A stretch of 64,000 bases of DNA from a virus. Made by a program: the position numbers and the translations under genes. Shown piece after piece: positions 1 through 64,000 of the stretch. The notes under the pieces were generated by a model. It saw only the letters and a program-made list of their open reading frames with translations, did not search any database and had not been told where the DNA came from. The stretch lies in the IMG/VR virus record IMGVR_UViG_3300016484_000310, positions 1 to 64,000 of that record; one strand, written 5' to 3'. The number at the start of each line of letters is the position of its first letter. Within the stretch, counting starts at the first letter, position 1.

Positions 1-50
1 ACTGCCTTGTAAGCAGAAGGTCGTGGGTTCGATCCCTACAGGCGGCACCA
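1..50 (+). tRNA. tRNA-Thr(UGU), 5' part cut by window edge
   Basis: Anticodon loop CTTGTAA (6-12). T arm GTGGG-TTCGATC-CCTAC. Acceptor 3' strand plus CCA ends at 50. Confidence 0.75.
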
Positions 51-63
51 CTCTTCTTTTGAT

Positions 64-138
64 ACCCAAGTAGGACAGCGGTAGTCCAACAGACTGTTAA
101 TCTGGGTGTCGCAGGTTCGAATCCTGCTGGATCCGCCA
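64..138 (+). tRNA. tRNA-Asn(GUU)-like gene whose acceptor stem does not pair (possible pseudo-tRNA)
   Basis: D arm GGAC-AGCGGTA-GTCC. Anticodon loop CTGTTAA (94-100). T arm GCAGG-TTCGAAT-CCTGC, then TGGATCC-G-CCA. The 7 nt in the canonical 5' acceptor position (ACCCAAG, 64-70) are not complementary to TGGATCC. Confidence 0.5.
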
Positions 139-164
139 ATTCTTCTTCTTGGTTTTGTGATAAT

Positions 165-241
165 CTGCGTGTAGCTCAGTGGATGAGAGCAGGGGCCTTC
201 TAAGCCCAAGGTCGGGGGTTCGAATCCCTCCACGCAGGCCA
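165..241 (+). tRNA. tRNA-Arg(UCU)
   Basis: Acceptor CTGCGTG/CACGCAG pairs perfectly. D arm GCTC-AGTGGATGA-GAGC. Anticodon loop CTTCTAA (197-203). T arm GGGGG-TTCGAAT-CCCTC. Ends in GCCA. Confidence 0.85.
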
Positions 242-569
242 GAACCAAGAGGATGAACCAGATGACTCACACTCTCTCAGCCCATGGAAGCATCCTTCTC
301 AACAGGAAGCTTGGAGGTAAATTTCCCCATCTGACAGTCTGTGCTGAGGCTTGGATCCTTGACTACAGGATGAGAATCTTCCTCTTGGATCTCCTGATGT
401 GGCTTCTCTTCAGAGAACACAACCACTGTCAGAACCAATACCTCAGATATGGAAGGAACCAAAATGCCATATGGAATGACGTGGGATAAGTTCAAACCAG
501 ATGGCTACTCCGGTAGCGATTGGCATGATGGACCCATCATCACCCCCCCTGAACCAAGGAAGAAACCAG

Positions 570-779
570 ATGAACGACTACGAGATGATGAACCAAAGGG
601 TAGACCAGCTCCGTCTGGAACTGGATCGACTGAACCAGAAGGAAGAAATGATCAAGCAACTCAAAGCTGATGTGATGATCGAACTCCTCGATACCCGTCG
701 TCAGATGACCTACGCTGACAGGATGATGATTTCCCGGAATTCTCTCATCGCCCAGAACAAGCCTCCCACCTTTACATGA
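570..779 (+). CDS. hypothetical coiled-coil protein
   Basis: SD-like AAGGAAG lies upstream of ATG 570. Heptad-like sequence NQRVDQLRLELDRLNQKEEMIKQLK. Alternative start at 501. Overlaps the frame-2 ORF 464..670. Confidence 0.45.
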   Translation: MNDYEMMNQRVDQLRLELDRLNQKEEMIKQLKADVMIELLDTRRQMTYADRMMISRNSLIAQNKPPTFT

Positions 780-785
780 AATGAA

Positions 786-827
786 GGAAGATGTTCCTAA
801 TTTTCTTCCAGACCCGGAACATCTTCC
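786..827 (+). promoter_or_regulatory. 12-bp perfect inverted repeat hairpin (terminator or regulatory)
   Basis: GGAAGATGTTCC (786-797) pairs with GGAACATCTTCC (816-827) around an 18-nt loop. It sits directly after the stop at 779. CGGAACATC recurs at 846-854. Confidence 0.5.
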
Positions 828-938
828 CTCTTCCAGCTTTCAGATCGGAACATCGTTCTGGTTTTCTGACCCAAGGAAGAACACCTGTTCCGATTTCAAA
901 ACTTGACAGACTTCTCCAAAAATCCGATCAACGAAGCA

Positions 939-953
939 GGCCCCGCCGGGGTC
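939..953 (+). promoter_or_regulatory. GC-rich hairpin with 6-bp stem and 3-nt loop
   Basis: GGCCCC-GCC-GGGGTC (one G.T pair) in a non-coding stretch about 90 nt upstream of ORF 1045. The geometry resembles N4 vRNAP hairpin promoters (5-7 bp stem, 3-nt loop). Function not shown. Confidence 0.3.
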
Positions 954-997
954 AAGGGGGCAAGCTTGGTCGAACTACGTCTGTAAACAGACCATTG

Positions 998-1028
998 CTT
1001 TTGGCCTGAACCGACCCCCGGCCAAAAG
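998..1028 (+). promoter_or_regulatory. 9-bp stem hairpin
   Basis: CTTTTGGCC (998-1006) pairs with GGCCAAAAG (1020-1028) around a 13-nt loop. Confidence 0.4.
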
Positions 1029-1044
1029 GGAAAAGGAACCCCCA

Positions 1045-1293
1045 ATGACGTATTCTCTCGACATTCAGAACCCTGGTGACTGGCTCTATGACACCTCATA
1101 CTGGTGCAAGTGTTCAGTCTGTGGAGAGAAGTTCTTTGGTCCCAAGAGAGCTTCCAAATGCTGGACTCATGAGTCTGAAACCATGAAGGAAGCTTGGGTT
1201 GCCTCCCATCAGGAACCCATGAATGCTCCTATGGAACCTACCCAGATGGAGTTTCCATTTGCTCGGTTTCCATCCTCGGGTCATTCAGACTAA
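1045..1293 (+). CDS. hypothetical small Cys-containing protein
   Basis: SD AAAGGAA upstream of the ATG. 82 aa with a CKCSVCG...C pattern. Confidence 0.5.
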   Translation: MTYSLDIQNPGDWLYDTSYWCKCSVCGEKFFGPKRASKCWTHESETMKEAWVASHQEPMNAPMEPTQMEFPFARFPSSGHSD

Positions 1294-1385
1294 TCCTCCT
1301 CCTCAGACTCCGCCCTTCGGGCTACGTCTTCGTCGTCGTCATAGTCTTCATTCCCCTCGGAAATCCGGGGAATAGACTAGACAAA

Positions 1386-1405
1386 CTGGACTTTGCTTAG
1401 TCCAG
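1386..1405 (+). promoter_or_regulatory. 7-bp stem hairpin
   Basis: CTGGACT-TTGCTT-AGTCCAG in the long non-coding region 1294-1722. Confidence 0.4.
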
Positions 1406-1425
1406 ATTTGACCCATAAGGGTCTG

Positions 1426-1443
1426 AAAAATTTGCAAATTTTT
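1426..1443 (+). promoter_or_regulatory. 18-bp perfect palindrome
   Basis: AAAAATTTGCAAATTTTT is self-complementary. Candidate operator or AT-rich unwinding site. Confidence 0.4.
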
Positions 1444-1461
1444 GGGGAATTTAGATAGGGA

Positions 1462-1539
1462 TAGAGAAGGTTGTCCTCCTTTAAGGGGACAGTTTTAGCC
1501 CAAATTTTGGCACCCCCCTCATCAGACTAGAGAAGGTTG
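1462..1539 (+). repeat. two copies of the 12-nt motif TAGAGAAGGTTG, 66 nt apart
   Basis: Copies at 1462-1473 and 1528-1539, both followed by a C/T-rich run. AGACTAGA also recurs at 1374 and 1524. Confidence 0.6.
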
Positions 1540-1660
1540 CTCCCCTCCCCTATCCTGATACCTACACCATGTAAGACCACCCCCCCGTCATTCCTGACCT
1601 ACACTTCATGTGCCCCCCGTCTCTTAACTGGATAGGGACACTCCCCTTGTCTGATGTTGC

Positions 1661-1671
1661 TCGCTTCGCTC
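1661..1671 (+). promoter_or_regulatory. TCGCTTCGCTC motif, copy 1
   Basis: Exact 11-mer located 62 nt upstream of ATG 1723. Confidence 0.5.
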
Positions 1672-1722
1672 ATCATGGCAGCAATCGTGCTGTCTGTTCA
1701 TCCTATGCAAGGGGATCACACT

Positions 1723-1983
1723 ATGGCTTCTGTTCTCGGCTCTCTCGCCAATGCACTGACCACCACCTTCGACACCATCGGTGATGTGGGTTCGGCTGTG
1801 CAGAAAACTGTTGGTATGGCAACCAACTACATCGACCGGCAGGCAACTGCTGCTGACATCGTTGGCATGGACTCCATCATCCTCTCCACCACGTTGGAGC
1901 TGGAGAAGATCGCTGCCGAACGGGAAGGCAACGCGAAACGCAAGGCTCTCTTCGACGAAGTGGCTCTTCGCTTCAAGAAGTGA
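1723..1983 (+). CDS. hypothetical protein (86 aa)
   Basis: SD AAGGGGA lies before ATG 1723. The longer ORF starting at 1654 would run through the promoter-like motif. Confidence 0.55.
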   Translation: MASVLGSLANALTTTFDTIGDVGSAVQKTVGMATNYIDRQATAADIVGMDSIILSTTLELEKIAAEREGNAKRKALFDEVALRFKK

Positions 1984-1992
1984 ACTCGCCTA

Positions 1993-2020
1993 CCTACGGT
2001 TGGAGCAATCCGACCGTAGG
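1993..2020 (+). terminator. 8-bp stem hairpin after the stop (no T-run)
   Basis: CCTACGGT (1993-2000) pairs with ACCGTAGG (2013-2020). Confidence 0.35.
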
Positions 2021-2053
2021 GAATTCCATCCATAGATAGCAACCGAGGTAGCT

Positions 2054-2182
2054 ATGTTCTCTGACAATCTGATCGAACGTCAACAAGCTCTGGCCCAACT
2101 TTTCGATGTTGGACTCTGGGCTTACCCAGTTGCTGTCATTGCTCTGGGAATTGCCTATTGGAAACTCAAGGAGTGGATCTGA
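2054..2182 (+). CDS. small membrane protein (42 aa, below the ORF-track cutoff)
   Basis: SD GAGGT, then ATG 2054. Hydrophobic segment LWAYPVAVIALGIAYW. Its stop overlaps the next start (TGATG). Confidence 0.45.
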   Translation: MFSDNLIERQQALAQLFDVGLWAYPVAVIALGIAYWKLKEWI

Positions 2183-2382
2183 TGCTGACACATCCTTCCA
2201 TGACCACAATCGCTACCATCCTCCAACCTGCTCGTGTGATGACTGTTCAAGACCTCATCGACTCGCTCAATGAGATCGCTGACAAGTCCACACCAGTTCA
2301 TTTGGAGAATGGAAACCCTGTCCACTACACCTGCTTTGGAATGAGCCAAGGTGGGAACAAATTCTTCATCGGAGTCATGTAG
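2182..2382 (+). CDS. hypothetical protein (66 aa)
   Basis: ATG 2182 is coupled to the upstream stop. Same frame as track ORF 2158..2382. Confidence 0.5.
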   Translation: MLTHPSMTTIATILQPARVMTVQDLIDSLNEIADKSTPVHLENGNPVHYTCFGMSQGGNKFFIGVM

Positions 2383-2386
2383 CACC

Positions 2387-2626
2387 ATGAACCTGCATCC
2401 TTACCGTTATGAGACTGTTCTAAACATTGGAGACCACAGCTATCTCGTCTCCTTCACTCCCAAATTCCAGACCATCTCGTATGTTCGCACAGACGGTGTG
2501 GATGCTGGAAAGTTCCAAGTCCGCAATGGCTGGATTGGCTCCAAAGAACCTGCTGACTTCATCCTTCATGATGAAATCGTTCAGGAAATCGAACATCAGA
2601 AGACCAAACTGATTGTTCGTCACTGA
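2387..2626 (+). CDS. hypothetical protein (79 aa)
   Basis: ATG 2387 lies 5 nt after the previous stop. Internal start of track ORF 2351..2626. Confidence 0.5.
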   Translation: MNLHPYRYETVLNIGDHSYLVSFTPKFQTISYVRTDGVDAGKFQVRNGWIGSKEPADFILHDEIVQEIEHQKTKLIVRH

Positions 2627-2647
2627 AGAGTAATCCTCTTCTTTTTG
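2625..2647 (+). terminator. small rho-independent terminator
   Basis: GAAGAG-TAATC-CTCTTC followed by TTTTT. Confidence 0.5.
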
Positions 2648-2675
2648 GTTGGTTTACCTACCAATCAGCGTCAAG

Positions 2676-2686
2676 TCGCTTCGCTC
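2676..2686 (+). promoter_or_regulatory. TCGCTTCGCTC motif, copy 2
   Basis: Exact 11-mer located 62 nt upstream of ATG 2738 (same spacing as copy 1). TTACCTAC at 2654-2661. Confidence 0.5.
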
Positions 2687-2737
2687 CTTCTGGGAATCAT
2701 CCCATCAACCTGCGTATCACCGTGAAAGGATCGCAAA

Positions 2738-3154
2738 ATGTCTATCGTTTCCAAAGCTTCGAAGGCCATCGCCACCACCCGTGGCAACAAGACCGAGACC
2801 GAAACCAGCGAGTTCGATGGTTTCTGGATCAACTGTGGCGTCTACATGGGCGAGGAAGATGCCGCCAAGTTCGTGCGTCTGCCCCGTGGGATCGCTGTGT
2901 CCGATCTGAAGCCGCGCAAGATCTATGAGACCATGGATCCCGAGTTCGCCGCTCAGGTCGAGATGATGAACGAGATGATTCTCGCCATCCAAGAGGCGTG
3001 CCTGACCGCCAACAACGGCAAGCCGCTGACCGAAGGCCAGTCGATCCCGATCCAACTGTCGGCTGTGCTCTACCGTCGTCAGGAAGAGGCCGAGGTCGTC
3101 CGCGACAAGGAGGTCTCGACCAGCGTCCGCAAGGCTCTGTTCGCCAAGGCGTAA
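2738..3154 (+). CDS. hypothetical early protein with strongly C/G-ending codons
   Basis: 138-aa ORF. Its codon third positions are mostly C/G, unlike its neighbours. Bracketed by the promoter-like motif and a strong terminator. Confidence 0.7.
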   Translation: MSIVSKASKAIATTRGNKTETETSEFDGFWINCGVYMGEEDAAKFVRLPRGIAVSDLKPRKIYETMDPEFAAQVEMMNEMILAIQEACLTANNGKPLTEGQSIPIQLSAVLYRRQEEAEVVRDKEVSTSVRKALFAKA

Positions 3155-3162
3155 GCTCTGGG

Positions 3163-3210
3163 AAGTTCTCCCTCTGGTTCCAACTCTGGAACTGGAGGGA
3201 GTTCTTTTTT
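3163..3210 (+). terminator. rho-independent terminator
   Basis: CTCCCTC (3168-3174) pairs with GAGGGAG (3195-3201). Inner GTTCCA/TGGAAC stem. Followed by TTTTTT (3205-3210). Confidence 0.8.
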
Positions 3211-3262
3211 CAGAGCTTCGGGGCTTTAGAAAAATAGTCATCCAGACTCCAGATTACCTACG

Positions 3263-3273
3263 TCGCTTCGCTC
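3263..3273 (+). promoter_or_regulatory. TCGCTTCGCTC motif, copy 3
   Basis: Exact 11-mer directly preceded by TTACCTAC (3254-3261). 100 nt upstream of ATG 3363. Confidence 0.45.
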
Positions 3274-3362
3274 CTTTTGCGTCAACTCATAATGATCAAC
3301 AACGTGAACTCTCGTTGTTGAAATAGTGATGGTTTTGGCGTGATTCACACTGGAGGATAACG

Positions 3363-3569
3363 ATGCTCACTGCTGATCAAAGGGCAATGATCCAAAATCT
3401 GAAACGTCTTTCCAAATCTGCCAAGAAAGCTCCTTGGCACCATGGTGGTCATCCGGGACGTGATGGCAAACAAGTCTACAAACTGGCCAAGCCTGAAGAG
3501 GATCTCATCATCCTCATGAGGAACTCTGTGGATGAGCTGATCAAGATCATTGAGGAGAACATCCAATGA
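3363..3569 (+). CDS. hypothetical protein (68 aa)
   Basis: SD GGAGGA before the ATG. ATGA overlap with the next ORF. Confidence 0.55.
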   Translation: MLTADQRAMIQNLKRLSKSAKKAPWHHGGHPGRDGKQVYKLAKPEEDLIILMRNSVDELIKIIEENIQ

Positions 3570-4078
3570 AACCACTACCATCCAAGCAAATTCTCTGTAG
3601 CCTCTTAGACTACAACCCTCTTTCTGGAGAACTGACTTGGAAACCAAGAGGAATAGCTAACTGGGATGCACGATTTGCAAACAAAACAGCATTCACAGCC
3701 AATGATGGTCTTGGTTACAAGTGTGGGACTCTACTTGGAGAAAACTACAAAGCACACCAGATCATCTGGGCAATGATCCATGGAACATATCCAGAAGAGA
3801 TTGACCACATAGATCATGATCGGTCTAACAACCGATTAGACAATCTTCGAGAAGCAACTTCTCAGACCAATCGAAAGAACCAAACCAAACGCTTGGATAA
3901 TACTTCAGGCCATACTGGTGTTGTTCGAAGTAAAAACAAGAAAAAATGGATCGCACAGATTCATGATGGATCCAAGGTTGTCTACCTTGGGACTTTCGAG
4001 ACTCTTGAGGCAGCTATTGATGCAAGAAAAGCTGCTGAAAAACTCTACAACTATCACCCCAACCATGGAGCATCTTGA
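3566..4078 (+). CDS. free-standing HNH homing endonuclease with AP2-type DNA-binding domain
   Basis: HNH core EIDHIDHDRSNNRLDNLREATSQTNRKN, followed by an AP2-like segment NTSGHTGV...W.A.I...G..V.LG.F.T.EEA. Paralogue of 9261..9791. Confidence 0.8.
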   Translation: MKPLPSKQILCSLLDYNPLSGELTWKPRGIANWDARFANKTAFTANDGLGYKCGTLLGENYKAHQIIWAMIHGTYPEEIDHIDHDRSNNRLDNLREATSQTNRKNQTKRLDNTSGHTGVVRSKNKKKWIAQIHDGSKVVYLGTFETLEAAIDARKAAEKLYNYHPNHGAS

Positions 4079-4884
4079 TGAAACTGCCCACTAAGCAGAC
4101 CCAGAAAGATCTTGAGGACATCTACAATAAATGGAACCTCATGAAGATCCTTCGGAGTGAGTTTGAAACCATCGTGGATGAGAAGATTGCTGAAAAAGGT
4201 GTGGAACCTGCAATGGCGATTGATGCCCTCTGCCAGATGTATCTCCATCGTCAGGCTGATCCTGCGACTCTGGTTGGGATCCTCAGCCCCAAATACGGTG
4301 AACCCCAAGCAGTGGCTGACAAGCTGCTGATCCTCGTAGAAATGGACTTCTTCGACTTCAATGAAGACATGGATCGCTTCACTGTGACCTATGATCTTTC
4401 GGATGATGTCAAAGAGATGCTGGACCGCTTCCAGTTCCCTCTTCCGATGGTGGTTCAACCTCTGCCCATCAAAGACAACTTCGACACTGGCTACCTTGGA
4501 ATGAGAGGTCTTCTGGTCCTGAATGGATCTGAATACTTCGAAGACAAGGATCTGTGTCTGGATCACCTGAACAGGGCCAATCGTGTGGCTCTTGCCATGA
4601 ATTTCGATGTGATCAACTCGGATCAGGGCAAGTTCGTGAAACCTGTTCGTCAGGTGGGCGAAGACTTCGATGAGTATCGCAAGAGACTCAAACAGGCAGA
4701 GCAGTTCTACCAGACCTCGATCATCGTCATGGAGCAGATCAACCAGCTCAGTGATGAGATCTACCTCACTCACAAATACGACCGTCGTGGTCGTGTTTAT
4801 GCTTCTGGCTACCACATCAACACCCAAGGGGATGACTACAGGAAAGCTGTTCTCACCTTGGCCAACAAGGAGGTTCTGAAGTAA
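4075..4884 (+). CDS. N4 gp15-like RNA polymerase II small subunit (RNAP1)
   Basis: 269 aa. The T7-RNAP T/DxxGR motif appears as YDRRGRVYASGYHINTQGDDYRK (about 4777-4845). The size matches what I recall for N4 gp15. Confidence 0.8.
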   Translation: MMKLPTKQTQKDLEDIYNKWNLMKILRSEFETIVDEKIAEKGVEPAMAIDALCQMYLHRQADPATLVGILSPKYGEPQAVADKLLILVEMDFFDFNEDMDRFTVTYDLSDDVKEMLDRFQFPLPMVVQPLPIKDNFDTGYLGMRGLLVLNGSEYFEDKDLCLDHLNRANRVALAMNFDVINSDQGKFVKPVRQVGEDFDEYRKRLKQAEQFYQTSIIVMEQINQLSDEIYLTHKYDRRGRVYASGYHINTQGDDYRKAVLTLANKEVLK

Positions 4885-5168
4885 TGGAATTCATCATCGT
4901 TACAGAGACCATCATCCTCTTCTCCATGGTTCTCTGGTTCATCAGACGCAAACGAGAAGAAAATTTCATCCAGAAGAGAAACGAGATCTGGAACGAAGAG
5001 AACTACAAGAATCAGGTTCGCCGTCTGAAAGCCATCAGAAATAGGTGCAACAAATACCTCGATTCTGTGCCTACCAAACTCCAGACACCTGATCGTCAGA
5101 TCCTCGTCACCTATGAGGATCTTGTCATGATCTGGCATGGGACACATCACATCGAAGACTATCTCTGA
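4884..5168 (+). CDS. hypothetical membrane-anchored protein
   Basis: TAATG overlap. N-terminal TM segment IIVTETIILFSMVLWFI. Confidence 0.5.
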   Translation: MEFIIVTETIILFSMVLWFIRRKREENFIQKRNEIWNEENYKNQVRRLKAIRNRCNKYLDSVPTKLQTPDRQILVTYEDLVMIWHGTHHIEDYL

Positions 5169-5179
5169 AAGGATAGACA

Positions 5180-5401
5180 ATGGATTTCTGGACCATCATG
5201 TTGATCACCATCCTGTCTGGACCTTTGGAAGATACTCAGATGGGATTGGTCTATCCTTCTGAACAAGCCTGCTATGAGGCTGTGAACCAAGTGACTGACA
5301 CTCTGCCCTATGACTATAAGGTTGAGTGTGAAGTTTCAGTCAGTGTTTCAAGCACCATCCGCCCAAGGCCAAGACCTCAACGCAACTCTCAGGAGAACTG
5401 A
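5180..5401 (+). CDS. hypothetical protein with N-terminal hydrophobic segment
   Basis: SD AAGGA before the ATG. 73 aa. Confidence 0.5.
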   Translation: MDFWTIMLITILSGPLEDTQMGLVYPSEQACYEAVNQVTDTLPYDYKVECEVSVSVSSTIRPRPRPQRNSQEN

Positions 5402-5402
5402 A

Positions 5403-5624
5403 GTGACTCAGAACAACAAACTCTTCCACTGGATGGGTCCGAAGAAAGTCGTCTGGATTCCTGAGAAGGACATCAAATACTACAGCTCCCCCGAAGAAGC
5501 AGGGTTCTTGGTTGGTGTTCCCTTTCTGGTTCAACATGTAACCCATGGAACGTGGTCCAAAGGTGTCCGTCGTAAAGACATGACCATTGAATGGACTCAA
5601 GTCATCATCATCAAGGAGAACTGA
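5403..5624 (+). CDS. hypothetical protein (GTG start)
   Basis: SD AGGAGA 6 nt before GTG 5403. Internal start of track ORF 5310..5624. Confidence 0.45.
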   Translation: MTQNNKLFHWMGPKKVVWIPEKDIKYYSSPEEAGFLVGVPFLVQHVTHGTWSKGVRRKDMTIEWTQVIIIKEN

Positions 5625-5625
5625 A

Positions 5626-6177
5626 ATGGATCCCATCTACCTGCACAACTGGGACTCGAAGGAAGACATGATTGCTTCCTTTGAAGACGTATACGACAAG
5701 GACGAACTGACCCAAGAGCAGAAGGACAAGTATGCTCATGTGGATGTCCTGCTGGCCAGCTATGGCTGTGGCAACTACATTGGGGATGCCTTCGTTCTGT
5801 TCCGCAACACCAAGGACGGACAGCTCTATGAGAACCATGGGAGCCACTGCTCCTGCTATGGTCTGGAGAACCAGTGGGGTGAAGAATCCACCACCATCGA
5901 GAGTCTTCGGAAGCGTGTGAACGAAGGATCTCTGGGATCTGATGACTACAGCGACAACGTGTTCAAAGACGAACTCATCAAGGTTCTCGATGAACTCGAA
6001 GGCATCAAGCCCATGGTTCGCTGGGTGAAGGTTCCTGCTCCCGGAGAGATGAAGGGTGAAGGCACTTGGAAGAAATTCAACGATGTCTGGCCCGGTGGAA
6101 CCCATTGGGATGACCTCGTGGATACCAAGTTCCTTCCCACCAAGGAACTCGCTGAGGGAGAGACTCCCAGTGACTGA
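5626..6177 (+). CDS. hypothetical protein (183 aa)
   Basis: SD AAGGAGA before ATG 5626. Internal start of track ORF 5587..6177. Confidence 0.6.
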   Translation: MDPIYLHNWDSKEDMIASFEDVYDKDELTQEQKDKYAHVDVLLASYGCGNYIGDAFVLFRNTKDGQLYENHGSHCSCYGLENQWGEESTTIESLRKRVNEGSLGSDDYSDNVFKDELIKVLDELEGIKPMVRWVKVPAPGEMKGEGTWKKFNDVWPGGTHWDDLVDTKFLPTKELAEGETPSD

Positions 6178-6328
6178 CAAGAAACCCATCCTATGTGGTG
6201 GGTGTGGGGCAACCAAGAACGAAGATCGTTGTCTTGGTTGCTTCCACGACTTCGGAACCCCTGACTCCCAATGGGTTCACAAGTATACCCAACCACCGAA
6301 ACCAGCGAAGTTCTATTCGCTCGACTGA
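6170..6328 (+). CDS. small Cys-rich (zinc-ribbon-like) protein
   Basis: SD GAGGGAGAG, then GTG 6170. Contains CGGCG...CLGC. 52 aa. Confidence 0.4.
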   Translation: MTDKKPILCGGCGATKNEDRCLGCFHDFGTPDSQWVHKYTQPPKPAKFYSLD

Positions 6329-6338
6329 GGAACAGCCT

Positions 6339-6632
6339 ATGGCTTGGTTCAACAAATACTATCGGTGTCCTTGTGGACAACTTTGGCAAGATGAGTGGGA
6401 CTGCCTCTGCAATGATCGCTGTCCTGCTTGCAATACTGAGTGTGAACCCTACGATCATGCTGAGATCGACGAAGGTTCACTGACTGGGGATGAGAAAACA
6501 ATGACCATCCTCCTGATCAGAAAGGACTCCCTCAATGCAGAAGGAAGACGATTCTTCAACCTCCCGGAAAACGGGAGTGACCATCGTGATGGGATCTCGG
6601 GCACTGACAACCCAAGAGATCTCACCTCTTGA
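6339..6632 (+). CDS. Cys-rich hypothetical protein
   Basis: SD GAGGAA before ATG 6339. Contains CPCG...CLCNDRCPACNTEC. Confidence 0.5.
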   Translation: MAWFNKYYRCPCGQLWQDEWDCLCNDRCPACNTECEPYDHAEIDEGSLTGDEKTMTILLIRKDSLNAEGRRFFNLPENGSDHRDGISGTDNPRDLTS

Positions 6633-6688
6633 CAGGAGATTCTTCGCATGGATGGCTTACCTCGTGAACCAATTCCGAGGGAATTCAA

Positions 6689-6856
6689 GTGCCTGACATC
6701 ACTGCAAGAGTCGTGCTGATCTTCCAGCATCCCAAGTCCACTGAAGAAAAACCGATCTTTGTTGGAGTGACGATTCCTTGGCTCATGGAGCATGGTCGTC
6801 CTCTGACAAGTAAGGGGAAAGAGTGGATCTTCCATTCAACTGAAATCATCCAATAG
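6689..6856 (+). CDS. hypothetical protein (55 aa, below the ORF-track cutoff)
   Basis: SD GAGGGA 6 nt before GTG 6689. Hand translation VPDITARVVLIFQHPKSTEEKPIFVGVTIPWLMEHGRPLTSKGKEWIFHSTEIIQ. The stop is followed by the SD of the next gene. Confidence 0.45.
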   Translation: MPDITARVVLIFQHPKSTEEKPIFVGVTIPWLMEHGRPLTSKGKEWIFHSTEIIQ

Positions 6857-6865
6857 GAGCTTGAG

Positions 6866-7147
6866 ATGAGCGTAAACATCTACCCTGCCCATGTTGTCGA
6901 GAAGACCATCAACCATGCTGACAACTGGGATGATGACTCGACCATGAATGTGGCCAATGCCAATTTCTGGTCCCTCGTCGATGAATACAAACTGAACCAC
7001 ATCATCACCAGTGTTCCGGGTCATATCACCCTCAAGGCTCTGGAAACGGCCATGATGATGCACCAGTCTCCTCGCTACGATGAGAGACTGAAGAAGCTCT
7101 GTGCCCAAGCACATGTGCTGAAGGCTCGTTACATCGCCTTCTCGTGA
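6866..7147 (+). CDS. hypothetical protein (93 aa)
   Basis: SD AGGAG before the ATG. Confidence 0.55.
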   Translation: MSVNIYPAHVVEKTINHADNWDDDSTMNVANANFWSLVDEYKLNHIITSVPGHITLKALETAMMMHQSPRYDERLKKLCAQAHVLKARYIAFS

Positions 7148-7171
7148 TGACACCCATCAACTTCAACTAGG

Positions 7172-7586
7172 ATGCAAGCCATGTTTGAACAACTGACCCC
7201 GATGGAATACCTCCAGTGCGAGATCGCCTGCAAAGCCGACAAGGCTTTCGAGAAAGAGACGTGGAAGAACCGTTTGGAGTTCTTCTCGACTCTGGATTTG
7301 GACGACAAAAAGATGATCAAGGCTGCTTCCAACCCCATTGGCCTGAAGGCTGCCATTCTGGCCTACCAACAGGCTGTGAAGGGTGAAGCCATTGGCTACA
7401 TGGTGTCTTTGGATGCTTGCTCCAGTGGTCTTCAGATCCTCTCTCTGCTGGTCTCCTGCGAGAAGAGCTTCGACCTTTGTGGTGGCGTGGCTGACAAGTG
7501 TGTGGACTCTTACACCACCATCTATGAAGCCATGCAGCTCAATGGTCGTCTGACTCGGAAGGCTGTGAAGCAAGCCATCATGACCT
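7172..7586 (+). CDS. N4 gp16-like RNA polymerase II large subunit (RNAP2), exon 1
   Basis: T7-like motif A SLDACSSGLQIL (about 7412-7435). Ends in the first half of motif B, KQAIMT. Predicted 5' splice site after T7586. Confidence 0.8.
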
Positions 7587-8413
7587 TTTGAGAAATGGGG
7601 TCAAACGGGTGGTAACATCCGTTAAGCAAATGTGTGAACTCAGGGAACCTCCCAACAGTTAGGCTGTGGACAATCCTGATCGAAGCCTTTACCACATGTG
7701 TATAGACCAAACCAAAGGTATGATACGCATGGAAGTCCGTCACTGCACAACTTGCAACACAACCAAACTGATCACTGACTTTCCAAAAGCCAAAGTGAAT
7801 CGTGTAGGGTTTCGTGACGCTACTCAATATAGCCCCTGTAAAGCATGTAATGCTCATAGGGCTAGAGAATGGCGTAGCAAAAACAAAGGTTATCGTGGTT
7901 CTGGTCGCATGACCAAATACGAAAACAAACCTTTGATTTCCGCAATCAGAACCAGACTTAGAGAAGCTCAAACGAGAATCAAAAAGTTTGGCAAGATTCC
8001 AACAGATCTCACAGAAGAATATCTCTATGAGCTGTTTAACAACCAACAAGGTAAATGTGCCCTGCTTGGTTATGACATGAAAATTCAGAGAGATCATCCT
8101 CTGAGTCTTTCCTTGGATCAAATCGAACCAAGCAAAGGATATGTCATTGGAAATGTGCAATGGGTCACTTGGATCTCTAATAGAGCTAAAGGTGATATGA
8201 ACCAAGACGACTTTTATCGCATGTGTGAACTTGCGATTGAGTATCGGAACGAGCAACGACTATCCCTCACGGGAGTAGGACCAAGTGGTCCGAAGCGCAC
8301 ATCTCCTGAGTAATCAGGATGAAGATATAGTCTGGTCTGCCAAGTAATTGGTAGCAGTCCTGAAATGAACCAACAGGACGGGCAAGGATTAACGACCCTT
8401 GTTGAACACAACG
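7587..8413 (+). mobile_element. group I intron (827 nt) carrying an HNH ORF
   Basis: P1: exon TGACCT (7581-7586) pairs with GGGTCA (7598-7603), with U.G at the cleavage site. AAGATATAGTC (8322-8332) matches the conserved group I S element. The stem ATCCTGAT (7673-7680)/ATCAGGAT (8313-8320) closes the ORF loop. The terminal nucleotide is G8413. Confidence 0.75.
7666..8313 (+). CDS. intron-encoded HNH-family homing endonuclease (start uncertain: 7666 GTG, 7696, 7720 or 7729 ATG)
   Basis: Cys pairs CTTC and CKAC. C-terminal LSLDQIEPSKGYVIGNVQWVTWISNRAKG resembles an HNH/endonuclease core. GC is lower than the flanking exons. Confidence 0.65.
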   Translation: MDNPDRSLYHMCIDQTKGMIRMEVRHCTTCNTTKLITDFPKAKVNRVGFRDATQYSPCKACNAHRAREWRSKNKGYRGSGRMTKYENKPLISAIRTRLREAQTRIKKFGKIPTDLTEEYLYELFNNQQGKCALLGYDMKIQRDHPLSLSLDQIEPSKGYVIGNVQWVTWISNRAKGDMNQDDFYRMCELAIEYRNEQRLSLTGVGPSGPKRTSPE

Positions 8414-9192
8414 CACTCTATGGTTCGACTGCTACCCCGGAAGCTGTGTTCGGTGACAACATCGACCTCTTTTATGAAACCATGGGACTGATGGCTCCCG
8501 GTGCATGGGATCTGAACCAAGGACTTCAAGACCTCTGGGAGATGTTCAAGTCCTCTGATTACGCATGGGTGCTGCCTGACAACTTCCATGCCTACATCGA
8601 GACGAAGACATCTGAGATCGTTCCCTTCACCTTCCTGAACACGCCCTACAAGCTGGTGAGGAAGATTGACGGTCGTCCTGAGTTCCACAAGGGACTTGGC
8701 CCCAATCTGATCCACTCGATTGATGGCATGATCGTGAGGGAGATGTTCCGTCGTTGCAGTTACGATCCGAAGACCATCACTCGGGTCAATGATCTGCTCA
8801 TCGTCGGAGCCAACGGAACCAATGGGAAATCTGGTCCCATGGTTCAGACTCTCTGGAACCACTACACGGAGACCGGGTTCCTCAGCACCCGGATCTTTGA
8901 CTACCTGTTCCATGACACCATTGGGCTGGTTGATCAGACTATCATCAAAGCTCTGATCGACACTCTTCCTGCTCAACCCTTTGACATGGTGTCGGTCCAT
9001 GACTGCTTCAGATGCCATCCGAACTATGGCAACGACCTTCGTCGTCAGTATCAGCACATCCTTGCTGATCTGAATGACTCTCACCTTCTGTCCAACCTGT
9101 GTTCTCAGATCGCAGGCAAGAAAGTGAAAACCAAGAAAGTCGGTCATCTGACTCGTCAGACCATCATGGAGTCCAACTATATGCTTGCATGA
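8414..9192 (+). CDS. RNAP2, exon 2
   Basis: Resumes with (S)LYGS, the second half of motif B. Then GLGPNLIHSIDG and motif C SVHDCF (about 8995-9009). Exons 1 and 2 total 1194 nt, which is 398 codons in frame. Confidence 0.8.
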
Positions 9193-9213
9193 TGTAAGCT
9201 CGCATAACACAAT

Positions 9214-9248
9214 GACTCACTCCTTAATTGGAGTGAGTCTAATTTTTT
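9214..9248 (+). terminator. rho-independent terminator
   Basis: GACTCACTCC-TTAATT-GGAGTGAGTC followed by TAATTTTTT. Confidence 0.8.
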
Positions 9249-9260
9249 AAGGAGACAAAA

Positions 9261-9791
9261 ATGCTGACTCAACAAGACGTTCAACAGCTATTAGACTACG
9301 ATTCTACAACTGGATTGCTTTATTGGAAGACAAGATCTCCAGATTTGTTTAATAACCAAAGACTGTGTAATTCTTGGAATGCTCAATACGCAGGAAAAGA
9401 GGCTTTTACTTCTGATAATGGTCGTGGGTATAAACAAGGAACAATTAACAACAAACTATATAAAGCCCATAGAATCATTTTTCTAATGAACTATGGGTAT
9501 TGGCCAGATCAAATTGATCATATTGATCAAAATAGGTCAAACAATCGTCTTTCAAATCTAAGAGAAGTTTCAAATACAGAAAATCAGAAAAATGCAAGAA
9601 AAAGAGTAGACAACACTAGTGGTAAAACAGGGGTCACTTGGAACAAACTTGTAAATGCTTGGTATGCTCGTATTGGGGTTAATGGTGTTAAGGTAACTAT
9701 TGGTAGATTTGATACAAAAGAAGAAGCAATCAAAGCTAGACTTGAAGCTGAAAAACTCTACAACTACCATCCTAACCATGGTAAGGGATAG
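9261..9791 (+). CDS. free-standing HNH-AP2 homing endonuclease (AT-rich paralogue)
   Basis: Contains QIDHIDQNRSNNRLSNLREVSNTENQKN plus an AP2-like segment. Its last residues, AEKLYNYHPNHG, match those of 3566..4078. Visibly lower GC. Confidence 0.8.
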   Translation: MLTQQDVQQLLDYDSTTGLLYWKTRSPDLFNNQRLCNSWNAQYAGKEAFTSDNGRGYKQGTINNKLYKAHRIIFLMNYGYWPDQIDHIDQNRSNNRLSNLREVSNTENQKNARKRVDNTSGKTGVTWNKLVNAWYARIGVNGVKVTIGRFDTKEEAIKARLEAEKLYNYHPNHGKG

Positions 9792-9813
9792 GCCAAATTT
9801 TTTGGAGACAGCC

Positions 9814-9999
9814 ATGACTGAACGTTACTACAGCTATGACGATAAGAATCTGATCGTCTACCATTCTGAAGAGTTTCCAGATGATCCAAATCTGATCTAC
9901 CTCGGAACTTCAGACAATCCAAACCCAGCAATGGCTGCTGCTGTCTTTCTCAAGGATGGAAAGATCAATTCTGGTTTTCGCCTTCGCAAACTGAATTGA
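9814..9999 (+). CDS. hypothetical protein (61 aa)
   Basis: SD GGAGA before ATG 9814. Internal start of track ORF 9700..9999. Confidence 0.45.
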   Translation: MTERYYSYDDKNLIVYHSEEFPDDPNLIYLGTSDNPNPAMAAAVFLKDGKINSGFRLRKLN

Positions 10000-10050
10000 C
10001 TTCTCTCCTTGGTTTTCTGGGATAGTTGATCCCACCACAGGAGAGTAATC

Positions 10051-11250
10051 ATGACCCAAACCCTTACCCCTTCGGAAGCGAAGGAGTTCATCACGAATGC
10101 TCTGATGCTTCGTGAAATTCCATATCTGTCTGGTCCTCCCGGTATTGGAAAGTCTGACATCGTGGCTCAAGTGGCTGAAGACTTCGGTCTCATGCTGCTC
10201 GATATTCGTTTGAGCCAGATGCTTCCTGAAGACCTGACTGGTCTTCCCAGTCTCGATACCAAGACGGGCAAAGCTGAATACAACCCTTTCTCGACCTTTC
10301 CCATGAAAGGGGACAAGATTCCTGACGGCTACAATGGCTGGCTGATCTTTCTGGACGAGATGAGTTCGGCTTCTGAAGAAGTCTTCGCTGCTATCTACAG
10401 CCTGCTTCTGGGTCATCGTGTGGGTGGGAAAGAAGTCCATCCCAAGGCTCTCATCGTGGCTGCTGGCAACCGTTCCAGTGATTCGGCCATCGCTCGTGAG
10501 CTGCCGGATACCCTCATCACCCGGATGCTTCCCATCACCATGACTGTCAGCCATCGTGATTGGGTCATGTGGGCAACGGACCCTGCAACCAAGGGTCATG
10601 AAGGTGTGATCGACTTCATCAAGAAGTATCCCGACACCCTGAATACCACTGTGGAGGCTTCCAAACGTGATGAACTGGAGACTTTCCCGACTCCTCGTGG
10701 TTGGGGAAAAGCCATGAAAATCATGCACTTCCATGAGAAGCAGGCTTCCAAGAACAAGATCACCCGGAAGGATGCTGCTGGCATTCCCATGAATGACCAG
10801 AATTCGGCAATGCCCATCACTCCTCAGATTCACAGCCTGCTGGAAGCTGCTGTGGGTATGGCTGCTGCCAAGAGCTTCCAAGAGCACTACGATGAGGCAA
10901 TCTCGTTGCCTTACCCTTGGGAGATCGCTCAATCCCCCAGCTCCGCCCGGATCCCGAATAACACCATTGGAAAAGCCAAGCTGGTCGCAGATCTCGCTGA
11001 CTTCTTCATTGGAACACAAGATCAGTCACGAGATGCTATCCTCCAATACATCAACCGGATGGACCCTGAGCAAGCCGCTCTCTTTGCTCAGATGATGGTG
11101 GAGAAGCTCGGTGATACTCCAACTGATCGTCGGATGATCCAGACCATCAAGAAGCGGCTGAATGTCACTGACATCTCTGTTCCGACTCCTGATGCTTCTG
11201 CTGATCCCATGAATGGGATGGTGTTCCCCAAAGGAACCATGATCCCATGA
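10051..11250 (+). CDS. MoxR-type AAA+ ATPase
   Basis: Walker A LSGPPGIGKSDIV. Walker B WLIFLDEMS. Followed by AAGNR. 399 aa. Confidence 0.8.
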   Translation: MTQTLTPSEAKEFITNALMLREIPYLSGPPGIGKSDIVAQVAEDFGLMLLDIRLSQMLPEDLTGLPSLDTKTGKAEYNPFSTFPMKGDKIPDGYNGWLIFLDEMSSASEEVFAAIYSLLLGHRVGGKEVHPKALIVAAGNRSSDSAIARELPDTLITRMLPITMTVSHRDWVMWATDPATKGHEGVIDFIKKYPDTLNTTVEASKRDELETFPTPRGWGKAMKIMHFHEKQASKNKITRKDAAGIPMNDQNSAMPITPQIHSLLEAAVGMAAAKSFQEHYDEAISLPYPWEIAQSPSSARIPNNTIGKAKLVADLADFFIGTQDQSRDAILQYINRMDPEQAALFAQMMVEKLGDTPTDRRMIQTIKKRLNVTDISVPTPDASADPMNGMVFPKGTMIP

Positions 11251-12533
11251 GCAACCTTCTCCCAGTCAACTCTCCGTTGATGCCTCAGTTCCCAGTGTCA
11301 GGAGTTACGGCTCCTGATCCTGCGGCACCTGCTGCTCCCAAGACGTGGGAAGCTCATGCACTTCGTCCTCTGGTCGAAGACATCTTCAGGAAAGACCCTC
11401 GATTCGTGGGTCTCTCCCGTTTCATCGTGAATGTCAGGATCTTCTGGTCTTTCGAGATTCCGACTGCTTGTGCTGGCCATGGGTTCATCTTCTTCAACCC
11501 AAACTTCTGGGATTCCATCCCTGAAGAGACTCGCAAGACAGTCATGGCTCATGAAGTCTGGCACCTCATCCTGAAGCATCTGGAACGTGGTGAAAAGTGT
11601 GATCCTGTGATCCACAACGAAGCATGTGACCATGTGATCAACCTGAGTCTGGAAGCTGATGGTTTCACTTTCGATGGAACTAATCCTCTCAAGGATCCTG
11701 TCCACAGAGGAAAATCCAGTGAACAGATCTACAATGAGATCTGGGAAGATCGGAAAAAGAACCCTCCGAAACCTCAACCCGGTATGGTCTCCAAAGACCA
11801 GATCGAACAGCTCATCAAAGATCAGCTTGCTGCTGACGCTGCTGCTGGTGGTCCCAACAAGACCTTGAACCAGCAGAAAGAAGAAGCTGCCAAGCACGCT
11901 GATGAAGCTCAGAAAGGTTGTGGATCTTCTCCGGGCCAAGCCAACATCAAGTTGGACCTGACCAAGAACAAGATCTTCATTCAGAGAGCTACCTACGACA
12001 AGATCTTCGAAGAGTATCTCGTAGATCCTCTGTCTGGTGGAAAGCGAACATTCATGCGACCCTCTCGTCGTTCCCATGGTTCGCCTTCCAAGCTCATCAC
12101 TCCGGGAAGATTCCCCAAGCGTGGTCACAAGAACCGTCTGACACATCTGGTCTATGCTCTGGATGTTTCTGGCTCCATCACCAGACAGCAAGCTCAACAA
12201 TTTCATGATTCGGTGCGAACCATCAAGGAACTGCTGAACCCTGAAAAGCTGACTGTGCTTCTCTTCGATACTCGGATCGTCTTCGAAAAGACCTTTACCG
12301 ACCGGGAGAAGTATGGAAACATCAACGTTCAGGCAGGTGGTGGAACGGATCTCAGAGATGTCTACAAGCGGATGCGAGACCTTGGTGCAGAAGCCATGGT
12401 CTGTTTCACTGACCTCTGTGTCACGATTCCTCCCAAACCAGAATGGGAATCTATCTGGATCGTTCCTCACATGAACTGTGCGATCCCTCCCGGCCTGTAT
12501 GGTGAGGTCTACCTCATCCCACCGATCAAGTAA
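11247..12533 (+). CDS. VWA-domain protein with N-terminal HExxH (metallopeptidase-like) domain
   Basis: HEVWHLILKH motif. MIDAS-like VYALDVSGS. ATGA overlap with the AAA+ gene. Confidence 0.7.
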   Translation: MSNLLPVNSPLMPQFPVSGVTAPDPAAPAAPKTWEAHALRPLVEDIFRKDPRFVGLSRFIVNVRIFWSFEIPTACAGHGFIFFNPNFWDSIPEETRKTVMAHEVWHLILKHLERGEKCDPVIHNEACDHVINLSLEADGFTFDGTNPLKDPVHRGKSSEQIYNEIWEDRKKNPPKPQPGMVSKDQIEQLIKDQLAADAAAGGPNKTLNQQKEEAAKHADEAQKGCGSSPGQANIKLDLTKNKIFIQRATYDKIFEEYLVDPLSGGKRTFMRPSRRSHGSPSKLITPGRFPKRGHKNRLTHLVYALDVSGSITRQQAQQFHDSVRTIKELLNPEKLTVLLFDTRIVFEKTFTDREKYGNINVQAGGGTDLRDVYKRMRDLGAEAMVCFTDLCVTIPPKPEWESIWIVPHMNCAIPPGLYGEVYLIPPIK

Positions 12534-12542
12534 GGAAAGATC

Positions 12543-13049
12543 ATGATCGTCAATCGACAGTCGCTGCTTCGTGCAGCACCTCTGACTCCCATGGAGACAG
12601 AGAAAATCCGCTACCAAGGAACCTCCTATGGTCTCTCAGAAGCGGGATATGACCTTCGGATCAAGCAAGACATCACGTTCATCAAAGACGCTTTTGGTGA
12701 TCGTGTGGTGGTAAAAGACCCGGATGCTGGAGAAGAAACCTTCTTCGGCTCCTTCTGTTTGGCGTCCACCATCGAGAAGTTTCAGATGCCTGACTTCTTG
12801 GTCGCCAAGATCCATGACAAGTCCACTTGGGCACGTCAGGCTCTTTCGGTCTTCAACACCATTGTTGAACCGGGATGGCATGGCTGGCTGACTCTGGAGT
12901 TGGTCTACCATGGACAATCAACTCTGCATATTCCCGCTGGTTCGGGGATTGCTCAGGCCCTGTTCGATCAGATCACTGATCCTTCTTCTTACGGGGAGGG
13001 GAAGTATCAGAACGCAGGAAACTTCCCCCAACCTGCCATCAAAGCTTGA
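12543..13049 (+). CDS. dCTP deaminase / dUTPase-superfamily protein
   Basis: EAGYDLRI and GWHGWLTLELVYHG motifs are typical of the dCTP deaminase fold. Confidence 0.65.
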   Translation: MIVNRQSLLRAAPLTPMETEKIRYQGTSYGLSEAGYDLRIKQDITFIKDAFGDRVVVKDPDAGEETFFGSFCLASTIEKFQMPDFLVAKIHDKSTWARQALSVFNTIVEPGWHGWLTLELVYHGQSTLHIPAGSGIAQALFDQITDPSSYGEGKYQNAGNFPQPAIKA

Positions 13050-13060
13050 GGAGAAAGCCA

Positions 13061-13582
13061 ATGGCCAAGACTGCTGAAAAAACTGCTCTGACTCTCCATG
13101 TGGACCCTCGTGTCCGCATGAAGGAAGTCCGGGCAATGGTCCAGAACCATGTGAACGGAAAGGCTGTGAGCGAAGATCTGGGTCATCTGGCCCATCTTGG
13201 CGATCTGCCTGACAACATGGCTGACGCCCGTCGTGTGATCGTCGCTGTCCAAGACCTCCATGAGGATGAACGGACTCGTCATCGCAAGGCAACCCAGCAC
13301 ATCTGTTCTCTGGTTCACATCCTTGAGGGGATGGCTGAATACCAAGAAGAACTGCTGGCAATGATCGACCAACTCGGTCGTGAAAACGGGCAACTCCGTG
13401 AACATCTGGGTATGGCTGAACGTCATCAGACCCAGATCACCAAAGAAATGCGTCGTTCTCAGCAAGAGCGTGATGCAGTTCTTCTGACCATGAAACTGCT
13501 GAATGGTCAGCAACCCCAACCGACCAGCCAAGAGACTTCGATGTCGATGGTTCTGCGTCGTGATGAAAGGAACGGAATCTAA
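13061..13582 (+). CDS. hypothetical coiled-coil protein
   Basis: SD GAGGAGAAA before ATG 13061. The track ORF starts at TTG 13046. Confidence 0.55.
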   Translation: MAKTAEKTALTLHVDPRVRMKEVRAMVQNHVNGKAVSEDLGHLAHLGDLPDNMADARRVIVAVQDLHEDERTRHRKATQHICSLVHILEGMAEYQEELLAMIDQLGRENGQLREHLGMAERHQTQITKEMRRSQQERDAVLLTMKLLNGQQPQPTSQETSMSMVLRRDERNGI

Positions 13583-13833
13583 TGGGACAAATCTTTGCTG
13601 GAGGATTCATGGCCATTGGCCTTGTCCTTTTCGTCATCCTGATGGTCACTCTGGGAACCCTTTTCGGTGGGATCGCAGGATGGATTGTCGGTCTCTTCTT
13701 TACCGACACCATCATGGGCACCATGAACCGTTTCGGTGTTGACACCATGGGCATGACCATGTGGCAACTGGGTGCAACTCTAGGCTTTGTGGGTGGGTTC
13801 TTCAAATCCACCAAGGTGCAGAAAAATGGCTGA
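13582..13833 (+). CDS. small multi-pass membrane protein
   Basis: TAATG overlap. Two or three hydrophobic helices. Confidence 0.55.
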   Translation: MGQIFAGGFMAIGLVLFVILMVTLGTLFGGIAGWIVGLFFTDTIMGTMNRFGVDTMGMTMWQLGATLGFVGGFFKSTKVQKNG

Positions 13834-15193
13834 TCGTCGCAAACCCAAACTGCTGATTATCGGTCATGCTCGTCATGGCAAAGATACCTTTGCTGAGCTG
13901 CTCCGTGACAAACTGGGTCTGGCCTTTACCTCCTCCTCCCATTTCGTGGGGGAGGAGTGTATTTGGCCCATGTGGGGAAAAGAGCGGTATCCGACTTTCG
14001 AAGCCATGTTCGAAGATCGGGTGAACAACCGCAAACTGTGGGCTGATCTCATCTCTGCCTACAATACCCCTGACAAGACCAGAACTGCTCGAACCATGCT
14101 GGAACGTGGCTATGACATGTATGTCGGAATGCGTCGAATGGACGAATTCGTGGCATGTAATCACGCCAAGCTGTTCGACTATGTGATCTGGGTTGATGCT
14201 TCCAAGCGTCTTCCCCCTGAAGGTGCAGACTCCAATGAGATGGTCCCCAATCTGGCTCACCTCTTTGTATCCAACAACGGTTCTCTGGAGACTTTGAACG
14301 AATACGCTGATCTGCTTCAGAAAAAGCTTCACGAAGAGGGCTTTGATGTCGGAATGGATGGTCCGAAAACCCTCGAATGGACCGACATGCCTGAAGGAGC
14401 AGTTCGTGTTCTCGACCATGGTTTCTTTATTGTCCGTGAGGTCATGGGATCTGACAAAGCAATCGCTGACTCAGCCCGCATGAGCTATGGACGGGGAACC
14501 AAGAAGACCAACACTGATGAGGGTCTCATCAACTATCTGGTTCACAATCATCATACCTCTCCTCTGGAGATGGGTGAGATTCGTGTCCACATGAGGCTCC
14601 CCATCTTTGTCATGAGGCAACTCATCAGGCATCGAACAGCCAACGTGAACGAATACTCGGGTCGCTTTTCCGAGATGGTTCGTCTATTCTACATCCCTGA
14701 ATTTGAACACATTTGTCACCAAGACACTGTGAACAAGCAGGGATCGGCTGAACCTCTGGACAAGGAAACTGCTGCTGAAGTCCAGATGGAAATGCTTCGT
14801 ATCTCGAACGAAGCTTTCGACACCTATGAGAAACTTCTGGAGAAGAAGGTCTCTCGTGAAACTGCTCGGATGGTGCTTCCCCTGAACACCTATACCGAGT
14901 GTGTCTGGAAGATCGACATCAACAATCTGACCAAGCTCCTGAAGCTGCGTGACGACTCTCATGCTCAATATGAGATCAGGGTCTATGCAAAGCTTCTGGC
15001 CGAAGCTCTTCAGCATTTCTTCCCTGCTGTCTACTCGGCTTATGAGCGTGACAAAGGACGGGTGAGCCTGAATAAGGATCAGCTCCGTGCTTTGATGACT
15101 GGCCATCTGGTCAATCTGAGCAATTCCGAAGCCAAGGTTGTTCGTGACCTCTTGAACGAACACGATATTCCGGTATTTGAATCGGAAGAATGA
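13826..15193 (+). CDS. thyX: fusion: P-loop dNMP-kinase-like domain plus flavin-dependent thymidylate synthase ThyX
   Basis: N-terminal LLIIGHARHGKDTFAELL. From about 14399, the ThyX fold with the signature RHRTANVNEYSGRFS. Confidence 0.8.
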   Translation: MADRRKPKLLIIGHARHGKDTFAELLRDKLGLAFTSSSHFVGEECIWPMWGKERYPTFEAMFEDRVNNRKLWADLISAYNTPDKTRTARTMLERGYDMYVGMRRMDEFVACNHAKLFDYVIWVDASKRLPPEGADSNEMVPNLAHLFVSNNGSLETLNEYADLLQKKLHEEGFDVGMDGPKTLEWTDMPEGAVRVLDHGFFIVREVMGSDKAIADSARMSYGRGTKKTNTDEGLINYLVHNHHTSPLEMGEIRVHMRLPIFVMRQLIRHRTANVNEYSGRFSEMVRLFYIPEFEHICHQDTVNKQGSAEPLDKETAAEVQMEMLRISNEAFDTYEKLLEKKVSRETARMVLPLNTYTECVWKIDINNLTKLLKLRDDSHAQYEIRVYAKLLAEALQHFFPAVYSAYERDKGRVSLNKDQLRALMTGHLVNLSNSEAKVVRDLLNEHDIPVFESEE

Positions 15194-15268
15194 TTCGGTT
15201 GCCCTGACTGGGGGGTAAAACCCAGCGGTAAGTGGATAGAGCCGTCTTGCGCGAGACAATCATCCATC

Positions 15269-15315
15269 AGACGGAACCAGCATCTACCTCCTATGCTGGT
15301 TCCGTCTTCCATTTT
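15269..15315 (+). terminator. strong rho-independent terminator
   Basis: 15-bp stem AGACGGAACCAGCAT/ATGCTGGTTCCGTCT with a 9-nt loop, followed by TCCATTTT. Confidence 0.85.
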
Positions 15316-15362
15316 CCCAACTTCATGTTATAGCTCATCCAACTTCACTGGGAGTTAGCCAA

Positions 15363-15836
15363 ATGAGCACCAAAATGCCCAAGATTTCGGTAAAACGTGG
15401 AGACGATTTCCGTCTTGATATTACTGTGCAAGATCTGAATAGTGATGACTCACTTACAGCCAAAGCTAATTTGGAAGCTACTCGAACGACATACGATGCG
15501 GCTATAGCTGCAACTCCCCAAATTCCATCCAATATTGCTGCTGCTCAGAATGCACTGACAAATGCTCAAACAGCATACGATTTAGCCATCAAAGTGGACA
15601 TCTCTCTCTGGACAATTTCCTCCAGCCTTGCTTGGGCTGGAAAACTGATTTCAACCTTTGTCGTCACAAAAACTGACCCACGAAATGGAGTCTTCTCTGT
15701 TCGACTTCCAAGCACTGAAACAGCTCTTTGGAAACCTAGAGTCTATGAAGCAGACATCCAATTTGTCCGTCCAGAGGGGAGGATCTCATCTAAGACTTTC
15801 CAAATCTCTGTAGAAAGAGATGTGGCAAATGGCTGA
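15363..15836 (+). CDS. hypothetical protein, possibly fibre-associated
   Basis: SD GGGAG. AT-richer than the core genome. Lies directly upstream of and overlaps the collagen-like gene. The fibre association is inferred from context only. Confidence 0.5.
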
Positions 15837-16338
15837 GCAACTTGATCTCAATTTTTTACTTGGTCCCCAGTTTACGCTGCAAGTGATCAATAATTCTGGG
15901 ACTTTTGATGTAACATTAGAAGATACACCTGAAATCTCTATAGTTGAGAGCTCAGACAGAATATTTGAACTCTCAGTAGGAACTAGAACCTCCCTATATG
16001 AAGGTCCTGTAGGGCCTCAAGGGCCTCAAGGTGCTCCCGGACCTAAAGGGGACACTGGAAATACTGGTCCACAAGGAATTGCTGGACCTAAAGGTGATAC
16101 TGGGGAACAAGGCCCCCAAGGGATCCAAGGAAACACTGGTCCTGTTGGTCCACAAGGACCTAAAGGGGACACTGGAAATACTGGTCCACAAGGTCCACAG
16201 GGGAATATAGGCCCCCAAGGACCAACAGGACCACAAACAGTCTTTGTACAAATGACTCAACCCATAGCCTCTGGACCTTGGGTTTGGTGGCAAACTGATG
16301 TAAATGGGTCAATCATTGATTGCTGGGTTCAATCGTAA
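15829..16338 (+). CDS. collagen-like repeat protein (putative tail-fibre component)
   Basis: 26 uninterrupted G-X-Y triplets. Alternative start at 15820. Confidence 0.7.
16003..16236 (+). repeat. G-X-Y coding repeat containing a 38-nt perfect direct repeat
   Basis: GGACCTAAAGGGGACACTGGAAATACTGGTCCACAAGG occurs at 16039-16076 and again at 16156-16193 (117 nt, or 13 triplets, apart). Confidence 0.9.
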
Positions 16339-16349
16339 GGAGAACCACT

Positions 16350-17765
16350 ATGCCTTCACAACCCTTTGCTGGTCTTGGTCAGGAAGTCACTCTCGCTTCC
16401 ATCCTCACCCGTCTGCGTCAGACCAACCTGCCCCTCAGTGACGCCGAGGCTTTGGCGGTGCGCAACGTCCCGAAATTCCTCTGGGACTGTTCTTTTGCGA
16501 ACGTTATTGCGAACAACGTTGACGCCGCATACTTCAACCTAATCCAAACCGGCGCGGGCCAGACGGTGGCGCAGACCGGAGGCAATCTTGTCTTGACCAC
16601 CGGCGTCACCCCGAACAGCGAGACCGTCATCCGGTCCAAGCGCAGCTTCAATAGCGCGCTGACCTTTCGGCAGGTCACCACTCTGTCGCAGCGGATCGCC
16701 AACCAGAATTTTTTTGCTGAACTGGTCGATGTGATCGGCGATGGTCTGGCCTATAACATCATCTCTGCGACCACGGTCGATGTGACCAAACCCGCGCATG
16801 GATTTACGGCAGCAAACGCCGGTCAGCGCATGGATCTCTGCGCGATCACAGGTGCTGCGGGCGTCCCGGTGGAAGGCGTGATCGCGTCCATTCCCGACAC
16901 AAACACGATCCGGTTTACCGTCTCGGGGTGGCCCGCCACGGGCACCGGGACGCTCAGCCTCACGGGCTGGAACAAGGTCGAGGTCGTCTACAACGGCACG
17001 ACGGCGACAACCGTCGCCATCAACACGCGGCGGCGGGGCTGGCAAAACGCCTCCACCGCCGTGTCGATCAACTCCACGGGTGCGCCGCATCAAGCCATCG
17101 TCAATCTGGACAACGGCATGGTCTCCATCCTCGACAAGAGCATGTCGTATGGCGCCGGGATATCAGGACGCGGTTGGTGGGACGCAAATATCCCACCGCC
17201 GGAGACCCCGCTCTACATCCAGCTCCGCTCGAAAAATGGCCCCGTCGCGCCCGCCAGCACAACGACGTGGACCATCGGCATGGTGCGTGTCGAGGACTAC
17301 AACCCGGTTGAGGTGAACCTTGGCGGTGTGCGGCCGCATGCCGCCCCTCAGGCGCTCAATGTGACCATGGGTGTCTCTGGATCGCGCATCGGGTTCGTGG
17401 CCAAACACGCGATCCAATACAGCGATACGACCACAAACCTTGCGGCCAGCGCGACTTTCACGGGCACAAGCCGGGATTTGTCGTTCACCACCGCCGGGGC
17501 GGCTATTACTTCGACCAGCACTCACTTGGACGAGGTCCGCGTACTTGCTGAAACCGACGTGTCGGGCGGCACCCTCGCACTGGAGGTCAGCCTGGACGGC
17601 ACGAACTGGTCGCGCATTGCGGCGCAGGCTGTCGCGGCGGTGGCGGGCGGTGGCTATACCGCTGCGATCACCCACAAAATCGCGTGGCGCTATGCCCGCG
17701 TAATCTATGTCAACGGCGCGACCGCTACAGGGCGGCTGCGCATCGGCTCTCAACTGACATCTTAA
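16350..17765 (+). CDS. putative tail-fibre / receptor-binding protein, high-GC mosaic allele
   Basis: SD AAGGAGA before ATG 16350. 471 aa. From about 16400 the GC content is far above the rest of the window. The function is inferred from position after the collagen-like gene. Confidence 0.6.
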   Translation: MPSQPFAGLGQEVTLASILTRLRQTNLPLSDAEALAVRNVPKFLWDCSFANVIANNVDAAYFNLIQTGAGQTVAQTGGNLVLTTGVTPNSETVIRSKRSFNSALTFRQVTTLSQRIANQNFFAELVDVIGDGLAYNIISATTVDVTKPAHGFTAANAGQRMDLCAITGAAGVPVEGVIASIPDTNTIRFTVSGWPATGTGTLSLTGWNKVEVVYNGTTATTVAINTRRRGWQNASTAVSINSTGAPHQAIVNLDNGMVSILDKSMSYGAGISGRGWWDANIPPPETPLYIQLRSKNGPVAPASTTTWTIGMVRVEDYNPVEVNLGGVRPHAAPQALNVTMGVSGSRIGFVAKHAIQYSDTTTNLAASATFTGTSRDLSFTTAGAAITSTSTHLDEVRVLAETDVSGGTLALEVSLDGTNWSRIAAQAVAAVAGGGYTAAITHKIAWRYARVIYVNGATATGRLRIGSQLTS

Positions 17766-17960
17766 AGGGGGCGCAAAAATGCCTATCGACGAACGCTTTG
17801 CCTACATCACGACCGCGACCGGACAACGATACCAGGTGCTGCGGTACGAACCGGACCCCGAAACCGGCGACATGGTCGCGGTTGATTGGGACGAAGCCGC
17901 CACGGCAGAAGCCGCGGCGCGGGGCGAATGATGCACGCGTCAGCCTATGCCGATGAATTG
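16400..17960. other. high-GC foreign block (about 1.55 kb)
   Basis: Hand counts on 60-nt lines give 55-62% G+C inside (16501, 16861) against 35% at 15901. The boundaries are approximate. Confidence 0.7.
17779..17931 (+). CDS. small high-GC ORF (50 aa, below the ORF-track cutoff)
   Basis: SD AGGGGG, then ATG 17779. Hand translation MPIDERFAYITTATGQRYQVLRYEPDPETGDMVAVDWDEAATAEAAARGE. Confidence 0.45.
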   Translation: MPIDERFAYITTATGQRYQVLRYEPDPETGDMVAVDWDEAATAEAAARGE

Positions 17961-18188
17961 CGCGTCATTGCTGAAACAGACGTGACTGGAGAAACTCTTG
18001 CTATTGAGATCTCATTAGATGGGGTTAACTGATCCCGTATTGTAGCACAAGCTATCACTGCTGTGTCAGGAGAGGGACTCACTGCCTCAATTACACATAA
18101 AATCGTATGGTGTTATGCTCGTGTGATTTTTGTGAATGGGTCCACTGCAACAGGAAGATTACATATTGGATCTCAAATCATTGCCTGA
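17931..18188 (+). pseudogene. 3' remnant of the displaced native fibre allele
   Basis: 17952-18188 translates colinearly with the last 78 codons of 16350..17765 (17529-17765). 55 of 78 residues are identical by hand count. The GC is low. There is an in-frame TGA at 18030-18032 where the intact copy has TGG (Trp). Confidence 0.8.
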
Positions 18189-18396
18189 GTACTAATTACC
18201 AATTCTGCTTCTAAAACTTAGACTTTGATGAAGCTATCGAAAAAATCCTCGTCCTTGGACCTGCATCATCTGAAATGGTGGTGCAGGATGTGGAAGTCGC
18301 TGTCGTCTATATAACGCCTTCTACTGTCATCATTGTCCAAGACGCAATGTTGCTCCCATTCTCTCGATGGTTGTCTAAGACATCATTTCTGGATAG

Positions 18397-19569
18397 ATGG
18401 GCATAACTGCACCAAAGAAGGAACTCCGTGGAATGCCTATGACACCCAAACAGTCAGAGGCTCTACGCCTTTGGCGCAAGCACAAAGAGAACACCACGAA
18501 AACAGCAAAGGAAATGGGAATCGGTAGATCTACTCTTCAAGAGATACTCAAAAGAGCACTCAAATGGGAAGCTGCTGAAAACTCTCCCGGTCAAATCCAA
18601 GCACTTGAGACCACAGGTCTTGATGTTGGAGTTGCTCGTCATGGATGGAGAATCGTTGTCGATCCTGTGACTGGTTCCAGAGACTCAGTGTTCTGGGTCT
18701 CAGAGAATCCAGAGATCCCACCAGAAAGCTTTACTCACAGACTCAAAGAAGCTCTGAAAGACATCGACAAACTGAAGCCTATTCCCAAGCCTGTTCAGTG
18801 TGACGAAGAGCTGTGCAACTTCATTCCTCTGGCAGATCTTCATATCGGTGGTCAGTATGGGGATCCTGAGTATCTCAAAGAGATTGAGAGATGCACTTAC
18901 AAGCTGATGGGAAGCCTTCCCAAGGCCAAGAAAGCAGTCATCCTTGAACTAGGTGATCTACTTGATGCCAATGACCACAAGGGCCTTACACCAGCCTCCG
19001 GCAACAACTGTGACGTGATCAGAGAGAACGTCCTCAAGAACTCTCAGGATGCCATCCAGATCATGAGCAGGTTCATCGTGCTGGCTCTGAGAACCCATGA
19101 GGAAGTGGAAGTCCATCTCCTCCGTGGGAACCATGATGAGACAGCCTACATCGCTGTCATGCTCACTCTCCAAGCCTACTTCAAGGACAACAAGAGAGTG
19201 AAGATTACCATCACTGATGATGATTTCAGAGTGATCCCATGGGGACTCTGTGCTGTCTTTCCGAACCATGGAGACAAAGCCAAGTGGGAAGATCTCAAAG
19301 GAGTGTTTGCAGACCAGTTCCCAGATGCTTGGGCCAAGGCCAAGTATTGGAGGTTCATCTGGACTGCCCACTTCCACCATGATCGACAGAGAGACATCAT
19401 GGGAGTCTTCGCTGAACACTTCAGAACACTCTCTGCTCCCAACAAATGGGCCAAACAGAAAGCCCTCTTTGCCAGAGGAGGCATCCAAGCTGTGACCCTT
19501 CACAAGACTGACGGTGAAGTAAATCGCACCAAAGTCAATCTGAGGCCCTTGCTTTTGCAGGACACCTGA
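18397..19569 (+). CDS. HTH-domain protein fused to a calcineurin-like metallophosphoesterase
   Basis: N-terminal TKTAKEMGIGRSTLQEILKRA (HTH). Phosphoesterase motifs DLHIG, GDLLD, GNHD, NHGD and AHFHHD appear in the canonical order. The start could be 18433 or 18439. Confidence 0.65.
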   Translation: MGITAPKKELRGMPMTPKQSEALRLWRKHKENTTKTAKEMGIGRSTLQEILKRALKWEAAENSPGQIQALETTGLDVGVARHGWRIVVDPVTGSRDSVFWVSENPEIPPESFTHRLKEALKDIDKLKPIPKPVQCDEELCNFIPLADLHIGGQYGDPEYLKEIERCTYKLMGSLPKAKKAVILELGDLLDANDHKGLTPASGNNCDVIRENVLKNSQDAIQIMSRFIVLALRTHEEVEVHLLRGNHDETAYIAVMLTLQAYFKDNKRVKITITDDDFRVIPWGLCAVFPNHGDKAKWEDLKGVFADQFPDAWAKAKYWRFIWTAHFHHDRQRDIMGVFAEHFRTLSAPNKWAKQKALFARGGIQAVTLHKTDGEVNRTKVNLRPLLLQDT

Positions 19570-19625
19570 TCTATCTTTGTCTCACAGGGATCGTGGAGAG
19601 ATTCACCAAAGATCTGTTGGTGTAT

Positions 19626-19659
19626 GAAGCCGGGGAGAAATCCTCGGCTTCTTCTTTTT
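19626..19659 (+). terminator. rho-independent terminator
   Basis: GAAGCCG (19626-19632) pairs with CGGCTTC (19645-19651), followed by TTCTTTTT. Confidence 0.75.
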
Positions 19660-19695
19660 GGTTCGCTTCGGACCTAATCAACAATGGAGAATATC

Positions 19696-19878
19696 ATGGC
19701 AAAAGCCCCCGGAAGCAACAAGAAGGCCATCGGCTCGATTCGTGCCAAAGCAGGACTTCCTGCCAAGGCTGGACGTCGTCGTCCCCCTCACCTGAAAAGC
19801 GTCCGTGATCGCAACGGTCATCGTGACTGGGTGACTGTCTCCCAAGCCGAAGCCAAGTCGGCAAAGGAGGAACTCTGA
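19696..19878 (+). CDS. small basic protein (60 aa)
   Basis: SD GGAGA before ATG 19696. Lys/Arg-rich. A partial motif TCGCTTCG lies at 19663-19670. Confidence 0.45.
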   Translation: MAKAPGSNKKAIGSIRAKAGLPAKAGRRRPPHLKSVRDRNGHRDWVTVSQAEAKSAKEEL

Positions 19879-19881
19879 ACC

Positions 19882-20298
19882 ATGAAGAAATTTCTCCTCG
19901 GGGCTGTAGCCCTTGCTACCCTCGGTGTGCTGGCAGCCTGTGAGCGGCCTGCTGACGTGGCTTCCCGAAATATCTCGATGGCTGCTGACAACTTCGAGAT
20001 CATGCGTCGGATCGTGTTCTACAATGGCATCACCGATGCCTACATTCTGGAGGTGACTGGCTATTGCTCCATCGGCAATGACAATACCGCTGACCAGTTC
20101 ACGATCACCTGCAAGGACTCGTCTGGCTTCAAGAAGCACTTCCTCGGGCTGTCGGACAACGTGACCTATTTTTCCGAACAAGTGGACTCGGTTCCGGTCT
20201 CGACGTTCCATACTCGTGTGCTGTGGCGTCCTCAGACGGTTCTCCCAGATGTGGACTTCCAAGGCTCTCTGGATGAGCTGACGACCAACAACAACTGA
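19882..20298 (+). CDS. lipoprotein
   Basis: Signal peptide MKKFLLGAVALATLGVLAAC with the lipobox L-A-A-C. Confidence 0.65.
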   Translation: MKKFLLGAVALATLGVLAACERPADVASRNISMAADNFEIMRRIVFYNGITDAYILEVTGYCSIGNDNTADQFTITCKDSSGFKKHFLGLSDNVTYFSEQVDSVPVSTFHTRVLWRPQTVLPDVDFQGSLDELTTNNN

Positions 20299-20358
20299 GA
20301 TACAGGCTATCAGCTCACCGTTGAAAGAATACGGACAAGTCGGCTCGACCTGTATGTT

Positions 20359-20392
20359 AGACCTCCCAAGAAATTGGGAGGTCTTTCTTTTT
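20359..20392 (+). terminator. rho-independent terminator
   Basis: AGACCTCCCA-AGAAAT-TGGGAGGTCT followed by TTCTTTTT. Confidence 0.85.
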
Positions 20393-20480
20393 GACCTGGA
20401 GATCGTCTAGGTGGGGCGTTTCAAGTGGGACAGAAATCGAAAGAGAACTGTATTCCCGCCCTTGGTTCAGGACACTCAGA

Positions 20481-20556
20481 CAGGGGAGATTATCTCGTCT
20501 AACCATAGGACACCCCGACTTGAGAAACACAGGTTCGAATCCTGTTCTCCGGTCCA
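20481..20556 (+). ncRNA. tRNA-like element (T arm, acceptor and CCA; no canonical D or anticodon arms found)
   Basis: ACAGG-TTCGAAT-CCTGT (20529-20545), then TCTCCGG-T-CCA. CAGGGGA (20481-20487) pairs 6 of 7 with the 3' strand. I could not fold a cloverleaf by eye. Confidence 0.35.
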
Positions 20557-20582
20557 TTTCCGTGAAACAAAGGAACCCTTCA

Positions 20583-23132
20583 ATGGAAGTCATGAATCGC
20601 GCTGAGCTGACCCAGACTGATATTCTGGTCGGCCAGAAATCTGTCACTCGCAGCTTTGGTGTCTCTGATGACCCCATGCTGATGTCCATGCTCTCGACTG
20701 GCTTCTACCAGAAGCCTCTGAGAACCATGATCCAAGAGGTCATGTTCAATGCTTGGGATGCTCATCGTATGGGCAACTGTCAGCATCGTCCCATCGACAT
20801 CTACCTGAATGAAACCACAGGTCTGGTCATTCGGGACTATGGTCCGGGTATCGAACCCGGTGAGAACGACGACAACATGCACGAAATCTATTGCATGTAT
20901 GGTGGTTCGACCAAGCGCAAGCTCAAGAATCAGACTGGTGGTTTCGGTCTGGGATCCAAATCCCCCTTCGCCTATACCGAGTCTTTCACTGTCACCTCAT
21001 TCTTTGGTGGCATGAAGAACATGTATCTCATCTCTCGGGTCTCTGAAGCCAATGAAGACAAGCCGGGGATGACTTCTCTGGTTCGTGTTCCCACCACAGA
21101 GACAGGTCTTCTGGTCACTGTTCCCCTTAAAAAAGGGGATCTGATCAAAGCTTATGAGAATGTGAAGGACGTTCTGTTCCTCAGTGGAATCAAAGCTATG
21201 GTCCATCTGGAAGGTGAACCAGACGAATTCGTAGACTCTACTACTTTGGCTGCTGGAGAATACCTGATTGATGAGAACCATCGTCAGGGGCGAATCTGGG
21301 CAGTCTACGGTGGTGTTCGGTATGAGATCCCGAACTTCGAAGAATACTCTGATGAGTATGACTTCATGAAGCTCATCTCCAAAGGCTTCGATCTCTTCGT
21401 TGGCTTTGCTCCTGACACTCTCAGCCCTCTTCCCAACCGGGAAGGTCTCAACATGGGTGAGAAATCCAAGGAGAGTGTGAAGGCTACCTTCGAACTCTGC
21501 ATGGAACGATTTGAAGTTCTGGTTGAACCAATCACTCGTCTGTTCTTCAAGATCCTGTTTGAAGACAAGAAGAAGAACGACATCCAAGGTGAGTTCGCTT
21601 TCATCGAAGTCGCCAAAATTGGTGCTGACCAAGATGCAGGTGGTCTGAAGCATGTCCTCATCGAAAGGCTTTTCAAAGAAAAGCCTGCTGATGTCGAAAC
21701 CAATCTCTGGAAAGTCATGGTTCAGCTTATTGTCTATCAGACAAGTGCTGTCATGAGGCATGTGAGTGTGAACCGCTGGAGGATGATGTTGCTCAAAGAG
21801 TTCATCAAGGTTTATCCTGAATCCAAGCCTTTGGCTTATGCTGCTCTCAAAGAGAGTTTCCACAAGGCTTTCCCTCTCCATACCAGAGATGCTTCTCAGA
21901 CCTTTGTATCTGAGTTCACTCGTCTCAAGTTCTTGAGAGATCAGGCAAATTTCGTGCGAGCCATGAAAGAAGCCTATCCTGAAGATCTGTCTTTGCATCC
22001 TGTCATGAGGGTCTGCAAGGATGACGACTGGGAGTCTGCTGGATGGGATCGTGGTTTCGCCAACATTCCCAAGACGGAATATGGAACCAAGAACCTCAGA
22101 GCTGATGATCCTCGTCTGGTTCGGAAACCCAAAGGCATCTGTCTGACTGACCTCTTCACCAAGAAGCGTGGAGAGCAGATGTCCTTCTGTATGATGGACA
22201 AGACTGTCATCATTGCCAAGACAGCCACCGTGCTGAAAGACATGATGACTCCTTCTTTGGTTCAAGCTCACAGCAACATCATGAGAGGCCGTCACTACTA
22301 CTACGACGGTGTAAGTGTTGCTTGCCCTGCTTACGTCGTCCATGAACGGAAAGGGGCATATGAGAAAGCCAAGAAGATTCTTCTGGAAATGGGATTCAGC
22401 ATCTACGAAGCTGCTGAACCAGAGAAGAGAGTCTACACTCCCAAGGCCAAGGTCATTCCGACTTATCCTCTGATTCGTCCTGCAAATGCTGAGACTTGGC
22501 AAAGCAGCAATCCGGGAGATCAGCTCACTGATCCGACTCACTTCTTCTATGCCACTCAGGCTACCCTGAAAGGCTACAGCTCGGGAGAACGTCCTGAACG
22601 TGAACTGGTCTACTGGTTCATGAAGAAGCATCCCAAGTTTGTGGCTCTCAACCACTCTCGTTCTGTGGATGCAGTCAAGAAGCTGGGAGCAATCCCCTTC
22701 TATGACGAAGTGATCAAATGGTATGACGCTCAGTCTACCAATGTGGATCGAATGATGAATATCGTTCGAGCTGCACGAATCAATGAGTGGACTCCTTTCC
22801 CGGATACCCTTCTTCGCCATCCCCTGATCCAACTGGAACTGGGTATGGAGCCTGTGGACTCCAATGATTCAGACTTCTGGTATGAATCTCAAGGGATCCA
22901 ACTTCTGATGAACACAGGGTATTACCCCCTTGTGAACACCAAACGGAAAGTTTCCAAGGATCTGGAAGATCTCTGGAGACAAGACCCAGAGTCCAAGAAC
23001 ATCCGCAAGATGTGTGATGCTTCGAAGATCTTCAACTCTTCGACCATCTCTTCTCTGTGGTCTGAAACTGAACCCACGAAACAGAATGAGTTCGTGGATT
23101 CGGTCATTACCACCCTCAAACTGTTCTCATGA
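20583..23132 (+). CDS. rIIA: rIIA-like protein (GHKL ATPase fold)
   Basis: SD AAGGAA before ATG 20583. GHKL motifs EVMFNAWDAH, DYGPGI and GGFGLGSKS. The track ORF start at 20391 would read through the terminator and the tRNA-like element. Confidence 0.7.
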   Translation: MEVMNRAELTQTDILVGQKSVTRSFGVSDDPMLMSMLSTGFYQKPLRTMIQEVMFNAWDAHRMGNCQHRPIDIYLNETTGLVIRDYGPGIEPGENDDNMHEIYCMYGGSTKRKLKNQTGGFGLGSKSPFAYTESFTVTSFFGGMKNMYLISRVSEANEDKPGMTSLVRVPTTETGLLVTVPLKKGDLIKAYENVKDVLFLSGIKAMVHLEGEPDEFVDSTTLAAGEYLIDENHRQGRIWAVYGGVRYEIPNFEEYSDEYDFMKLISKGFDLFVGFAPDTLSPLPNREGLNMGEKSKESVKATFELCMERFEVLVEPITRLFFKILFEDKKKNDIQGEFAFIEVAKIGADQDAGGLKHVLIERLFKEKPADVETNLWKVMVQLIVYQTSAVMRHVSVNRWRMMLLKEFIKVYPESKPLAYAALKESFHKAFPLHTRDASQTFVSEFTRLKFLRDQANFVRAMKEAYPEDLSLHPVMRVCKDDDWESAGWDRGFANIPKTEYGTKNLRADDPRLVRKPKGICLTDLFTKKRGEQMSFCMMDKTVIIAKTATVLKDMMTPSLVQAHSNIMRGRHYYYDGVSVACPAYVVHERKGAYEKAKKILLEMGFSIYEAAEPEKRVYTPKAKVIPTYPLIRPANAETWQSSNPGDQLTDPTHFFYATQATLKGYSSGERPERELVYWFMKKHPKFVALNHSRSVDAVKKLGAIPFYDEVIKWYDAQSTNVDRMMNIVRAARINEWTPFPDTLLRHPLIQLELGMEPVDSNDSDFWYESQGIQLLMNTGYYPLVNTKRKVSKDLEDLWRQDPESKNIRKMCDASKIFNSSTISSLWSETEPTKQNEFVDSVITTLKLFS

Positions 23133-24652
23133 GCAAAGGAAACCCAATGGATCCGTCCATCAAACAAGTCACCTCCATGCTGGTGTCGAGTGACAAAATC
23201 ACTCTCTTCACCATCACGGGCGAACTGATCGAAGTTCGCAACGATGGCGACTACGATACCGCGAAAATCTCTGAATTCCTGACTCCTCGTTTGTCAGGCA
23301 CAAATGCTGTTGAAATCAAGCTGGAAGACTATTCCAAGATTGCCAAGATTCTTCCCAGTGATCTGGAAGACCATGACATCGAAGTCACCCAGATCATCAA
23401 CGGTCGTGAAGTGCAGGGGATCTTCTATCCTCGGAAAGTCTCTGTGGCCGTCAAGGTCGGTGATGAAAAAGTCACCATCCCTGATGTCGAAAACCTGTCT
23501 GGTCATATCCAGCGGGCTTCCAACGAGAAGAGTCCTTCTGTGGCCAACTTCCTGAAGCGTCTGGCTCCTGTGCTCCAAAAGCGGAAGCATTCCGGTGAAG
23601 ACCTGATGAAGTTCATCAAGCTGTCTGAGATGCCTCTGACCAATGATGGTCGGATCATCGCTTACAAGCGAGTGAAGTCTGGCACTGACAAGGGCTACTT
23701 CGTTGACTGCCACACTGGCAAAGTCAAGCAGCGTGTTGGTTCTCGTGTGACGATGAAGGTCGATCTGGTCGATCCCAGCCGTCACCAGTCCTGCTCAACT
23801 GGTCTCCATGTGGCTAATCTGGGCTACATGGCAGGCTTCAGGGGTTCTCACACTCTTATCGTTCTGGTGAACCCTGAAGACTTCATCGCTGTGCCTGTGG
23901 GTAAAGATACGAAAGCTCGTGTCTGTGCCTATGAAATCATCGGTGTGATGAGCAGCAATGCCCATGACAAGGTGAATACTGGTTCCCACGTCGAAGGGGA
24001 TACCAGCCTCGAAAAGCTCATCAAGAGTGCTGTCGAAGGAAACCATGTTCGTCCCTTCGAAGAAATCGAAGTGGGGAACTATGGTGAGATCGTCAAAGTC
24101 ACCCCCATCAAAGGTAGCAATGCACCCATGGTGAAGCCTGTGGCAACTTCGTCCGGCAAGTCTTTGGCAACCGACAAGCAGCCTGAACCGTCGAAAGATG
24201 TGATGGCTACGACTCGGGCAGCTCAAGCCAAGGCTCCGACCCTGCTGGAAGAAGTGGCCAAAGCCTTCCAGATGATTCGGGATGGCATCAGCAAGTCTGA
24301 AATCGCTCGTCAGCTCGTGACATCGACCCGTTCTATCGGTCGCTGGATCGAGAAGTATGGTGATCCTTTCTCTCTGGTTTCGCCTCCGAAAGAGGAACCG
24401 AAGCCTGAACCCAAAGAGGAGGCTCCCGTGAAGAGTGATGATGATTTCGCCAAGATGGTTCAGTCGAGTGAACCGCCGAAGCCTGCCACCAAGGCAGAGC
24501 AGATGCGGAAGCTCTACAACAACTGGATCCTTGGCGGAAAGAAGCCTGAAGATCTGAAAGCTGTGAAGCTGTTCAAGTCGTCGGCCAAGAAGAGCTATTC
24601 AGCTCTCGGCCTGACTGCTGCTGAAGAGCAGAAGATTCAGGATGCCGAATGA
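23129..24652 (+). CDS. rIIB: rIIB-like protein (by position) with a C-terminal HTH-like segment
   Basis: ATGA overlap with the rIIA-like gene. Contains ISKSEIARQLVTSTRSIGRWIEKYG. The call rests on N4-type synteny. Confidence 0.45.
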   Translation: MSKGNPMDPSIKQVTSMLVSSDKITLFTITGELIEVRNDGDYDTAKISEFLTPRLSGTNAVEIKLEDYSKIAKILPSDLEDHDIEVTQIINGREVQGIFYPRKVSVAVKVGDEKVTIPDVENLSGHIQRASNEKSPSVANFLKRLAPVLQKRKHSGEDLMKFIKLSEMPLTNDGRIIAYKRVKSGTDKGYFVDCHTGKVKQRVGSRVTMKVDLVDPSRHQSCSTGLHVANLGYMAGFRGSHTLIVLVNPEDFIAVPVGKDTKARVCAYEIIGVMSSNAHDKVNTGSHVEGDTSLEKLIKSAVEGNHVRPFEEIEVGNYGEIVKVTPIKGSNAPMVKPVATSSGKSLATDKQPEPSKDVMATTRAAQAKAPTLLEEVAKAFQMIRDGISKSEIARQLVTSTRSIGRWIEKYGDPFSLVSPPKEEPKPEPKEEAPVKSDDDFAKMVQSSEPPKPATKAEQMRKLYNNWILGGKKPEDLKAVKLFKSSAKKSYSALGLTAAEEQKIQDAE

Positions 24653-24701
24653 CAAGCCTCTAGGCTTGCTTTCCTAGAAAGCAAGTCCTGAGACTTGCCT
24701 G

Positions 24702-24740
24702 AGTCGCCATGGTTGCCCCCAGCCATGGCGACTTTCATTT
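24702..24740 (+). terminator. rho-independent terminator
   Basis: 11-bp stem AGTCGCCATGG/CCATGGCGACT followed by TTCATTT. Two smaller hairpins lie upstream (24653-24690). Confidence 0.75.
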
Positions 24741-24757
24741 GAACCAAGGAGGCCAGC

Positions 24758-25189
24758 ATGGGCTTTGAGATGCAAGTCGAAGAATGTGAACTCGGCTATG
24801 ATCCTGAGTATCAGAACATCCCTGAAGACATTCTTTTCGAAATCGAGGATGGCAACGTCATCATCCACTACGTTCTTTCGTCCCAGTTTCCTGAGAAGAA
24901 CGGCTTCTGCTCGTGTGAACACTACGAGAGTGGGTGTCTCGACTACATGATCGAAGGTTGCATCGGGGAACTTCCCGATGGCTACTACATGATCGAAAAC
25001 GCCAACATTCACTACACCCGTGGTGATGGCTGGACCACTGACGATGATGCTGATCTCGATTTTGAGTCCATTCGTGTGGCTCGATACTACGAGATGCGGG
25101 ACACCCTGTATCGCTGGGATGCTCTCAAGGCTCTCCCCAGACAGGTCTGGATCGCCCTCAACGTCCTGTGGGGGAGGGTGGTGTTCTGA
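24758..25189 (+). CDS. hypothetical acidic protein
   Basis: SD AAGGAGG before the ATG. 143 aa. Confidence 0.6.
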   Translation: MGFEMQVEECELGYDPEYQNIPEDILFEIEDGNVIIHYVLSSQFPEKNGFCSCEHYESGCLDYMIEGCIGELPDGYYMIENANIHYTRGDGWTTDDDADLDFESIRVARYYEMRDTLYRWDALKALPRQVWIALNVLWGRVVF

Positions 25190-25704
25190 TGTGCAGACGA
25201 ACCCTCATTGATGACAAGATCAAGTCAAACATTGTCATCAAGGACTGCGGATACGAGACTCCCTGCCATGTCTGGCAAGGCTCTCATTCCGGGACTGGTC
25301 GTGGTGGTGGATACCCTCGGATGTCTCTTGACGGTCAGACAGTGGCGGTTCACATCGTCGCTTACACCAACAACAATGGGTTCGTCCCCGGCAAGAAACA
25401 GATCGACCACAAGTGCAACAATCGCTTGTGTGTGAACCCTGATCATCTTCAGATGGTCACGCACAAGAAGAACCAGAAACTCAGGATCGAACGATCCAGA
25501 AAGGCTTCCAATGTCACGAGCATTCTTGAACAACACGGTCAGCTATCCAACCATGATGCTTCCCTTCATGATCGAGGAGGAGACGAAGTTCCAGAATTCA
25601 CCGGAATTCCAGAAGATGAAGAAACAGCAATCGAAGACTCGATTGATGGGCGTTATCTTCCAGACCGTGCGTTCTGGGAAACGTCTCCCGATCTTCGCCC
25701 CTGA
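25189..25704 (+). CDS. free-standing HNH endonuclease
   Basis: TGATG overlap. HNH core QIDHKCNNRLCVNPDHLQMVTHKKNQ. Confidence 0.75.
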   Translation: MCRRTLIDDKIKSNIVIKDCGYETPCHVWQGSHSGTGRGGGYPRMSLDGQTVAVHIVAYTNNNGFVPGKKQIDHKCNNRLCVNPDHLQMVTHKKNQKLRIERSRKASNVTSILEQHGQLSNHDASLHDRGGDEVPEFTGIPEDEETAIEDSIDGRYLPDRAFWETSPDLRP

Positions 25705-25733
25705 TCATCGCATTCGTCCTCTGGAGAAGGCCG

Positions 25734-25973
25734 ATGCTGCGAACTGATCCTCCTGAAGAAATCATCTACTTTGACAAAGGTAGAGCGATTCTTCCCAACG
25801 AGAAGTTCCTTGTCTGCAAACGGAATGGATCACAAGAGATTGTGGTCCAGTCTGAACGCAGTGATGCAAGGGCTGAATACAGTGTGAGCGTGATGAATGA
25901 GCATGAAGAGAACAATGCTCGTCTTCCCGTCTTCTACTGGAGAATGAGAAAGGAAGGCGAATGTCCAACGTAA
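25734..25973 (+). CDS. hypothetical protein (79 aa)
   Basis: SD GGAGAAGG before the ATG. Confidence 0.5.
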   Translation: MLRTDPPEEIIYFDKGRAILPNEKFLVCKRNGSQEIVVQSERSDARAEYSVSVMNEHEENNARLPVFYWRMRKEGECPT

Positions 25974-26452
25974 GGACTGCTCATGCGACTGGTCAGACAG
26001 TTCGCTATCACACCAATCCTGTGATGGCTCGACTGCATCAGACAGATGCTGACCATAGCTGGGGTGTGGCTATGATCATTCTGAAACTCCACCCCAATCC
26101 TTCTCGGAACCTTCTGGGTCAAGCCATTGCCCATGACTGTGGAGAGAAGTGGGCTGGTGATCTCAGCTATCCTTTCAAGAGGATGTTCCCTGAGATTGGC
26201 CGTGCCCATGCTGAAGCTGAAGAACAGCTTGCCCGGAAACACAGCATTCCTCAGTTTGAACTCACTCTGGATGAAGCCAAATGGCTCAGGTTTGCTGATC
26301 GTCTGGAATGCCATCTCTATGCTGAGATCTTTCATCCTTGGGTTGTGAAACAGCCTGACTGGGTGAAGCAGCATGAAATGATCATTGAGATGGCCAAAGA
26401 TCTTGGAATCAACCAAGACATCTTTGAACCCCAGATCAACCTGTTTACCTGA
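25961..26452 (+). CDS. HD-domain phosphohydrolase (YfbR-like 5'-deoxynucleotidase type)
   Basis: The pattern RYH...HSWGVA...AHDCGEKWAGD fits the H..HD..D metal-binding pattern. Confidence 0.6.
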   Translation: MSNVRTAHATGQTVRYHTNPVMARLHQTDADHSWGVAMIILKLHPNPSRNLLGQAIAHDCGEKWAGDLSYPFKRMFPEIGRAHAEAEEQLARKHSIPQFELTLDEAKWLRFADRLECHLYAEIFHPWVVKQPDWVKQHEMIIEMAKDLGINQDIFEPQINLFT

Positions 26453-26499
26453 AAGACTCGTCTTTTCGGTTTTCATCTGGCTCTGAAAGGCTCAAAGGA

Positions 26500-26901
26500 A
26501 TGCGTCAAACCATGGACACCTCGAAGATGGTCTTCGTCTTCGGGAGCAATCGCTCTGGCATCCACGGAGCTGGTGCAGCACGTTATGCTGCCCAGTATAG
26601 GGGTGCTGAGATGGGCGTAGGAGAAGGCCCCACAGGAAGCTGCTATGCGCTTCTTACGAAGGGCTACAACATCACCTTCATGTCTCTTGACGAGGTGACT
26701 GACCATGTGCAGAAGTTCCTTTCCTACGCCAAAGAACATCCCGAACTGGACTTCCAAGTGACACAGGTTGGCTGTGGTCTAGGTGGGTTCAGAAAAGAGG
26801 ACATCGCTCCTCTTTTCGAATACGCACCTGACAACTGCTACTTTGATGAGATGTGGAAGTCCCACTTGCCTCCGTCTGCCCAATACTGGGGAACTTTTTG
26901 A
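26500..26901 (+). CDS. conserved-looking hypothetical protein (GSN-x-G-x-HG-x-GAA motif)
   Basis: Contains VFVFGSNRSGIHGAGAARYA...GSCYALLTKG...QVGCGLGGF. Possibly a macro-like or Rossmann-like nucleotide-binding fold. Not verified. Confidence 0.55.
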   Translation: MRQTMDTSKMVFVFGSNRSGIHGAGAARYAAQYRGAEMGVGEGPTGSCYALLTKGYNITFMSLDEVTDHVQKFLSYAKEHPELDFQVTQVGCGLGGFRKEDIAPLFEYAPDNCYFDEMWKSHLPPSAQYWGTF

Positions 26902-27380
26902 TGGAAAACTGGAAAGACTGTGTAGGCTTCGAAGGTTACTATGAGATCAGTGACCAAGGAAATGCCAGACGTGTTGGGAAGACAAAGCCTCTGGCTCAAG
27001 TCATCAACAAAGATGGTTATGTCTGTTTTGTCTTTTCAGTGAATGCCATCAAAACCAATGTGTTAGCTCATCGGCTGGTAGCCATGGCTTTCATTGGACC
27101 TGTTCCTCTGGGTCTCATTGTGCTTCACAATGATGGGATCAAGACAAACAATACACCATTGAACTTGAGATATGGAAGCAATGCTGACAACTCTCAAGAT
27201 ATGGTGGATCATGGAAACCAAACCAAAGGAGAAGCATCGCACCTCTCCAAGCTAACTGAACAACAGATACGGGAAATCCGATCTTCCACCCTATCCACAG
27301 TTCAGCTCGGGAAGATGTATGGTGTCTCCAAAGGAAACATTTCCATGATCAAAAACTTCGTCACATGGAAACATGTCTGA
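26901..27380 (+). CDS. free-standing NUMOD4/HNH homing endonuclease with C-terminal HTH
   Basis: MENWKDCVGFEGYYEISDQGN (NUMOD4-like). VLHNDGIKTNNTPLNLRYGSNADN (HNH). TVQLGKMYGVSKGNISMI (HTH). TGATG overlap. Immediately upstream of the RNR gene. Confidence 0.75.
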   Translation: MENWKDCVGFEGYYEISDQGNARRVGKTKPLAQVINKDGYVCFVFSVNAIKTNVLAHRLVAMAFIGPVPLGLIVLHNDGIKTNNTPLNLRYGSNADNSQDMVDHGNQTKGEASHLSKLTEQQIREIRSSTLSTVQLGKMYGVSKGNISMIKNFVTWKHV

Positions 27381-27428
27381 CGTTCTGAACCTGACCCCAC
27401 CCTGCTTGCATCAGGGTCGAGGGTGAGT

Positions 27429-27478
27429 GAAGCCCCTGCTGGTTTTCCCGACCCAAACCAGTGGGGGCTTCTGTTTTT
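27429..27478 (+). terminator. rho-independent terminator
   Basis: GAAGCCCC (27429-27436) pairs with GGGGCTTC (27464-27471). Inner stem CTGGTTT/AAACCAG. Followed by TGTTTTT. Confidence 0.75.
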
Positions 27479-27499
27479 CCAACTGAAGAAAGGGACATC

Positions 27500-29824
27500 A
27501 TGTCTTCAACAAACCCCTTCTCCCAACCGATCTCTGAACAGATCTGGAGGGAAAAGTATCGTCTGATCACTCAACGAGAAGATGTGCCAGATGATGAAAC
27601 GGTCCAAGATACTTGGATGCGTATCGCCAAAGCCTGTGCAAACTCTCAGCCTGAGCTGTATGGCCATGATCACACCATGGACCTTCCTGACACTGTGATC
27701 GCTTCCCGAACTCGTGAGTTCTACTCGGCTCTTGAAAACTTCAAGTTCCTTCCTGCTGGTCGGATCACTGCTGGAGCTGGTTCAGGTCGGAATGTGACCC
27801 TGTTCAACTGCTATGTCATGGGCACCATTCCTGACTCCATGGCAGGTATCTTTGACATGCTCAAGGAAGCTGCTCTGACCATGCAACAAGGTGGTGGAAT
27901 CGGCTACGACTTCAGCACTCTTCGTCCCAAAGGGGCACCTGTTAAAGGTGTGGATGCTGACGCTTCTGGTCCTTTGACGTTCATGGATGTCTGGGACGCA
28001 ATGTGTCGGACAGTCATGAGTGCTGGTTCTCGTCGTGGAGCCATGATGGCAACCATGAGATGTGACCACCCTGACATCAAAGACTTCATCACGGCCAAGA
28101 GAGATCCTCTGCGTCTTCGTATGTTCAACCTGAGTGTGCTGGTCACAGACGCATTCATGAATGCCGTGAAGAATGACGCTGACTGGAACCTTCACTTCAC
28201 CAATCGTCATGGTGAACGTCGGGTTTACAAGACAGTGAGAGCCAGAGATCTTTGGGAAAAGATCATGGACAACACTTACAACTTTGCTGAACCGGGTGTG
28301 ATCTTCATCGACCGGATCAATGCAATGAACAACCTGTGGTATGCTGAGACTATTGCAGCCACAAATCCTTGTGGTGAGCAACCTCTGCCTCCTTACGGAG
28401 CTTGTCTCCTTGGTTCAGTGAACCTGACCAAAGTGGTGATCAATGCTTTCACCAAAGATGCCTACATCGACTGGGATCTTTTGGAGAAAGTCACCAAGCA
28501 GGCTGTGGAAATCCTTGATGCAGTCATCGACATTTCCCTGTTCCCCATTCCCCAGCAACTGGCTGAAGCCAAGGCCAAACGTCGTATGGGAATTGGGATC
28601 ACTGGTCTGGCTGATGCTCTGCTTATGATGGGTCTGACCTATGGTTCAGACGAGGCTGCAAGCCTTCTGGACACCATCATGATGACCATGACTTGTGCTG
28701 CCTACAGACAGTCTATCGAGCTTGCCAAGCTCTATGGACCCTGCCCTGTGACCATGACTCTGGAACAACGTCAAAAGTATGTGGCTGGTCGTTTCATCTC
28801 AAGTCTGCCTGAAGACATCCAAGATGGTATCATCCAGCATGGGATCAGAAACAGCCACCTGATGTCAATTGCTCCCACAGGGACCATCAGCCTCTATGCT
28901 GGCAACATCTCCAGTGGTATCGAGCCTATCTTCGCTCCTGCTTACACTCGGAAGGTTTTGAACCCTGATGGAACCAAGAGACAGGAGAAGGTCGAAGACT
29001 ACGCTGTTCGACTCTATCGTGAGCTGATCAACTTCGATGATGATGCACCCATCCCTTGTCTGATGACAGCTCAGGATCTTCCTGCTTCTGCTCACCTGAA
29101 GATGCAGGCAACAGCTCAGAAATGGGTGGACAGCTCTATCAGCAAGACCATCAACCTGCCTGAAGAGATCTCCTTTGAAGACTTCAAAGAAGTCTACATG
29201 ATGGCCTATGAGTCTGGCTGCAAAGGCTGCACCACCTATCGGCCCAATCCTGTCACTGGTTCCATTCTCGCTGTCGAAGAGAAACCAAAGGAAGAACCAG
29301 AGACCAAGCCTGAACCTCAAGTTCTTGCTGGTCGTCCTGAAGCTCTGCAAGGGTCAACCTACAAGATCAAGACTGGTGGATCTGAACATGCGATGTATGT
29401 CTCTATGACCTACATCGAAGAGAATGGGCAGAAGCGCCCTTATGAAGTCTTCATGAACTCCAAGAACATGGAACACTTCGCATGGACTGTGGCTCTGACT
29501 CGTATGATCTCAGCCATCTTCAGGCGGGGTGGTGACGTTTCCTTCGTGGTCGAAGAGCTGAAAGCAGTCTTTGATCCCAGAGGTGGAAGCTGGACCAAGG
29601 GGCGGTATGTCCCCTCTGATGCTGCTGCCATTGGAGGTGTCATCGAGGAATTCATGAAGGAAATCAACTACATCCCCAACGATGTGAAGGTTGCTCCTGA
29701 AGGGAAGATCCCCGAAGTCTCTGTTCAGAAAGTTGAGCTTTGCCCAAAGTGCCACAGCTCCAACATGAAGAACGAGTCTGGATGCCTTGCCTGTCTGGAT
29801 TGTGGCCACTCCAAGTGTGGCTGA
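27500..29824 (+). CDS. nrdJ: class II (B12-dependent) ribonucleotide reductase
   Basis: SD GAAAGGGA before ATG 27500. Active-site segment NPCGEQPLPPYGACLLGSVNL. C-terminal zinc ribbon CPKC...CLACLDCGHSKCG. Confidence 0.85.
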   Translation: MSSTNPFSQPISEQIWREKYRLITQREDVPDDETVQDTWMRIAKACANSQPELYGHDHTMDLPDTVIASRTREFYSALENFKFLPAGRITAGAGSGRNVTLFNCYVMGTIPDSMAGIFDMLKEAALTMQQGGGIGYDFSTLRPKGAPVKGVDADASGPLTFMDVWDAMCRTVMSAGSRRGAMMATMRCDHPDIKDFITAKRDPLRLRMFNLSVLVTDAFMNAVKNDADWNLHFTNRHGERRVYKTVRARDLWEKIMDNTYNFAEPGVIFIDRINAMNNLWYAETIAATNPCGEQPLPPYGACLLGSVNLTKVVINAFTKDAYIDWDLLEKVTKQAVEILDAVIDISLFPIPQQLAEAKAKRRMGIGITGLADALLMMGLTYGSDEAASLLDTIMMTMTCAAYRQSIELAKLYGPCPVTMTLEQRQKYVAGRFISSLPEDIQDGIIQHGIRNSHLMSIAPTGTISLYAGNISSGIEPIFAPAYTRKVLNPDGTKRQEKVEDYAVRLYRELINFDDDAPIPCLMTAQDLPASAHLKMQATAQKWVDSSISKTINLPEEISFEDFKEVYMMAYESGCKGCTTYRPNPVTGSILAVEEKPKEEPETKPEPQVLAGRPEALQGSTYKIKTGGSEHAMYVSMTYIEENGQKRPYEVFMNSKNMEHFAWTVALTRMISAIFRRGGDVSFVVEELKAVFDPRGGSWTKGRYVPSDAAAIGGVIEEFMKEINYIPNDVKVAPEGKIPEVSVQKVELCPKCHSSNMKNESGCLACLDCGHSKCG

Positions 29825-29832
29825 TCTCAAGC

Positions 29833-29856
29833 GGGGGAGAGAGCAATCTCTCCCCC
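29833..29856 (+). terminator. 10-bp GC-rich hairpin after nrdJ (no T-run)
   Basis: GGGGGAGAGA-GCAA-TCTCTCCCCC. Confidence 0.45.
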
Positions 29857-29880
29857 TAAACCAAGAAAAGGAACAGAACC

Positions 29881-31155
29881 ATGGGCTTGAACAAGGGCCA
29901 ACAGGCTGGATTCCTTGATGTAATCAAGTTCATCAATGATCCAACACAGAAATATGCACACGTTTCAGGCGGTGCAGGAACAGGCAAGACCTACTTCATC
30001 AGCCAGATCGCTGAAAACATCCTGAAGCACAAAGCGCCTCAAGTGCCTCTCCATTCAGTGGCAATTACCGCAACCACCAACAAAGCTGCTGCGGTTATTT
30101 CTGATGCCATGCCTCAAAGGGCTGGAGAGATTGGCACCATCTTCTCCTTCATGAACCTCCGAGTTCACGAGAATTTCGCCACTGGTGAGACATCCATTGT
30201 CCCTACTCCCAATTGGAAAGTCCACTCTGGTTACTTCGTCATTATCGACGAATGCTCAATGGTGACAAAGGATCTGTTCAAATACCTTGAAAAAGGTTTG
30301 GACAATACCTGCAAGGTTCTCTTTGTGGGTGACAAGAACCAATTGGCTCCTGTGAAGGAAACCATTTCCCCCATCTACACTCAGAACTTCCAGATCAGTT
30401 ATCTGACTCAGCCTGTTCGGAACGCAAATCAGCCTGCTCTCATGGCTCTTTGCGAACAAGCCAAACAGACAGTTCTGACTGGTGAGTTCTTTCCAATCAA
30501 GGAAGTCCCCGGAGTCATCGACTTTGTTGATGGCACCACTGTTCAGGGAATCCTTGAGAGGGAATTCCTGAAAGAAGATCCCGGCAAGAGAGTCATTTGC
30601 TACACCAACAAGAGGGTGCTGCAATACAATGACTACATTCGTCAGATTCGTGGATACTCCAAATCCTACGAAGTCGGTGAGATTCTCTCCAACAACAGCT
30701 CTGCTGAATTGCTGGGGAAAGAACGTCTCTACACTGACCAAGTGGTTCAAGTGAAAGCCATCGTCTCTGAACAGGATGACCCCCACATCGTTCCGGGGAA
30801 TCATGTTCCTACTGTCACACTTCAGGTCGAAGATGTGATGAGCCATGTCCTCTATGAGGTCACTGTGTTCAAGCATTACCAAGACCGTGATGCTGCCATG
30901 AAGTATTACAGCTCCCGGAAGCAGTGGGACAAATACTTCAAGGTCAAGAACAACTTCCCGGATCTCCGTTCAGTGTCTGCATCCACAGCCCACAAAGCTC
31001 AGGGTTCAACATATGATTCTGTGATTGTGGATCTGTCAGACATCGGAACTTGCACCAATCTCGATCAGACAGCTCGTATGCTTTATGTCGCTCTGAGCCG
31101 ACCCAGAAGCAGGCTGTTCATTCGGGGCAAGCTTCCTGATCGGTATTTCCAATGA
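29881..31155 (+). CDS. SF1 (RecD/Dda-like) DNA helicase
   Basis: Walker A SGGAGTGKTY. Also VIIDECSMV, VGDKNQLAPV, TAHKAQGSTYDSVIVD and YVALSRPRSRL. Confidence 0.8.
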   Translation: MGLNKGQQAGFLDVIKFINDPTQKYAHVSGGAGTGKTYFISQIAENILKHKAPQVPLHSVAITATTNKAAAVISDAMPQRAGEIGTIFSFMNLRVHENFATGETSIVPTPNWKVHSGYFVIIDECSMVTKDLFKYLEKGLDNTCKVLFVGDKNQLAPVKETISPIYTQNFQISYLTQPVRNANQPALMALCEQAKQTVLTGEFFPIKEVPGVIDFVDGTTVQGILEREFLKEDPGKRVICYTNKRVLQYNDYIRQIRGYSKSYEVGEILSNNSSAELLGKERLYTDQVVQVKAIVSEQDDPHIVPGNHVPTVTLQVEDVMSHVLYEVTVFKHYQDRDAAMKYYSSRKQWDKYFKVKNNFPDLRSVSASTAHKAQGSTYDSVIVDLSDIGTCTNLDQTARMLYVALSRPRSRLFIRGKLPDRYFQ

Positions 31156-31164
31156 GGAGAAGCC

Positions 31165-33216
31165 ATGAAATACGAGATTATTGGGAAAGGATCTTCCCCG
31201 AACATCGCCATTCTATGTCCCCGGATTCAACCCGAGGAAGTAGAGAAGCACTACGGGGATCTTCTCCAACTTGGGTCATCACTGATGGTCTGCAACCTCT
31301 ATCAGGATCGAACCAAGAAGAAGACGAGCAACAATCAGATCAAGGAATACCTGAATGATCTGATGCCTCATCTGATTTCTCGTGGAATCAACTTCCTGAT
31401 CGTGACTCACCCTGAATACTTCAAGGTTCTGTCTCGACAATCGAAAACAGATGCCACCATTGGTGACATCTATCCCTCCATATTCCATGGAGTGGATGTG
31501 ACCTACTTCCCGAACTATGGTCGTGTCTTCTATGACCCAGAAAAAACCAAAGCCAAAATCGACATTGGAGTGTCGTCGGTTATTCGCTGGATGAAAGGAG
31601 ACAAGACTCCCATTGGACAGTCCATCATCAAATTCGAAGCCTATCCAATGACTGATCAAGAGATTCTTGATTGGCTGGACAAGCTCTATGAAATGGATGT
31701 GGATCTGACCTGTGACATCGAAGGCTTCAGCCTGAAGCATTACGATGCTGGAATTGGGACCATCACTTTCTGCTGGACTGAAAATGAAGGCATAGCTTTC
31801 CCAGTGGATTATGTGACTGATCCTTCCACTGGTTTGGGAATGCAGGTCAAGAACCTGAGAATCAGGAGAGCCTTGAAGAAGTTTTTCCAGGTTTTCCGCA
31901 GGAAGATGACTTATCACAACATCTGCTATGACGCATATGTTCTGATCTACCAACTCTTCATGGACCACATTTTGGACCAAGAAGGTATGCTGGAAGGTCT
32001 CGAAGTGATCCTGAGAAATTGGGATTGCTCTCAGATCATCACCTATTTGGCAACCAATTCCTGCTCAGGGAATGAGCTGGGTCTCAAAACTCAAGCTCAA
32101 GAGTTTGCAGGAAACTATGCTCAGGAAGAGATCCACGACATCACCAAGATTCCTCTCAAGGATCTCCTGAAATATAACCTGACAGACGGTCTTGCCACTT
32201 GGCATGTCTACAAGAAGAATCTGCCAATCATGATTGCTGACGATCAGATGGGTGTTTATTATCAGATCTTCAGACCCGCTGTAGTTGACATCATTCAGAT
32301 GCAGCTCACGGGTATGCCCATCAACATGAAGAAAGTGGTTCGTCTGAATAGACAGCTCCAGCAGGAAGCTGAGAACCACATTCGGCTGATGAACAACCTT
32401 GGAATCGTGAAGAGCTTCGTTGACCAAATGCTTGATGAGCATGTGGCCAAGAAGAACTCCGAATACAAGAAGAAGGTCATCACCAAGGCAGATGTGAAAC
32501 CGGGAACGATCACGTTCAATCCCGGTTCTCCCAAGCAGCTTCAAGAGTTTCTATACTCTCAGGACTTCCTTGGTTTGCCTGTTCTGGATTACACAGACAC
32601 CAAGCTTCCGGCTACAGGTGCTGACACACTGGAAAAGCTTCTCAAGCATACCAGTGATCCAGAGGTGATCCTCTTCTTGAACATCCTGATCGAATACAAA
32701 GCTTCTGCGATCATCCTCTCTACGTTCCTGCCAGCCTTTCTACAGGCCAAGGAGGGTAACGATGGTTGGCACTACCTGTTCGGAAACTTCAGGCTTGGTG
32801 GGACAGCCTCTGGCCGTCTGTCATCGAACAATCCGAACATGCAGAACATCCCTGCTTCTGGCTCTACCAAAGCCAAAGCAAGACTTGCCAAACTCATCAA
32901 GGAATGCTTTGAAGCTCCACCGGGATGGCTCTTCTGTGGTTTGGATTTTGACTCTCTTGAAGACAAGATCTCGGCTGTTACAACCAGAGATCCTGAGAAG
33001 ATCAAGGTCTACACAGATGGGTATGACGGCCACTGCCTCAGAGCCTTTGCTTACTTCGGTGAGCACATGCCTGACATCCAGACTTGTCCTCCGACAGCCA
33101 CTGCCTACAAAGCAAAGATCGGGGATGAGACCATCTACTTCCACTCGGAAGAGACGGTAGAATACCTCGGACAAACCATGTTGGGATCCGAGCTTTTCAA
33201 ACTCCTGAACAAATGA
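31165..33216 (+). CDS. family-A DNA polymerase, N-terminal piece (3'-5' exonuclease plus pol motif A)
   Basis: Exo I LTCDIEGF. Pol motif A GLDFDSLEDK (about 32944-32967). The stop at 33214-33216 comes before any motif B. Confidence 0.8.
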   Translation: MKYEIIGKGSSPNIAILCPRIQPEEVEKHYGDLLQLGSSLMVCNLYQDRTKKKTSNNQIKEYLNDLMPHLISRGINFLIVTHPEYFKVLSRQSKTDATIGDIYPSIFHGVDVTYFPNYGRVFYDPEKTKAKIDIGVSSVIRWMKGDKTPIGQSIIKFEAYPMTDQEILDWLDKLYEMDVDLTCDIEGFSLKHYDAGIGTITFCWTENEGIAFPVDYVTDPSTGLGMQVKNLRIRRALKKFFQVFRRKMTYHNICYDAYVLIYQLFMDHILDQEGMLEGLEVILRNWDCSQIITYLATNSCSGNELGLKTQAQEFAGNYAQEEIHDITKIPLKDLLKYNLTDGLATWHVYKKNLPIMIADDQMGVYYQIFRPAVVDIIQMQLTGMPINMKKVVRLNRQLQQEAENHIRLMNNLGIVKSFVDQMLDEHVAKKNSEYKKKVITKADVKPGTITFNPGSPKQLQEFLYSQDFLGLPVLDYTDTKLPATGADTLEKLLKHTSDPEVILFLNILIEYKASAIILSTFLPAFLQAKEGNDGWHYLFGNFRLGGTASGRLSSNNPNMQNIPASGSTKAKARLAKLIKECFEAPPGWLFCGLDFDSLEDKISAVTTRDPEKIKVYTDGYDGHCLRAFAYFGEHMPDIQTCPPTATAYKAKIGDETIYFHSEETVEYLGQTMLGSELFKLLNK

Positions 33217-33223
33217 GGGATCC

Positions 33224-33730
33224 ATGAAAGATCTGAAGCAATACGTCGGTTCCAAGCTGATCACAGCCAAGCCGATGAATCGGGCTGACTACAATGCCCT
33301 GAGAGGCTGGGAGCTGCCCGCTGACGAGGATGGCACTGATGAGGGCTATCTGGTCCAGTATGAACCCAGTGAGGCTTCTCCGCCCAATCTGGAGGGCTTT
33401 CCGGGCTATGTGAGCTGGTCTCCCAAGGCTGTCTTCGAAGAAGCCTATTTCGAGATCAAGGCTGGACTTCCGTTCAGTTTGGTTCTGGATCAAGTCAAGA
33501 ACCATGGTGCTCGTGCTGCTCGCAAGGGCTGGAATGGGAAGAACATGTTCATCTTCCTCGTTCCGGGTTCTGAGTTCGAGGTCAATCGTGAACCTCTACT
33601 CTCGATCCTCGGTGAGGGAACCAAGGTGAAATACCATGGCCACATCGACATGAAGACTGCTGATGGCATGATCGTGCCTTGGCTGGCTTCTCAGACTGAC
33701 ATTCTTGCTGATGATTGGATCTTTGTCTGA
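33224..33730 (+). CDS. DUF2829 (Tad2-like) domain protein inserted inside the DNA polymerase gene
   Basis: Own SD GAGGGA. The C-terminal half, ARKGWNGKNMFIFLV...MIVPWLASQTDILADDWIFV, matches my recollection of the DUF2829 signature (R-K-G-W-N-G ... P-W ... D-x-L-A-x-D-W). The N-terminal ~80 aa form a separate small domain. Confidence 0.6.
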   Translation: MKDLKQYVGSKLITAKPMNRADYNALRGWELPADEDGTDEGYLVQYEPSEASPPNLEGFPGYVSWSPKAVFEEAYFEIKAGLPFSLVLDQVKNHGARAARKGWNGKNMFIFLVPGSEFEVNREPLLSILGEGTKVKYHGHIDMKTADGMIVPWLASQTDILADDWIFV

Positions 33731-33942
33731 TGTCACAAGAGGGATCAATCCGCAGACTGAAGAACCCGGACATGTATGCTGTCCGAACTGCTGATCCCAA
33801 AGTCACCATGCTGCTCAAGGGGGATTCCCTCCTTGAGTGGCCTGTGGGCAGTGGGAAAGGTGTGAGAGTCTCACGACTCTTCCAGAACCAAGAGAAGGAG
33901 CGTCATGCAAAGAATAGCCCAACCCCTAACGGAGCTGCATGA
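33730..33942 (+). CDS. possible 70-aa ORF coupled to the DUF2829 gene
   Basis: TGATG overlap at 33728-33732. It overlaps the start of the downstream polymerase piece by 38 nt. Weak support. Confidence 0.3.
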   Translation: MSQEGSIRRLKNPDMYAVRTADPKVTMLLKGDSLLEWPVGSGKGVRVSRLFQNQEKERHAKNSPTPNGAA

Positions 33943-34660
33943 AGTTTCCCCATCTGAGCATGATGTCGCCCGTATCAACAGCATCAAGGTGAGCTATCCT
34001 GCTTTCCGTCAGGACTCCAAGTCTCCAACCTTTGCTCTGACTTATCAGGGAACTTACATCACTCTGATGGCCAACTGTGGCTTTGCCAAAGAACTGGCTC
34101 AGACTGTGGAAGCTCGTTACCATGAGCTTTACGTTGTGTCTGACAAATGGGTTCAAGACAGACTCGACCAAGCTTGCAAGGATGGTTATGTCACTCTTGC
34201 TTTTGGTCTGAGGCTCAGAACTCCTCTTCTGAAACAGGTCGTCTTGGGAACCAGTGCTACGCCTTTCGAGGCTGCTGCTGAAGGCAGAACTGCTGGTAAT
34301 GCCCTTGGTCAAAGCTGGTGCATGTTGAACTCTCGTGCTGTCTCTGGCTTTATGAAAAAGGTCAGACAGAGCAAACACAGACTCGACATCAAGCCCTGTT
34401 CTCAGATACACGATGCGTCCTACTATCTCATCCGCGATGACATGGAGACGCTTCTCTACACCAACACTAACCTCTCCAAAGAGGTTAGCTGGCAGGAAGA
34501 CCCCCTGATCCAGAACGAACACATCAAGATGAGTGGCAGCTTGGCGATCTTCTATCCGAACTGGTCCAAGAGCTTCGACATCCCCAATGATGCTGATGAA
34601 GCCAAGGTTAAGTCCTTGATCAAGAAGCATTTGGTAAAACTTGAAGGAGAAACCAAGTGA
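33905..34660 (+). CDS. family-A DNA polymerase, C-terminal piece (motifs B and C)
   Basis: SD AAGGAG 4 nt (CGTC) before ATG 33905. The frame is closed upstream by TGA 33863-33865. Motif B RQDSKSPTFALTYQG (about 34007-34051). Motif C QIHDA (about 34403-34417). Confidence 0.8.
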   Translation: MQRIAQPLTELHEVSPSEHDVARINSIKVSYPAFRQDSKSPTFALTYQGTYITLMANCGFAKELAQTVEARYHELYVVSDKWVQDRLDQACKDGYVTLAFGLRLRTPLLKQVVLGTSATPFEAAAEGRTAGNALGQSWCMLNSRAVSGFMKKVRQSKHRLDIKPCSQIHDASYYLIRDDMETLLYTNTNLSKEVSWQEDPLIQNEHIKMSGSLAIFYPNWSKSFDIPNDADEAKVKSLIKKHLVKLEGETK

Positions 34661-35658
34661 AGATTACCAACCAGATGGGCATTGATCTGCCCTTGGCTGT
34701 CTGGCTCTTGCAAGAGGGCTACAAGTCTGGAGCTGAGAATGCTCCTCCCGGTGAGCTGCTTTCAGTCACCACTCTGATGAAACCGACTCGTCAGCTCATC
34801 CTGCAACGCAAGGTGGACTTCACCAAGGAAACCATGGATGTCAGCGAGATGGTCTCATCTCGTATGGGTCACAGCCTTCATGATGCCATTGAACGGGCAT
34901 GGACTGAAGGTGACTGGCAAGGAGCCATGAAGAAGCTCCACTATCCTCAGTCGATCATCGACAGGATCAGGATCAATCCTCCCATGGACAAGCCTATGGA
35001 AGATAGGATCATTCCTATCTATCTGGAGCAACGTGGGTTCAAGCCTTTCGAAGACATCATTCTGACTGGTCAGCTCGATTTTCTGATTGGCTCGTCTTAT
35101 CGGGACTTCAAATCGACTTCGACCTATTCTTGGACTTCTGGTTCCAAGGATGAAGACTATGCTCTTCAAGGTTCTCTCTACCGTTTCATCTTCCCTGAGC
35201 TGATCAAGGATGATGTGATGAGGATCGAGTTCATCTTTACTGACTGGGCTTCTTACAGAGCCAAGACAGACAAGAACTATCCTCAAGCTCGTGTGGCTCA
35301 CAAAGAGTTCAAACTCATGAGCCTGAAAGAAACTGAGATCTGGCTGTCTTCCAAGCTGGCTGAGATCCGCAAGAATGCCAAACTGCCTCAGTCGAAGATG
35401 ATTGAATGCACAGACAAACAGCTCTGGAGAGCTGATGATGTGTTCAAGTATTACTCGAACCCTGAGACAGCCAAGTCTGGTGGTCGTTGCACCAAACACT
35501 TTGACAAGGAAAGCGAAGCCGTTCTCTATCAACAAGAGAAGGGCAAAGGTGTGGTGATCAAGGAAGCCGGAGAACCCAAAGCCTGCATGTATTGCAACGC
35601 ATTCCAAGTCTGTGAGCAGCGTAAGCGATACTTCAACGACGACGGTTCTTCTCGATAA
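34657..35658 (+). CDS. putative PD-(D/E)XK-type exonuclease with C-terminal Cys cluster
   Basis: SD GAAGGAGA before GTG 34657. GQLDFLIG...RDFKST resembles a D...(D/E)xK core. Also contains CMYCNAFQVC. Confidence 0.5.
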   Translation: MKITNQMGIDLPLAVWLLQEGYKSGAENAPPGELLSVTTLMKPTRQLILQRKVDFTKETMDVSEMVSSRMGHSLHDAIERAWTEGDWQGAMKKLHYPQSIIDRIRINPPMDKPMEDRIIPIYLEQRGFKPFEDIILTGQLDFLIGSSYRDFKSTSTYSWTSGSKDEDYALQGSLYRFIFPELIKDDVMRIEFIFTDWASYRAKTDKNYPQARVAHKEFKLMSLKETEIWLSSKLAEIRKNAKLPQSKMIECTDKQLWRADDVFKYYSNPETAKSGGRCTKHFDKESEAVLYQQEKGKGVVIKEAGEPKACMYCNAFQVCEQRKRYFNDDGSSR

Positions 35659-35683
35659 ACCATCTGAACAAGGAACCACTCCC

Positions 35684-37849
35684 ATGACTTCCAGAATTTT
35701 TGATCTGGAAGTGCTGAAAAGCACTCCCCATCACATTGCCATGAGTGAGATCGTTGATCTCCTCTGCCATCGAACAGGCAACGTCAACCGTGACTTCTTT
35801 CAGGCTGAAGTTGCCTACTTCCTTGGACTGATCCCCAGTGCAATGCGAGTGACTATCGAGAGTGCTGAACGGGGCAAGATCCCGGTCAACATCTATTCGA
35901 TTGCCTTGGCCACTTCTGGCTTTGGCAAGGGTCACTCTGTCTCTCTAATGGAAGACATCATCTCTGACTTCCGGGAAAACTTCGTTCAGAAGGTCTTCCC
36001 CTTCATCGCTGAAAAGTCGATCTACGATCTGGCTACCGAGATCGCTGCTGCGAAATCTGGTGATCAGGCTGCTGAACAAGCTCTGCTGGAAGCCGACTTC
36101 AAGCGTCAGGGACATGCTCCTTTCATCTTTGACTCAGGCACTGGGCCTGCTGTCAAACAGCTTCGCTACAAGCTTCTTCTTGCTCGTGCTGGTTCGATCA
36201 ACTTCCAAATGGATGAGATCGGATCCAACCTCACGGGTCAGACTGAAATCATCAACATGCTTCTTGAGCTGTATGACCTTGGTCGCATCAAGACGAAGCT
36301 TGTTAAGAACACAGCAGACAATGAGCGGGGTATCGACCTTCATGGTTCAACTCCTGCCAACATGCTGATGTTTGGCACCACTTCCAAGCTCTTCGACGGA
36401 GCCAAGACTGAGGAAGACTTCTACAGCTTCCTTGAGATTGGCTACGCTCGTCGGTGTTTCTTCGGTCTGGGAAAGCCTGAGATCTACAACGCTTCTGTCA
36501 ATCCAGAAGATGTCTACAATGGTCTCGTCTCCAAGAACCGTTCTCAGAACCTTGTGAAGTGGAAAGGCATCCTCAAGAACTTCGCTGATCCAGCTCACTA
36601 TGGGACCAAGCTTCAGGTTCCTCGTGAAGTTGGTGTGAAGCTGGTTGCCTATCGTCTTCTGTGTGAAAGCCTTGCCAATGGTATGGCTGAGCATGAAGTC
36701 ATTCGCAAAGCTGAGATGAGCCATCGCTACTTCAAGGCTCTGAAGCTGGCTGGTGTCTATGCCTATCTCGATGGCTCCAAGGACATCACTATGGCCAACC
36801 TGATGCAGGGCATCAAAGTGGCTGAAGAGTCAGGTGTGAGCTTCCAGCAGCTCCTGAAGCGTGAGCGTAACTTCGTCCGTCTGGCCAAGTATATCGCTGC
36901 TTCTCCGGGTGAACTCACCCATGCTGATCTGGTCGAAGATCTTCCCTATTACCCGACTTCCACTGGTCCCCGTAAGGAGATCATGGATCTGGCAATGGCA
37001 TGGGGTGTGGGCAATCATGTGGTCATCAAGAAGACAGTGGTCTCTGGAGTTGAATTCTTCTCTGGCTCTACCCTGCAAGAGACAGATCTTCAGAAGATCA
37101 TGTTCAGCTACTCGGACCACTTCGCTCAGAACTATGTCTCTTACCAGAAGCCTTTCGACAAGCTTCCACAGCTTCTGGGAGCCAAAGATCTCCACTGGTG
37201 CAACCATGGCTTTGACAAAGAGCACAGAGCCGAAGAGAATGCTCTGGAAGGCTTCAATCTCCTTGTGGTGGACGTGGATGGCTCAATCTCGTTAAATGCC
37301 GTCCATGAGCTGATGAAGGACTATACGTTCATCACCAGCACCACCAAGAGACACACTGACAAGGCGAACCGTTTCCGGTTGATCATGCCTACCAACTATG
37401 TCCTCAATCTGGACAAGGTTGACTACCGGGAGTTCATGAACAGCTTCCTTTTGTGGCTCCCCTTCGAGTCGGATACCTCTGCAAACCAGAGATCCAAGAA
37501 GTGGATGACCAACGAAGGATCTACGATCAAGCTGCATCGTGGACCCAATCTGGTCAACGTTCTTCCCTTCATTCCGAAGACGAAACAGAATACCGAGTAT
37601 CGCACTTCGATTGTCGATCTGGGTCGTCTGAACCATCTGGAACGCTGGTTCCTGAACAACATGGATGAAGGCAACCGGAACAACAATCTGGCCAAGTTTG
37701 GTCTGATGCTTCTGGATGCTGGGATGAGCTATGACGAGATCACCCACAAGATCTACACCCTGAACGATCAATGCACCTCACCCTTGAAGAAGGATGAGAT
37801 CCAACAGACCGTTCTCAAATCCATCGCTTCGAAGATGTCGAAGAAGTAA
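35684..37849 (+). CDS. putative DNA primase / replication protein
   Basis: ATG 35684 lies after the previous stop. GFGKGHS is P-loop-like. The C-terminal LLVVDVDG...FRLIMPT resembles a primase-polymerase core. The position matches the N4 primase region. Confidence 0.55.
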   Translation: MTSRIFDLEVLKSTPHHIAMSEIVDLLCHRTGNVNRDFFQAEVAYFLGLIPSAMRVTIESAERGKIPVNIYSIALATSGFGKGHSVSLMEDIISDFRENFVQKVFPFIAEKSIYDLATEIAAAKSGDQAAEQALLEADFKRQGHAPFIFDSGTGPAVKQLRYKLLLARAGSINFQMDEIGSNLTGQTEIINMLLELYDLGRIKTKLVKNTADNERGIDLHGSTPANMLMFGTTSKLFDGAKTEEDFYSFLEIGYARRCFFGLGKPEIYNASVNPEDVYNGLVSKNRSQNLVKWKGILKNFADPAHYGTKLQVPREVGVKLVAYRLLCESLANGMAEHEVIRKAEMSHRYFKALKLAGVYAYLDGSKDITMANLMQGIKVAEESGVSFQQLLKRERNFVRLAKYIAASPGELTHADLVEDLPYYPTSTGPRKEIMDLAMAWGVGNHVVIKKTVVSGVEFFSGSTLQETDLQKIMFSYSDHFAQNYVSYQKPFDKLPQLLGAKDLHWCNHGFDKEHRAEENALEGFNLLVVDVDGSISLNAVHELMKDYTFITSTTKRHTDKANRFRLIMPTNYVLNLDKVDYREFMNSFLLWLPFESDTSANQRSKKWMTNEGSTIKLHRGPNLVNVLPFIPKTKQNTEYRTSIVDLGRLNHLERWFLNNMDEGNRNNNLAKFGLMLLDAGMSYDEITHKIYTLNDQCTSPLKKDEIQQTVLKSIASKMSKK

Positions 37850-37857
37850 GGAGTCCC

Positions 37858-38586
37858 ATGGACAGTGAACACCCGAAAAGCCTCTTGATTGCAGGTGAGT
37901 CAGGAGCAGGCAAGTCCTTCTCTCTCGCTAATCTGCGTGGTCAAGAGGGTGTGCTCTACATCAACTGTGAGGGTGGTAAACCCTTGCCGTTCAAGAACAA
38001 GTTCAAGCGAGTGACAGTCGATGATCCTTTGGAGATCTTTGATCTCTATCAAGCCATCATCGACAACCCCGGCAAGCGTTTCCATACTGTCGTGATCGAC
38101 ACTGTGTCGTTCATGATGGAACGCTATGAGGCAGTTCATGTGAATGGTTCTGCCAACACCATGAAAGCATGGGGTGACTATGGTCAGTTCTTCAAGACAC
38201 TGATGTATGACTATGTGGCAAAAGCCGATGTCTACTCAGTGATGCTGGGCCACCTTGATGGTGAGCTTCAGGAAGAAACGAACCAGATGAAATACAGTGT
38301 TCCCGTCAAGGGTGCTCTGAAAAAGAACGGTCTGGAGGCATACTTCACGACTGTCGTCGTCTGCAAGAAAGTGAAGATCAAGGATCTCAGACCCAACAAG
38401 CTCCTGACAATCAGCGAGCGTGATGAGGAGATCGGCTTCAAGCACGTCTTCCAGACTCGAACCACGAAACAGACTGTGGGTGATCGGATACGTTCTCCCT
38501 TCGGTCTGTTCAATGACGACGAGCTTTACATCAACAACGATGCACAGATCGTCATCGACCAACTGAAGGAGTTCTATGCTGAATAA
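37858..38586 (+). CDS. RecA-fold ATPase (AAA_24 / Sak4-like)
   Basis: SD AAGGAG. Walker A LIAGESGAGKSFS. Walker B TVVIDTVS. Confidence 0.6.
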   Translation: MDSEHPKSLLIAGESGAGKSFSLANLRGQEGVLYINCEGGKPLPFKNKFKRVTVDDPLEIFDLYQAIIDNPGKRFHTVVIDTVSFMMERYEAVHVNGSANTMKAWGDYGQFFKTLMYDYVAKADVYSVMLGHLDGELQEETNQMKYSVPVKGALKKNGLEAYFTTVVVCKKVKIKDLRPNKLLTISERDEEIGFKHVFQTRTTKQTVGDRIRSPFGLFNDDELYINNDAQIVIDQLKEFYAE

Positions 38587-38627
38587 GCATAGACCCTTCG
38601 CAACCTGAGAAGAAGGAACGAGAACAC

Positions 38628-39443
38628 ATGTCAAACGTGTTTGCAGGCAAGAAGATTGCCAAAGATACCATCGACGAGGATTATGTCCCCTCTGGTGGTG
38701 TGTTCGACTCGGACATCTATATGGCCAAGATCAAGACGGCCTACATCGGCAAAGCCCAAGCTTCTGAAGCTCGGAACGTCACTCTCCTGCTGGACATCAA
38801 TGGCCGTGAGCTTCGCTCTCAGGTCTGGGTCTCCAACAAGAATGGTGATGTGACCTACACCGACAAGAAGACCAAAGAGGTCAAGAACCTTCCGGGCTAC
38901 AACCAGATGAACGGTCTGGCTCTGCTGGTGGCTGGCAAAAATCTCGGAGACCTCGCCACTGAAGATCTGGTGGTGAAGATCTATGACTTCGATGCCAAGA
39001 AGGAACTGCCTCAGTCAGTGACCTGTTTCACCGAACTCCACGGTGAGATGGTCCAAGTCGCTGTCCAGCGTCAGACTGTGGACAAGACCAAAAAGAACGA
39101 CAACACCGGGGAATACGAACCCACTGGTGAGACTCGTGACCAAAACGAGATCGTCAAGTTCTTCGCTGGTGACAAGCGTGTGACCATTTCTGAAGTGGCC
39201 GAGTTCATCAAGGGTCTGGGCGAAAGCTTCGATGATGTGGTGGACGGTGGTCATCTCCTGAAGGCGATTCGCAAGATCCCGGAAGAGAATGGTCTCTATG
39301 CCGAGAAGTGGCTGGAACGGAACAAGGGTGAAACCTACGACAAGTCCACTGGTAAGAAAGCTGCTGGCAAGTCGTTCACGTCCCAAGCTGAGAGTGGTTC
39401 GAACGAAGGGAAGAAGAAAGCCTCTTCCCTGTTCGACGACTGA
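38628..39443 (+). CDS. putative N4 gp45-like single-stranded DNA-binding protein
   Basis: 271 aa. Lys-rich region followed by an acidic C-terminal tip, SSLFDD. The position matches the N4 SSB. Confidence 0.5.
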   Translation: MSNVFAGKKIAKDTIDEDYVPSGGVFDSDIYMAKIKTAYIGKAQASEARNVTLLLDINGRELRSQVWVSNKNGDVTYTDKKTKEVKNLPGYNQMNGLALLVAGKNLGDLATEDLVVKIYDFDAKKELPQSVTCFTELHGEMVQVAVQRQTVDKTKKNDNTGEYEPTGETRDQNEIVKFFAGDKRVTISEVAEFIKGLGESFDDVVDGGHLLKAIRKIPEENGLYAEKWLERNKGETYDKSTGKKAAGKSFTSQAESGSNEGKKKASSLFDD

Positions 39444-39444
39444 G

Positions 39445-39461
39445 GGCTACATCCTGTAGCC
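39445..39461 (+). promoter_or_regulatory. 7-bp stem, 3-nt loop hairpin
   Basis: GGCTACA-TCC-TGTAGCC immediately after the stop at 39443. Confidence 0.4.
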
Positions 39462-39482
39462 TGATTCGGACGGAGACTGCGA

Positions 39483-40502
39483 ATGACTGATGGTAGGGTT
39501 TTCCAACTCAAGCTTCCCATGAGGATGAAAGTCAACAAGGGAGGTGATGAGGAAAGCCTCAACCTGAATGTCTATCGCAATCTCCATTTCTACAAGCTGA
39601 ACCATCAGAAGAAAGCCTTTCATGACTTTGTGAAACCTCTTCTTCGTGGTCTTCCATCTATGGAAGCAATCAGTCTTCACTATGAGATCAACCCCAAAGG
39701 TGGTTCACGACTCGACACGATGAATGTCGGTTCCATTGTGGACAAGTTTTTCTCTGATGCTCTGGTGCTCAACCAGATCATCCCCGATGACGACTACAAG
39801 CATGTAGTTGGGATCTCTTTCTCTTTTGGATCTCTGTGTCCAAACGATCCCCATGTGCTTGTGACAATCACTGAAACTCAACCAAGGAAAGAAACGCCAA
39901 TGCGTATCCTGTTGGATCAAAACGAAATCCAGCAAGCCCTTGAAGCCTTCGTTGCTACGATGGGTCTTCCCGGTGCTTCTGGTGTCGAGCTGACTGTGAA
40001 CGGAGACGAAATCCAAGCTGAGATCATCATGGATGGTGTCATCTCTGGTGCTGTCACCGTTCCGGCTTCGACGAATACTCCGACCTCCGACCAACCCGTC
40101 AAACGTCGTGGTGGCCGTGTCCTTGGTTCCAAGAACAAACCCAAGGTGGTGATCCCGAATGTGGCAGCAAATCCTGAAACTGGCGATGATCTCTCTGGCT
40201 CAGGAGATGCTGAAGGAGGAGAAGAAGAAGATCTTTCTTCCGAAACCGAAGGTGACACTGAGTCCCAAGGCTCAGGAGTCGATCAACTCGGGGAAAGCAG
40301 CAACGACAGCGATGAAAAGGCTGACGGGGCTGGATCCGAAGAACCGAAGACTCGGGGTGGTTCCAACCGGGGAAACCTTTTCGGGGACTCGGACAGCGAA
40401 TCCTCCGAGGATACTGACCCCGACGACGAGGGTTCTGGTTCCAAGACCGAAGCGCCCGTGACCACTGGTCGCAAGCGTCCTTCGATCTTTGATGCGGACT
40501 GA
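39483..40502 (+). CDS. RusA-like Holliday-junction resolvase domain with a long acidic low-complexity tail
   Basis: The N-terminal ~130 aa contain LDTMNVGSIVDKFFSDALVLNQIIPDDDYKHV (RusA-like D..N...K..D...DD pattern). The C-terminal ~150 aa are rich in D/E/S/G. Confidence 0.5.
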   Translation: MTDGRVFQLKLPMRMKVNKGGDEESLNLNVYRNLHFYKLNHQKKAFHDFVKPLLRGLPSMEAISLHYEINPKGGSRLDTMNVGSIVDKFFSDALVLNQIIPDDDYKHVVGISFSFGSLCPNDPHVLVTITETQPRKETPMRILLDQNEIQQALEAFVATMGLPGASGVELTVNGDEIQAEIIMDGVISGAVTVPASTNTPTSDQPVKRRGGRVLGSKNKPKVVIPNVAANPETGDDLSGSGDAEGGEEEDLSSETEGDTESQGSGVDQLGESSNDSDEKADGAGSEEPKTRGGSNRGNLFGDSDSESSEDTDPDDEGSGSKTEAPVTTGRKRPSIFDAD

Positions 40503-40507
40503 GGATC

Positions 40508-40705
40508 ATGTTCACACGCATGATCCTTGCAGCAACAGGCTTCAGCCTGATTGCAGGAATTCTGACTATCGCCATCTTCGTAGCAGGCGCGATCCTTGGG
40601 ATCGTTCTGTCAGTGCTGGCTCCAATCGGACTGCTTTTCACGGGAGTGGGTCTGATCTGGTTCTTGGTCACAGATTTCTCCAAAGAGAAGCCTGAACCGA
40701 AGTAA
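40508..40705 (+). CDS. small two-pass membrane protein
   Basis: SD GAGGA. 65 aa, almost entirely hydrophobic. Confidence 0.55.
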   Translation: MFTRMILAATGFSLIAGILTIAIFVAGAILGIVLSVLAPIGLLFTGVGLIWFLVTDFSKEKPEPK

Positions 40706-40720
40706 TGACGTGTCAGAGTA

Positions 40721-40752
40721 GGGAGTGGGGAAACCCACTCCCTTTCCTTTTT
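40721..40752. terminator. hairpin terminator at the convergence point of the + and - modules
   Basis: GGGAGTGGG-GAAA-CCCACTCCC followed by TTTCCTTTTT on the + strand. It lies just downstream of the - strand vRNAP stop as well. Confidence 0.8.
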
Positions 40753-43700
40753 ACAAGCCTGTCACTGTGACCCATGGGTTCATACCGGGAGCATCCCACA
40801 ACATATCCCATCCCAGTGAGTAAGGCAGAGTGCCTTCCACAGCCTTAGTAGCGAGGTTGTCAGTTACTGGACCTGAATCCAGTCCCAATACACCAATCCC
40901 CACCATAGACCGCACAGGATTCTCTCTGACCGTCTGGAGAGCAACCTTCATAGATCTGATCTTGAAGGTCAGGAACCAAGTGGCACCCATCGACTCCAGA
41001 TAGGTTCTGGTCCGACCCGGCAGCAGAGAGAAGTTCACGAATTCTTCATTCACTCTCGCCATTGCCTGATCAGGCTTCATGCCAGTCTCAATCAGATGAT
41101 CGTAGTAGATCGACTTGGCAATGAAGTCCCCATACTGAACAGCTTTGTTGGCACCACGATAGATTGCTGTGTCTTTGCTCAGCAACCCATACTTGGCCAC
41201 AGTCTGCACACCAGCAGGCAGTTTGTTGAGTTGGTTCTCAAACCAATCTCCAAACTTCCCATCAGTGATCGACACATCCAGATCAGTCATGCCTTCAGAG
41301 ATCGTCTTGTAGGCACCAGCCTCGACAAGAGGAGCCACTGAGAAACGCTTGTTTTCATCTTCAAGAACTTGGATTTCCTGTCTCAGGATAGCGACCTTGT
41401 TCTTGTCTGTGGCTTTCAGTCTGATCCGAGCCTGAAGACCCATGATCTTCTTCAGGTTCTCATTCAGTTTGTCGATCTCAGCAAACTTGTCTCTGTATCC
41501 TTTCATGATTGCCTTGGTTCCAACACCACGGTTCACAAGCTGGAACACGTTGGACTGAGTGTTCATGTAAGGCACCACCAGAGATCTGACCACGATCAGA
41601 TCCTTGGCAGAAGAGATTGTGTTCATTGTCACAGTCTCTGTGTTTGCCAGCCATTTGAAGGCTTTGTCTCCCATGGTCATTTTTCCAACTGCTTTCACAG
41701 CCAGAACCACAGGCTCAGGCAGACGATGGTTTCCAGTGAACACGTCAACGATAGATGGATCTCTGTAACCCAGAGCCAAGTTGATCATGCCCTTACGAAC
41801 CATGAACCCAGTCTCTTCACCAAACTCAGCCATGATATATTCCTTGAGCTGAGGAGGAATGACCTTCCAGCTCTCGGCATAGATCTTGTCTTTTGCTGTA
41901 TCCATTCTGGTGAACAGACCATCTGTGTTTGGTTCTCTGTTGTCCCAGATCTTCTTCAGCTCCTTGACCAGAGTAAGGTTGTATTCGTGGGAGAATTTCT
42001 CTTCCACCTGACGACCAGCCCAAGCACCAACCATCATTGCCATATTAGACTCTGGCTGAAGATACTTCTGTGCCAAGTCAGGATTGATCGCTCTCTCATA
42101 GAAGAGCACTCCACCATCCTGATCCATGACAGGAATGAGCACATGCTTGTTGTCGTTCACTGTGAGCACGTTGTTCAGTGCATCAGTGATCGAGATCACA
42201 GCAACCCCAGAGATCACTCCAGAGACCGTCCCATTGACTGTCAGGCCCGTCGTAGCGTTCACACCACGATAGGTATCCTGCACCTGCTGGAGAACGCCCT
42301 GAGAGTAGTTCCCACCTTGTTTCACTGTAGTCATGTAGTAACCCCGTGAAACCAGTGAGCCGCTGTCTGTGGTGTCGTCTGCAACACGCACATACCCACG
42401 TCTCTCAAGGTCTTCTCTTTCGCTGTCTCTGGCGATGATGAGGCTTGTTTCACCCTTGCTGTGGTCAGGAATGTAACCTTTGTAGCCATTCATCCGAGCA
42501 GCCTCAGAGATGGTCTTCGAGTCTTCTTCCTTGTTCAGAGCCTGAACGTAGACCAGCAGGTTGTGAACCCCATCAGGATCACTTGCCTGCATACGAGCCA
42601 CAGACTCTCTCTGAGTCTTGTCTGTCCCATTCAGGGCATACAGGCTGATCAGACGATCCAGCTCTTTGACCATGAAAGGCTTCTTGCCTCCTGCCAATTT
42701 GTGAATGGCATAGGCATTCTTCCAGAGCTGGAACCCAGCTCCTTTCCCATTCATGAAGTCAGCCAGTTGCTGACCTTTCAGAAGCATGTTGTTCCCAACT
42801 TCTCCGGGAAACTCTTTGCGGATCTTCTTCTCTGCATCCTTGATACGCTGATCCAGAAGAGACTGGTCACTCAACATGTCAAAGGCATCATCGGGGTTTC
42901 CGATGTCAAACAGAGCAGCGAAATCAGCCTTACCCAGAACATGATGGAGATCTCTCCACTGTTCAGCAGTCGGGTGAGTCTTGAATTCGTTCTGGAAGAT
43001 CACCGGAAGTTCTTCCCGGTAAGCCTGACGAGAGGACTGGACCACATAGTTCACCTTGTCCAGCATCTGAATGACGTTGGTGTTGATCGCATCACCACCC
43101 ACGATTTCAGAAACCAGTTCACGAATGAACACCAGACCATCCAGCATTCCACCCATATGGGTAGCAGTCTTTGCTGCCTTGGCAGATTGCTTAGACAGGT
43201 TTGGGTCAAGATAGTTTGTGGCCAGAGTCACAGCACCAGAAACAGTCTTGAGCAGACCATTCTTGGTTGAGGCTTGAACCTCTCTGTTCATGGCATTGGT
43301 TCTCTGAGCCAGTTGAGACAAAGCACCACCCACAAAGGTATCAGCCTTTGTGAACGTCTTCATAAGCCCTTGCAGAGCCTTGAATTCATTAGCGTTGTCT
43401 TGTCTCAGAATCTGATCGCTGAGAGTGTCCATGATCTCTTTGACAGACTTTCCTTCAAGATCTGTCGAAGCCACAACCTTCTGCATCAGATACCCAGTAG
43501 AAGTCGTCAGCAGATCATTCAAAGACTTGATCTTCTGACCTCTTTGGGAAGCAGGCTGGGGCAGTTGCTCCATGGCTTTTCTGAAGCCTGTGGATGTCTG
43601 AGACAGAGCCAGAAGAACAGCAATAGAGTCCGAGATGCCTTCATCATTCTTGGTGGCTCCCATCAGTTCCATGACCGTAGAGTAACGATCCTGAGCAGCC

Positions 43701-46700
43701 TGACCAGTTCCAAACATGGCAGGAGTCAGGTTGTTCACCACATGCTCATAGGTCTTGCCAAGAGCAATGAGAGCCTTGCTGTCCAGTCTCAATTCCGCTG
43801 CAATGACTGTATGGATCGCAGTGAAGGTCTTCTTCTGGTATTCGCTCATAGCGAAACCACCAAAATCCAACTTCACCAGAGCATCATCAGCAGTCTTGAT
43901 GTATCTCAGCAGACGCTCTTGAGCATTGTTCCCAGTAGCAGTCTTTGACTGTTCCAGACGTTCTCTCAAACGGTCGATCCAGAAGTTGGTGAAAGTGTTC
44001 GCTGTAGGCGTCACTTCTTCACCTTGGTTTTCATCCAGATCAAACCCACCGGGGAATTCTTCATTACGGATCATCTCCGTGTTGAAGAGGATCTGGCTAT
44101 ACATGTCTACAGGAACCACCCCAAGGATCTTCTGGATCCAAGCCTTGGCAGCCTTTGTCAGACGAGCAACCAGAGATGTAGGAGTCTGTTTCAGCTCCCG
44201 CATCAGGTGATCGTTTGCAAGAGTCCAAGCCATGAACTCATTCAGAGCAATGGCATCACCCATAGCAGTGGCTTCAGCCTTGGCTTGGACAATGGCTGTC
44301 TTGGCGTTCAGGTAAACATCCAGAGCCTCTTGGCTCATGGAAGCAGTATCCATCGAAAGGAACTCTTCCATCAGAACCTCAAGGTTCTTCACAGCCGTAG
44401 ATTTCTGAACCCCTTGATAGTGGTTCAGCACAGCATTGAAGGTAGCCATGTGAATCAGCTCATGAGTGATCGTCTCATGGTTGTCACTCATGATGAAGAT
44501 CGTATTGCTATCCACGTCGTAGAACCCTTTGGTTCTTTGTTCGAGAGTTCTCGATGAAGGCTGGCTGTTCTCAGCTCTCCACTTCGCAATCTCTTCCTGA
44601 GTCCCCATGACGATACGAGCATCATCAGGGAGCATCCCTCTGATGGCACGGATGACATCACGAAGATAAGGCTTGGCCTCTCTCATGAGAGCATCAGTCA
44701 CAGTGGCCACATCAGTGACAACGATGGGGTCTTCTGCAACCTCTTGAGATTGTTCAGAAGTTTCTTCAGTGGGCTGAGTTACAGCCACTTTGCCATCCAT
44801 TTGATCTTGGATCATCTGGTTGATCTGTTCATAGGTCAGCTCTTCTCCGTTTTCGTTACGGACAAAAGCTTTCCCTGAACCACCCATGTGATCCACGGAC
44901 AGAGTGATCTGTTTGAACACAGTCTTTCTGGCTTGGTTCAATCTGTGGACTTCTTCCAGTTTGGTCTTCAGGTCATTGACAGTGAATGCCACAACCGAAG
45001 ACTTCTCTTCAGAAGACTTCTTCACAGTTGCAAAGGCTTGTTCCAGTTTTCCTTCAAGCCCTTGGCTCTTCACGAGATCCAAGAACTGAGTGAAGTTGCC
45101 CACAACCGGACCCAGAACATCCTGATCCCAGTTTGCCAGAACTGCTTCGTTGATCTGGTTGCTCAGATCACCAAAGTCAGAAATCGCCATGTCGATACCG
45201 TCAAAGATGGGAATCGCTCTCTCAGGAGCGTTATCAGCCCCAAAGATCCGGTTCATCATCATGGCATCGCCTCTGCCTTGAATGATGTAAGGAATGACCT
45301 TCACACCAAGGTTGTCAGGCTTCTGCATTGTGGATTTGGTCCGAATGTTCCCACTCAGGTTCGAACTCATCTCAGTCTTGTCTTGTTGACCAGTGAAGTC
45401 ACCAATCCGAAGAGCCTGAAGCCCGTCATTGTAGAACGGTGCAAAGGCCAGAGTTTCCTTGACCACTGCGTCATAGGCAGCCTGAGTCAGTTTTCTCAGA
45501 GCGAAATCGCTGGTGTTCCCAGCAGCCTTCCATTCTTTCTCAGCTTCACTCACAGCTTCAGCAAGACGCTGTTCAAAGAACAGCTTCATGAATTCGCCTT
45601 GCACACCTGTGGTGTAAACCAGAAGGTCATTCACACCTGTGGTCTTCTCGCTCATCACTTCGCTGATTGAGCTGCTCAGAACCACCCCAATGGTCTCTTT
45701 CACGAATTCCGAGAAAGGCACCATCTTGGCAGCAGGCAGAACAAACGAGTTCACATCCAGCTTGTCAGGGAGTCTCACCCCAAACAGCAGGTCCAGATCT
45801 TCGTTGATCTCTGCGTAGTTCAGATGTTCTTCGACTGACACACCATCAGGCAACTCAATCAGTTGGCTGTAGAAACCAACCAGCATGTCCTGAGTGATAC
45901 CTTCAGCAATGCCTTTTTCACCAGACCCGTAGACCTTCTTGGTCATCGGGTTCTTCGAAGTGGCACGGCTCATCACAATCGAACCGTCAGGCTTGATCTC
46001 GAAGTCACCGAAGTGAGCAGCAAATCGTTGCAGAGCGATCAGACGCTTTTTGTCCAATCCTTTGGCTGCATTGATCATGTTGAACATTCTCTTGGTCGAG
46101 AAAGCTGAGTTCACCTCATAGAGGTCAACCTCTCCACCAGAGAACAGAGTGTTCAGGGTCTCAGTCTTTGAACCAAGGAACAGACCGATACGCTTGAAGT
46201 TTTCATACTCCATGCGAGTCATCAGACCTTGTCCCAGAGCCACCATCATGTTGGCCGGACCATCGGTCTTACCATCCAGTTCAAAGCTCAGGGTAGTCTC
46301 AAAGTTTTGTGCAGTCCCTGCCTTCAGGGCTTGCTGGAGACGAGCCACAGCCAGCACAGCATTCACCTGTGCCACTTCCACATTCTCGCCCTTGTTGGCC
46401 TTCAGCATCGCTTCTGCAAAGGCTTGTTGGTCGAGAGTTCCATTCTCCAGATAAGCAGAGACAATCGCAGTGGCTTCACCAAAGCGAGTTTGGAAATCTT
46501 GCTGCACAGTCGTCAGGATCTTGGAGTGGAGTTTCTTCTCCACCTTCGCAATCCCTGAAGCCTGAGCCACAGTCAGCCAGAAGGCATTTTTGTGGTTCTG
46601 GTTTCCGACCATATCCAGTTTGGAGTGGGTAGGAGTGATCATCGCTCTCAGAAGCTTGTTGTTCTGAGGGTTGAGTCCTTTCATCTGGTGACGACCCACA

Positions 46701-49700
46701 TTGGTCACACCAACAGGGAAGAACACAGGACGACCTTGAGCAGCACTCACCATTTGGAATGCAGTCAGGTAGTCACGTTCGATAGATGTGTTCTTGCCTT
46801 CGATTGAGAGTCTCAGAGGATGACGAGCTGAGAGCTGAGAAGAATCCTTCTTCCCTGCCATCATCGACCAAGTGTCCAGACCCAGTGCTTGGAACAGACC
46901 AACCACAGGAGCAGCCTCAAGGTATGCAGTATCCTGCATCTTCTTGATGGCCTTACGTTCCAGCACAGACAGTTTTACGTCAGGCTTGTTCGATTGAGTG
47001 CTGTCCACATGAGTCAGCTTTTCACCGAAAGAAGCCATTATGGAATCTTCCGGGAAAAGAACCTTGTCCAGAGAACCAGCAGCCTCAAGACCAATGGCTT
47101 CCTGTTCACCCTGAAGGTTCGAGATCTCAAAGGTAGTGGCTTTGCCTTTGCCCACCTTGATGTCAATCACACGAACCAGAGGATCTTCCATCTGGCTCAG
47201 CACAGTGAAGATCTCTTTGACCAGACCTTCAGTAGTCCCTCTGATGTCAACCATCTGAGAGGCTCTGTCAGCCTGAACGTTCCAGAGTTTCATGACCTTC
47301 TTGGCCAGAGACTCTGACACACTCCGAGGAGGAACGCTGTTCAGCAGATCCTTTACGTCGTCTTGAGTCAGGTCATCAGCCTTGAGTTCCAGCTCTTCCA
47401 GCAGATCATCAAGACGATCAGCACCATAGGCTCTGGCAGTAGTCATCCAGTCGATCACAGCCATTGAAGCCAGATCGAGAAGACGTTGATCATACTTCCC
47501 AGTCTGAGGATCGACGATCATCAGAGGCTTGAAATCTCGAATTTCAAGCACTGAGGCTTGATCATCTTTGAGACCTTGAGCAAGTGTCTTGGTCTTTTGC
47601 TCCAGACGCTTGAGAGTAGCCACACGGTCATTCATGCCGTCACGGATACGACCCAAAAGGATCTGAGCAAATTCCTGATAGGTCTCAGTTCCCGGCTGAG
47701 CCGAGATGAGTTTCAGGATCTGATCAACGTTTTCAGCCTTGGCAGGAGTCTTCTTCTGACGGAACACACTGACAAAGCGATCACTGATCTGAGCCTCAGT
47801 TTGTGGACCAGTTTCAAAACCGATCTGCTTGAATCCAGCAGCATTGGCTTCACGCTCAAGAGCGATGTTTTCAGGATCCATCAGATCCTTGGCATAGGTC
47901 TTTCCTTGGCTCAGTTGCTCAATGTGAGCAAGTCCATGAGCCATGATGAAACCCACATAGGTGTTCACACCCTTGTCCAAAACAAAGGTTCTGAAGGCTT
48001 CTTTGTCGATGTCCTTGAAGACCTCTGCCTTCTGAGCAGATGTCTGGCCTTCGAGACCATCAATGTATTTCAGACCATTCTTGAAGTCTGAAAGGATCTT
48101 CTCAACGTTCAGACGAATGGTCTTCTTTGAAGGACTGGTTCCAGCCAAAGAAGAGTTCTCATCATTGGAGAAAACCAGTGACCATCCTTCAGGCAGTTTG
48201 CCTTCATATCTTTTGGTGATCTTGTCTTGCAGCTTTTCAGCCTCAGTCTTCTCTTGAGGCTGAAGAACAGAAACCTGATCAGACTTAGTGCTGATGACAA
48301 GGATGTCTCCAGCATCATTGGTGATCACCACACCATCAGCCCCATTTTCCAGAAGCTTCTCAATCGCACGCTTCCGCTGCATCGAGTAAACATCCACATC
48401 ATTCTCTGATGCCTCCAAGTATTCTGGAGACTTGAGAGTGATGTCAGCAGTGATAACCCGAGCACCTTGCAGCTCATTACGAGCAGCGTGCATTGTGGCC
48501 AGTCCCGGTCTGTTGGTCCAGAAAGTCTCACCTTCCTTGAACCGATCAAACTTCTGGTTGGTTCCATGGTAAACCCGATAGGTGATCGACCCATCAGCAT
48601 TCACTCTATTTCCAAAGCCATCATCGGTCTCGGATGCGGGGACCGCATCCTCGACAGCCGTTGTCGGAGGTGTTTGTTCCTGAGTTTGTTCCTGTGTGTT
48701 TTGGCCGTTCTCGTCGGTCCCTCCTGACGGAGGAACCTCCTCGACCGCCGTTGTGTTTTGGTTGCTCACTTGAGCAACTTCAGACTCGACGGTCTTGATC
48801 GAAGGCATGGTCATAGGACCATTCGGGAAGCTCTCAGGATACTGAGCTGCCAGAGTGTTATACAGCTCACCAATCAAAGCTGCATCAGCACCCACAGTCT
48901 TGGCAAAGGTCACTGAGTTCACTGACCGCTTATTGTAGTTCACAGCAGCAGAGCCAGCCATACCAGCCTTGATGAAGTCTTTGCCCCGAACCAGAGTGTC
49001 ATGGAACACTCTAGGACCGACACCAGAAGCATCGTTCTTGTCGAATGACTCATTCAGGGCATTGACCTTGTTGGCCATATGCTGAGCCAGTTTGCCAAAG
49101 TTCTCAGCAACTGTCTTCACAGGCACACGAACACCGTCGATCTCTACTGACTTGTCAGCAGACCGTGAACCAAGGATGATCCGGTTGGCAAAATCGTTCA
49201 GAGAAGGGACTTTGTTTTCCCCACTCAGATTTCCAACGATCAGATTCCGAGAGACTTTTTCCACATTGGTCTCAGGCTTCTCTGGGTTCTGACCAGTAGC
49301 CTTGAGAGCCTGATATTTGTCTTCAGAGATCTTGACGATGTTCTCTTTGTAGGTGTTGAAAAGACGAGCCACTTTGGCGTCATTTTCCAAGTTCTGAACA
49401 TCTTGAGGACTCATGTCCCCACGATCTTCCTGTTTCAGAATCTTGTCTGCCACATCAGGGTTGATGTTGGTCGGATTGATCTTGCTCATGGCAAGAGTCA
49501 TCGACTTAAGAACAGGACTGACCTTCTCAATCGTAGAGCTGACAGCAGTGTTCAGATCCAGACGAGCTGCACGCTTGCGGATACGTTCCAAATCAGGGGA
49601 AGCCAGAACCTTCTTCACCTTGTCCTGAATTTCAGGAGCCAAAGATGAAGCAGCATTCTGCATCTCGTTGTATTTCTGACTCACAAAAAGAATGGCATCA

Positions 49701-51544
49701 TCTGCCATGTCCGAGATCGGAGTCTTCTTTTCAGCCAGAGTTTTCACGATGTTTGTCATCGTGTCAGCAATGGTAGATCCCGGAGCCACAGAGTCCTTAA
49801 AGGCTTCAGGAACAGTTTCATTGGTATCCGTCACAGATCCCAATGAACCAGTATCCACAGCAGGATCCTGCACAGCCTTGTTGACTTCTTCAGCAGCAGC
49901 AACTGTCTCGCTCTGGATCACAGGGTTCGGTCTTTCGACGTAATCCTGAGCTGTCTTGATGGCTTGGCTCACCAGAGGCTCAGCAGCAGCTCTCACAGCC
50001 TGCACAGCAGTCTTGGCAGTACCCACTGCCCCAGACAGCACATCGCTCTCAGCAAGGCTCTGAGCGGCTTCCTTGGCTCTGTTTACAGCCTCAGCCCCTC
50101 TGCTCATAACAGAGTTGAAAAGATCCTCAGCAGGAGATGTCTGAGTCATCATAGAACGAAGTTCAGCATCACGCTCTTCAGGAGTCATTCTGGCTCTGGC
50201 ATCAGCACGACGTTGAGCAGCAATCTGCTCTCCCATGCTTTGAACAAAGCGTTCATTCGCCACTTGCTCTTTGATCCGGTCAAACTGTTCTTGCAGACCA
50301 TTGGCAATCCCTGAAGGAGCACCAATGATACCAGCAGTTCCAAAGCCACCGATGATCCCACTGACCGCTTGATCAGCAACACCTTCCATCAGAGGCTGGG
50401 AAGGATCCACGATATTCTGAATAGCGATGTTCTGGTTCAGTTGACCAGAACCACCTTGAGCACCTTCTTCCAGTGCTTCTTTCCCTGCGGTGATGAACAC
50501 ACCCAGAGGGTTTTCACCTCTCATCACTGAAAGAGGATTGGCGTTGAATTTGGCACTCAGCAGACCAGCAGCCATTGCAGACGGAAGCTGTCTGACAAAG
50601 GCATCCAGACCAGCCTCATCAGCAACTGCCATGAGTGCTCTCTCATGAGTGTATCCCTGACCAATCAGGTCTTGATACATCTGAGAGCCTGCCATCTCTT
50701 CAGGAGTCCGACCCATCACCTCATTCACAGTAGAGGTGTAGGTAGAAGCGGCTTCTGTGATACCCATACCCACAGATGAACCAGCAGTCTCAAGGGCCAG
50801 TCTCTTGACCCCCTCAATACCATACCGTTCAGCCAGACCAATAGCCAGACGTTCACCAGCCTTGGCGAAGATTGAACCAGTGGCAAGAGAGCCAGCAGCA
50901 TTCGCCAGAAGATCTCCAGTAGCCACTGGGTCACTCAGAATGCGATCACCTGCATTCAGAGCATCACGCCCAAACTTGGTCAGGCTGGCAATGAATTCAC
51001 TGTCTCCAGCAGCGATGTCTTGTTCATACTGATCTTGGCTCATCTGATCGTCGATGGCACTGATCTGACCCTGAATACGAGCACTCTCTTGTGCTGTATC
51101 CGTGCGGTATGACTGGATGTTTTGAACAGTCTCATCTGTGGCTCCAGAAAGAACCACAGCGTAGCCTTTCATCAGACTACCAATATCGTCAGCAGTGGTT
51201 CCATCCTCAGCGAAATACTGAGTAGCAGTTCCCAGCCCAGTCATGGCCAGAGAACCAATGGAACCTGCAAAAGCAGGGATCGTCGAACCAGCAGTCAGAA
51301 GAGTATCCCCAATGATCTCTCCAGCAGTGCGATCACGCAGACGAGCAGCTTCTTGCTCCAGTCTACGCTTCTCTTCAGCCAGAGTGCGTTCTTGAGGAGT
51401 GGGTTCAGTTGCAGCAACTTCAGCCAAAAACTGAGGATTCGTCAGAATCGAGTTCTGATACTTCGGAGCCTCAGTTGTTGGAGTAGGATTCAGGAAGTTG
51501 GGATTGGCCAGAGGAGAGTTGGCGTAGTTGGGTGTGTCAACCAT
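40751..51544 (-). CDS. N4 gp50-like virion-encapsidated RNA polymerase (vRNAP), 3597 aa
   Basis: Giant ORF with SD GAGGAA. T7-like motifs: T/DxxGR as TNVGRHQ (46691-46705); motif A ELDGKTDGPANMM (about 46250-46282); motif B KNPMTKKVYGSG (about 45920-45955); motif C PIFDGIDMA (about 45188-45211). The motif spacing is similar to what I recall for N4 mini-vRNAP. Confidence 0.9.
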   Translation of the reverse strand: MVDTPNYANSPLANPNFLNPTPTTEAPKYQNSILTNPQFLAEVAATEPTPQERTLAEEKRRLEQEAARLRDRTAGEIIGDTLLTAGSTIPAFAGSIGSLAMTGLGTATQYFAEDGTTADDIGSLMKGYAVVLSGATDETVQNIQSYRTDTAQESARIQGQISAIDDQMSQDQYEQDIAAGDSEFIASLTKFGRDALNAGDRILSDPVATGDLLANAAGSLATGSIFAKAGERLAIGLAERYGIEGVKRLALETAGSSVGMGITEAASTYTSTVNEVMGRTPEEMAGSQMYQDLIGQGYTHERALMAVADEAGLDAFVRQLPSAMAAGLLSAKFNANPLSVMRGENPLGVFITAGKEALEEGAQGGSGQLNQNIAIQNIVDPSQPLMEGVADQAVSGIIGGFGTAGIIGAPSGIANGLQEQFDRIKEQVANERFVQSMGEQIAAQRRADARARMTPEERDAELRSMMTQTSPAEDLFNSVMSRGAEAVNRAKEAAQSLAESDVLSGAVGTAKTAVQAVRAAAEPLVSQAIKTAQDYVERPNPVIQSETVAAAEEVNKAVQDPAVDTGSLGSVTDTNETVPEAFKDSVAPGSTIADTMTNIVKTLAEKKTPISDMADDAILFVSQKYNEMQNAASSLAPEIQDKVKKVLASPDLERIRKRAARLDLNTAVSSTIEKVSPVLKSMTLAMSKINPTNINPDVADKILKQEDRGDMSPQDVQNLENDAKVARLFNTYKENIVKISEDKYQALKATGQNPEKPETNVEKVSRNLIVGNLSGENKVPSLNDFANRIILGSRSADKSVEIDGVRVPVKTVAENFGKLAQHMANKVNALNESFDKNDASGVGPRVFHDTLVRGKDFIKAGMAGSAAVNYNKRSVNSVTFAKTVGADAALIGELYNTLAAQYPESFPNGPMTMPSIKTVESEVAQVSNQNTTAVEEVPPSGGTDENGQNTQEQTQEQTPPTTAVEDAVPASETDDGFGNRVNADGSITYRVYHGTNQKFDRFKEGETFWTNRPGLATMHAARNELQGARVITADITLKSPEYLEASENDVDVYSMQRKRAIEKLLENGADGVVITNDAGDILVISTKSDQVSVLQPQEKTEAEKLQDKITKRYEGKLPEGWSLVFSNDENSSLAGTSPSKKTIRLNVEKILSDFKNGLKYIDGLEGQTSAQKAEVFKDIDKEAFRTFVLDKGVNTYVGFIMAHGLAHIEQLSQGKTYAKDLMDPENIALEREANAAGFKQIGFETGPQTEAQISDRFVSVFRQKKTPAKAENVDQILKLISAQPGTETYQEFAQILLGRIRDGMNDRVATLKRLEQKTKTLAQGLKDDQASVLEIRDFKPLMIVDPQTGKYDQRLLDLASMAVIDWMTTARAYGADRLDDLLEELELKADDLTQDDVKDLLNSVPPRSVSESLAKKVMKLWNVQADRASQMVDIRGTTEGLVKEIFTVLSQMEDPLVRVIDIKVGKGKATTFEISNLQGEQEAIGLEAAGSLDKVLFPEDSIMASFGEKLTHVDSTQSNKPDVKLSVLERKAIKKMQDTAYLEAAPVVGLFQALGLDTWSMMAGKKDSSQLSARHPLRLSIEGKNTSIERDYLTAFQMVSAAQGRPVFFPVGVTNVGRHQMKGLNPQNNKLLRAMITPTHSKLDMVGNQNHKNAFWLTVAQASGIAKVEKKLHSKILTTVQQDFQTRFGEATAIVSAYLENGTLDQQAFAEAMLKANKGENVEVAQVNAVLAVARLQQALKAGTAQNFETTLSFELDGKTDGPANMMVALGQGLMTRMEYENFKRIGLFLGSKTETLNTLFSGGEVDLYEVNSAFSTKRMFNMINAAKGLDKKRLIALQRFAAHFGDFEIKPDGSIVMSRATSKNPMTKKVYGSGEKGIAEGITQDMLVGFYSQLIELPDGVSVEEHLNYAEINEDLDLLFGVRLPDKLDVNSFVLPAAKMVPFSEFVKETIGVVLSSSISEVMSEKTTGVNDLLVYTTGVQGEFMKLFFEQRLAEAVSEAEKEWKAAGNTSDFALRKLTQAAYDAVVKETLAFAPFYNDGLQALRIGDFTGQQDKTEMSSNLSGNIRTKSTMQKPDNLGVKVIPYIIQGRGDAMMMNRIFGADNAPERAIPIFDGIDMAISDFGDLSNQINEAVLANWDQDVLGPVVGNFTQFLDLVKSQGLEGKLEQAFATVKKSSEEKSSVVAFTVNDLKTKLEEVHRLNQARKTVFKQITLSVDHMGGSGKAFVRNENGEELTYEQINQMIQDQMDGKVAVTQPTEETSEQSQEVAEDPIVVTDVATVTDALMREAKPYLRDVIRAIRGMLPDDARIVMGTQEEIAKWRAENSQPSSRTLEQRTKGFYDVDSNTIFIMSDNHETITHELIHMATFNAVLNHYQGVQKSTAVKNLEVLMEEFLSMDTASMSQEALDVYLNAKTAIVQAKAEATAMGDAIALNEFMAWTLANDHLMRELKQTPTSLVARLTKAAKAWIQKILGVVPVDMYSQILFNTEMIRNEEFPGGFDLDENQGEEVTPTANTFTNFWIDRLRERLEQSKTATGNNAQERLLRYIKTADDALVKLDFGGFAMSEYQKKTFTAIHTVIAAELRLDSKALIALGKTYEHVVNNLTPAMFGTGQAAQDRYSTVMELMGATKNDEGISDSIAVLLALSQTSTGFRKAMEQLPQPASQRGQKIKSLNDLLTTSTGYLMQKVVASTDLEGKSVKEIMDTLSDQILRQDNANEFKALQGLMKTFTKADTFVGGALSQLAQRTNAMNREVQASTKNGLLKTVSGAVTLATNYLDPNLSKQSAKAAKTATHMGGMLDGLVFIRELVSEIVGGDAINTNVIQMLDKVNYVVQSSRQAYREELPVIFQNEFKTHPTAEQWRDLHHVLGKADFAALFDIGNPDDAFDMLSDQSLLDQRIKDAEKKIRKEFPGEVGNNMLLKGQQLADFMNGKGAGFQLWKNAYAIHKLAGGKKPFMVKELDRLISLYALNGTDKTQRESVARMQASDPDGVHNLLVYVQALNKEEDSKTISEAARMNGYKGYIPDHSKGETSLIIARDSEREDLERRGYVRVADDTTDSGSLVSRGYYMTTVKQGGNYSQGVLQQVQDTYRGVNATTGLTVNGTVSGVISGVAVISITDALNNVLTVNDNKHVLIPVMDQDGGVLFYERAINPDLAQKYLQPESNMAMMVGAWAGRQVEEKFSHEYNLTLVKELKKIWDNREPNTDGLFTRMDTAKDKIYAESWKVIPPQLKEYIMAEFGEETGFMVRKGMINLALGYRDPSIVDVFTGNHRLPEPVVLAVKAVGKMTMGDKAFKWLANTETVTMNTISSAKDLIVVRSLVVPYMNTQSNVFQLVNRGVGTKAIMKGYRDKFAEIDKLNENLKKIMGLQARIRLKATDKNKVAILRQEIQVLEDENKRFSVAPLVEAGAYKTISEGMTDLDVSITDGKFGDWFENQLNKLPAGVQTVAKYGLLSKDTAIYRGANKAVQYGDFIAKSIYYDHLIETGMKPDQAMARVNEEFVNFSLLPGRTRTYLESMGATWFLTFKIRSMKVALQTVRENPVRSMVGIGVLGLDSGPVTDNLATKAVEGTLPYSLGWDMLWDAPGMNPWVTVTGL

Positions 51545-51574
51545 GGTAGTTCCTCAAAGATGCTGAGGACTCTC

Positions 51575-53590
51575 TTAGCCTCTAACATCTCTGAGGAGAA
51601 GTTCTTTTTCATTCGGTGTCAGAGTTGAATCGGTTCTGATGGTCTCTTCCAGTTGAGCCATGGCCCGATAGAACTCAGCCGAGTTTGGATCCAGCCCCTG
51701 AAGACGTGAAGCCATACCTGTTTTTGAGATGTAATCTCTCAGGTTTTGCTCACGTTCTTGGGGAGTCATACCCTTGAGAATCGTGTCTCTCAGGTTGTTG
51801 ATCTCAGCTTCGGCAGCAGCCCTTTCTGACGAACCAACAGGAAGCTTTGCAGCTCTGGTTCGTGCAGTTGAGAGTTGCAGCTCAGCCGCAGCTCTTTCTG
51901 CTTCACGAGCTGAGGTTTGAGCCAGTGAATCATTGTAAGCAGCACGAGCCTGCTCACCAAAGTTCCGCTCTGCCAGACTCATGATCGTGGCATACATGTC
52001 CGTATCAGGAGCAGCTTGCAGCATGTCATTGAACTGGCCAAAGTTTCCTTGGGCAGTCTGAGACATGACAGTAGCTATCTCACCCACAGAGACACCTGCA
52101 TCATCAGCCATCTGAGTAAGGCGTCTGGTGACGTAATCTGCATCCAGACCTGAACCTTCAGGCACTTGGAATTCAGACAGAACAGCCTGACCAACATTGT
52201 CAGCAGCATCATATGCAGCCGCTTGTTGGAAAGGTCTCAGAGTCGGATCATTTGCAGCCGTCTGAGCATCTGTGCTTCTGCTACGAGCCAGAGCATCATT
52301 GACCTGAGTATCAGGACTGATCGACGGAGCAATGACACCAGCAAACTGACCAAGGTTCTGACCAGCAGCAGCCAGTTGATTTCCATAGCTGAGACCGGGA
52401 GTAGAGAGCAGATCTCTCTGAACAGCAGCCTCAGTGAGGTTGTTGGGATCCAGCAGAGCAGCAGTAGTGGCTTGAGCAGCAAGCTCAGCCTGACGACGTG
52501 CTTCAGCAGTGTCGATACGATCCTGACCAGCTTTCTGTTGTCCCAGCACATTGTTGAACAATGCCATGGCTTCATCAGGAGTCATATGTGTTGAGGCTGC
52601 CAGAGCAGTTGTGAAGTCAGTCATACCCGGCCCAGCAGCAGGGTTTGAAGTGATCTGACCCGGAATGTATCCCGGAACAGCACCAGAAGCCAAAGCTCTG
52701 ACTCCATCAGGATTTCCAAACACATGATTCCCAATGGTAGTCCATTGACCACCAGAAGGATTCTGTCCTTGTCCCCATGCAGGAGTAGCCACAGCAGGGT
52801 TGTAGTAGTGAGTCGCACCACCTGTCGGGTCTTGGTAGTTCCCAGACAGAATGGCATCAGCAACCCTGTAGGCATCCTCACTGACACGGATATTGCCCAT
52901 GTCAATGGCACCTTCACCACCAGCGTAACCAGTCACACCATTCCATGCTGAGAATTGGCCCGGTTGCATAATGACGCCAGAGATGGTGTTGCCACCATAG
53001 TTCCCCAGTTCAGCACGGTTTCTGATAACTGCACCAGCAGCCAGCATACCTTGCACGCCTTCTCCACCAGCCTCAGCTTGGAGAGTAGCAGCCAGCATTT
53101 CACGTTCATTGGGAGTAGCCCCAAATCCATATCTCTGTGCTTCTTGAAGAGCACCAACAAATGAGGGAGTCAGTGCTCTTTGCTCATCACGTCTTGCCAC
53201 ACCATCCAGATATTCAGCAGCAGTTCGACCCTCAGCAGCATTTGCCCGAGAGTTCGCATCAGCAGCATTTGCCGTAGACTGACGAGTGGCATTGTTCCCC
53301 AGAATAGTTGCTCTGGCTCCAAGAATGTTCTGACGCATCGTGTCAGAAATATTCATTGAAGACAGATCAGTAGTCCGAAGGAAGTTGGCCAGATCCTCTT
53401 CTGAAGACAGTCCAGCCAGTTGACCGATCAGAGCCTGATCACCTTTGGCTTGTTGCCCTTCATTGTATGAGTCGAGAATGCCCTTGGCACTCTCCATGCC
53501 AGAATTGAAGCTCTGATTGGCCCGAGCCAGCATCTCTGAAACAGAGGAGAAGTCTGGAGCCTTGACCTGTTCAATCGTCAGACGTGCCAT
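51575..53590 (-). CDS. virion protein with SleB-type cell-wall hydrolase domain
   Basis: SD GAGGAGA. Residues ~160-285 read EREMLAATLQAEAGGEG...VIRNR...QPGQFSAWN...GATHYYNP (Hydrolase_2/SleB pattern). Confidence 0.7.
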   Translation of the reverse strand: MARLTIEQVKAPDFSSVSEMLARANQSFNSGMESAKGILDSYNEGQQAKGDQALIGQLAGLSSEEDLANFLRTTDLSSMNISDTMRQNILGARATILGNNATRQSTANAADANSRANAAEGRTAAEYLDGVARRDEQRALTPSFVGALQEAQRYGFGATPNEREMLAATLQAEAGGEGVQGMLAAGAVIRNRAELGNYGGNTISGVIMQPGQFSAWNGVTGYAGGEGAIDMGNIRVSEDAYRVADAILSGNYQDPTGGATHYYNPAVATPAWGQGQNPSGGQWTTIGNHVFGNPDGVRALASGAVPGYIPGQITSNPAAGPGMTDFTTALAASTHMTPDEAMALFNNVLGQQKAGQDRIDTAEARRQAELAAQATTAALLDPNNLTEAAVQRDLLSTPGLSYGNQLAAAGQNLGQFAGVIAPSISPDTQVNDALARSRSTDAQTAANDPTLRPFQQAAAYDAADNVGQAVLSEFQVPEGSGLDADYVTRRLTQMADDAGVSVGEIATVMSQTAQGNFGQFNDMLQAAPDTDMYATIMSLAERNFGEQARAAYNDSLAQTSAREAERAAAELQLSTARTRAAKLPVGSSERAAAEAEINNLRDTILKGMTPQEREQNLRDYISKTGMASRLQGLDPNSAEFYRAMAQLEETIRTDSTLTPNEKELLLRDVRG

Positions 53591-53603
53591 GGGTCAGTTC
53601 TCC

Positions 53604-54062
53604 TCAGAGGCTGTGGTCTTTGATATAGGCATCTGCCTCAGCTTGTGATCGACCTTCGTTCACATAACGAGCGTTGATCCGATCTTCGAGAGCTGTGTTG
53701 TAGCTCTTTTCTTGGTTCGCCAAGTTGGTGTTGAAAGCATCTTTCTGGAATTGGAAAGACTGCTTTGCCAGCTTGTTCTGTTGGAAGCTGTTCCACAGTG
53801 AACCAAGGGTCTGAATTGCTCCCAGAGCAAACTGACCAATACCACCCTGAGCGAAGAAGCCCGGAGTTGTAGGAGCAGCAGCTCCACCAGCAGCAGGAGG
53901 AGTCACAGTCGGAGCAGGAGCACCAGTCACCGGAGACGGAGGTGTAATACCAACTGTAGACGGAGAGGATCCAACCGATGCAATGGCAGCACCGGGATCC
54001 ACAGTGGGCATACCCATCGACAGGTTTGATGGATCTGTTGAGAAGATGTCTGTGTAGCTCAT
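53604..54062 (-). CDS. small structural protein (N4 16.5-kDa-protein position)
   Basis: 152 aa. SD AAGAGG. Pro/Ala/Gly-rich N-terminal half. Called from synteny only. Confidence 0.5.
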   Translation of the reverse strand: MSYTDIFSTDPSNLSMGMPTVDPGAAIASVGSSPSTVGITPPSPVTGAPAPTVTPPAAGGAAAPTTPGFFAQGGIGQFALGAIQTLGSLWNSFQQNKLAKQSFQFQKDAFNTNLANQEKSYNTALEDRINARYVNEGRSQAEADAYIKDHSL

Positions 54063-54071
54063 GGAAGCCTC

Positions 54072-56774
54072 TTAGGTTTTGGGAAGGGTCAGACTCAGAT
54101 CAGAAAAGTCATTGATCATGGAGAGGGTCATTTCCACAATGTCAGACCCAGTGAGAGTCGTTCTCTGGATGAAGTCGTCGAGACTTTCTGGAAGGTAACT
54201 TCCAGTCCCAGACCCATTGCCTGTTGCATCTGTAAGAGACATTGGGTTGAAAGCCAAGTCATTTCCCATCAGGTCAGCCAACAGGTCTTGAATACGATCC
54301 ATCTCTTTTTCGTATTCAGACTTCATTTCAACCATCTGAGCATTGATCTCAGCAATCGAGCCTTGAACAAACCCATTGTAACCATTGGCCAGAGCTGAAC
54401 TCAGAGCTAGAAGGTTGTTGGGTTGGAACAAAGTTGCCAGATTGTTGAACCCACCAGCCATACCAAAGCTGATGGCAAAGCTCAGCAGTGAACCAATGAG
54501 AGCACCCCACTTCTCTCCAAAGATGGCTGTAGAGGCAGTTGTCAGAGCCGTAGAAATGAGGACAGCAGCAATCGCATTGGCAACTGCACCAGCAACAACA
54601 GCACCTGTCCCTGTGAGGCCCAGAGCGCCTCCTACAGCAGCATTGGTTCCAAAGATGCCCGAGATACCTCCCACAGCAGTAGGAGCAATCAGAGCAGCAG
54701 CCACAACCACCACAATGATGATGAAGAGCATTCCAAGGAATGTCTCATACCACTTCTTTTTGAAGATCTGATACGAGTTGAAGACGATGTAGGTGTTGGC
54801 TGTAGCCATCTGAGTAGAACTCACCAACCCAGCTTCTTTCAAACTAGGGTAGTGGAGAGGAATCAGGAATCCTGACTCATCAGTATCATCCAGAGCTTCT
54901 GAACCAGTGATGGTGACAGCTTTCCCACCATAGATGAAGTTTTGGTGGACAGCTCCATAGACCCGAAGTCTGCGATACTGGTTCGTTCCATTCTGCCAAT
55001 AGATGTAGAACAGACTCATCGAGTTGGTCTCAGTGTATCTGTTGTAGATCATGTCAGAGTCCATGACTCCTTTGGTCACTGTCCAAGTGACTGGAGTTCC
55101 TTTCTCCAACCAGAAATCTCCTTTCTTGGCTCCGACTTTTCCCACACCTGTGAAGGTAGTCTCATCAATGAATGAGAAGGAAATACGGTTATCAAAGTCT
55201 TGGAGTTGAGGATGATCTGTCTTGAAAACCAGAGTCGTTGTTTTGGGTGCTCCCAATGAAGGAGTGATAGGACGAGGCGTCCCATACAGAGGAGATGCAG
55301 GATTGCTCTGAGCAGCTACCCAGTTGTTCAGTGTGATCACTGCACTTGCATAGGCAGAAGTCGAAGTCATGAACGTGTCCATGTAATTCGACGGCAGCCC
55401 ATGGATGGGAATCAGGTTCTTCCAGAACGTATAGAGATACTTCTTGGCATCATTGTCTTTGGTGTTGAGAGTGATCGCCCATTGAACATAGGCGTAGTCA
55501 ATCTCACTCAGGTCAGGGTTATCCTCTACCTGATCCACCAGTTCTGAAAGCTTCTGTCTCTTGGTTGCCTTCTTGTAGAGCTTCTGGCTCTTTGCATATA
55601 GGTCAGCATACCCCGGTGCTGTGATTGAAGTATTGTTCAATCTCAGAGGCACAATCGGGAAGAATTCAGCAACCACTGCTGAACCAACAGAGACATTGAG
55701 AGCATCAAGTGTCGAATTGCCTGTCCCAATCTTGTAGATAAACAGTCTTCCACCTCCTTGAGGTGACTCAAGCTTTGTCTCTTGAGTATCGAGCTGCCAG
55801 TCATAGACCGTTCTCAGGAAATCTCCTGTGATCGTAGTAGTGACAGTTTCAGTCACTCCACCACCAAGGTCATTGTAGACCGTGGTTACAGAAATAGAGG
55901 TGTAAACTTCTCTGTATTCCCAGACTCTTCTGAATGTCTTGATCTCAGAAGTAGACGAGCTGACCCCATCTCCACCAGCATACGCAATCTTTTCATGGAT
56001 CGTGTAGACTGTGTTGAAGTTCGTTTCGATATGGGGGTAGTCAGTTGTTGTGACTGTAGGATCCCCATTTGAGTAAGTTTTGACGATGGTCCTTGTCTGG
56101 TCTTGGACATAAGTCTCCATCCCTGTGTTCGTTGTCGAAGTCAGGATAAAACCAGAAGTGGAAGGAAGACCCGAGGTCACACCTTCTGTCTTGGTTCCGG
56201 GAACCAAAGGAAGAACCTCTTCAGGAAGAGTCAGGTAGTAGTTTGCCACGACGTATCTTCCCTGTGGGTCATAGGCCCCAGCAGAGAATGTCACAGTTCC
56301 ACCACCTTCTCTTTGGATGGTGATCGTATGGTCTGTGGAGTTGTATTCAGCAACCCAGTCAGTCCCAACCTCATTGAGGTAGTTCTTCTGCATGTAATCC
56401 AGAGCGAAGACTTCGTAGTCTCCATCTGCAAGACTTGCATCCTGAATGGTCACTTCCATTCCAGCAGGGCTGGAAGGCACAGTGATGAAAGGTCTTACAA
56501 CCTCTGGATCAACGACCAAAGCTTTGGAAATCGAGTAAGTTGGAAGTCCGGGGTAGTCATTTCTGACTGCATAGTTGAACAGAGATCTTTGGTTCATACC
56601 CGGTCCACCCAGATATGACTGAACCAGCGTCTCACCAATGAAGGGAGCCGATGGATTGATCACAGCACCAAAGACTGTGGACTTCAAAAAGTTTGGTCGA
56701 TTCGCCTCATCCCCTGCCATGTTGTAGACAGTGGATGAGACGACGATTGTCTTCTTAGGGCTGAAGAGTCCCAT
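54072..56774 (-). CDS. large virion structural protein (900 aa) with a C-terminal cluster of TM helices
   Basis: SD AGGAGA. Hydrophobic run LGMLFIIIVVVVAAALIAP...AVVAGAVANAIAAVLISTAL...LIGSLLSFAISFGMAGG. Confidence 0.6.
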   Translation of the reverse strand: MGLFSPKKTIVVSSTVYNMAGDEANRPNFLKSTVFGAVINPSAPFIGETLVQSYLGGPGMNQRSLFNYAVRNDYPGLPTYSISKALVVDPEVVRPFITVPSSPAGMEVTIQDASLADGDYEVFALDYMQKNYLNEVGTDWVAEYNSTDHTITIQREGGGTVTFSAGAYDPQGRYVVANYYLTLPEEVLPLVPGTKTEGVTSGLPSTSGFILTSTTNTGMETYVQDQTRTIVKTYSNGDPTVTTTDYPHIETNFNTVYTIHEKIAYAGGDGVSSSTSEIKTFRRVWEYREVYTSISVTTVYNDLGGGVTETVTTTITGDFLRTVYDWQLDTQETKLESPQGGGRLFIYKIGTGNSTLDALNVSVGSAVVAEFFPIVPLRLNNTSITAPGYADLYAKSQKLYKKATKRQKLSELVDQVEDNPDLSEIDYAYVQWAITLNTKDNDAKKYLYTFWKNLIPIHGLPSNYMDTFMTSTSAYASAVITLNNWVAAQSNPASPLYGTPRPITPSLGAPKTTTLVFKTDHPQLQDFDNRISFSFIDETTFTGVGKVGAKKGDFWLEKGTPVTWTVTKGVMDSDMIYNRYTETNSMSLFYIYWQNGTNQYRRLRVYGAVHQNFIYGGKAVTITGSEALDDTDESGFLIPLHYPSLKEAGLVSSTQMATANTYIVFNSYQIFKKKWYETFLGMLFIIIVVVVAAALIAPTAVGGISGIFGTNAAVGGALGLTGTGAVVAGAVANAIAAVLISTALTTASTAIFGEKWGALIGSLLSFAISFGMAGGFNNLATLFQPNNLLALSSALANGYNGFVQGSIAEINAQMVEMKSEYEKEMDRIQDLLADLMGNDLAFNPMSLTDATGNGSGTGSYLPESLDDFIQRTTLTGSDIVEMTLSMINDFSDLSLTLPKT

Positions 56775-56786
56775 GTGACTCTCCTA

Positions 56787-58109
56787 TCAGAGACCGTTGG
56801 CAGCTCTGTTTGCAGCCAGAACAGTTCCAGCATTCGACGTGGTGAGTTCTGTCGGAGGAGACAGACCCTCATCCAGCGTCTTCTGGGTGATCCAGTTGTC
56901 CAGATACATCTTGGCCGTCTTGTATTTGGCGTCCTTGATGAAGCTGTCGATCTGTTGAGTGTAGAGATCCTTCTGTTTCCCAACAGAACCAACCACAGTC
57001 TGACCATCGGTCCGAGTGTTGAGGGTCTTGGATCTTTCAGCCTCACGTTGCTCTTTGACCAGATCGAGCTGGACAGGAAGAACGTAATCAATGTTGAATT
57101 GCTTGGTAGCAATGTCAGCAGTGATCGAGTCTTTCTGTTTGCCCATGAGACCAGTAATGGCTGTCAGACCATCTGTTCTGGTATTCATGGTTTGAGCACG
57201 CTGAGACTCCCACTGCTCTTTGATCAGACCAGTCTGAGCAGGCATCTGGAAATTGAGCTTGTGTTGCTCTTGACCCAGTTGAACAGGCAACAGGCTGTCT
57301 CTTTGGAATTCGTCGATGTCTGTCTTCAGAGGCAGAGTGACATCCAGATTGTATTGAGCAGCAGCTTTTTCCAGAGGTTGAAGCTCTCTGTTAATGAATT
57401 CCTTCATACTCGCTTCAGCAGGGAGAATTCGTGTAGACTGGACCTTGTTAATTGCCACAGACGAAGGAAGTACTTGAGTACGTTGATACTGTTGAATTGC
57501 CAATTCAGCAGGAAGAAGATGAGCCACTCGAAATACTTCACCATCAGTTTGAGCTTGAAGAAGAAAATGCTTTTGATTCTCTGTAGCGAGTTGAAGCTTG
57601 GTCAAGGCATACTGAGCACCTGAATTCTTCATCTCAAAAATTGCTTTTTGAGTCATCACTTTGGCTTCTTCCAGCTCAATCAGAGCCTTGGTAGCCTGAA
57701 TCTCTGCAACACGAGCCTGCATCTGAGCTGTAATTGCAGCCCAGTGAGCTTGGTCTTTGGCCAGAAGGAATTGGACAGATGAACCAAGAACACCAGTCAT
57801 CACCTCAGTGTAGACTTTGGCGTATTGGTCTCCAGTGATTCTGTTGCCTTTGAACTCACGCTGGATATGGAGATCCATGGCAGCCATGAGTTTGTCAAAG
57901 ACGCCTTCACCATCGAGATCGACTTCTGTCAGATCTTCGATGGCAATTTCACTGGCGTCTTTGTAGAGATCAGAGCTTGTGTCAGGATCAAAGGTAAACT
58001 TTGGATCCGTGAAATCGACAGTAGGAGCGACCGGAGCATCTGAGATCAGGGAATCAAACAGTTGTTGAGCGAGATCATCAACCATCTGTTCATCGGTGTA
58101 AGTGGTCAT
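56787..58109 (-). CDS. structural protein (440 aa), coiled-coil rich
   Basis: SD AAGGGA. Repetitive Q/L-rich segments. Located in the late operon. Confidence 0.55.
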   Translation of the reverse strand: MTTYTDEQMVDDLAQQLFDSLISDAPVAPTVDFTDPKFTFDPDTSSDLYKDASEIAIEDLTEVDLDGEGVFDKLMAAMDLHIQREFKGNRITGDQYAKVYTEVMTGVLGSSVQFLLAKDQAHWAAITAQMQARVAEIQATKALIELEEAKVMTQKAIFEMKNSGAQYALTKLQLATENQKHFLLQAQTDGEVFRVAHLLPAELAIQQYQRTQVLPSSVAINKVQSTRILPAEASMKEFINRELQPLEKAAAQYNLDVTLPLKTDIDEFQRDSLLPVQLGQEQHKLNFQMPAQTGLIKEQWESQRAQTMNTRTDGLTAITGLMGKQKDSITADIATKQFNIDYVLPVQLDLVKEQREAERSKTLNTRTDGQTVVGSVGKQKDLYTQQIDSFIKDAKYKTAKMYLDNWITQKTLDEGLSPPTELTTSNAGTVLAANRAANGL

Positions 58110-58155
58110 CTGATGCTTCCCTTTTTCAAAGCTACTCCGGTCTCCTTACCAGAAA

Positions 58156-58872
58156 TCAGCCAGTCGTGTCGATAGACTGAGCTGCACGTTGGTGAGATGC
58201 AAGTTCTTTCAGTTCTTGCATTGTCAGAGGAGGCAAAATCTCCACTGCAAACTTGTTCACCATGACGGTCTTGTAGGTCTTCACACCAAACCGTCCACCC
58301 TTCACTTCCTTCCGAAGCGGGAACTTCCACTGCTTCAGATGCTCATAGAGCATCCAAGGGATGTGGTATCCGTTTTCGCTCTCTTCACCGAAAGGAACAT
58401 ACTTGGCAACTTTGCCAGTGTATTTGTTCTGAAGAGAGATGATCGCACCAGTCAGCGAAGCATCATTCGGATCCAAATTCTGAATCTTCACTCGAACCAG
58501 ACGAAGAGCCTGAGCACGAATTGCTTGCCGACGAAGGTTCACATCTTCGATGGTCGAAGGATCCACATTCAGAAGATCGACCTTTGGCTTTGCAGCCTTC
58601 ACAGGTCGGTTCACTTGGATTGGTTCTTCTTCTTCGTCATCAGAGCCACTCAGATCAGGTTCATCGAACTGAGATTGGCTTTGGGGACTGGACATCAGAA
58701 ACTTGTTCAGATGAGCCACTAGCTTGCCACGAAGAGTGTCAATGCCAGTATTTCCTGAGAAGGGAACCTGCATATCCTTTGCAAGCTTGCGAAGAGGTTC
58801 GATTGAGGTTGCTGTCTGAACAGCGTCGATGACTTCTGAGGCCGTCATCTGGGCCATGTTGATGTCGTTCAT
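58156..58872 (-). CDS. structural protein (238 aa)
   Basis: SD AGGAAA. Located in the late operon, downstream of the capsid gene. Confidence 0.55.
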   Translation of the reverse strand: MNDINMAQMTASEVIDAVQTATSIEPLRKLAKDMQVPFSGNTGIDTLRGKLVAHLNKFLMSSPQSQSQFDEPDLSGSDDEEEEPIQVNRPVKAAKPKVDLLNVDPSTIEDVNLRRQAIRAQALRLVRVKIQNLDPNDASLTGAIISLQNKYTGKVAKYVPFGEESENGYHIPWMLYEHLKQWKFPLRKEVKGGRFGVKTYKTVMVNKFAVEILPPLTMQELKELASHQRAAQSIDTTG

Positions 58873-58910
58873 GGTGCTTTTCCTGTTGTTGTTGTGTGAG
58901 AGTCCCCTCT

Positions 58911-58943
58911 CAATAAATTGGGGGGAACCTTTCGGTCCCCCCC
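58911..58943 (-). terminator. terminator/attenuator after the capsid gene
   Basis: On the - strand: GGGGGGGACC-GAAA-GGTTCCCCCC (one mismatch), followed by AATTTATT. Confidence 0.6.
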
Positions 58944-58968
58944 AACTTCAGTCCCTAGATCGTTCAGA

Positions 58969-60423
58969 TCACTCAGGAGCAACCGTGTAGCCCAGTGCAA
59001 TCCGCTCAGGACGGAGAGCAATGAAGCCATACCAGAAGCTGATCGAGCTGAAGCCGATCTTGCCGTAGGGGTCTTGAACAGTAGCCATCTCTTCGCCGGG
59101 CTTCTTGACGATGATCTTGAACTTCTGCTTCGAGTCCTTCTTGCCAGACGACTGGAGACCCACAGTAGCGAAGGACTCCGAGCCAACCACGAGAACCGGG
59201 AACACGTCGTATTTCCCAGCAGTTTCGCGGTAGCCGAGGTTGGCAGAAGTTGCCGTAGCCCCAGCACCAGCCCAGTGCATCATGTTCGGCACGACCACGA
59301 TACGGAAGTCACCCACCGAACCGATTTCGCCATTCATGATGGTCGTCGCATCAGCATACTGACGGACTGGCGTGAACGCAGCGACAGTGAGTGACCCGAT
59401 GGTCTGAGTCATGTTCTCGAAAGTCGTTTGCAGTTCAGACCCGATATACATGATCCGAGCAGCGTTGATCGTCTTGGTATCGACCATAGTCGAACCCTTG
59501 ATGACCTTCGTGTTCTTCGGAGTCCGGTTGTCATCGAGCGTGATCGCCAGCTTCTTCAGATCTGCGTAGTTGATCACAGAAGGATCCGCACCCTGACCAG
59601 TGATCGTAGCAACCGAAGTTGCCGAACCAGAGAACAGGATAGTTCCAGCAGCCGACAGAAGGTCGATTTGCAGAAGGTCTTCAGTGATCTGGTTCGCACC
59701 AGTCAGCATCTCACGCGACATATGACCATACAGGTCAGAGTCGGTATCGAAGGTCAGCGAGTCTTCCGAGAATTCGGTGAAGAAACCGTATTCCGAAATC
59801 GTCCCAGAACGTTCGATACGAGTGAAGCCGACACGGTTCACACGACCACCAGTTTCCGACAGCTCAGGCATACGAGAGGTGATTGTCCCCACGTCCTTGC
59901 TCGAACCATACAGGTTCCCACCACGTTGCTCGACTTTGACCAGAGTCTCATCGGCACGCTTGGTAGCAGTTGCCAGAGCAGCAACCACAGCATTGGCTTC
60001 GGCCTGAGTGCCAGCAACCAGAGTGGTATCATTGATCGTCACCGTCCACGGAGAAGCAGAACCAGACTTGGTAGCAGCACCAGCTTGGATTGCGTTCACC
60101 GCAGCAGCCAGAGCAGTAGCCCCAGCTTCGACCACATACGAGTATGACCCTTTCAGAGTCACCATGAAGTCGAGGTTCGAAATCGCCACACCGTTGGCGT
60201 CGATACCTTGGTCGTTGACGTTGCGAGCATCCAGCAGCGGAACGTAGTAGTAGACCTTCAGTTCCTTGCCGTAGTTCGCAGGCATTGAACGAACATCAGC
60301 CAGAGGAGAGAAGAACATCTCCCAAGCTGCGTCGATCAGTGAACGGCGGTCCCAGTAGAACGTGTTGAACTGGTTGCCGATTGTGGACGGTGTGCCCGGA
60401 GGGGCGTTATACAGTTGAGCCAT
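58969..60423 (-). CDS. major capsid protein (N4 gp56 position)
   Basis: 484 aa. Strongly C/G-ending codons typical of a highly expressed gene. Followed by a terminator. Preceded by a scaffold-like gene. Confidence 0.65.
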   Translation of the reverse strand: MAQLYNAPPGTPSTIGNQFNTFYWDRRSLIDAAWEMFFSPLADVRSMPANYGKELKVYYYVPLLDARNVNDQGIDANGVAISNLDFMVTLKGSYSYVVEAGATALAAAVNAIQAGAATKSGSASPWTVTINDTTLVAGTQAEANAVVAALATATKRADETLVKVEQRGGNLYGSSKDVGTITSRMPELSETGGRVNRVGFTRIERSGTISEYGFFTEFSEDSLTFDTDSDLYGHMSREMLTGANQITEDLLQIDLLSAAGTILFSGSATSVATITGQGADPSVINYADLKKLAITLDDNRTPKNTKVIKGSTMVDTKTINAARIMYIGSELQTTFENMTQTIGSLTVAAFTPVRQYADATTIMNGEIGSVGDFRIVVVPNMMHWAGAGATATSANLGYRETAGKYDVFPVLVVGSESFATVGLQSSGKKDSKQKFKIIVKKPGEEMATVQDPYGKIGFSSISFWYGFIALRPERIALGYTVAPE

Positions 60424-60453
60424 CTTGTCTCATCCTTTTCAAACTTCTCTGGA

Positions 60454-61716
60454 TCAACTTGGCGGTTTGAGTTTGAGGAATTCCTCATCACTCATGGCCC
60501 AGTAATCCGGTTGACCTTGGTTGCTACTCCCACCACGAGGAGTTGCGGCACGAGGTTGCTGAGTCGAAGAGAGGTTTGGAGCGGGCGCAACAGGTGTCTG
60601 TGCTGCCTTCCGGGTGCCAGTGTCGAGGGGAACTTGAGTTCCGGGCTGCGATTGGACTTGAATCTTCGGTTTCGGCGTCAAGTTGGGACCAAACACACCA
60701 GCTTTTTGCATCGCTTCACCCACCTGATGGTAGGCTTGGACGAAGGGAACATCGGTCAAGAAACCCATTGTCCGCTGGTAGTCCAGTTCCTTCTTGATCT
60801 TCCCATATACTCCAGATCTTTTCTGATCAAGGAGATTCTGGAAAATAGCAGGTTGATCCCTCAGAGCTTCCTTTGAAACATCATCCCAACTTGAGTTGAT
60901 GTCTTTGATCAGGTCTGCACCACCTTCAGAAGCCATAGTTGTTTCGATGGCTTCTTTGAAAGCCAGCGTCTTGGCATCAATCTGGTGATTGGCAGGCTTG
61001 TAGGCAACTTCCTTGGACACGTCGATGTCGATTGGGTCAATCTTCTTGTCTTTCAGAAGCTTCTGAATGGCTTCAGGTTTCCCATTCATGACCTCAATCA
61101 TGAAGTTCAACTTGTCAGGGTTATCCAGACCCTGAGCCTTCAGCATTTCGTTCTGAGCACGAAGAGGTTTCATCTCGTGCATTCGACGAGAGTAGTTCAC
61201 TCCCATTTGCATGAGACGAATTGCATCTTCTGGTGATCGAACTTGGATCTCTTTCCCGTCAGCTTTGAAGGGAGCAGTCACCTGCTTGTAGAACTCCAGA
61301 GCAGCAGCTTGGATTACTGCTGGAGATTCTTCGGGTTTCTTCCCCTCCGGCTTCGGATCGTCAGCTTTGGCTTTGGATCCGGGAGCTGGTTGGGTTTCGG
61401 CCTTTGCAGGAGCTGGTTGTCCCTCTTGATTCGGTGCTGAGGAGCCTTGTTTGAACGGCTCTCCAGTTGCCGATTGCTCTTCTTGTCCGGCCTGAGACTC
61501 GGTGTTTTCACCTTCGTCTCCTGATTCTGAACCAGAAGGAGGAGCATCATCATTGCCATCAGATTGGTCTGAGTTGGCATTGGGATCGGCATTGTTGGAA
61601 TCATCTGAACCACCCTCTTGAGGAACGAAAGCCTGAAGCTGAGACGGATCCAGCTTCAGAAATTCTTCATCTGAGAGAGTGTCCAGATCAATAGGAGTCT
61701 GGGCATTGTCTGTCAT
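60454..61716 (-). CDS. scaffold-like acidic protein (N4 gp57 position)
   Basis: 420 aa. The N-terminal ~130 aa are acidic, low-complexity and Pro/Ala/Lys-rich. Immediately upstream of the capsid gene. Confidence 0.5.
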   Translation of the reverse strand: MTDNAQTPIDLDTLSDEEFLKLDPSQLQAFVPQEGGSDDSNNADPNANSDQSDGNDDAPPSGSESGDEGENTESQAGQEEQSATGEPFKQGSSAPNQEGQPAPAKAETQPAPGSKAKADDPKPEGKKPEESPAVIQAAALEFYKQVTAPFKADGKEIQVRSPEDAIRLMQMGVNYSRRMHEMKPLRAQNEMLKAQGLDNPDKLNFMIEVMNGKPEAIQKLLKDKKIDPIDIDVSKEVAYKPANHQIDAKTLAFKEAIETTMASEGGADLIKDINSSWDDVSKEALRDQPAIFQNLLDQKRSGVYGKIKKELDYQRTMGFLTDVPFVQAYHQVGEAMQKAGVFGPNLTPKPKIQVQSQPGTQVPLDTGTRKAAQTPVAPAPNLSSTQQPRAATPRGGSSNQGQPDYWAMSDEEFLKLKPPS

Positions 61717-61745
61717 GGTTTTGTCCTTTGAAGGGTGTGATCAGA

Positions 61746-62144
61746 TCAGACTGCGTTAGTAGCCTCTGCTTCGTCCATTTCCTTGCGAGCCTGATCAAGC
61801 ATCGCAAGTTCATCACGAGCAATGTTGCCCTTCTGAATGAACGTAGACAGGAACGTCCGAAGATGTGCGATACCACGAAGGTCTTGCACACATGCTTGGA
61901 ACTGGTTCTCATTCAGACGACCAGAAGCCATGAGACCACCCAGACGGGCAGGTTCACGGGTGAAGTAGTCTTCCATGATGAGAGTTTGGAAATCAGAGTT
62001 CTTGGCGAGACGCTCAGCCATTTCTGATTGCTTCAGGACGTGTTCGACAGAAGCACGATACGCCTGATATTCCTCGAAAGTCATGGCACGTTCATCAGTG
62101 CCTTCGCCAACTTCCGGGGTATTTCCGTGTCCGTAGAGATTCAT
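61746..62144 (-). CDS. hypothetical head-module protein (132 aa)
   Basis: SD GAAGGAG 6 nt before ATG 62144. The track ORF starts at TTG 62150. Confidence 0.5.
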   Translation of the reverse strand: MNLYGHGNTPEVGEGTDERAMTFEEYQAYRASVEHVLKQSEMAERLAKNSDFQTLIMEDYFTREPARLGGLMASGRLNENQFQACVQDLRGIAHLRTFLSTFIQKGNIARDELAMLDQARKEMDEAEATNAV

Positions 62145-62196
62145 TGCCAACTCCTTCGTTGGTTGAATGGTTGCAGTAAGTTGTGCTTACCCGAAC

Positions 62197-64000
62197 TTAG
62201 TTCGGAGAAGCAAGTCTTTGTGTTGGATCAACTTGTGGTATTTGGAGACTCTGAAGAGGAGCCAAAGGTTGTTGACCCATGGGAGGAACGTAAGGCTGAG
62301 CCACGATAGGAGGTGACTTCGACTTCATCTCATCTTTCTTTTCGATGAGAGAATTGTAGCCCACAGCAGCCTGAATGTTCTGAGCAGGAGTCTCACCATT
62401 GAGCAGACCCAGAGTAACATCTCTGGCTCTGTTGCCCTTGGCTTGAGCACCCATCAGCTCAATTTCACGCTGATGACCCACACCAGTTGCATCCTGCTCA
62501 GTTTGCAGAGCTGTGTTCTCAGCATCAGCTTGAGCAGTGAGAGCTTTGGCTTTGTTCAGTTCAATCTGAGACTTGAGCAGCTCAATCTGAAGCTTGGCCA
62601 TTTCTTGTTGGATTGGATCAGGCTGAGGCTGATACTCACGAACACGTTTTGCCAGATCAGGCATACGCTTCAGTTCCATGATGTCAGCCATGATGATGGC
62701 ACGAAGACCCGGATCCATTTCAGGACCAATGGTCTGCATCAGCATACCCAGATCTTGAGACTTCAGCTCATCCACTTGAGCAGAAGCAATGTCACAGATC
62801 AGGTCGAAGTTGCCTTCCAGCTCATCACGGTAGACTTCAACGAACTTTTCATTCGTGACTCGGACAATCTCTTTCTTCTCAAGGAACTTAGCGTTCATTG
62901 AGATCATCTTGTTGCCGATTTGACGCATACCTTCAGCCAGACGGCGAAGAATGCTCATGTCACGCTGACCAGTAGCATCCAGAGCAGCACCAGTATTCCG
63001 AGCAACCTTTCCAAAGGCATCCCCAGTAATACCAGCAGAAAAAGCTTTCACCCCACTCAGGGATTCAGCTTCTGTGTTCTGATTGTTGGCGATGATCAGA
63101 GCAGACTGAGGAATCTCAGGATAAACCATCTGCCGAATAGCAGTGTTTGGGTCCGAGTTCGGGTTGAACTCAAAGTCTTCACCTTTGATCAGACGCTGAC
63201 GGTTCACAGGGTCAAGGAACCCTTTGGCGTAACCAGTCTGAGCATTTGAAGACCGACCCAGAAGGTCAATCATCCCACGAGTCACAGCACCCAGAATACG
63301 TTGATTGTCTTGCAGGATCGAAGCATCAGCTTCTCCGAAAGACGAACCATCAATGGGCATGTAAGGGATCAGAACGAAAGGAGGCTTCCGATCCGGGAAT
63401 GGGTTTTCCTGCATCTGGATGATTGTGTCACCAATGAAGGTCACAACAATCGGAACCATCTCACCAGTATCCCAGATGTCGCAAAGACCCCAGTATTCAT
63501 AGACGAGGATCTTTGCCTTCTTGGAATTGAAACGGGTGTCTGTCTGAGGAGTGTTGGACTTGTGGTCCAGATTTCCAAGCTTGGATTTGACTTGGTTTGC
63601 ACCCCAGTTCACCTTGTCGAGATTCTTGTAGATCCGACGCTTTCTCAGCTCAGATTCAGTCGTCTCATAGGTGTGGATCATGTATTGGGCATCAGTCCAA
63701 TCACCGTCAGGTGTTGGTTCGATGAAGAAGTTTTCCACATTGATGACTTTGACGCTTGGAGCATTCCAAACGATCTTGTCTTCGTAGACCTCTTCCATGC
63801 CCACTTCTTTGGCATAGACTGCCACATGGTTCTGGATTCCATACTCAACTGAAGCCTTCAGGCTGTCAGGAATATCCATGTTCATCTCGAACAGATCAGG
63901 ATCGTCCATGTATTGTTGAGTTGCTTCAGCAAGCACCTGAAGCATCTGCTCATCTTCCAGAGGGTAATACTCATACTTCATTCGCTGGACTTTGACCTTC
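62197..64000 (-). CDS. portal protein (N4 gp59 position), 5' end outside the window
   Basis: The reading frame stays open from 63981 to the window edge (..KVKVQRMKYEYY..). More than 600 aa. It is the first gene of the head module. Confidence 0.55.
   Translation of the reverse strand, partial: KVKVQRMKYEYYPLEDEQMLQVLAEATQQYMDDPDLFEMNMDIPDSLKASVEYGIQNHVAVYAKEVGMEEVYEDKIVWNAPSVKVINVENFFIEPTPDGDWTDAQYMIHTYETTESELRKRRIYKNLDKVNWGANQVKSKLGNLDHKSNTPQTDTRFNSKKAKILVYEYWGLCDIWDTGEMVPIVVTFIGDTIIQMQENPFPDRKPPFVLIPYMPIDGSSFGEADASILQDNQRILGAVTRGMIDLLGRSSNAQTGYAKGFLDPVNRQRLIKGEDFEFNPNSDPNTAIRQMVYPEIPQSALIIANNQNTEAESLSGVKAFSAGITGDAFGKVARNTGAALDATGQRDMSILRRLAEGMRQIGNKMISMNAKFLEKKEIVRVTNEKFVEVYRDELEGNFDLICDIASAQVDELKSQDLGMLMQTIGPEMDPGLRAIIMADIMELKRMPDLAKRVREYQPQPDPIQQEMAKLQIELLKSQIELNKAKALTAQADAENTALQTEQDATGVGHQREIELMGAQAKGNRARDVTLGLLNGETPAQNIQAAVGYNSLIEKKDEMKSKSPPIVAQPYVPPMGQQPLAPLQSLQIPQVDPTQRLASPN

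Follow-up and report, generated by a model that had tools for sequence, protein, structure and literature searches.

The RNAP2 gene (N4 gp16-type) in the window, by which we mean the whole 64,000-nt stretch of viral DNA that was analyzed, is split into two exons by an 827-nt insert (Table 1). The upstream ORF (7172-7591) carries ..SLDACSSGLQ.. and terminates as ..KQAIMTF followed by a stop codon. Exon 1 accordingly holds motif A (DACSSGLQ) and the front half of motif B (K-QAI-M-T), and exon 2, within a downstream ORF with ..LYGS.., holds the Y-G-S of motif B, GPNLIHSIDG, and motif C (VHDCF). Joining 7586 to 8414 gave 1194 nt in frame and a 397-aa product that reads IMT-S-LYGS, as an earlier sequence-only reading had calculated; its claim that the gene is cut within motif B (K-x3-M-T / x2-Y-G-S) of an N4 gp16-type RNAP2 was borne out at exactly 7586/8414. 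The partner small subunit, gp15 or RNAP1, is encoded nearby.

Table 1. Features of the interrupted RNAP2 locus (positions in the window)
Feature	Position	Strand	Details and basis
RNAP1 (N4 gp15-like small subunit of heterodimeric RNAPII)	4075-4884	+	phrog_2166 'N4-like RNA polymerase', E 1.9e-75; genomic context
RNAP2 exon 1	7172-7586	+	Residues 1-138 and base 1 of codon 139; phrog_2051 positions 1-139; 6dt7_B alignment
Group I intron, subgroup IA2, 827 nt	7587-8413	+	RF00028, 38.2 bits; covariation; composition
P1	7581-7603	+	Exon UGACCU 7581-7586 pairs with internal guide GGGUCA 7598-7603
P2 hairpin	7605-7622	+	ACGGGU / AUCCGU; in minimum-energy fold of ORF-less core
P3 5' strand	7630-7636	+	AUGUGUG; partner 8296-8302
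P4 around P5 and P5a	7640-7679	+	P4 7640-7645/7674-7679; P5 7650-7652/7668-7670; P5a 7655-7658/7664-7667; covariation, fold
P6a-region hairpin	7695-7731	+	CAUGUGUAU 7695-7703 / AUACGCAUG 7723-7731; fold of 7681-7760
Putative endonuclease ORF, 194 aa from ATG 7729 (197 aa from ATG 7720)	7729-8313	+	phrog_1035; 121 homologues; AF2; Foldseek
P7 5' strand	8258-8262	+	GACUA; partner UAGUC 8328-8332, pseudoknot with P3; matches Rfam consensus
P7.1, GUA linker, P7.2	8263-8291	+	P7.1 8263-8266/8271-8274; P7.2 8278-8282/8287-8291; IA2 hallmark
P3 3' strand	8296-8302	+	CGCACAU
P8 hairpin	8304-8319	+	UCCUGA GUAA UCAGGA; fold
J8/7 and P7 3' strand	8320-8332	+	UGAAGAUA-UAGUC; Rfam consensus UgAAGAUAUAGUC
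P9, P9.1, P9.2	8337-8401	+	P9 8337-8343/8348-8354, GUAA loop; P9.1 8357-8362/8374-8379; P9.2 8383-8387/8397-8401; peripheral helices; covariation, fold
Omega-G, last intron base	8413-8413	+	3' splice site 8413/8414; terminal G in 13/13 introns
RNAP2 exon 2	8414-9192	+	Final two bases of codon 139 to stop; phrog_2051 positions 140-401; 6dt7_B alignment

In PHROG profile searches, exon-1 residues 5-138 matched positions 1-139 of phrog_2051, a profile of 401 positions, and residues 17-275 of the exon-2 ORF matched positions 140-401. The insertion is clean, since the profile splits at 139/140 between the two ORFs. Residues 8-396 of the spliced 397-aa protein aligned with residues 4-403 of the 404-residue N4 RNAP2 (6dt7_B; E 2e-83), and this alignment was unbroken across the junction (KQAIMT-A/S-LYGS; N4 RNAP2 has KQAIMTALYGS), with all three motifs present in the spliced protein as DACSSGLQ, K..IMTSLYGS, and VHDCF. 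N4 gp16 (PDB 6dt7 chain B) is therefore a full-length orthologue of the spliced product in which motifs A, B, and C are kept; the same protein is continuous in N4, whereas the gene in the window would need splicing.

The junction was further verified with intron-less homologues, as the sequence-only reading had suggested; such homologues predominate, and they read straight across it and confirmed 7586/8414. Of 469 phage records, 417 cover 80% or more of the spliced protein in one place, and none of the best 40 of these 469 records splits it into more than one piece. Two natural subunits, one of them with a complete motif B, had been named as an arrangement that would speak against the intron, and the homologues show no such arrangement. 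The closest phage, the metagenomic phage L126 with exons 95-96% identical, has the uninterrupted allele ...KQAIMTSLYGS... (AVKQAIMTSLYGS), which reads CTGTGAAGCAAGCCATCATGACTTCCCTCTATGGTTCG across the junction and has the target-site stretch ...GCCATCATGACTTCCCTCTATGGTTCG...; because this intron-less allele reads through uninterrupted, the exact junction is fixed, and the ligated exons are predicted to read ...ATGACCT/CACTCTATGG... (slash, splice site). Beside the insertion site the two alleles differ by two silent changes (ACC/ACT and TCA/TCC). DNA similarity to roseophage RNAP2 genes begins at about 8413/8414, that is, at the splice junction. A second intact RNAP2 copy was sought in the 64-kb window and ruled out, only one copy being present, and an intein was ruled out by the in-frame stop codons right after the 5' junction.

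The insert was searched with the Rfam group I intron model (Intron_gpI, RF00028), a check that had been proposed beforehand. The covariance model found the core at 7578-8354, covering the full model (1-253), and this was the sole such match within the 64-kb window. Its score of 38.2 bits (E 5.5e-8 on 1 kb and 3.5e-6 on 64 kb) is below the gathering score of 50, and a scan of the whole window at the gathering threshold returned tRNAs only, the intron showing up only under E-value reporting. The match treats about 620 nt as insertion, and the score is probably sub-threshold because these ~620 nt of ORF sit within the core. The minimum-energy fold of the ORF-less core gave P1, P2, P3, P4, P5/5a, P7.1, P7.2, P8, P9, P9.1, and P9.2. 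The GC content of the intron is 44%, compared with 51-52% in the exons.

Several features named in the sequence-only reading held up. TGACCT (7581-7586) is complementary to GGGTCA (7598-7603), with U7586 facing G7598 and marking the 5' splice site; the insert terminates in G8413; and AAGATATAGTC at 8322-8332 is the conserved J8/7-P7 element, in agreement with the Rfam consensus, to which the whole of UGAAGAUAUAGUC (8320-8332) is identical. An 8-bp stem (7673-7680 with 8313-8320) had been thought to close the loop containing the ORF. The two strands are complementary here, and the stem forms when the full 843-nt RNA is folded to minimum energy, but its role as a loop-closing stem was rejected, because it is not conserved (seven homologues show just 3-5 contiguous pairs in the same segments) and both strands are part of the covarying P4 (7640-7645/7674-7679) and P8 (8304-8309/8314-8319). 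A conserved P6 was also sought; only a 2-bp GC/GC candidate and no convincing helix was found, and the local P6 hairpin of the Rfam alignment, with the ORF in J6/7, was neither confirmed nor replaceable by a conserved P6. P10 is weak, with about 3 bp by eye.

Covariation was then determined in eight homologous RNAP2 introns. In these, 97% of cells paired, compared with 33-42% with the partners slid, and 23 of 38 pairs had changes on both sides; 0 of 500 shuffles reached the observed values. Since the MAFFT alignment (A1) mis-registers P1, P2, P7.1, P8, and P9.1 between the two intron types, these helices were excluded from the formal pair count and checked per sequence. P3 had 7/7 pairs in all eight sequences, with both-side changes at four positions; P4 and P7.2 were each 100% paired, with both-side changes at three positions; and both-side changes were found for 6/7 pairs of P9 and 5/5 pairs of P9.2. 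P7, being identical in all eight sequences, yields no covariation evidence. Among the helices checked singly, P2 showed compensatory changes (UCACCU/AGGUGA in the assembly L017 and UAUCUA/UAGAUA in phage XC38), and a hairpin occurred at the P8 site in every homologue, its sequence differing each time. All of 13 homologous introns have the U·G at the P1 splice site, a terminal G, and motif B restored in frame, and the internal guide co-varies with the exon sequence across them. The hallmark of subgroup IA2 is a pair of extra helices, P7.1 and P7.2, between P7 and P3', joined by G-U-A (PMC3428280), and the insert has UCCC..GGGA-GUA-GGACC..GGUCC at 8263-8291. From these comparisons the insert is a group I intron of subgroup IA2 with a complete core, and the homologous introns settle the doubt left by the RF00028 score.

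The intron ORF begins in the P6a region, crosses P7, P7.1, P7.2, and P3', and reaches the P8 loop, within which its TAA stop lies (8311-8313). The P6a-region hairpin covers both endonuclease starts (ATG 7720 and ATG 7729) and an AAGG Shine-Dalgarno-like sequence, and counterpart hairpins of differing sequence are found in JWAlpha, HN04, phi 1, and XC38. An HNH-like module, LSLDQIEPSKGYVIGNVQW..NRAKGD, makes up the C-terminal part of the predicted protein, and a CxxC...CxxC zinc ribbon the N-terminal part. The designation of the ORF as HNH in the sequence-only reading stands in part: PHROG families (phrog_1035 'endonuclease VII', E 1.3e-32; HNH phrogs at ~1e-8) and weak, consistent HNH fold matches favor it, whereas a Pfam search gave nothing beyond noise at E<=10 and a PDB sequence search gave no match. 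The AF2 model (pLDDT 87) has a strand-strand-helix at residues 126-154, and the top Foldseek matches were nearly all HNH domains (Cas9 HNH, PacI 3ldy, and McrA), with weak scores (E ~1e-2, TM ~0.3-0.5). N142 and N151 are invariant among the homologues; the canonical HNH catalytic His is absent across the whole family, with Gln or Lys at its place ('LSLDQI'). Because of this family-wide replacement, endonuclease activity is uncertain, and we describe the ORF product as a putative nuclease of a divergent HNH/Endo VII-like type that lacks the canonical catalytic His.

The same arrangement was found in at least nine cultured N4-like phages in GenBank, where the RNAP2 intron is carried unrecognized and the parts are annotated as separate genes: Achromobacter phages JWAlpha and JWDelta, XC38, Vibrio phages phi 1, pVco-5, and pVco-7, and Burkholderia phages HN02, HN04, and HN05. 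All carry a homologous intron and endonuclease (40-52% aa identity) in the same motif B, and JWAlpha, XC38, phi 1, pVco-5, and HN04 are cultured lytic phages. In XC38 the intron lies at the identical nucleotide (after ATGACCT), whereas in JWAlpha, HN04, phi 1, and pVco-5 the insertion point is 8 nt farther upstream and falls in the codon that precedes Met; there P1 differs accordingly, P2 is missing or different, and P7.1 is longer. Wittmann et al. (2014, PMC3915230) had noticed an interrupted RNAP2 in JWAlpha and JWDelta; no intron is annotated. The interruption is not peculiar to the phage of the window: it was seen in 2014 and not called an intron, and in the searchable literature (subscription journals lying outside its scope) no paper was found that explicitly describes RNAP2 of N4-like phages or Schitoviridae as carrying an intron. 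Among viral contigs, the pattern ATGACCT-N9-11-GGGGTCA was unspecific, with at least 120 matches that are mostly chance and L017 alone relevant among the matches listed. The core pattern AGTANNNNCAAGTGNNNNGAAGNGC occurred at more than 120 loci, most of them introns of this lineage that lie in other genes, and here too L017 alone was a new RNAP2 case among the matches listed.

Comparison with these relatives points to horizontal movement. Against the assembly L305 the intron is 92.9% identical (5' core 100%) and the exons are 74.5% and 77% identical; against the assembly L311 the values are 87.4% for the intron and 63% and 53% for the exons. The 5' core is identical in two other phages whose exons diverged, and L126 lacks the intron. 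It is the one intron in the window. Being more conserved than its host gene and missing from the nearest relative, it bears the sequence signature of horizontal transfer, and by that signature the intron is mobile.

Related introns are known from other phage genes. DNA polymerase introns of T7-like phages have been shown to self-splice (Kong et al. 2012, PMC3428280, and Bonocora & Shub 2004 as cited there). The 3' half of the window's intron is ~69% identical to the DNA polymerase intron of the T7-like phage Berlin, where the annotation joins the exons into one CDS. The two belong to the same ribozyme lineage, with P7.1 and P7.2 GUA-linked in both and the common order GUGUAAC-GACUAUCC..GGGA-GUA-GG.CCAAGUGG..C-GAA...AAGAUAUAGUCUG...GAUUAACGACCC.UGUUGAACAC..G/ (slash, 3' splice site). 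In the T7-like introns the ORF likewise starts in P6a and runs across P7, P7.1, and P7.2 (PMC3428280), and the insertion is likewise in a catalytic motif of a family-A-type polymerase fold; the host gene, however, is a DNA polymerase there and an RNA polymerase here, and self-splicing has been shown for them and is predicted for the RNAP2 intron. The endonucleases differ as well: that of Berlin has 144 aa, compared with 194 aa, shows marginal similarity only (BLASTP E 0.099), and as an Endo VII-like enzyme has the catalytic His ('VVDHC') where the window's protein has Gln.

Amgarten et al. (2017, PMC5418858) described a homing-endonuclease insertion in RNAP2 of Pseudomonas phage ZC08 (KU356691) and placed its ORF in one group with the HNH endonucleases known from G7C and EE36P1. 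With RF00028 we found this insertion to be a group I intron in motif C (88.9 bits, E 6e-23). As in the window, the intron carries an HNH-type ORF and interrupts a catalytic motif of an N4-type RNAP2, but the site differs (after GTGCATGACT, between VHD and CF), and the ORF (20017-20646, annotated hypothetical protein) is located downstream of the core and not inside it; tblastn gave no match between ZC08 and the window's endonuclease. Group I introns with HNH endonucleases occur in other N4-like phages too, but in other host genes: a td intron in Vibrio phage pVa5 (PMC5746245) and suspected introns in gp24, DNAP, and gp43 of Vibrio phages JA1 and VchO139-I (PMC3670811). Jumbo phage PhiPA3 has an intron with a homing endonuclease in an RNAP subunit gene (PMC12908238); this is another phage group, and the enzyme is multisubunit-type, not of the T7/N4 single-subunit family.

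We therefore hold with high confidence that a mobile IA2 group I intron of 827 nt interrupts the single RNAP2 gene in motif B and is predicted to splice out. A different view would be that a homing-endonuclease gene has split RNAP2 into polypeptides of 139 aa and ~275 aa that reassemble without splicing. N4 RNAPII is already a two-subunit version of the T7-like enzyme, and NrdA of phage Aeh1 is split by mobE. The downstream ORF has an in-frame ATG at 8365, the halves are entered as separate genes in GenBank records, and endonuclease insertion has been suggested as a possible origin of split phage RNAPs (Amgarten et al., PMC5418858). The break, however, falls within one helix, with Lys/Met-Thr of motif B on one side and Tyr-Gly-Ser on the other; ATG 8365 has no obvious Shine-Dalgarno sequence upstream as read from the sequence; and upstream in-frame starts from which the C-terminal piece might be translated are not conserved, the annotated start in XC38 lying downstream of YGS. 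The ribozyme in the insert is complete, its helices show compensatory changes, and its guide follows the exon sequence, all of which would be pointless without splicing. Reassembly of separately translated pieces is thus very unlikely.

That the intron is dead, with splicing lost, RNAP2 a pseudogene, and the contig a defective genome, would fit the sub-threshold RF00028 score. Against it, the core helices are all intact, both exons are open and conserved, a 5' core identical to this one occurs in two phages with diverged exons, the same arrangement is present in cultured plaque-forming phages, and RNAP2 is a core gene of N4-like phages (PMC5418858); we rate decay of the intron as a shade less probable again. 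Mis-assembly of an 827-nt insert into RNAP2 might be suspected from the closest relative, whose assembly in one metagenome breaks exactly at the insertion site, and the locus appears hard to assemble for that reason. Nevertheless, the same insert occurs at the same nucleotide in the independent assemblies L305, L311, and L017 and in the isolate XC38, and it follows the U·G and terminal-G rules and restores the frame, so that the chance of an artefact or chimera is negligible.

If the RNAP2 insert is a splicing intron, the early pre-mRNA would fold into the ribozyme, with the exon end UGACCU and the guide GGGUCA making P1. Exogenous guanosine would attack after U7586, the terminal G8413 would then take the guanosine site in P7, and the exons would be ligated into an mRNA encoding the 397-aa RNAP2 (..KQAIMTSLYGS..). 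Middle transcription would hence depend on splicing. The in-frame UGA at 7589-7591 would halt ribosomes 3 nt into the intron and so may keep them off the ribozyme. The 194-aa HNH-like protein, its start codon predicted to be hidden in a hairpin, may cut or nick the intron-less RNAP2 of co-infecting relatives, and repair of the cut allele would copy the intron in, by analogy with homing of other phage introns. The RNAP intron of PhiPA3 has been reported as an interference weapon (PMC12908238). We propose only tentatively, and consider rather unlikely, that RNAP2 introns act as an interference weapon, because the endonuclease would cut the one gene that an intron-less co-infecting phage needs to exit the early phase, and/or as a splicing-dependent timer of the early-to-middle switch, with endonuclease and ribozyme modules reshuffled between sites 8 nt apart and the guide re-evolving to match.

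To judge from the searchable literature, no group I intron had previously been recognized in a T7/N4-family (single-subunit-type) RNA polymerase gene. Mobile introns are to be expected in active-site motifs of essential phage enzymes, and the mechanism is not new; the element is a well-known type of phage parasite, located in a host gene whose interruption had been seen before but not recognized as an intron. The question raised in 2014, whether the 'interrupted' RNAP2 of JWAlpha-type phages works, is answered in that the interruption is a well-formed group I intron. As this intron is predicted to self-splice, the appropriate annotation for RNAP2 is a single joined CDS. In Schitoviridae, RNAP2 will be miscounted by gene callers and in pangenome or core-gene studies, the default Rfam threshold misses this intron class, and metagenome assemblies can break at the insertion site. 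RNAP2 is furthermore a hot spot, with N4-like phages carrying introns at three sites in the gene, of which motif B holds two and motif C the third.

The source of the window is an N4-like podovirus (Schitoviridae) whose closest cultured relatives are roseophages, with RNAP2 proteins about 55-60% identical. In the window, the N4-type RNAP2 PHROG family was matched by two separate ORFs, residues 5-138 of the upstream ORF corresponding to profile positions 1-139 and residues 17-275 of the downstream ORF to positions 140-401. As the two profile matches abut, this is one gene cut by an insertion, and the window carried one RNAP2 copy and one intron.

Features of the interrupted RNAP2 locus in the window
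Feature	Position	Strand
RNAP1 (N4 gp15-like)	4075-4884	+
RNAP2 N-terminal part, 139-aa ORF	7172-7591	+
Putative endonuclease, 194-215-aa ORF	within 7666-8313	+
RNAP2 C-terminal part, 275-aa ORF	8365-9192	+
RNAP2 exon 1	7172-7586	
Intron (827 nt)	7587-8413	
RNAP2 exon 2	8414-9192	
P7.1	8263-8266/8271-8274	
P7.2	8278-8282/8287-8291	

The sequence-only reading had placed a group I intron inside motif B (K-x3-M-T-x2-Y-G-S) of this gene, and the elements on which it relied were all present: TGACCT (7581-7586) opposite GGGTCA (7598-7603), the terminal G at 8413, the J8/7-P7 candidate AAGATATAGTC at 8322-8332, and a joined frame of 1194 nt encoding 397 aa and reading IMT-S-LYGS. Three independent lines fix the junction at 7586/8414. 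Intron-less homologues, namely N4 RNAP2 and a near-identical metagenomic phage, read through it. The joined protein aligned with the crystallised N4 RNAP2 (PDB 6dt7 chain B; residues 8-396 with 4-403 of 404, E 2e-83) unbroken across the junction, which reads KQAIMTALYGS in N4 and KQAIMTSLYGS in the window. The metagenomic phage (contig L126), with exons 95-96% identical to those of the window, carried the uninterrupted allele CTGTGAAGCAAGCCATCATGACTTCCCTCTATGGTTCG = AVKQAIMTSLYGS, which differed from the predicted ligated exons by only two silent changes, at the site itself (ACC/ACT and TCA/TCC). Uninterrupted RNAP2 is the rule: in 417 of the 469 phage records, a single place accounted for 80% or more of the spliced protein, and among the best 40 records listed none needed more than one piece. 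Likewise, a single tblastn match to RNAP2 was found in 57 of 59 viral-contig relatives; six of these single matches were partial, five being truncated by the contig or the match and one belonging to the site-A intron carrier pVco-5, and three loci among the 59 relatives were split at the motif-B site. The genome of the closest relative (IMG/VR metagenome 3300016675) was assembled as two contigs (61.9 kb and 12.9 kb): the 22 nt with which one ends are also those with which the other begins, and they lie precisely where the intron is inserted in the window (L126 1-40 and L162 3380-3413); this break may fit a mixed intron-plus and intron-minus population in the sample.

The Rfam Intron_gpI model was matched over its full length at 7578-8354 with a significant E value (5.5e-8 in 1 kb, 3.5e-6 in the whole window), but the score of 38.2 bits lay under the curated threshold of 50 bits, so a default Rfam scan misses this intron. 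About 620 nt were treated by the model as an insertion because the ORF sits within the core. When 563 nt of ORF-specific sequence was swapped for a tetraloop, the minimum-energy fold of the ORF-less core recovered P1, P2, P3, P4, P5/P5a, P7.1, P7.2, P8, P9, P9.1, and P9.2. The comparative evidence for a group I intron is stronger. In an alignment of eight ORF-less cores, with the count restricted to helices still in register after MAFFT alignment (P3, P4, P5, P7, P7.2, P9, and P9.2), standard pairs occupied 97% of cells versus 33-42% after the partners were shifted by 1-3 columns; changes on both sides were present in 23 of 38 pairs, and none of 500 shuffles reached the observed value for any measure. 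P7 showed no variation, and P8 was a hairpin with a different sequence in every intron. Furthermore, in 13 introns checked by script, exon end and guide covaried (GGCCGU/GCGGCC, GGCGAU/GUCGCC, AAGCAU/GUGCUU, AGCCAU/GUGGCU, and UGACCU/GGGUCA), and all 13 had a U·G at the splice site, a terminal G, and joined exons restoring K-x3-M-T-x2-Y-(G/F/N)-(S/K) in frame. It is difficult to see why each guide should track its exon if P1 were not used and the RNA did not splice.

One structural proposal did not hold. The sequence-only reading had looped out the ORF by an 8-bp stem, 7673-7680 with 8313-8320, whose strands are indeed perfectly complementary in the window and also pair when the full-length RNA is folded at minimum energy; yet the best contiguous pairing at this place was 3-5 bp in seven other introns. 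The strands belong to the 3′ strands of P4 and P8, which are alike by chance in this intron, and it is P4 and P8, unlike this stem, that are conserved with compensatory changes. Instead, from its start in the P6a region the ORF extends into the 3′ half of the core, and its TAA stop (8311-8313) falls inside the P8 loop.

P7.1 and P7.2 are joined by GUA, the stated hallmark of subgroup IA2 (PMC3428280). In T7-like phage DNA polymerase introns, the ORF runs from P6a through P7, P7.1, and P7.2 (PMC3428280), and the window ORF is similarly placed. The closest likeness was to an intron of Yersinia phage Berlin that interrupts the DNA polymerase gene, a gene entered in the record as a join of two pieces: the 3′-terminal 178 nt of the window intron were about 69% identical to it, and on direct comparison the elements of both follow one order and extended stretches match exactly, which puts the window ribozyme in the T7-like DNA polymerase intron lineage. 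These introns are reported as self-splicing by Bonocora & Shub 2004, as cited in PMC3428280. The P7.1-P7.2-P3′ core pattern AGTANNNNCAAGTGNNNNGAAGNGC occurred in at least 120 viral contigs (L006-L125), and among the matches listed almost all lay outside RNAP2, indicating that this IA2 lineage is also common in phage genes other than RNAP2.

Pfam and PDB sequence searches with the endonuclease ORF were without match, and none of its 121 homologues had a Pfam domain, whereas the ORF matched PHROG families that bear the annotations endonuclease VII (E 1.3e-32) and HNH endonuclease. The homologue alignment displayed an N-terminal CxxC...CxxC and an invariant C-terminal module, S-x-D-(Q/K)-I-x-P-x-x-G-Y-x-x-G-N-V-Q-W...N-R-A-K-G-D. 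The AlphaFold model derived from these aligned homologues was confident (pLDDT 87); its top matches in the PDB, although weak (E ~1e-2), came nearly all from HNH domains, namely Cas9 HNH, PacI (an HNH restriction enzyme), and McrA. In pairwise comparison with the Endo VII-like intron protein of Berlin, LSLDQI aligned with LVVDHC and NRAKG with NRALG. Thus, the earlier label of HNH ORF is right as a fold family, but the general-base His of HNH and Endo VII enzymes is Gln or Lys in all 121 homologues, both Asn being invariant. Judged from these residues, the family may use an altered active site like that of PacI or be a nickase, and the window protein may cut, nick, or only bind DNA. A hairpin (7695-7703/7723-7731) buries both candidate starts (ATG 7720 and ATG 7729) and a Shine-Dalgarno-like AAGG, and in JWAlpha, HN04, phi 1, and XC38 the corresponding position holds a hairpin of other sequence with the AUG on its 3′ side. 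Translational sequestration is known for T4 intron endonucleases, and this arrangement is similar to it.

Endonuclease homologues were located between the N- and C-terminal RNAP2 ORFs in the cultured phages JWAlpha, JWDelta, XC38, Vibrio phi 1, pVco-5, and pVco-7, in Burkholderia phages HN02, HN04, and HN05, in all six metagenomic contigs looked up, and in IMG/VR contigs L017 and L173. Homologous RNAP2 introns occupy two motif-B sites 8 nt apart (compared loci L001-L005, L017, L173, L305, and L307-L311; window 7581-7590). Site B follows ATGACCU, after Met-Thr plus 1 nt (window, L305, L311, L017, and XC38), and site A (JWAlpha, HN04, L173, phi 1, pVco-5, and L307-L310) splits the codon before Met. 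The guide fits the exon at both sites, and P1, P2, and P7.1 features differ between site-A and site-B introns. The window endonuclease was about 70% identical to the site-A ORF of L307 (2501-3109) but only 43-47% identical to the site-B ORFs of XC38 and L017 (L004 2483-3010 compared). Such similarity without regard to site suggests that ORFs and ribozymes have been swapped as modules. Identity to the window was 92.9% for the L305 intron (first 102 nt identical) versus 74.5% and 77% for its exons, and 87.4% versus 63% and 53% for L311, whereas the closest phage (L126/L162), with its near-identical exons, lacks the intron. Together with GC contents of 44% in the intron and 51-52% in the exons, this is, at the sequence level, the classical pattern of a horizontally moving intron. 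In the divergent N4-like contig L310 (3174-4579; motif MTFAYNK), the RNAP2 C-terminal part was called as two ORFs (129 and 233 aa), which could reflect a second interruption or a frameshift.

RNAP2 of Pseudomonas phage ZC08 (KU356691, ~49.7-50.7 kb; L313 19704-20680) is interrupted in motif C by a group I intron distinct from those above (RF00028, 88.9 bits, E 6e-23), with the splice site after GTGCATGACT (VHD/CF). Downstream of its core lies a 209-aa ORF, only a hypothetical protein in the record but called an HNH-type homing endonuclease by Amgarten et al. 2017 (PMC5418858), who report the interruption as nothing more than the insertion of a homing endonuclease. Together with the motif-B introns, this makes RNAP2 a recurrent intron target in the N4-like family.

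RNAP1 and RNAP2 are early-class genes in N4. With a single RNAP2 copy and a single intron in the window, a splicing course is most likely: the early transcript would fold and splice by two guanosine-dependent transesterifications of the group I type, and the ligated mRNA would yield the 397-aa subunit, while on unspliced RNA ribosomes would halt at UGA 7589-7591. RNAP2 and RNAP1 form the polymerase transcribing N4 middle genes (PMC3915230), and middle transcription would depend on splicing. The putative endonuclease could drive homing of the intron.

It is textbook knowledge that active-site motifs of essential phage enzymes can harbour group I introns with HNH endonucleases. In N4-like phages, a group I intron is described in td (PMC5746245) and further introns are suspected in gp24, DNAP, and gp43 (PMC3670811); in jumbo phage PhiPA3, an RNAP subunit gene is interrupted by an intron with a homing endonuclease (PMC12908238). 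Wittmann et al. (PMC3915230) noticed the interrupted RNAP2 of JWAlpha/JWDelta without calling it an intron, a later paper took the JWAlpha-type arrangement as 'two RNAP2', and the endonuclease within ZC08 RNAP2 became the basis for speculation on the origin of split RNAPs (PMC5418858); none of these three papers speaks of an RNAP2 intron. We found no description of an RNAP2 intron in N4-like phages in the openly accessible literature, and the inspected GenBank records of RNAP2-intron phages annotate separate genes. The finding is correct and useful for annotation, its mechanism not being new.

Two free-standing HNH_3-type endonuclease genes (phrog_99) lie on either side of the polymerase genes: one (3566-4078; E 7e-58) immediately precedes RNAP1, and the other (9261-9791; E 7e-66) immediately follows RNAP2, a position at which L305 and XC38 carry an HNH gene as well. 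A 196-aa ORF (5587-6177) matched phrog_21421, annotated 'integrase' (E 1.6e-40), probably a misleading family name and unexpected in a lytic N4-like phage. Three tRNA genes open the window (1-47, truncated; 71-127; and 165-238).

Follow-up and report, generated by a model that had tools for sequence, protein, structure and literature searches.

A high-GC allele appears to have replaced most of a fibre-tip gene in an N4-like phage and to have left the 3′ end of its predecessor downstream

Introduction

The exchange of fibre and receptor-binding genes between unrelated phages generates mosaic genomes, e.g. by swaps of gp37/38 among T-even phages and of tailspikes or depolymerases among phages of Klebsiella and Salmonella. 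Mosaic tail fibres are reportedly also present in P2, Mu, P1, and lambda (Haggard-Ljungquist et al. 1992; Sandmeier 1994).

For the N4-like roseophages RPP1 and RLP1, a second structural module was described that contains gp25, gp28, gp31, and gp32 (Chan et al. 2014, PMC4193335). The region was given this name, and gp31 and gp32 of RPP1 were found in virions by mass spectrometry (PMC4193335). The report contains no account of turnover of the locus or of compositional islands (PMC4193335). Long tail fibres have been characterized for the N4-like Pseudomonas phage DEV (gp53) and the podophage GP4 (fibre I); these are accessory trimeric fibres that are attached to the tail by a small N-terminal adaptor or collar and recognize surface polysaccharides (PMC11445570).

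We analysed a 64,000-nt stretch of viral DNA ("the window"). The assignment to an N4-like phage, made in the initial annotation, agrees with the presence of an ORF for a 3597-aa vRNAP and with best matches to N4-like roseophages. As in RPP1, the locus under study lies just after thyX among the "middle" genes and starts with a gp31 homologue (~50% identical over the C-terminal half), followed by a collagen-repeat protein; gp32 of RPP1, a virion protein, also has collagen repeats. The locus therefore has the arrangement of the second structural module, i.e. a gp31 homologue 3′ of thyX in the early/middle region and then a large collagen-repeat structural protein, and it extends from thyX to a gene for a Metallophos exonuclease. 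In contrast, the Metallophos-like gene of RPP1 (orf28) precedes gp31, whereas it follows the fibre cassette in the window, and the 471-aa protein encoded there has no homologue in RPP1. The fibres of DEV and GP4 share no sequence similarity with the window proteins, for which adaptor, collagen-like shaft, and tip would be separate polypeptides; nevertheless, relatives of the window phage carry the GP4 Gp80 domain at this locus.

In comparison with tail-fibre mosaics, the distal host-recognition gene would likewise have been replaced and the proximal anchoring parts kept, with junctions inside the gene and a composition off that of the backbone. The window differs in retaining the 3′ end of the apparently displaced allele, to which the incoming allele is closer than to any other known sequence, in its location outside the late structural block, and in an unusually clear GC gap with three classes of third-position G+C (GC3), i.e. 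about 0.3 for the cassette, 0.55 for the backbone, and 0.75 for the putative import.

Results

Genes of the locus

The features of the locus are summarized in Table 1.

Table 1. Features at the fibre locus of the window and its flanks
Feature	Position	Strand	Remarks
thyX (Thy1)	13787..15193	+	Conserved left flank; Pfam Thy1, E = 1e-47
Adaptor-like protein, 157 aa	15363..15836	+	First cassette gene; RPP1 gp31 homologue; GC3 0.35
Collagen-like (Gly-X-Y) protein, 172 aa	15820..16338	+	Presumed fibre shaft; Pfam Collagen, E = 3e-14; PHROG tail-fibre families; GC3 0.28
Putative fibre-tip gene, 471 aa	16350..17765	+	Predicted concanavalin-A-like beta-sandwich (~40-320) and small C-terminal beta-sandwich (354-471)
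High-GC block, putatively imported	16394..17954	no strand	62.3% GC; edges are maximum-likelihood estimates
Companion ORF, 50 codons	17779..17931	+	Within the high-GC block; GC3 0.71
Stump, pseudogene	17952..18188	+	Last 78 codons and stop of a low-GC allele; 43% GC; GC3 0.29; in-frame TGA at 18030-18032
Spacer	18189..18396	no strand	Low GC (42%); unique to this phage; presumed 3′ flank of the old cassette
Metallophos exonuclease-like gene	18397..19569	+	Conserved right flank; PHROG 704, E = 6e-60

A tblastn search with the adaptor gene matched 31 records, all from phages of Rhodobacterales hosts (N4-like roseophages and four Rhodobacter capsulatus phage records), some of them annotated as "structural, host-like protein" or "virion protein"; a search of IMG/VR with peptide patterns gave no match. 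The AF2 model of the protein (pLDDT 92.5) resembles, according to Foldseek, 139-140-aa chains of the T5 tail tip (7qg9_J/L, E = 1e-6) and also the DT57C baseplate, and more weakly the N-terminal domain of TP901-1 ORF48 (3uh8, E = 8e-3). The score against Pfam BppU_N (PF10651) is 19.8 bits, below the gathering cut-off of 23.1, and the product is called adaptor-like, on the basis of its predicted structure, rather than a BppU_N member. The last ~35 residues of the collagen-like protein (16231-16335) form a motif that recurs directly 5′ of lectin-like homologues in other phages. It was found with tblastn in L031, L021, L025, and L102 (and read in L031), and by eye it also ends the collagen-like protein of L108.

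The 471-aa protein has more than 842 homologues, none of which is named. It has no match in Pfam (E ≤ 0.01) or PHROG, and a profile search of solved structures (PDB) was empty. Its AF2 model has a pLDDT of 83.7, with values above 90 across most of the concanavalin-A-like domain. Foldseek matched the model to GH16 glucanases and legume lectins (1gbg, 1u0a, 3o5s), with TM scores (target) of 0.6-0.7 and E-values down to 3e-7, so that this domain is predicted to adopt the jelly-roll fold of the concanavalin-A-like superfamily (GH16, legume lectins, Laminin_G_3). In contrast, the sequence identity is only 9-14%, no family of the Pfam clan is matched, and the catalytic ExDxxE motif of GH16 is absent. 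The protein is therefore best described as a fold relative only, and more likely acts in binding than in catalysis. Its homologues occur among large structural-type genes on phage-like contigs of 25-45 kb, and their neighbours include an 807-aa protein with a lysozyme domain and a faint SU10_adaptor match. The designation as receptor-binding gene in the initial annotation is plausible because of the lectin-like predicted fold, the upstream adaptor-like and collagen-like genes, and the virion proteins obtained from the same module in RPP1; on these indirect grounds, the protein may be a virion component that determines adsorption, and it may bind carbohydrates.

The companion ORF has no Pfam or PHROG match, but shares 56-59% identity over 41 aa with an ORF whose start immediately follows the homologue of the tip gene in two other contigs (L035 and L040). 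Because of this recurrence directly 3′ of the homologue, the high-GC block is regarded as a two-gene unit of lectin-like gene and companion.

A high-GC block with sharp edges

The composition jump reported from about 16400 to about 17960 is real. Between 16400 and 17950 the G+C content is 62.3%, while all other 1550-nt intervals of the window have a mean of 49.7% (sd 1.8, maximum 54.6), corresponding to a z-value of 7.1; the profile is thus far from flat. The value of 35% that had been quoted for the sequence just upstream is not representative of the backbone, which has ~50%; low values (38-47% in 200-nt intervals) are confined to the adjacent fibre genes and the spacer. A two-boundary likelihood fit gave 2-log-unit support intervals of ~16340-16430 for the left edge and ~17920-18000 for the right edge.

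The contrast between the block and the downstream stump is synonymous and carried by third codon positions. The GC1/GC2/GC3 values are 0.57/0.53/0.75 for the tip gene and 0.52/0.48/0.29 for the stump, and 60 ORFs of the window have a GC3 of 0.547 ± 0.10. A sharp-edged compositional island on synonymous sites, as expected for a replaced fibre allele, was thus found. For comparison, the G+C content of the gene family follows the local G+C content in other phages, from 29% to 70%. At 77 other loci, the GC of the gene is mostly close to that of its flanks; deviations of 8-9 points were found at three of them, compared with 11.5 points in the window.

Only two of the first 10 codons of the tip gene end in G or C, and 10-codon stretches with such a low GC3 occur nowhere else in the gene. 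The left junction therefore probably lies within the gene, which would make the gene chimeric, with native-looking codons 1 to ~10 followed by an imported remainder. This placement rests on ~10 codons, and a boundary just 5′ of the start codon is only ~1.6 log-likelihood units worse. A repeat search revealed neither repeats nor microhomology of more than 12 nt at either junction, and scans of the surroundings for promoters, terminators, and Rfam families yielded nothing above chance.

A low-GC stump downstream of the tip gene

The stump is colinear, without gaps, with residues 394-471 of the tip protein. As had been noted, 55 of 78 residues are identical (56 of 79 with the shared stop position), and the match has a BLASTP E-value of 3e-32. 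At the nucleotide level the identity is 63%, with 76, 86, and 28% at codon positions 1, 2, and 3, respectively. Within the window, the stump is the only other significant match of the 471-aa protein (tblastn E = 2e-29). In the AF2 model of that protein, the matched region spans six strands of the C-terminal beta-sandwich. The TGA that the initial annotation had seen opposite TGG is indeed present and replaces a conserved Trp. The domain encoded by the stump lacks a separate start codon; gene callers predict only a 34-codon ORF (17928..18032), which overlaps the stop of the companion. The window encodes only tRNA-Asn and tRNA-Arg, and no suppressor tRNA able to read the TGA. A truncated, colinear, and inactivated homologous copy thus adjoins the intact gene, as expected for a replaced allele with a remnant. 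The spacer that follows contains no terminator, promoter, or Rfam match.

The interpretation as a scar that keeps the C-terminus of the old allele is strengthened by codon composition. The GC3 of the stump equals that of both upstream cassette genes, while that of the backbone is 0.55. Since cassette genes across the clade generally have a GC3 below that of the backbone, "native" means typical of the cassette, not of the phage. Of the codon differences between stump and gene, 39 are purely synonymous and 23 non-synonymous (pS = 0.90, pN = 0.17), and 62 of the 87 mismatches have A/T in the stump and G/C in the gene. The two are thus long-separated functional alleles from different GC backgrounds.

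At 24 conserved alignment columns, the stump lacks the consensus residue of 33 further members of the family. By inspection, the new allele has the same residue at ~13 of these and also departs at ~5 more, and a 1-aa insertion is common to both. The claim that the swap is recent has to be qualified: the block is unameliorated and the stump is free of indels, but the stump also has three radical changes at otherwise conserved positions.

Relationships of the two alleles and search for a donor

The new allele and the stump are 72-74% identical, while the best other values are 53% for the stump and 60% for the new allele; the two are each other's closest known relatives. Among 5.8 billion proteins, the best relative of the tip protein is 55-57% identical, and no donor lineage could be identified. 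The 185,579 species-representative genomes contain 11 MAG loci with at most 50% identity and no Rhodobacterales donor; three Rhodobacteraceae MAG loci (two Rhodobacter and one Cypionkella) have 40%. A GTA or the chromosome of a high-GC alphaproteobacterial host, which had been suggested as the source, is not supported, and nothing points there.

Neither the donor nor an intact low-GC allele, which the initial annotation had proposed to look for in N4-like relatives, was found in any collection searched. The region 14500-20300 had no megablast match in 50,697 phage records. For the stump, tblastn against phages returned a chance-level match only (E = 0.2), and IMG/VR returned nothing. The 5.8-billion-protein index also returned nothing for the stump, a weak null because the high-GC protein of the window was missed as well, and the JGI metagenomes gave one weak and uninformative 30-aa match (L107) in a scan that missed the window's own contig. 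Because neither a donor nor an intact low-GC allele was found, the direction and the recency of the event are argued from composition and parsimony.

Variability of the locus among relatives

The fibre gene set differs in every relative compared. One example is L002, with thyX 97% identical at the protein level and the exonuclease-like gene 93% identical. Nucleotide homology to it extends from 13877 to 15852 and resumes only at 18405, and despite the conserved flanks it carries a completely different 6-kb fibre set, including collagen-like genes, the GP4 fibre Gp80 domain, and Laminin_G_3. For L108, L109, and L111 the flanking genes have identities of 67-72% (thyX) and 67-76% (exonuclease). 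L109, L111, L115, and L116 each have a different gene content at the locus, so that, together with L002 and L108, six relatives differ from the window between adaptor and exonuclease.

L108 has the order thyX, adaptor, collagen-like gene, lectin homologue, and exonuclease, showing that the lectin family belongs at this locus. Its lectin allele also has a high GC3 (0.79, compared with 0.35-0.60 for the neighbours). However, its identity to the window allele is only 60%, whereas a gene beside an integrase on a contig with 65% GC (L117) matches it at 81% (aa, core) and 77% (nt, 968 nt aligned). These values suggest that the L108 allele was acquired independently. A collagen-like gene directly followed by a lectin homologue was also found in L031 (34% GC) and L117, although a collagen-like gene is upstream at only 5 of 74 homologue loci. 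A conserved three-gene cassette was considered and dropped, since the small first genes of L031 and L117 have no BLASTP similarity to the window adaptor; only the collagen-plus-lectin pair is common to all three.

Proposed event and alternatives

We propose, with a probability of about 0.78, that most of the tip gene was replaced by a high-GC allele with its companion and that the 3′ end of the old allele was left as the stump. The ancestor would have carried a low-GC tip allele at the distal end of the three-gene fibre cassette. A block of ~1.56 kb from a source genome of ~62-65% G+C, with the sister allele and the companion as cargo, would then have recombined into the tip gene. The left crossover would lie within about the first 10-15 codons, preserving the native ribosome-binding site and N-terminus, and the right crossover, 3′ of the companion and at old-allele codon ~393, would have been illegitimate. 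The 78 codons that remained of this allele could no longer be translated as a unit and would now be decaying.

Alternatively, the high-GC gene with its companion and a low-GC gene could have stood in tandem as paralogues, of which the second lost its first ~393 codons, so that nothing was replaced. This is compatible with the series of several fibre genes in relatives and with a left boundary just upstream of the ATG, which the likelihood profile allows. However, the uniquely low GC3 of the first 10 codons suggests that a native 5′ end was fused to an imported body, a second copy or fragment was found near the homologue at none of the 77 other loci, and in L108 only one tip gene separates the collagen-like gene from the exonuclease. 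Import of high-GC DNA would in any case still be needed, and we regard a tandem origin as unlikely. Even less credit is given to an origin without any transfer, with a G+C content caused by amino acid composition or gene-specific codon selection and the stump as a diverged local duplicate. The high-GC lectin gene of L108 could be a hint of gene-specific bias, but that allele is far closer to the gene of the 65% GC contig than to the window allele. In addition, the shift between homologous codons is at third positions (0.75 versus 0.29) and not at positions 1 and 2, the family follows local GC elsewhere, and the stump itself proves that a low-GC version was once present at the locus.

As the source is a metagenomic contig and the protein is present on only two contigs, a chimeric assembly of two related phages was also considered. 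An independent Logan assembly (SRR6423791) agrees with the JGI-derived window at all 11,602 positions, although both may share the same reads. The 3′ end of the gene and the stump share at most a 10-mer, and with no junction repeat above 12 nt a false join would have had no k-mer path. Furthermore, a chimera of two phages would not produce an island of 1.56 kb inside a single backbone, and we regard this reading as very improbable. Finally, a duplicate 3′ end just downstream of a receptor-binding gene is typical of VR/TR pairs of diversity-generating retroelements (DGR) and of invertible fibre segments. The layout of the stump resembles both, so that it could be a DGR template repeat or an alternative C-terminal cassette for site-specific switching, as with Mu Gin or P1 Cin. 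However, the two copies are only 63% identical, and the 87 mismatches involve all four bases of the stump (T 37, A 32, G 9, C 9) and not adenines alone. They are direct and not inverted, no flanking inverted repeats were found, the stump has a stop codon and radical substitutions, and the neighbouring genes scanned (13787-20298) encode neither a reverse transcriptase nor an invertase domain. A DGR pair was therefore rejected, and programmed diversification in general has a negligible probability.

Discussion

The replacement of most of the tip gene by horizontal transfer, which we favour, agrees with the proposal of a swapped host-range module in the initial annotation. A large change of host range is not implied, because both alleles share the C-terminal domain type at 72% identity. 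By analogy with the L108 allele and its relative on the integrase-bearing contig, the most plausible donor would be another phage with the same collagen-plus-lectin pair, e.g. a temperate phage with host-like GC.

The swap is a known kind of event, a clean but ordinary case of phages trading host-recognition parts, and involves no new mechanism. Its value is an unusually legible record, with the allele that came in, the companion, and a datable remnant of the allele that was lost found side by side. It also shows the second structural module of N4-like marine phages, which has been little studied, to be a fast-turnover fibre locus that is fed by phages of very different base composition. This can be of use for host-range prediction from metagenomic N4-like genomes, and natural junctions for fibre-tip engineering are offered by the start of the tip gene (first ~10 codons) and by the conserved C-terminal end of the collagen-like protein.

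A wider generalization is tentative and, in our view, rather doubtful: the collagen-like shaft and the lectin-like tip may form a portable plug-in pair that moves among virulent N4-like podophages (~50% GC), small phages of low GC (L031), and temperate phages of high GC (L117). The interval between thyX and the exonuclease, with its conserved gp31-like adaptor at the head, might then be a dedicated docking locus in this clade, and tips of host-like GC would have been captured repeatedly, at least twice independently (window and L108). If this is true, the host range would be determined by this module in place of the canonical late tail genes, and compositional scars like the stump could be used to trace the partners with which these phages exchange receptor-binding parts.

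The fibre locus and its phage

The phage can be classed as N4-like on its gene content, i.e. it carries a 3597-aa ORF of the size of a virion RNA polymerase, and its late proteins best match those of N4-like roseophages (37-50% identity). The fibre locus comprises genes for an adaptor-like, a collagen-like, and a lectin-like tip protein; rIIA- and rIIB-like genes lie downstream.

Features of the fibre locus and of other parts of the window
Feature	Position	GC3	Remarks
tRNA genes, Asn-GTT and Arg-TCT	63-241		left end of the window
138-aa ORF	2738-3154	0.80	59% GC; highest GC3 of the window
HNH_3 homing-endonuclease gene	3566-4078	0.36	43% GC; also with AP2 domain
HNH_3 homing-endonuclease gene	9261-9791	0.25	35% GC
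thyX	13787..15193		left flank of fibre locus
Adaptor-like gene	15363..15836	0.348	
Collagen-like gene	15820..16338	0.277	
Tip gene	16350..17765 (+)	0.747	471 aa
High-GC block	16394-17954		edges from two-boundary likelihood fit
Companion ORF	17779..17931		50 codons
Stump	17952-18188	0.29	TGA at 18030-18032
Metallophos exonuclease-like gene	18397..19569		right flank of fibre locus
138-aa Phage_VG64 protein	19882-20298	0.69	
Two further HNH genes	about 25189-27380		downstream of rIIB; record L001, 9026-9541 and 10738-11217
3597-aa ORF	40751..51544 (-)		

The adaptor-like gene is homologous to gp31 of RPP1 (“structural, host-like protein”) and gp27 of DS-1410Ws-06 (“virion protein”). RPP1 gp31 and gp32 were found in virions, and their region among the middle genes was named the “second structural module” (Chan et al. 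2014, PMC4193335). Collagen repeats are present in RPP1 gp32 and likewise in the collagen-like gene of the window. The model of the adaptor-like protein (pLDDT 92.5) had its top structural matches in chains of 139-140 residues from the T5 tail tip (7qg9_J/L) and the DT57C baseplate, followed by the N-terminal domain of TP901-1 ORF48; chains of this length in T5 would correspond to p132, a collar protein to which the side fibres are attached. RPP1 orf28 (3224-4384), reported as a virion “structural protein”, is a distant counterpart of the exonuclease-like gene (22% identity, E = 2e-15). It precedes gp31, whereas the window gene follows the cassette, so that the gene order around the module has been rearranged.

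The tip protein has no Pfam or PHROG match. More than 842 homologues were retrieved, nearly all of them unnamed metagenomic proteins. Residues 1-330 are conserved family-wide and the last ~140 are variable; many matches span only 66-72% of the query. Two beta-sandwich domains are seen in the AlphaFold model (pLDDT 83.7); the first of them matches GH16 glucanases and legume lectins (TM, normalised to target, 0.6-0.7). The GH16 catalytic motif is absent, and this combination suggests a carbohydrate-binding module rather than an enzyme. Homologues have large virion-type proteins as neighbours, both on phage-like contigs of 25-45 kb and in Microcystis phage Mae-JY24. Their N-termini vary, with “GAATETTL..NTKLP”-type repeats, as would be expected for the modular anchoring of fibre proteins. 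Counterparts of the companion ORF (56-59% identical) start directly after the homologous gene in two other records (L035 and L040), suggesting that the block was imported as a two-gene unit.

A high-GC block followed by a low-GC stump

The jump in composition noticed in the initial annotation is real. In 200-nt windows, G+C changes from 0.39-0.55 upstream to 0.58-0.67 at about 16400-18000 and to 0.41-0.48 beyond. Positions 16400-17950 have 62.3% G+C, compared to a mean of 49.7% (sd 1.8, maximum 54.6) for all other 1550-nt windows of the 64 kb, i.e. z = 7.1. The 35% first quoted for the upstream side describes a local trough, whereas the backbone is at about 50%. The fitted right edge coincides with the first stump codon. 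GC values at codon positions 1/2/3 are 0.57/0.53/0.75 for the tip gene and 0.52/0.48/0.29 for the stump; the contrast between the two is synonymous. Across 60 ORFs of the window GC3 is 0.547 +/- 0.10, and that of the stump is close to the values of the two upstream cassette genes, so that it groups compositionally with these neighbours and not with the tip gene that it resembles. Codons 1-10 of the tip gene have a GC3 of 2/10, the following blocks 7-9/10, and no other 10-codon window of the gene is equally low; probably the native start region was retained and the left junction lies inside the gene.

The window has other compositional outliers. The two HNH_3 genes are strongly low in GC. The ORF at 2738-3154, for which no Pfam match was found, could be another small gene of imported origin. 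The protein at 19882-20298, with rather high GC3, matches Phage_VG64 (Pfam, E = 2e-49) and PHROG 478, annotated as recombination directionality factor, which is odd in a virulent N4-like phage; tblastn found no match in the close relative L002.

The colinearity of the stump noted initially with the 3′ end of the tip gene was confirmed. It aligns without gaps to residues 394-471 (55 of 78 identical; BLASTP E = 3e-32). Apart from the stump and the tip gene itself, nothing in the whole window matches the tip protein significantly. Its TGA replaces a TGG, and Trp is found there in the tip gene and all relatives. Nucleotide identity is 63% (76/86/28% at codon positions 1/2/3), with 39 synonymous and 23 non-synonymous codon differences (pS 0.90, pN 0.17), and at 62 of the 87 mismatches the stump has A/T where the tip gene has G/C. 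These values point to two alleles shaped by purifying selection in different GC backgrounds. They do not fit a local duplication as the origin of the stump.

The C-termini of stump and new allele are 72-74% identical to each other, while the best other family members reach 53% with the stump and 60% with the new allele. At 24 conserved columns the stump deviates from the family consensus; by inspection, the new allele has the stump residue at ~13 of these and deviates too at ~5 more. Both have a common one-residue insertion. The alignments thus indicate sister alleles, and together with the GC3 of the stump they uphold its identification as the remainder of the displaced native allele. None of 77 other homologue loci holds a remnant of its own gene.

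The stump spans six strands of the modelled C-terminal beta-sandwich and is translatable only as a 34-codon ORF overlapping the companion ORF stop. It is decaying: besides the Trp to stop change, Cys has replaced an Arg of WRYARV, a motif that is otherwise invariant, and Glu has replaced a Gly of GGG; no indels relative to the tip gene were found in the 78-codon alignment. A stop and radical changes, but no indel, indicate an event that is young relative to phage genome streamlining and yet not brand new, so that “recent” holds only in this sense.

The same locus in relatives

In L002, thyX and the exonuclease are 97% and 93% identical to those of the window, but nucleotide similarity is lost at 15852-18405, where L002 has a different, 6-kb set of fibre genes that code for collagen-like proteins, a GP4 fibre Gp80 domain, and a Laminin_G_3 lectin. 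More distant clade members were recovered via the adaptor protein. L109, L111/L112, L115, and L116 each have yet another gene set between adaptor gene and exonuclease, i.e. the relatives do not share one architecture. Cassette genes of L002, L109, L111, L115, and L116 mostly have lower GC3 values (0.23-0.45) than the thyX/exonuclease flanks (0.44-0.60); AT-richer sources seem to feed the turnover of the whole fibre module in this clade, or else a different codon bias acts on it.

L108 has the order thyX, adaptor, 194-aa collagen-like gene, 620-aa lectin homologue, and exonuclease. Its lectin gene has 61.8% GC and a GC3 of 0.79, its neighbours 0.35-0.60. In the conserved core, the two high-GC alleles of L108 and the window are only 60% identical, implying at least two captures of high-GC tips within the clade. 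The nearest relative of the L108 allele is a gene of L117, with 81% aa identity and 77% nt identity (over 968 nt). L117 is a contig of 65% GC, apparently from a temperate phage; it has tail genes, and its lectin gene directly follows a collagen-like gene and adjoins a phage integrase. The L108 tip gene (3445-5307, Logan SRR25230051_19495) is itself mosaic: GC3 is ~0.5 in the first ~50 codons and ~0.8-0.9 from 3595-3601 on, where the identity to L117 begins, so that a crossover can be placed where the conserved core starts. In the window, L021, L025, L031 (34% GC), and L102, the collagen-like protein ends in a common motif just ahead of the lectin gene; this motif, also seen by eye in L108, is a candidate docking site.

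Proposed event and alternatives

We propose that, in a resident collagen-plus-lectin pair, codons ~11-393 of the tip gene were replaced by a 1.56-kb segment of a high-GC relative. The left crossover would have occurred in the conserved 5′ end of the tip gene and an illegitimate right crossover beyond the donor’s companion gene, leaving the 3′ end of the old allele as the stump. The best homologue of the tip protein is 55-57% identical, with no closer donor candidate. Species-representative genomes yielded 11 MAG loci only, the two Rhodobacter loci and one Cypionkella locus having 40% identity; no support was obtained for an origin from a GTA or the host chromosome, two of the sources suggested initially. 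By analogy to the L108/L117 pair, the donor might be another high-GC phage, possibly temperate.

Tandem paralogues followed by a deletion are an unlikely origin of the arrangement. Gene-specific codon bias without transfer is very improbable: at the 77 other loci gene GC mostly tracks flank GC over 29-70%, and three loci differ by 8-9 points, compared to 11.5 points at the window tip gene. An assembly chimera is scarcely credible, as the Logan assembly is identical across 11,602 nt and a repeat search found no k-mer >12 nt common to the junctions. The probability of a DGR or switching cassette is close to negligible, because the mismatches between tip gene and stump are not adenine-specific, the tip gene 3′ end and the stump are direct repeats, and no RT or invertase was found among the neighbouring genes scanned.

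The initial interpretation of a horizontal fibre-module swap is largely correct. It is a textbook-quality case of a known process, the mosaic exchange of phage receptor-binding modules, involving a protein family without any annotation at a hot spot that has been little described in N4-like phages.

Follow-up and report, generated by a model that had tools for sequence, protein, structure and literature searches.

The locus described here raises the question of how a family-A DNA polymerase is produced when its gene stops between motifs A and B and resumes only beyond a gap occupied by other genes, and what those genes are doing there. It lies in a 64,000-nt stretch of phage DNA (the window; positions 1 to 64,000 of IMG/VR record IMGVR_UViG_3300016484_000310). 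The gene order helicase-DNAP-gp42-gp43 and an ORF for a 3597-aa vRNAP mark the window phage as N4-like; this phage is uncultivated and Schitoviridae-like. We compared the locus with relatives drawn from independent assemblies (IMG/VR, JGI, ENA, NCBI and Logan), referred to below by L numbers. The features are listed in Table 1.

Table 1. Features of the split polymerase locus (window coordinates)
Feature	Position	Strand	Basis or remark
PolN core: 3'-5' exonuclease domain, thumb, palm motif A, first fingers half	31165..33078	+	PF00476 8-200, phrog_17
N tail: 45 codons (QTCPPTATAYKAKIGDETIYFHSEETVEYLGQTMLGSELFKLLNK) and stop; candidate docking peptide	33079..33216	+	without counterpart in intact polymerases
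Shine-Dalgarno-like GAGGG, 4 nt before ATG of Tad2-like ORF	33215..33219	+	read from sequence
Cargo ORF, N-terminal domain (aa 1-81), N4 gp49-type	33224..33466	+	phrog_872, N4 gp49 alignment
Cargo ORF, Tad2/DUF2829 domain (aa 82-168) and stop; predicted signal-nucleotide sponge	33467..33730	+	PF11195, PDB, Foldseek
70-aa orphan ORF	33730..33942	+	start overlaps Tad2-like stop (TGATG); last 38 nt overlap C-piece start
Shine-Dalgarno AAGGAG for C piece, 4 nt before ATG 33905	33895..33900	+	read from sequence
C head: 19 codons (MQRIAQPLTELHEVSPSEH)	33905..33961	+	without counterpart in intact polymerases (alignment)
PolC core: second fingers half (O helix, motif B RQDSKSPTFALTYQG, uninterrupted), palm motif C (QIHDA)	33962..34660	+	PF00476 204-336, phrog_2573

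Re-reading of the sequence agreed with a first-pass annotation of this DNA on the coordinates of the two polymerase ORFs and on the distribution of Exo I and motifs A, B and C over them. The N piece (PolN; 31165..33216, 683 aa) contains DLTCDIEGF and CGLDFDSLEDK, matches positions 8-200 of the 381 in PF00476, and hits phrog_17 at E 4e-108. The C piece (PolC; 33905..34660, 251 aa) carries RQDSKSPTFALTYQG and QIHDA and matches positions 204-336 of the same Pfam family and phrog_2573 at E 1e-38; its AAGGAG, its ATG and the TGA at 33863-33865 that shuts its frame upstream were all present as described. Roseobacter phage RD-1410W1-01 and Agrobacterium phage OLIVR1 have intact polymerases; aligned with these, the PolN core covered the first ~650 residues of an uninterrupted N4-like enzyme, and the borders of the interruption fell at ...YFGEHMPDI / DVARINSI.... 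The site of the break is a fingers loop at the protein surface. Motifs A and B, on either side of it, are ~124 aa apart here, near the earlier estimate of ~116, as against ~63 aa in intact N4-like enzymes; the earlier comparison had been with ~40 in E. coli Pol I. The alignment also confirmed that the end of the N piece and the start of the C piece lack an obvious counterpart, with 45 and 19 extra residues, respectively. As judged from these comparisons, the two pieces together are one intact N4-like family-A polymerase.

Thus, a gene that is contiguous in relatives is present here as two ORFs, and both are kept by selection: dN/dS was 0.05-0.11 for the PolN core and 0.07-0.12 for the PolC core, indicating strong purifying selection on each. 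These values speak against a decaying pseudogene or an assembly artefact in a phage that uses another enzyme, a reading that has nothing in its favour beyond the interruption itself. The same architecture (N tail, gap and C head) recurs in many independent assemblies, including at least 13 contigs of ~73 kb, and no second polymerase copy was found within the 64-kb window; we consider decay or artefact extremely unlikely. The best database homologues of the C piece were stand-alone proteins of ~250 aa in 120 of 120 cases. The split is no singular event; it is how the polymerase is normally laid out across a large clade of uncultivated phages.

We then focused on the ORF that follows the N piece (33224..33730, 168 aa), which the first-pass annotation had credited with its own Shine-Dalgarno sequence (GAGGG, 4 nt before the ATG) and had likened, in its C-terminal half, to DUF2829/Tad2. 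Both HMM searches and structure prediction supported this assignment. PF11195 (Tad2-like) matched residues 84-168 at E 8.6e-22 (77.9 bits against a cut-off of 25), and phmmer against PDB sequences returned five solved Tad2 proteins at E 1e-14 to 6e-11, including ModTad2, HgmTad2/AcrIIA7 and SPO1 Tad2. The AF2 model (mean pLDDT 92.5) has the N-terminal helix, antiparallel sheet and short C-terminal helix of the Tad2 fold, and Foldseek matched it to 9eib, 8v3e, 8kbi and 8sme at probability 1.0, with target-normalised TM scores of 0.67-0.89 (0.82-0.89 for 9eib and 8v3e; 0.82 for ModTad2). In HgmTad2, the gcADPR pocket is formed by W21, N22, G23, M76, A78, T82, V84, W87, L88, S90, T92 and D93 (PMC10680739). 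According to the HMMER alignment, 10 of these 12 residues (W21, N22, G23, M76, V84, W87, L88, S90, T92 and D93) are kept in the gap ORF, whereas T replaces A78 and M replaces T82. Both segments that contact gcADPR in HgmTad2, the WNG loop and the W-L-x-S-x-T-D helix, are retained in the strings KGWNGK and DMK..IV.PWLASQTD. On the combined evidence of Pfam, AF2/Foldseek and this pocket signature, the C-terminal half of the ORF is confidently assigned as a Tad2/DUF2829 domain, its last 87 residues sharing fold and family (PF11195) with the sponges SPO1 Gp34.65, ModTad2, HgmTad2/AcrIIA7 and SptTad2. Because its beta2-beta5 insertion is short, the domain probably lacks the cyclic-dinucleotide pocket seen in HgmTad2. 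Sponges of this family act as homotetramers that bind and sequester an immune signal and rescue phage from Thoeris, CBASS or Pycsar. Tad2 homologues vary in ligand, binding 3'cADPR, His-ADPR, cUMP, cGG or N7-cADPR (PMC12393519), and the best PDB match of the gap ORF is ModTad2, a His-ADPR binder. Most probably, the gap ORF encodes a sponge that takes up ADPR-derived signals of the Thoeris type (3'cADPR/gcADPR or His-ADPR), a prediction of class in which the exact specificity is not readable from sequence.

Unlike the characterised sponges, the gap ORF has an additional N-terminal domain of ~80 aa and is located inside a split polymerase gene, and its activity is predicted. AF2 modelled this domain with confidence, and no fold match was found for it in PDB or BFVD. 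The same two-domain build is seen in N4 gp49, a DUF2829 protein (phrog_872) from the same phage type: the gap ORF matched phrog_872 over residues 2-168 (E 1.9e-52) and aligned with gp49 over its full length (44% identity over residues 4-168). In N4, gp49 (34021-34482 of NC_008720) is a separate gene downstream of the replication block, ~9 kb from an uninterrupted polymerase gene, whereas its counterpart in the window lies between the halves; the window contains no further copy. Because it is a full-length homologue of gp49, the cargo is an accessory gene of the usual N4-like kind, though its place is unusual. Of the earlier view that both cargo and location were unusual, only the location stands, and this location is not a one-off.

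In 16 of the 19 distinct split loci, the N piece is followed directly by a Tad2-like gene, which is under purifying selection and whose stop codon overlaps the C-piece ATG in L007, L094, L095 and L102. Such constancy, coupling and selection would also fit a protein that is no sponge and instead helps the split polymerase to function or assemble, for instance by bridging PolN and PolC; its usual place between the two halves across the clade would then be explained. However, the split polymerase persists without it in the other three loci. L080 retains only the first 10 and last ~5 Tad2-like codons, a deletion remnant within a spacer of 52 nt in total; the gap of L101 holds other ORFs, and that of L104 holds an HNH gene only. 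The Tad2-like gene is evidently dispensable for the split polymerase. Homologues also occur elsewhere and with intact polymerases, as in N4 and in L006, where the gene lies between helicase and polymerase; the N-terminal domain is replaced by a different one in L092 and absent in L090; and the ligand-pocket residues of characterised sponges are retained. Together, these observations make a bridging function improbable, and the sponge remains the preferred assignment.

Group I introns are known in the family-A polymerase genes of SPO1-like and T7-like phages, and a self-splicing intron had been kept as an option for this gap on the strength of two hairpins. An ORF-carrying intron of this kind, or a different element acting at the RNA level, would yield one polymerase from the mature mRNA, and segment 33079-33223 does fold slightly better than shuffled sequences (z -2.0). 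However, no Rfam match was obtained at E up to 10 in 32800-34200, and both hairpins are weak (33767-33785, dG -8.2, z -2.25; near 33861, z -0.28) and lie within the coding 70-aa ORF. The latter, previously listed as only a possible gene coupled through TGATG, proved to be real: it is conserved in three relatives (L005, L081 and L097) with dN/dS of 0.15-0.29. A search of 1.84 billion representatives yielded just two homologues of it, both small, and there was no Pfam or PHROG match; the ORF occupies the place of the HNH gene in relatives. The would-be 3' part of an intron is therefore this coding ORF, and the would-be 5' part is the coding N tail under purifying selection. In the four relatives with overlapping ATG and stop, there is zero non-coding sequence between the Tad2-like gene and the C piece, and the C piece keeps its own Shine-Dalgarno sequence and ATG in all relatives. 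Splicing is thus very unlikely. Because there is no Rfam intron, because start and stop codons overlap in relatives, and because the spacer of L080 measures just 52 nt, two separately translated fragments, as the first-pass annotation had preferred, is the best reading. No promoter or terminator signal above chance was detected in the gap.

The extensions at the break behave differently from each other. All split relatives, even the distant L101, conserve the N tail at the protein level, and because of this conservation and a dN/dS of 0.10-0.34, indicative of purifying selection, it is not the read-through sequence that had been proposed as one option. It has no match in PDB or Pfam and no internal duplication. 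In the C head, only an M-L/Q-K/R-I start and an ...S-E-H end are conserved, and selection is weak. In an AF2 model of the fused pieces, pLDDT was below 50 at residues 214-264 and 287-316, which cover tail and head. We infer that the N tail probably helps PolN dock with PolC. Since the extensions sit exactly at the junction and the tail has an early Cys (QTCPP), we also considered split intein halves that would ligate PolN and PolC after translation. Together, though, the extensions total 64 aa against ~130 aa for a HINT domain and have no intein Pfam match; the Cys is not conserved (ELLPE in L007, L080 and L094), and the end of the head lacks His-Asn followed by Cys, Ser or Thr. We therefore regard protein ligation as exceedingly unlikely.

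The cassette and its flanks have different histories. Between the window and L005, dS was 1.27 for the cassette and 0.40 and 0.62 for the flanks, and L097 and L081 are more distant from the window in their flanks and closer in their Tad2 alleles; because of this discordance, the cassette appears to have been exchanged among phages by recombination. The first-pass annotation had stated that the gap holds no homing endonuclease. This is true of the window, as indicated by Pfam, PHROG and locus comparison, but five relatives (L004, L008, L104, L107 and L114) carry an HNH gene (NUMOD4 and HNH_3) there. Because the gap of the window is free of endonuclease, mobility of its cassette is read only from the relatives and from the dS incongruence. 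In all five HNH-bearing relatives motif B is interrupted, in one by a single extra base and in four (L008, L104, L107 and L114) by a conserved 40-48-nt hairpin at codon 46 of the downstream piece. The insert is flanked by matching codons and usually has an in-frame stop just past its start; one variant forms a UUCG tetraloop, and purine-rich sequence lies before the second codon. L007 and L008 are >99% identical outside one block, which contains the HNH gene together with a re-coded start of the C piece that ends in motif B.

A similar combination of an HNH gene at a split and a hairpin insert is known from T4 gene 39/mobA/gene 60, in which ribosomes bypass a 50-nt insert that separates codon 46 from codon 47 in gene 60 (bioRxiv 10.1101/2022.08.31.505936; PMC2988022). 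The codon position of the insert is shared, as are such details as the in-frame stop, the matching codons, the tetraloop and the purine-rich stretch, and by this analogy alone ribosomes may bypass the inserts of the relatives. By contrast, the interrupted gene here encodes a DNA polymerase, not a topoisomerase, and the window itself has neither endonuclease nor insert; the flanking codons in the relatives are Thr, not Gly, and in most variants the stop does not directly follow the first Thr but comes one codon later.

The closest precedents for the split itself are the family-B polymerase gp43A/gp43B of Aeromonas phages 25 and 44RR and the NrdA of phage Aeh1, split by mobE: essential replication enzymes, contiguous in relatives, encoded by two co-oriented and separately translated ORFs around a cassette, with the pieces of phage 25 gp43A/43B and Aeh1 NrdA reassembling, co-purifying and being active (PMC2988022). 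As in those systems, a free-standing homing endonuclease is present in the gap of some genomes and absent in others. The likeness is one of genes, from which assembly and activity of the window's pieces would follow by analogy. Unlike those systems, the window enzyme belongs to family A, not to family B or RNR, and to a Schitoviridae-like phage; its break separates motif A from motif B and falls in a loop of the fingers, its N piece bears a conserved 45-aa tail, and its constant passenger is an anti-defence-type gene, not an endonuclease.

Taken together, one family-A polymerase encoded as two genes, with passenger genes in the gap, is the best explanation of the whole locus, and we hold it with good confidence. 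PolN and PolC would each be translated from their own start and, by analogy with split gp43A/43B and NrdA, would reassemble non-covalently into an active enzyme. The gap would serve as a promoter-less slot within the replication operon that gathers passenger genes, and the Tad2-domain protein would be made together with the replication proteins as a signal sponge. In relatives, the free-standing HNH homing endonuclease would use this slot, its likely target being the motif-B coding sequence ~140 nt downstream; the window would then represent the endonuclease-free state of a mobile slot. More tentatively, and with the odds somewhat against it, the gap may be the docking slot of a homing mobile unit: HNH would cut motif B of endonuclease-free phages, and repair would install HNH, the re-coded C-piece start and a target-destroying 40-48-nt hairpin that ribosomes bypass, with the Tad2-like gene co-converted. 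If this is true, the hairpin bypass would constitute a second natural family of gene-60-type translational bypassing, and immune-evasion alleles would be shuffled between phages via an essential gene that cannot be lost. The locus would add to phage 'genes in pieces' a case with anti-defence cargo.

The DNA polymerase of the window is split into two genes within an N4-like replication block, downstream of a Dda-like helicase gene and upstream of genes for a gp42-like exonuclease and a gp43-like primase. The N-terminal piece (PolN) covers positions 8-200 of Pfam DNA_pol_A and the C-terminal piece (PolC) positions 204-336, and both ORFs have their own translation starts. In alignments with the intact polymerases of Roseobacter phage RD-1410W1-01 and Agrobacterium phage OLIVR1, homology of PolN ended with ...YFGEHMPDI at 33078, and that of PolC began with DVARINSI... 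at 33962, a break that we take to fall in the fingers loop of family-A polymerases, between the helix after motif A and the O helix (motif B). The 45 codons of PolN past the break (the tail) and the first 19 codons of PolC (the head) have no counterpart in the intact enzymes. A BLASTP comparison of the tail with an intact polymerase aligned just the shared AFAYFGEHMPDI, and a PDB profile search with the tail gave no match. No promoter or terminator signal in the gap between the pieces exceeded shuffles. An AF2 model of PolN (384-683) fused to PolC, for which intact polymerases served as bridges in a block alignment, was good in its core, with pLDDT below 50 at residues 214-264 and 287-316, the stretches that include tail and head. 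By analogy with the phage gp43A/43B polymerase and split NrdA (PMC2988022), PolN and PolC probably assemble non-covalently, and the tail may have a docking role. The PolC and gp42-like exonuclease genes overlap by 4 bases (34657-34660).

Features of the split polymerase locus in the window and in related loci (L-numbers)
Locus	Feature	Coordinates	Remarks
Window	NUMOD4/HNH-like ORF	26853-27380 (+)	175 aa
Window	Ribonucleotide reductase gene	27461..29824	
Window	Dda-like helicase	29881..31155	
Window	PolN	31165..33216	683 aa; C-terminus ...GSELFKLLNK
Window	Tad2-like gene	33224..33730	168 aa; GAGGG 4 nt upstream of ATG
Window	70-aa ORF	33730..33942	Coupled to Tad2-like stop (TGATG); overlaps C-piece start by 38 nt
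Window	PolC	33905..34660	251 aa; N-terminus MQRIAQPLTELHEVSPSEH...
Window	gp42-like exonuclease	34657..35658	
Window	gp43-like primase	35612..37849	
Window	Virion RNA polymerase ORF	40751..51544 (minus strand)	3597 aa
L005	54-55-aa ORF	3837-4004	
L004	54-55-aa ORF	3837-4004	
L081	54-55-aa ORF	373-537	
L097	54-55-aa ORF	3840-4004	
L080 (= L091)	Spacer in place of Tad2-like gene	5139-5190	52 nt
L101	Gap	2409-4000	ORFs of 93 aa, 134 aa and a longer one interrupted by a scaffold gap
L092	Tad2 domain with different N-terminal domain	300-812	
L090	Tad2 domain alone	1942-2250	
L007	Replaced block	4467-4610	
L008	Replaced block	4071-4780	
L008	Motif-B insert	4738-4777	
L104	Motif-B insert	3431-3476	= L105 14-59
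L106	Motif-B insert	386-433	
L107	Motif-B insert	637-684	
L114	Motif-B insert	1155-1199	
L108	Motif-B insert	within 1040-1110 (minus strand)	
L004	Extra C in motif B	5165-5171	Also in L082, L083
L085	Insertion just upstream of motif A	4156-4808	~650 nt
L104	ORF just upstream of motif A	1838-2320	161 aa
L115	Split polymerase of separate lineage	2473-5598	524-aa and 365-aa pieces, 147-aa ORF between
L008	ORFs/spacers between C piece and gp42-like gene	5340-5714	
L080	ORFs/spacers between C piece and gp42-like gene	5934-6284	
L094	ORFs/spacers between C piece and gp42-like gene	6345-7045	

The first-pass annotation had proposed DUF2829/Tad2 for the ORF lodged in the gap (the cargo), and this identity was confirmed by Pfam, by PDB sequence matches and by superposition of the AF2 fold. 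Residues 84-168 matched PF11195 (Tad2-like, 77.9 bits), and the whole protein matched phrog_872 (E 2e-52) and was 44% identical to N4 gp49; the PDB sequence matches were ModTad2, HgmTad2/AcrIIA7, SPO1 Gp34.65 and SptTad2. The AF2 model, based on an alignment of 36 homologues, had a mean pLDDT of 92.5, and its C domain superposed on Tad2 structures with a probability of 1.0 and a target-normalised TM of up to 0.89. Ten residues of HgmTad2 that contact gcADPR (W21, N22, G23, M76, V84, W87, L88, S90, T92 and D93; PMC10680739) were identical in the aligned cargo protein. In HgmTad2, a beta2-beta5 insertion forms the cyclic-dinucleotide pocket; this insertion is short in the cargo. The N-terminal 80 residues have a confidently modelled fold, for which searches of PDB and BFVD gave no fold match except other Tad2-like proteins. 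Judged from sequence and model, a role as a sponge for Thoeris-type signals is a well-founded expectation, and stays one because homologues bind different ligands (3'cADPR, His-ADPR, cUMP or N7-cADPR; PMC12393519). The exact cargo protein also has a database entry from a contig of 73,454 nt.

A self-splicing intron had also been considered for the gap, with two hairpins as its possible signs. The Rfam scan of 32800-34200 returned just chance snoRNA matches and no intron; one hairpin was marginal and the other at chance level, and both lie inside coding sequence. Comparative data rule out the non-coding core of a group I intron: the cargo ORF is flanked on either side by coding sequence under selection (dN/dS 0.10-0.34 for the tail and 0.15-0.29 for the 70-aa ORF), and in several relatives no non-coding DNA whatever separates the cargo stop from the start of the C piece. 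An intein was likewise rejected, with no domain match, a Cys in QTCPP that is not conserved (Leu in half of the clade), and a combined tail and head of just 64 aa, which is too short.

Relatives were collected by IMG/VR scans with the cargo protein and the tail peptide, one metagenome scan, and contig look-ups for database matches, which together gave about twenty distinct loci that share the N tail and C head. Searching with the C piece retrieved 1354 proteins (E up to 1e-20). The top 120 of these (59-91% identity), from JGI, ENA, NCBI, Tara and Logan assemblies and in many cases on 70-76-kb contigs, were all stand-alone proteins, mostly of 245-255 aa, indicating that in a large uncultivated clade the split is the rule. 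It was absent from every isolate in the August 2025 phage collection; the closest isolates, roseophages and rhizobiophages (about 60-65% identity to the C piece and 64% to the N piece), all have intact polymerase genes. A literature search, the incomplete coverage of which makes it no proof of novelty, found no split N4-like polymerase. The earlier interpretation was essentially right, and the arrangement is real. It is not a singular event, since the layout is clade-wide.

The content of the gap differs among these loci. The Tad2-like gene directly follows the N piece in 16 distinct loci. It is preceded by a 54-55-aa ORF in four (L004, L005, L081 and L097) and followed by the 70-aa ORF in the window, L005, L081 and L097, or by an HNH endonuclease gene in L004 and L008; in L007, L094, L095 and L102, the C-piece ATG lies inside the last Tad2-like codons, with nothing between. 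Three loci have no Tad2-like gene in the gap. In L080, the spacer keeps the first 10 (MKQFIGTKTL) and last (..VPDA*) codons of the gene, indicating that the cargo was cleanly deleted with the split and the start/stop overlap retained. The gap of L104 holds an HNH gene alone, and that of L101, a GC-rich and only distantly related locus of the split clade with the same type of N tail, extends over 1.6 kb with unrelated ORFs, among which those scanned gave no Pfam match and none was Tad2-like. L006 has an intact polymerase and a Tad2-like gene between helicase and polymerase. These loci show that the cargo varies and is dispensable for the polymerase. The Tad2 domain of the gap is modular: in L092 another N-terminal domain (MPKFTKKPVTIEARQW...) is attached to it, and in L090/L088 it stands alone. 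The L090 contig, in which a truncated C piece is followed by unrelated GC-rich sequence, may be chimeric. In some relatives (L008, L080 and L094), extra ORFs or spacers of differing content separate the C piece from the gp42-like exonuclease gene, and this interval may be a second cargo slot.

Regarding the small ORFs, the 70-aa ORF is conserved in L005 and L081 (dN/dS 0.15-0.29), and gene callers detect the L097 copy. Exhaustive HMMER searches of 1.84 billion representative proteins found two small homologues only; matches in giant ankyrin and HMG-box proteins were dismissed as compositional noise. The 54-55-aa ORF is absent from the window and has no Pfam match; at its start, ..FDEAISLL..G is similar to the opening helix of Tad2 domains.

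Values of dN/dS were 0.05-0.12 for the polymerase cores and 0.09-0.27 for the Tad2-like gene. Between the window and L005, the flanks were 94-97% identical in protein sequence (dS 0.40 and 0.62), whereas the tail, Tad2-like gene and 70-aa ORF were only 71-74% identical (dS 0.87, 1.27 and 1.22, respectively). L097 and L081 have flanks more distant than those of L005, yet closer Tad2 alleles (84% and 80%). This incongruence indicates that the cassette has its own history and is exchanged by recombination; homing may help it to spread.

The statement that the gap holds no homing endonuclease was correct for the window but does not extend to the relatives, five of which (L004, L008, L104, L107 and L114) carry HNH genes there. 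L007 and L008 are >99% identical on either side of one replaced block, which starts right after a shared ATGCTTAAA, the start of the C piece in L007 and of the HNH gene in L008. The L008 block consists of a NUMOD4/HNH_3 gene, the first ~46 C-piece codons in re-coded form (about 75% nt identity, mostly synonymous), and a 40-nt insertion within motif B that marks the block end. Together, the two loci give a natural before/after pair for homing. Each of the five loci with an HNH gene has an interrupted motif B, against none of the 11 without one, a complete association among the loci collected. The endonuclease and hairpin cassette belongs to the relatives and is absent from the window, whose allele, with motif B uninterrupted and no endonuclease in the gap, would be the expected cutting target of a gap HNH enzyme. 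Elsewhere in the window, a free-standing NUMOD4/HNH-like ORF, 31% identical to the gap HNH of L004, directly precedes the ribonucleotide reductase gene.

The motif-B inserts occupy a common site in five variants (L008, L104, L106/L107, L108 and L114), between the final Thr codon of P-T-F-A-L-T (C-piece codon 46) and a second Thr codon that precedes Y-Q-G. They are 40-48 nt long and contain a purine/A-rich stretch ahead of the second Thr codon; in four of the five, the second codon is an in-frame stop. Folded alone, each forms a G/C hairpin (dG -18 to -32 kcal/mol); the two variants compared with shuffles, folded with flanks, had a z of about -3. Stems show compensatory changes between variants (e.g., U-A to C-G, or C-G to A-U), and the loop is UUCG in two of them. 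In every locus with visible upstream DNA, an HNH gene lies just upstream of the hairpin. Past the insert, YQGTY..L is in frame with the remaining polymerase and no start codon is available, so gene callers give truncated products of 197-201 aa. By comparison with T4 gene 39/mobA/gene 60, ribosomes may bypass these inserts, and insert plus HNH gene looks like a new gene-60-type bypass cassette; efficient long-gap bypassing in phages so far rests on the T4 gene 60 family (bioRxiv 10.1101/2022.08.31.505936). In L004, L082 and L083, motif B has a single extra C (ACC TTT C GCA CTT ACC TAT), so that the remaining polymerase requires a +1 shift. Re-pairing from UUU to UUC is possible at this site, and the extra C could reflect programmed +1 frameshifting, a mutation that gives target-site immunity, or a mistake in assembly.

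Further breaks were found just upstream of motif A in L085 and L104, and in L115, from a separate lineage with many database proteins of ~365-380 aa. Split polymerases therefore seem common in environmental N4-like phages.

The split polymerase is a new form of the known "genes in pieces" theme, differing from known cases in that the divided enzyme is a family-A polymerase, the appended tail is conserved, and a Tad2-type anti-defence gene is the usual passenger. It makes a second class of split polymerase: a family-A replicative enzyme can evidently work as two polypeptides with the break in the fingers loop, and environmental N4-like phages maintain the split stably across a large, diverse group. 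Pipelines that annotate N4-like viruses, and phylogenies of their polymerases, will mis-handle such genes. The relatives offer a before/after pair for homing and a candidate for a further instance of programmed bypassing by ribosomes. The recombination, as a cassette, of a Tad2-type gene in a slot within an essential operon suggests a route by which these phages keep and exchange counter-defence alleles.
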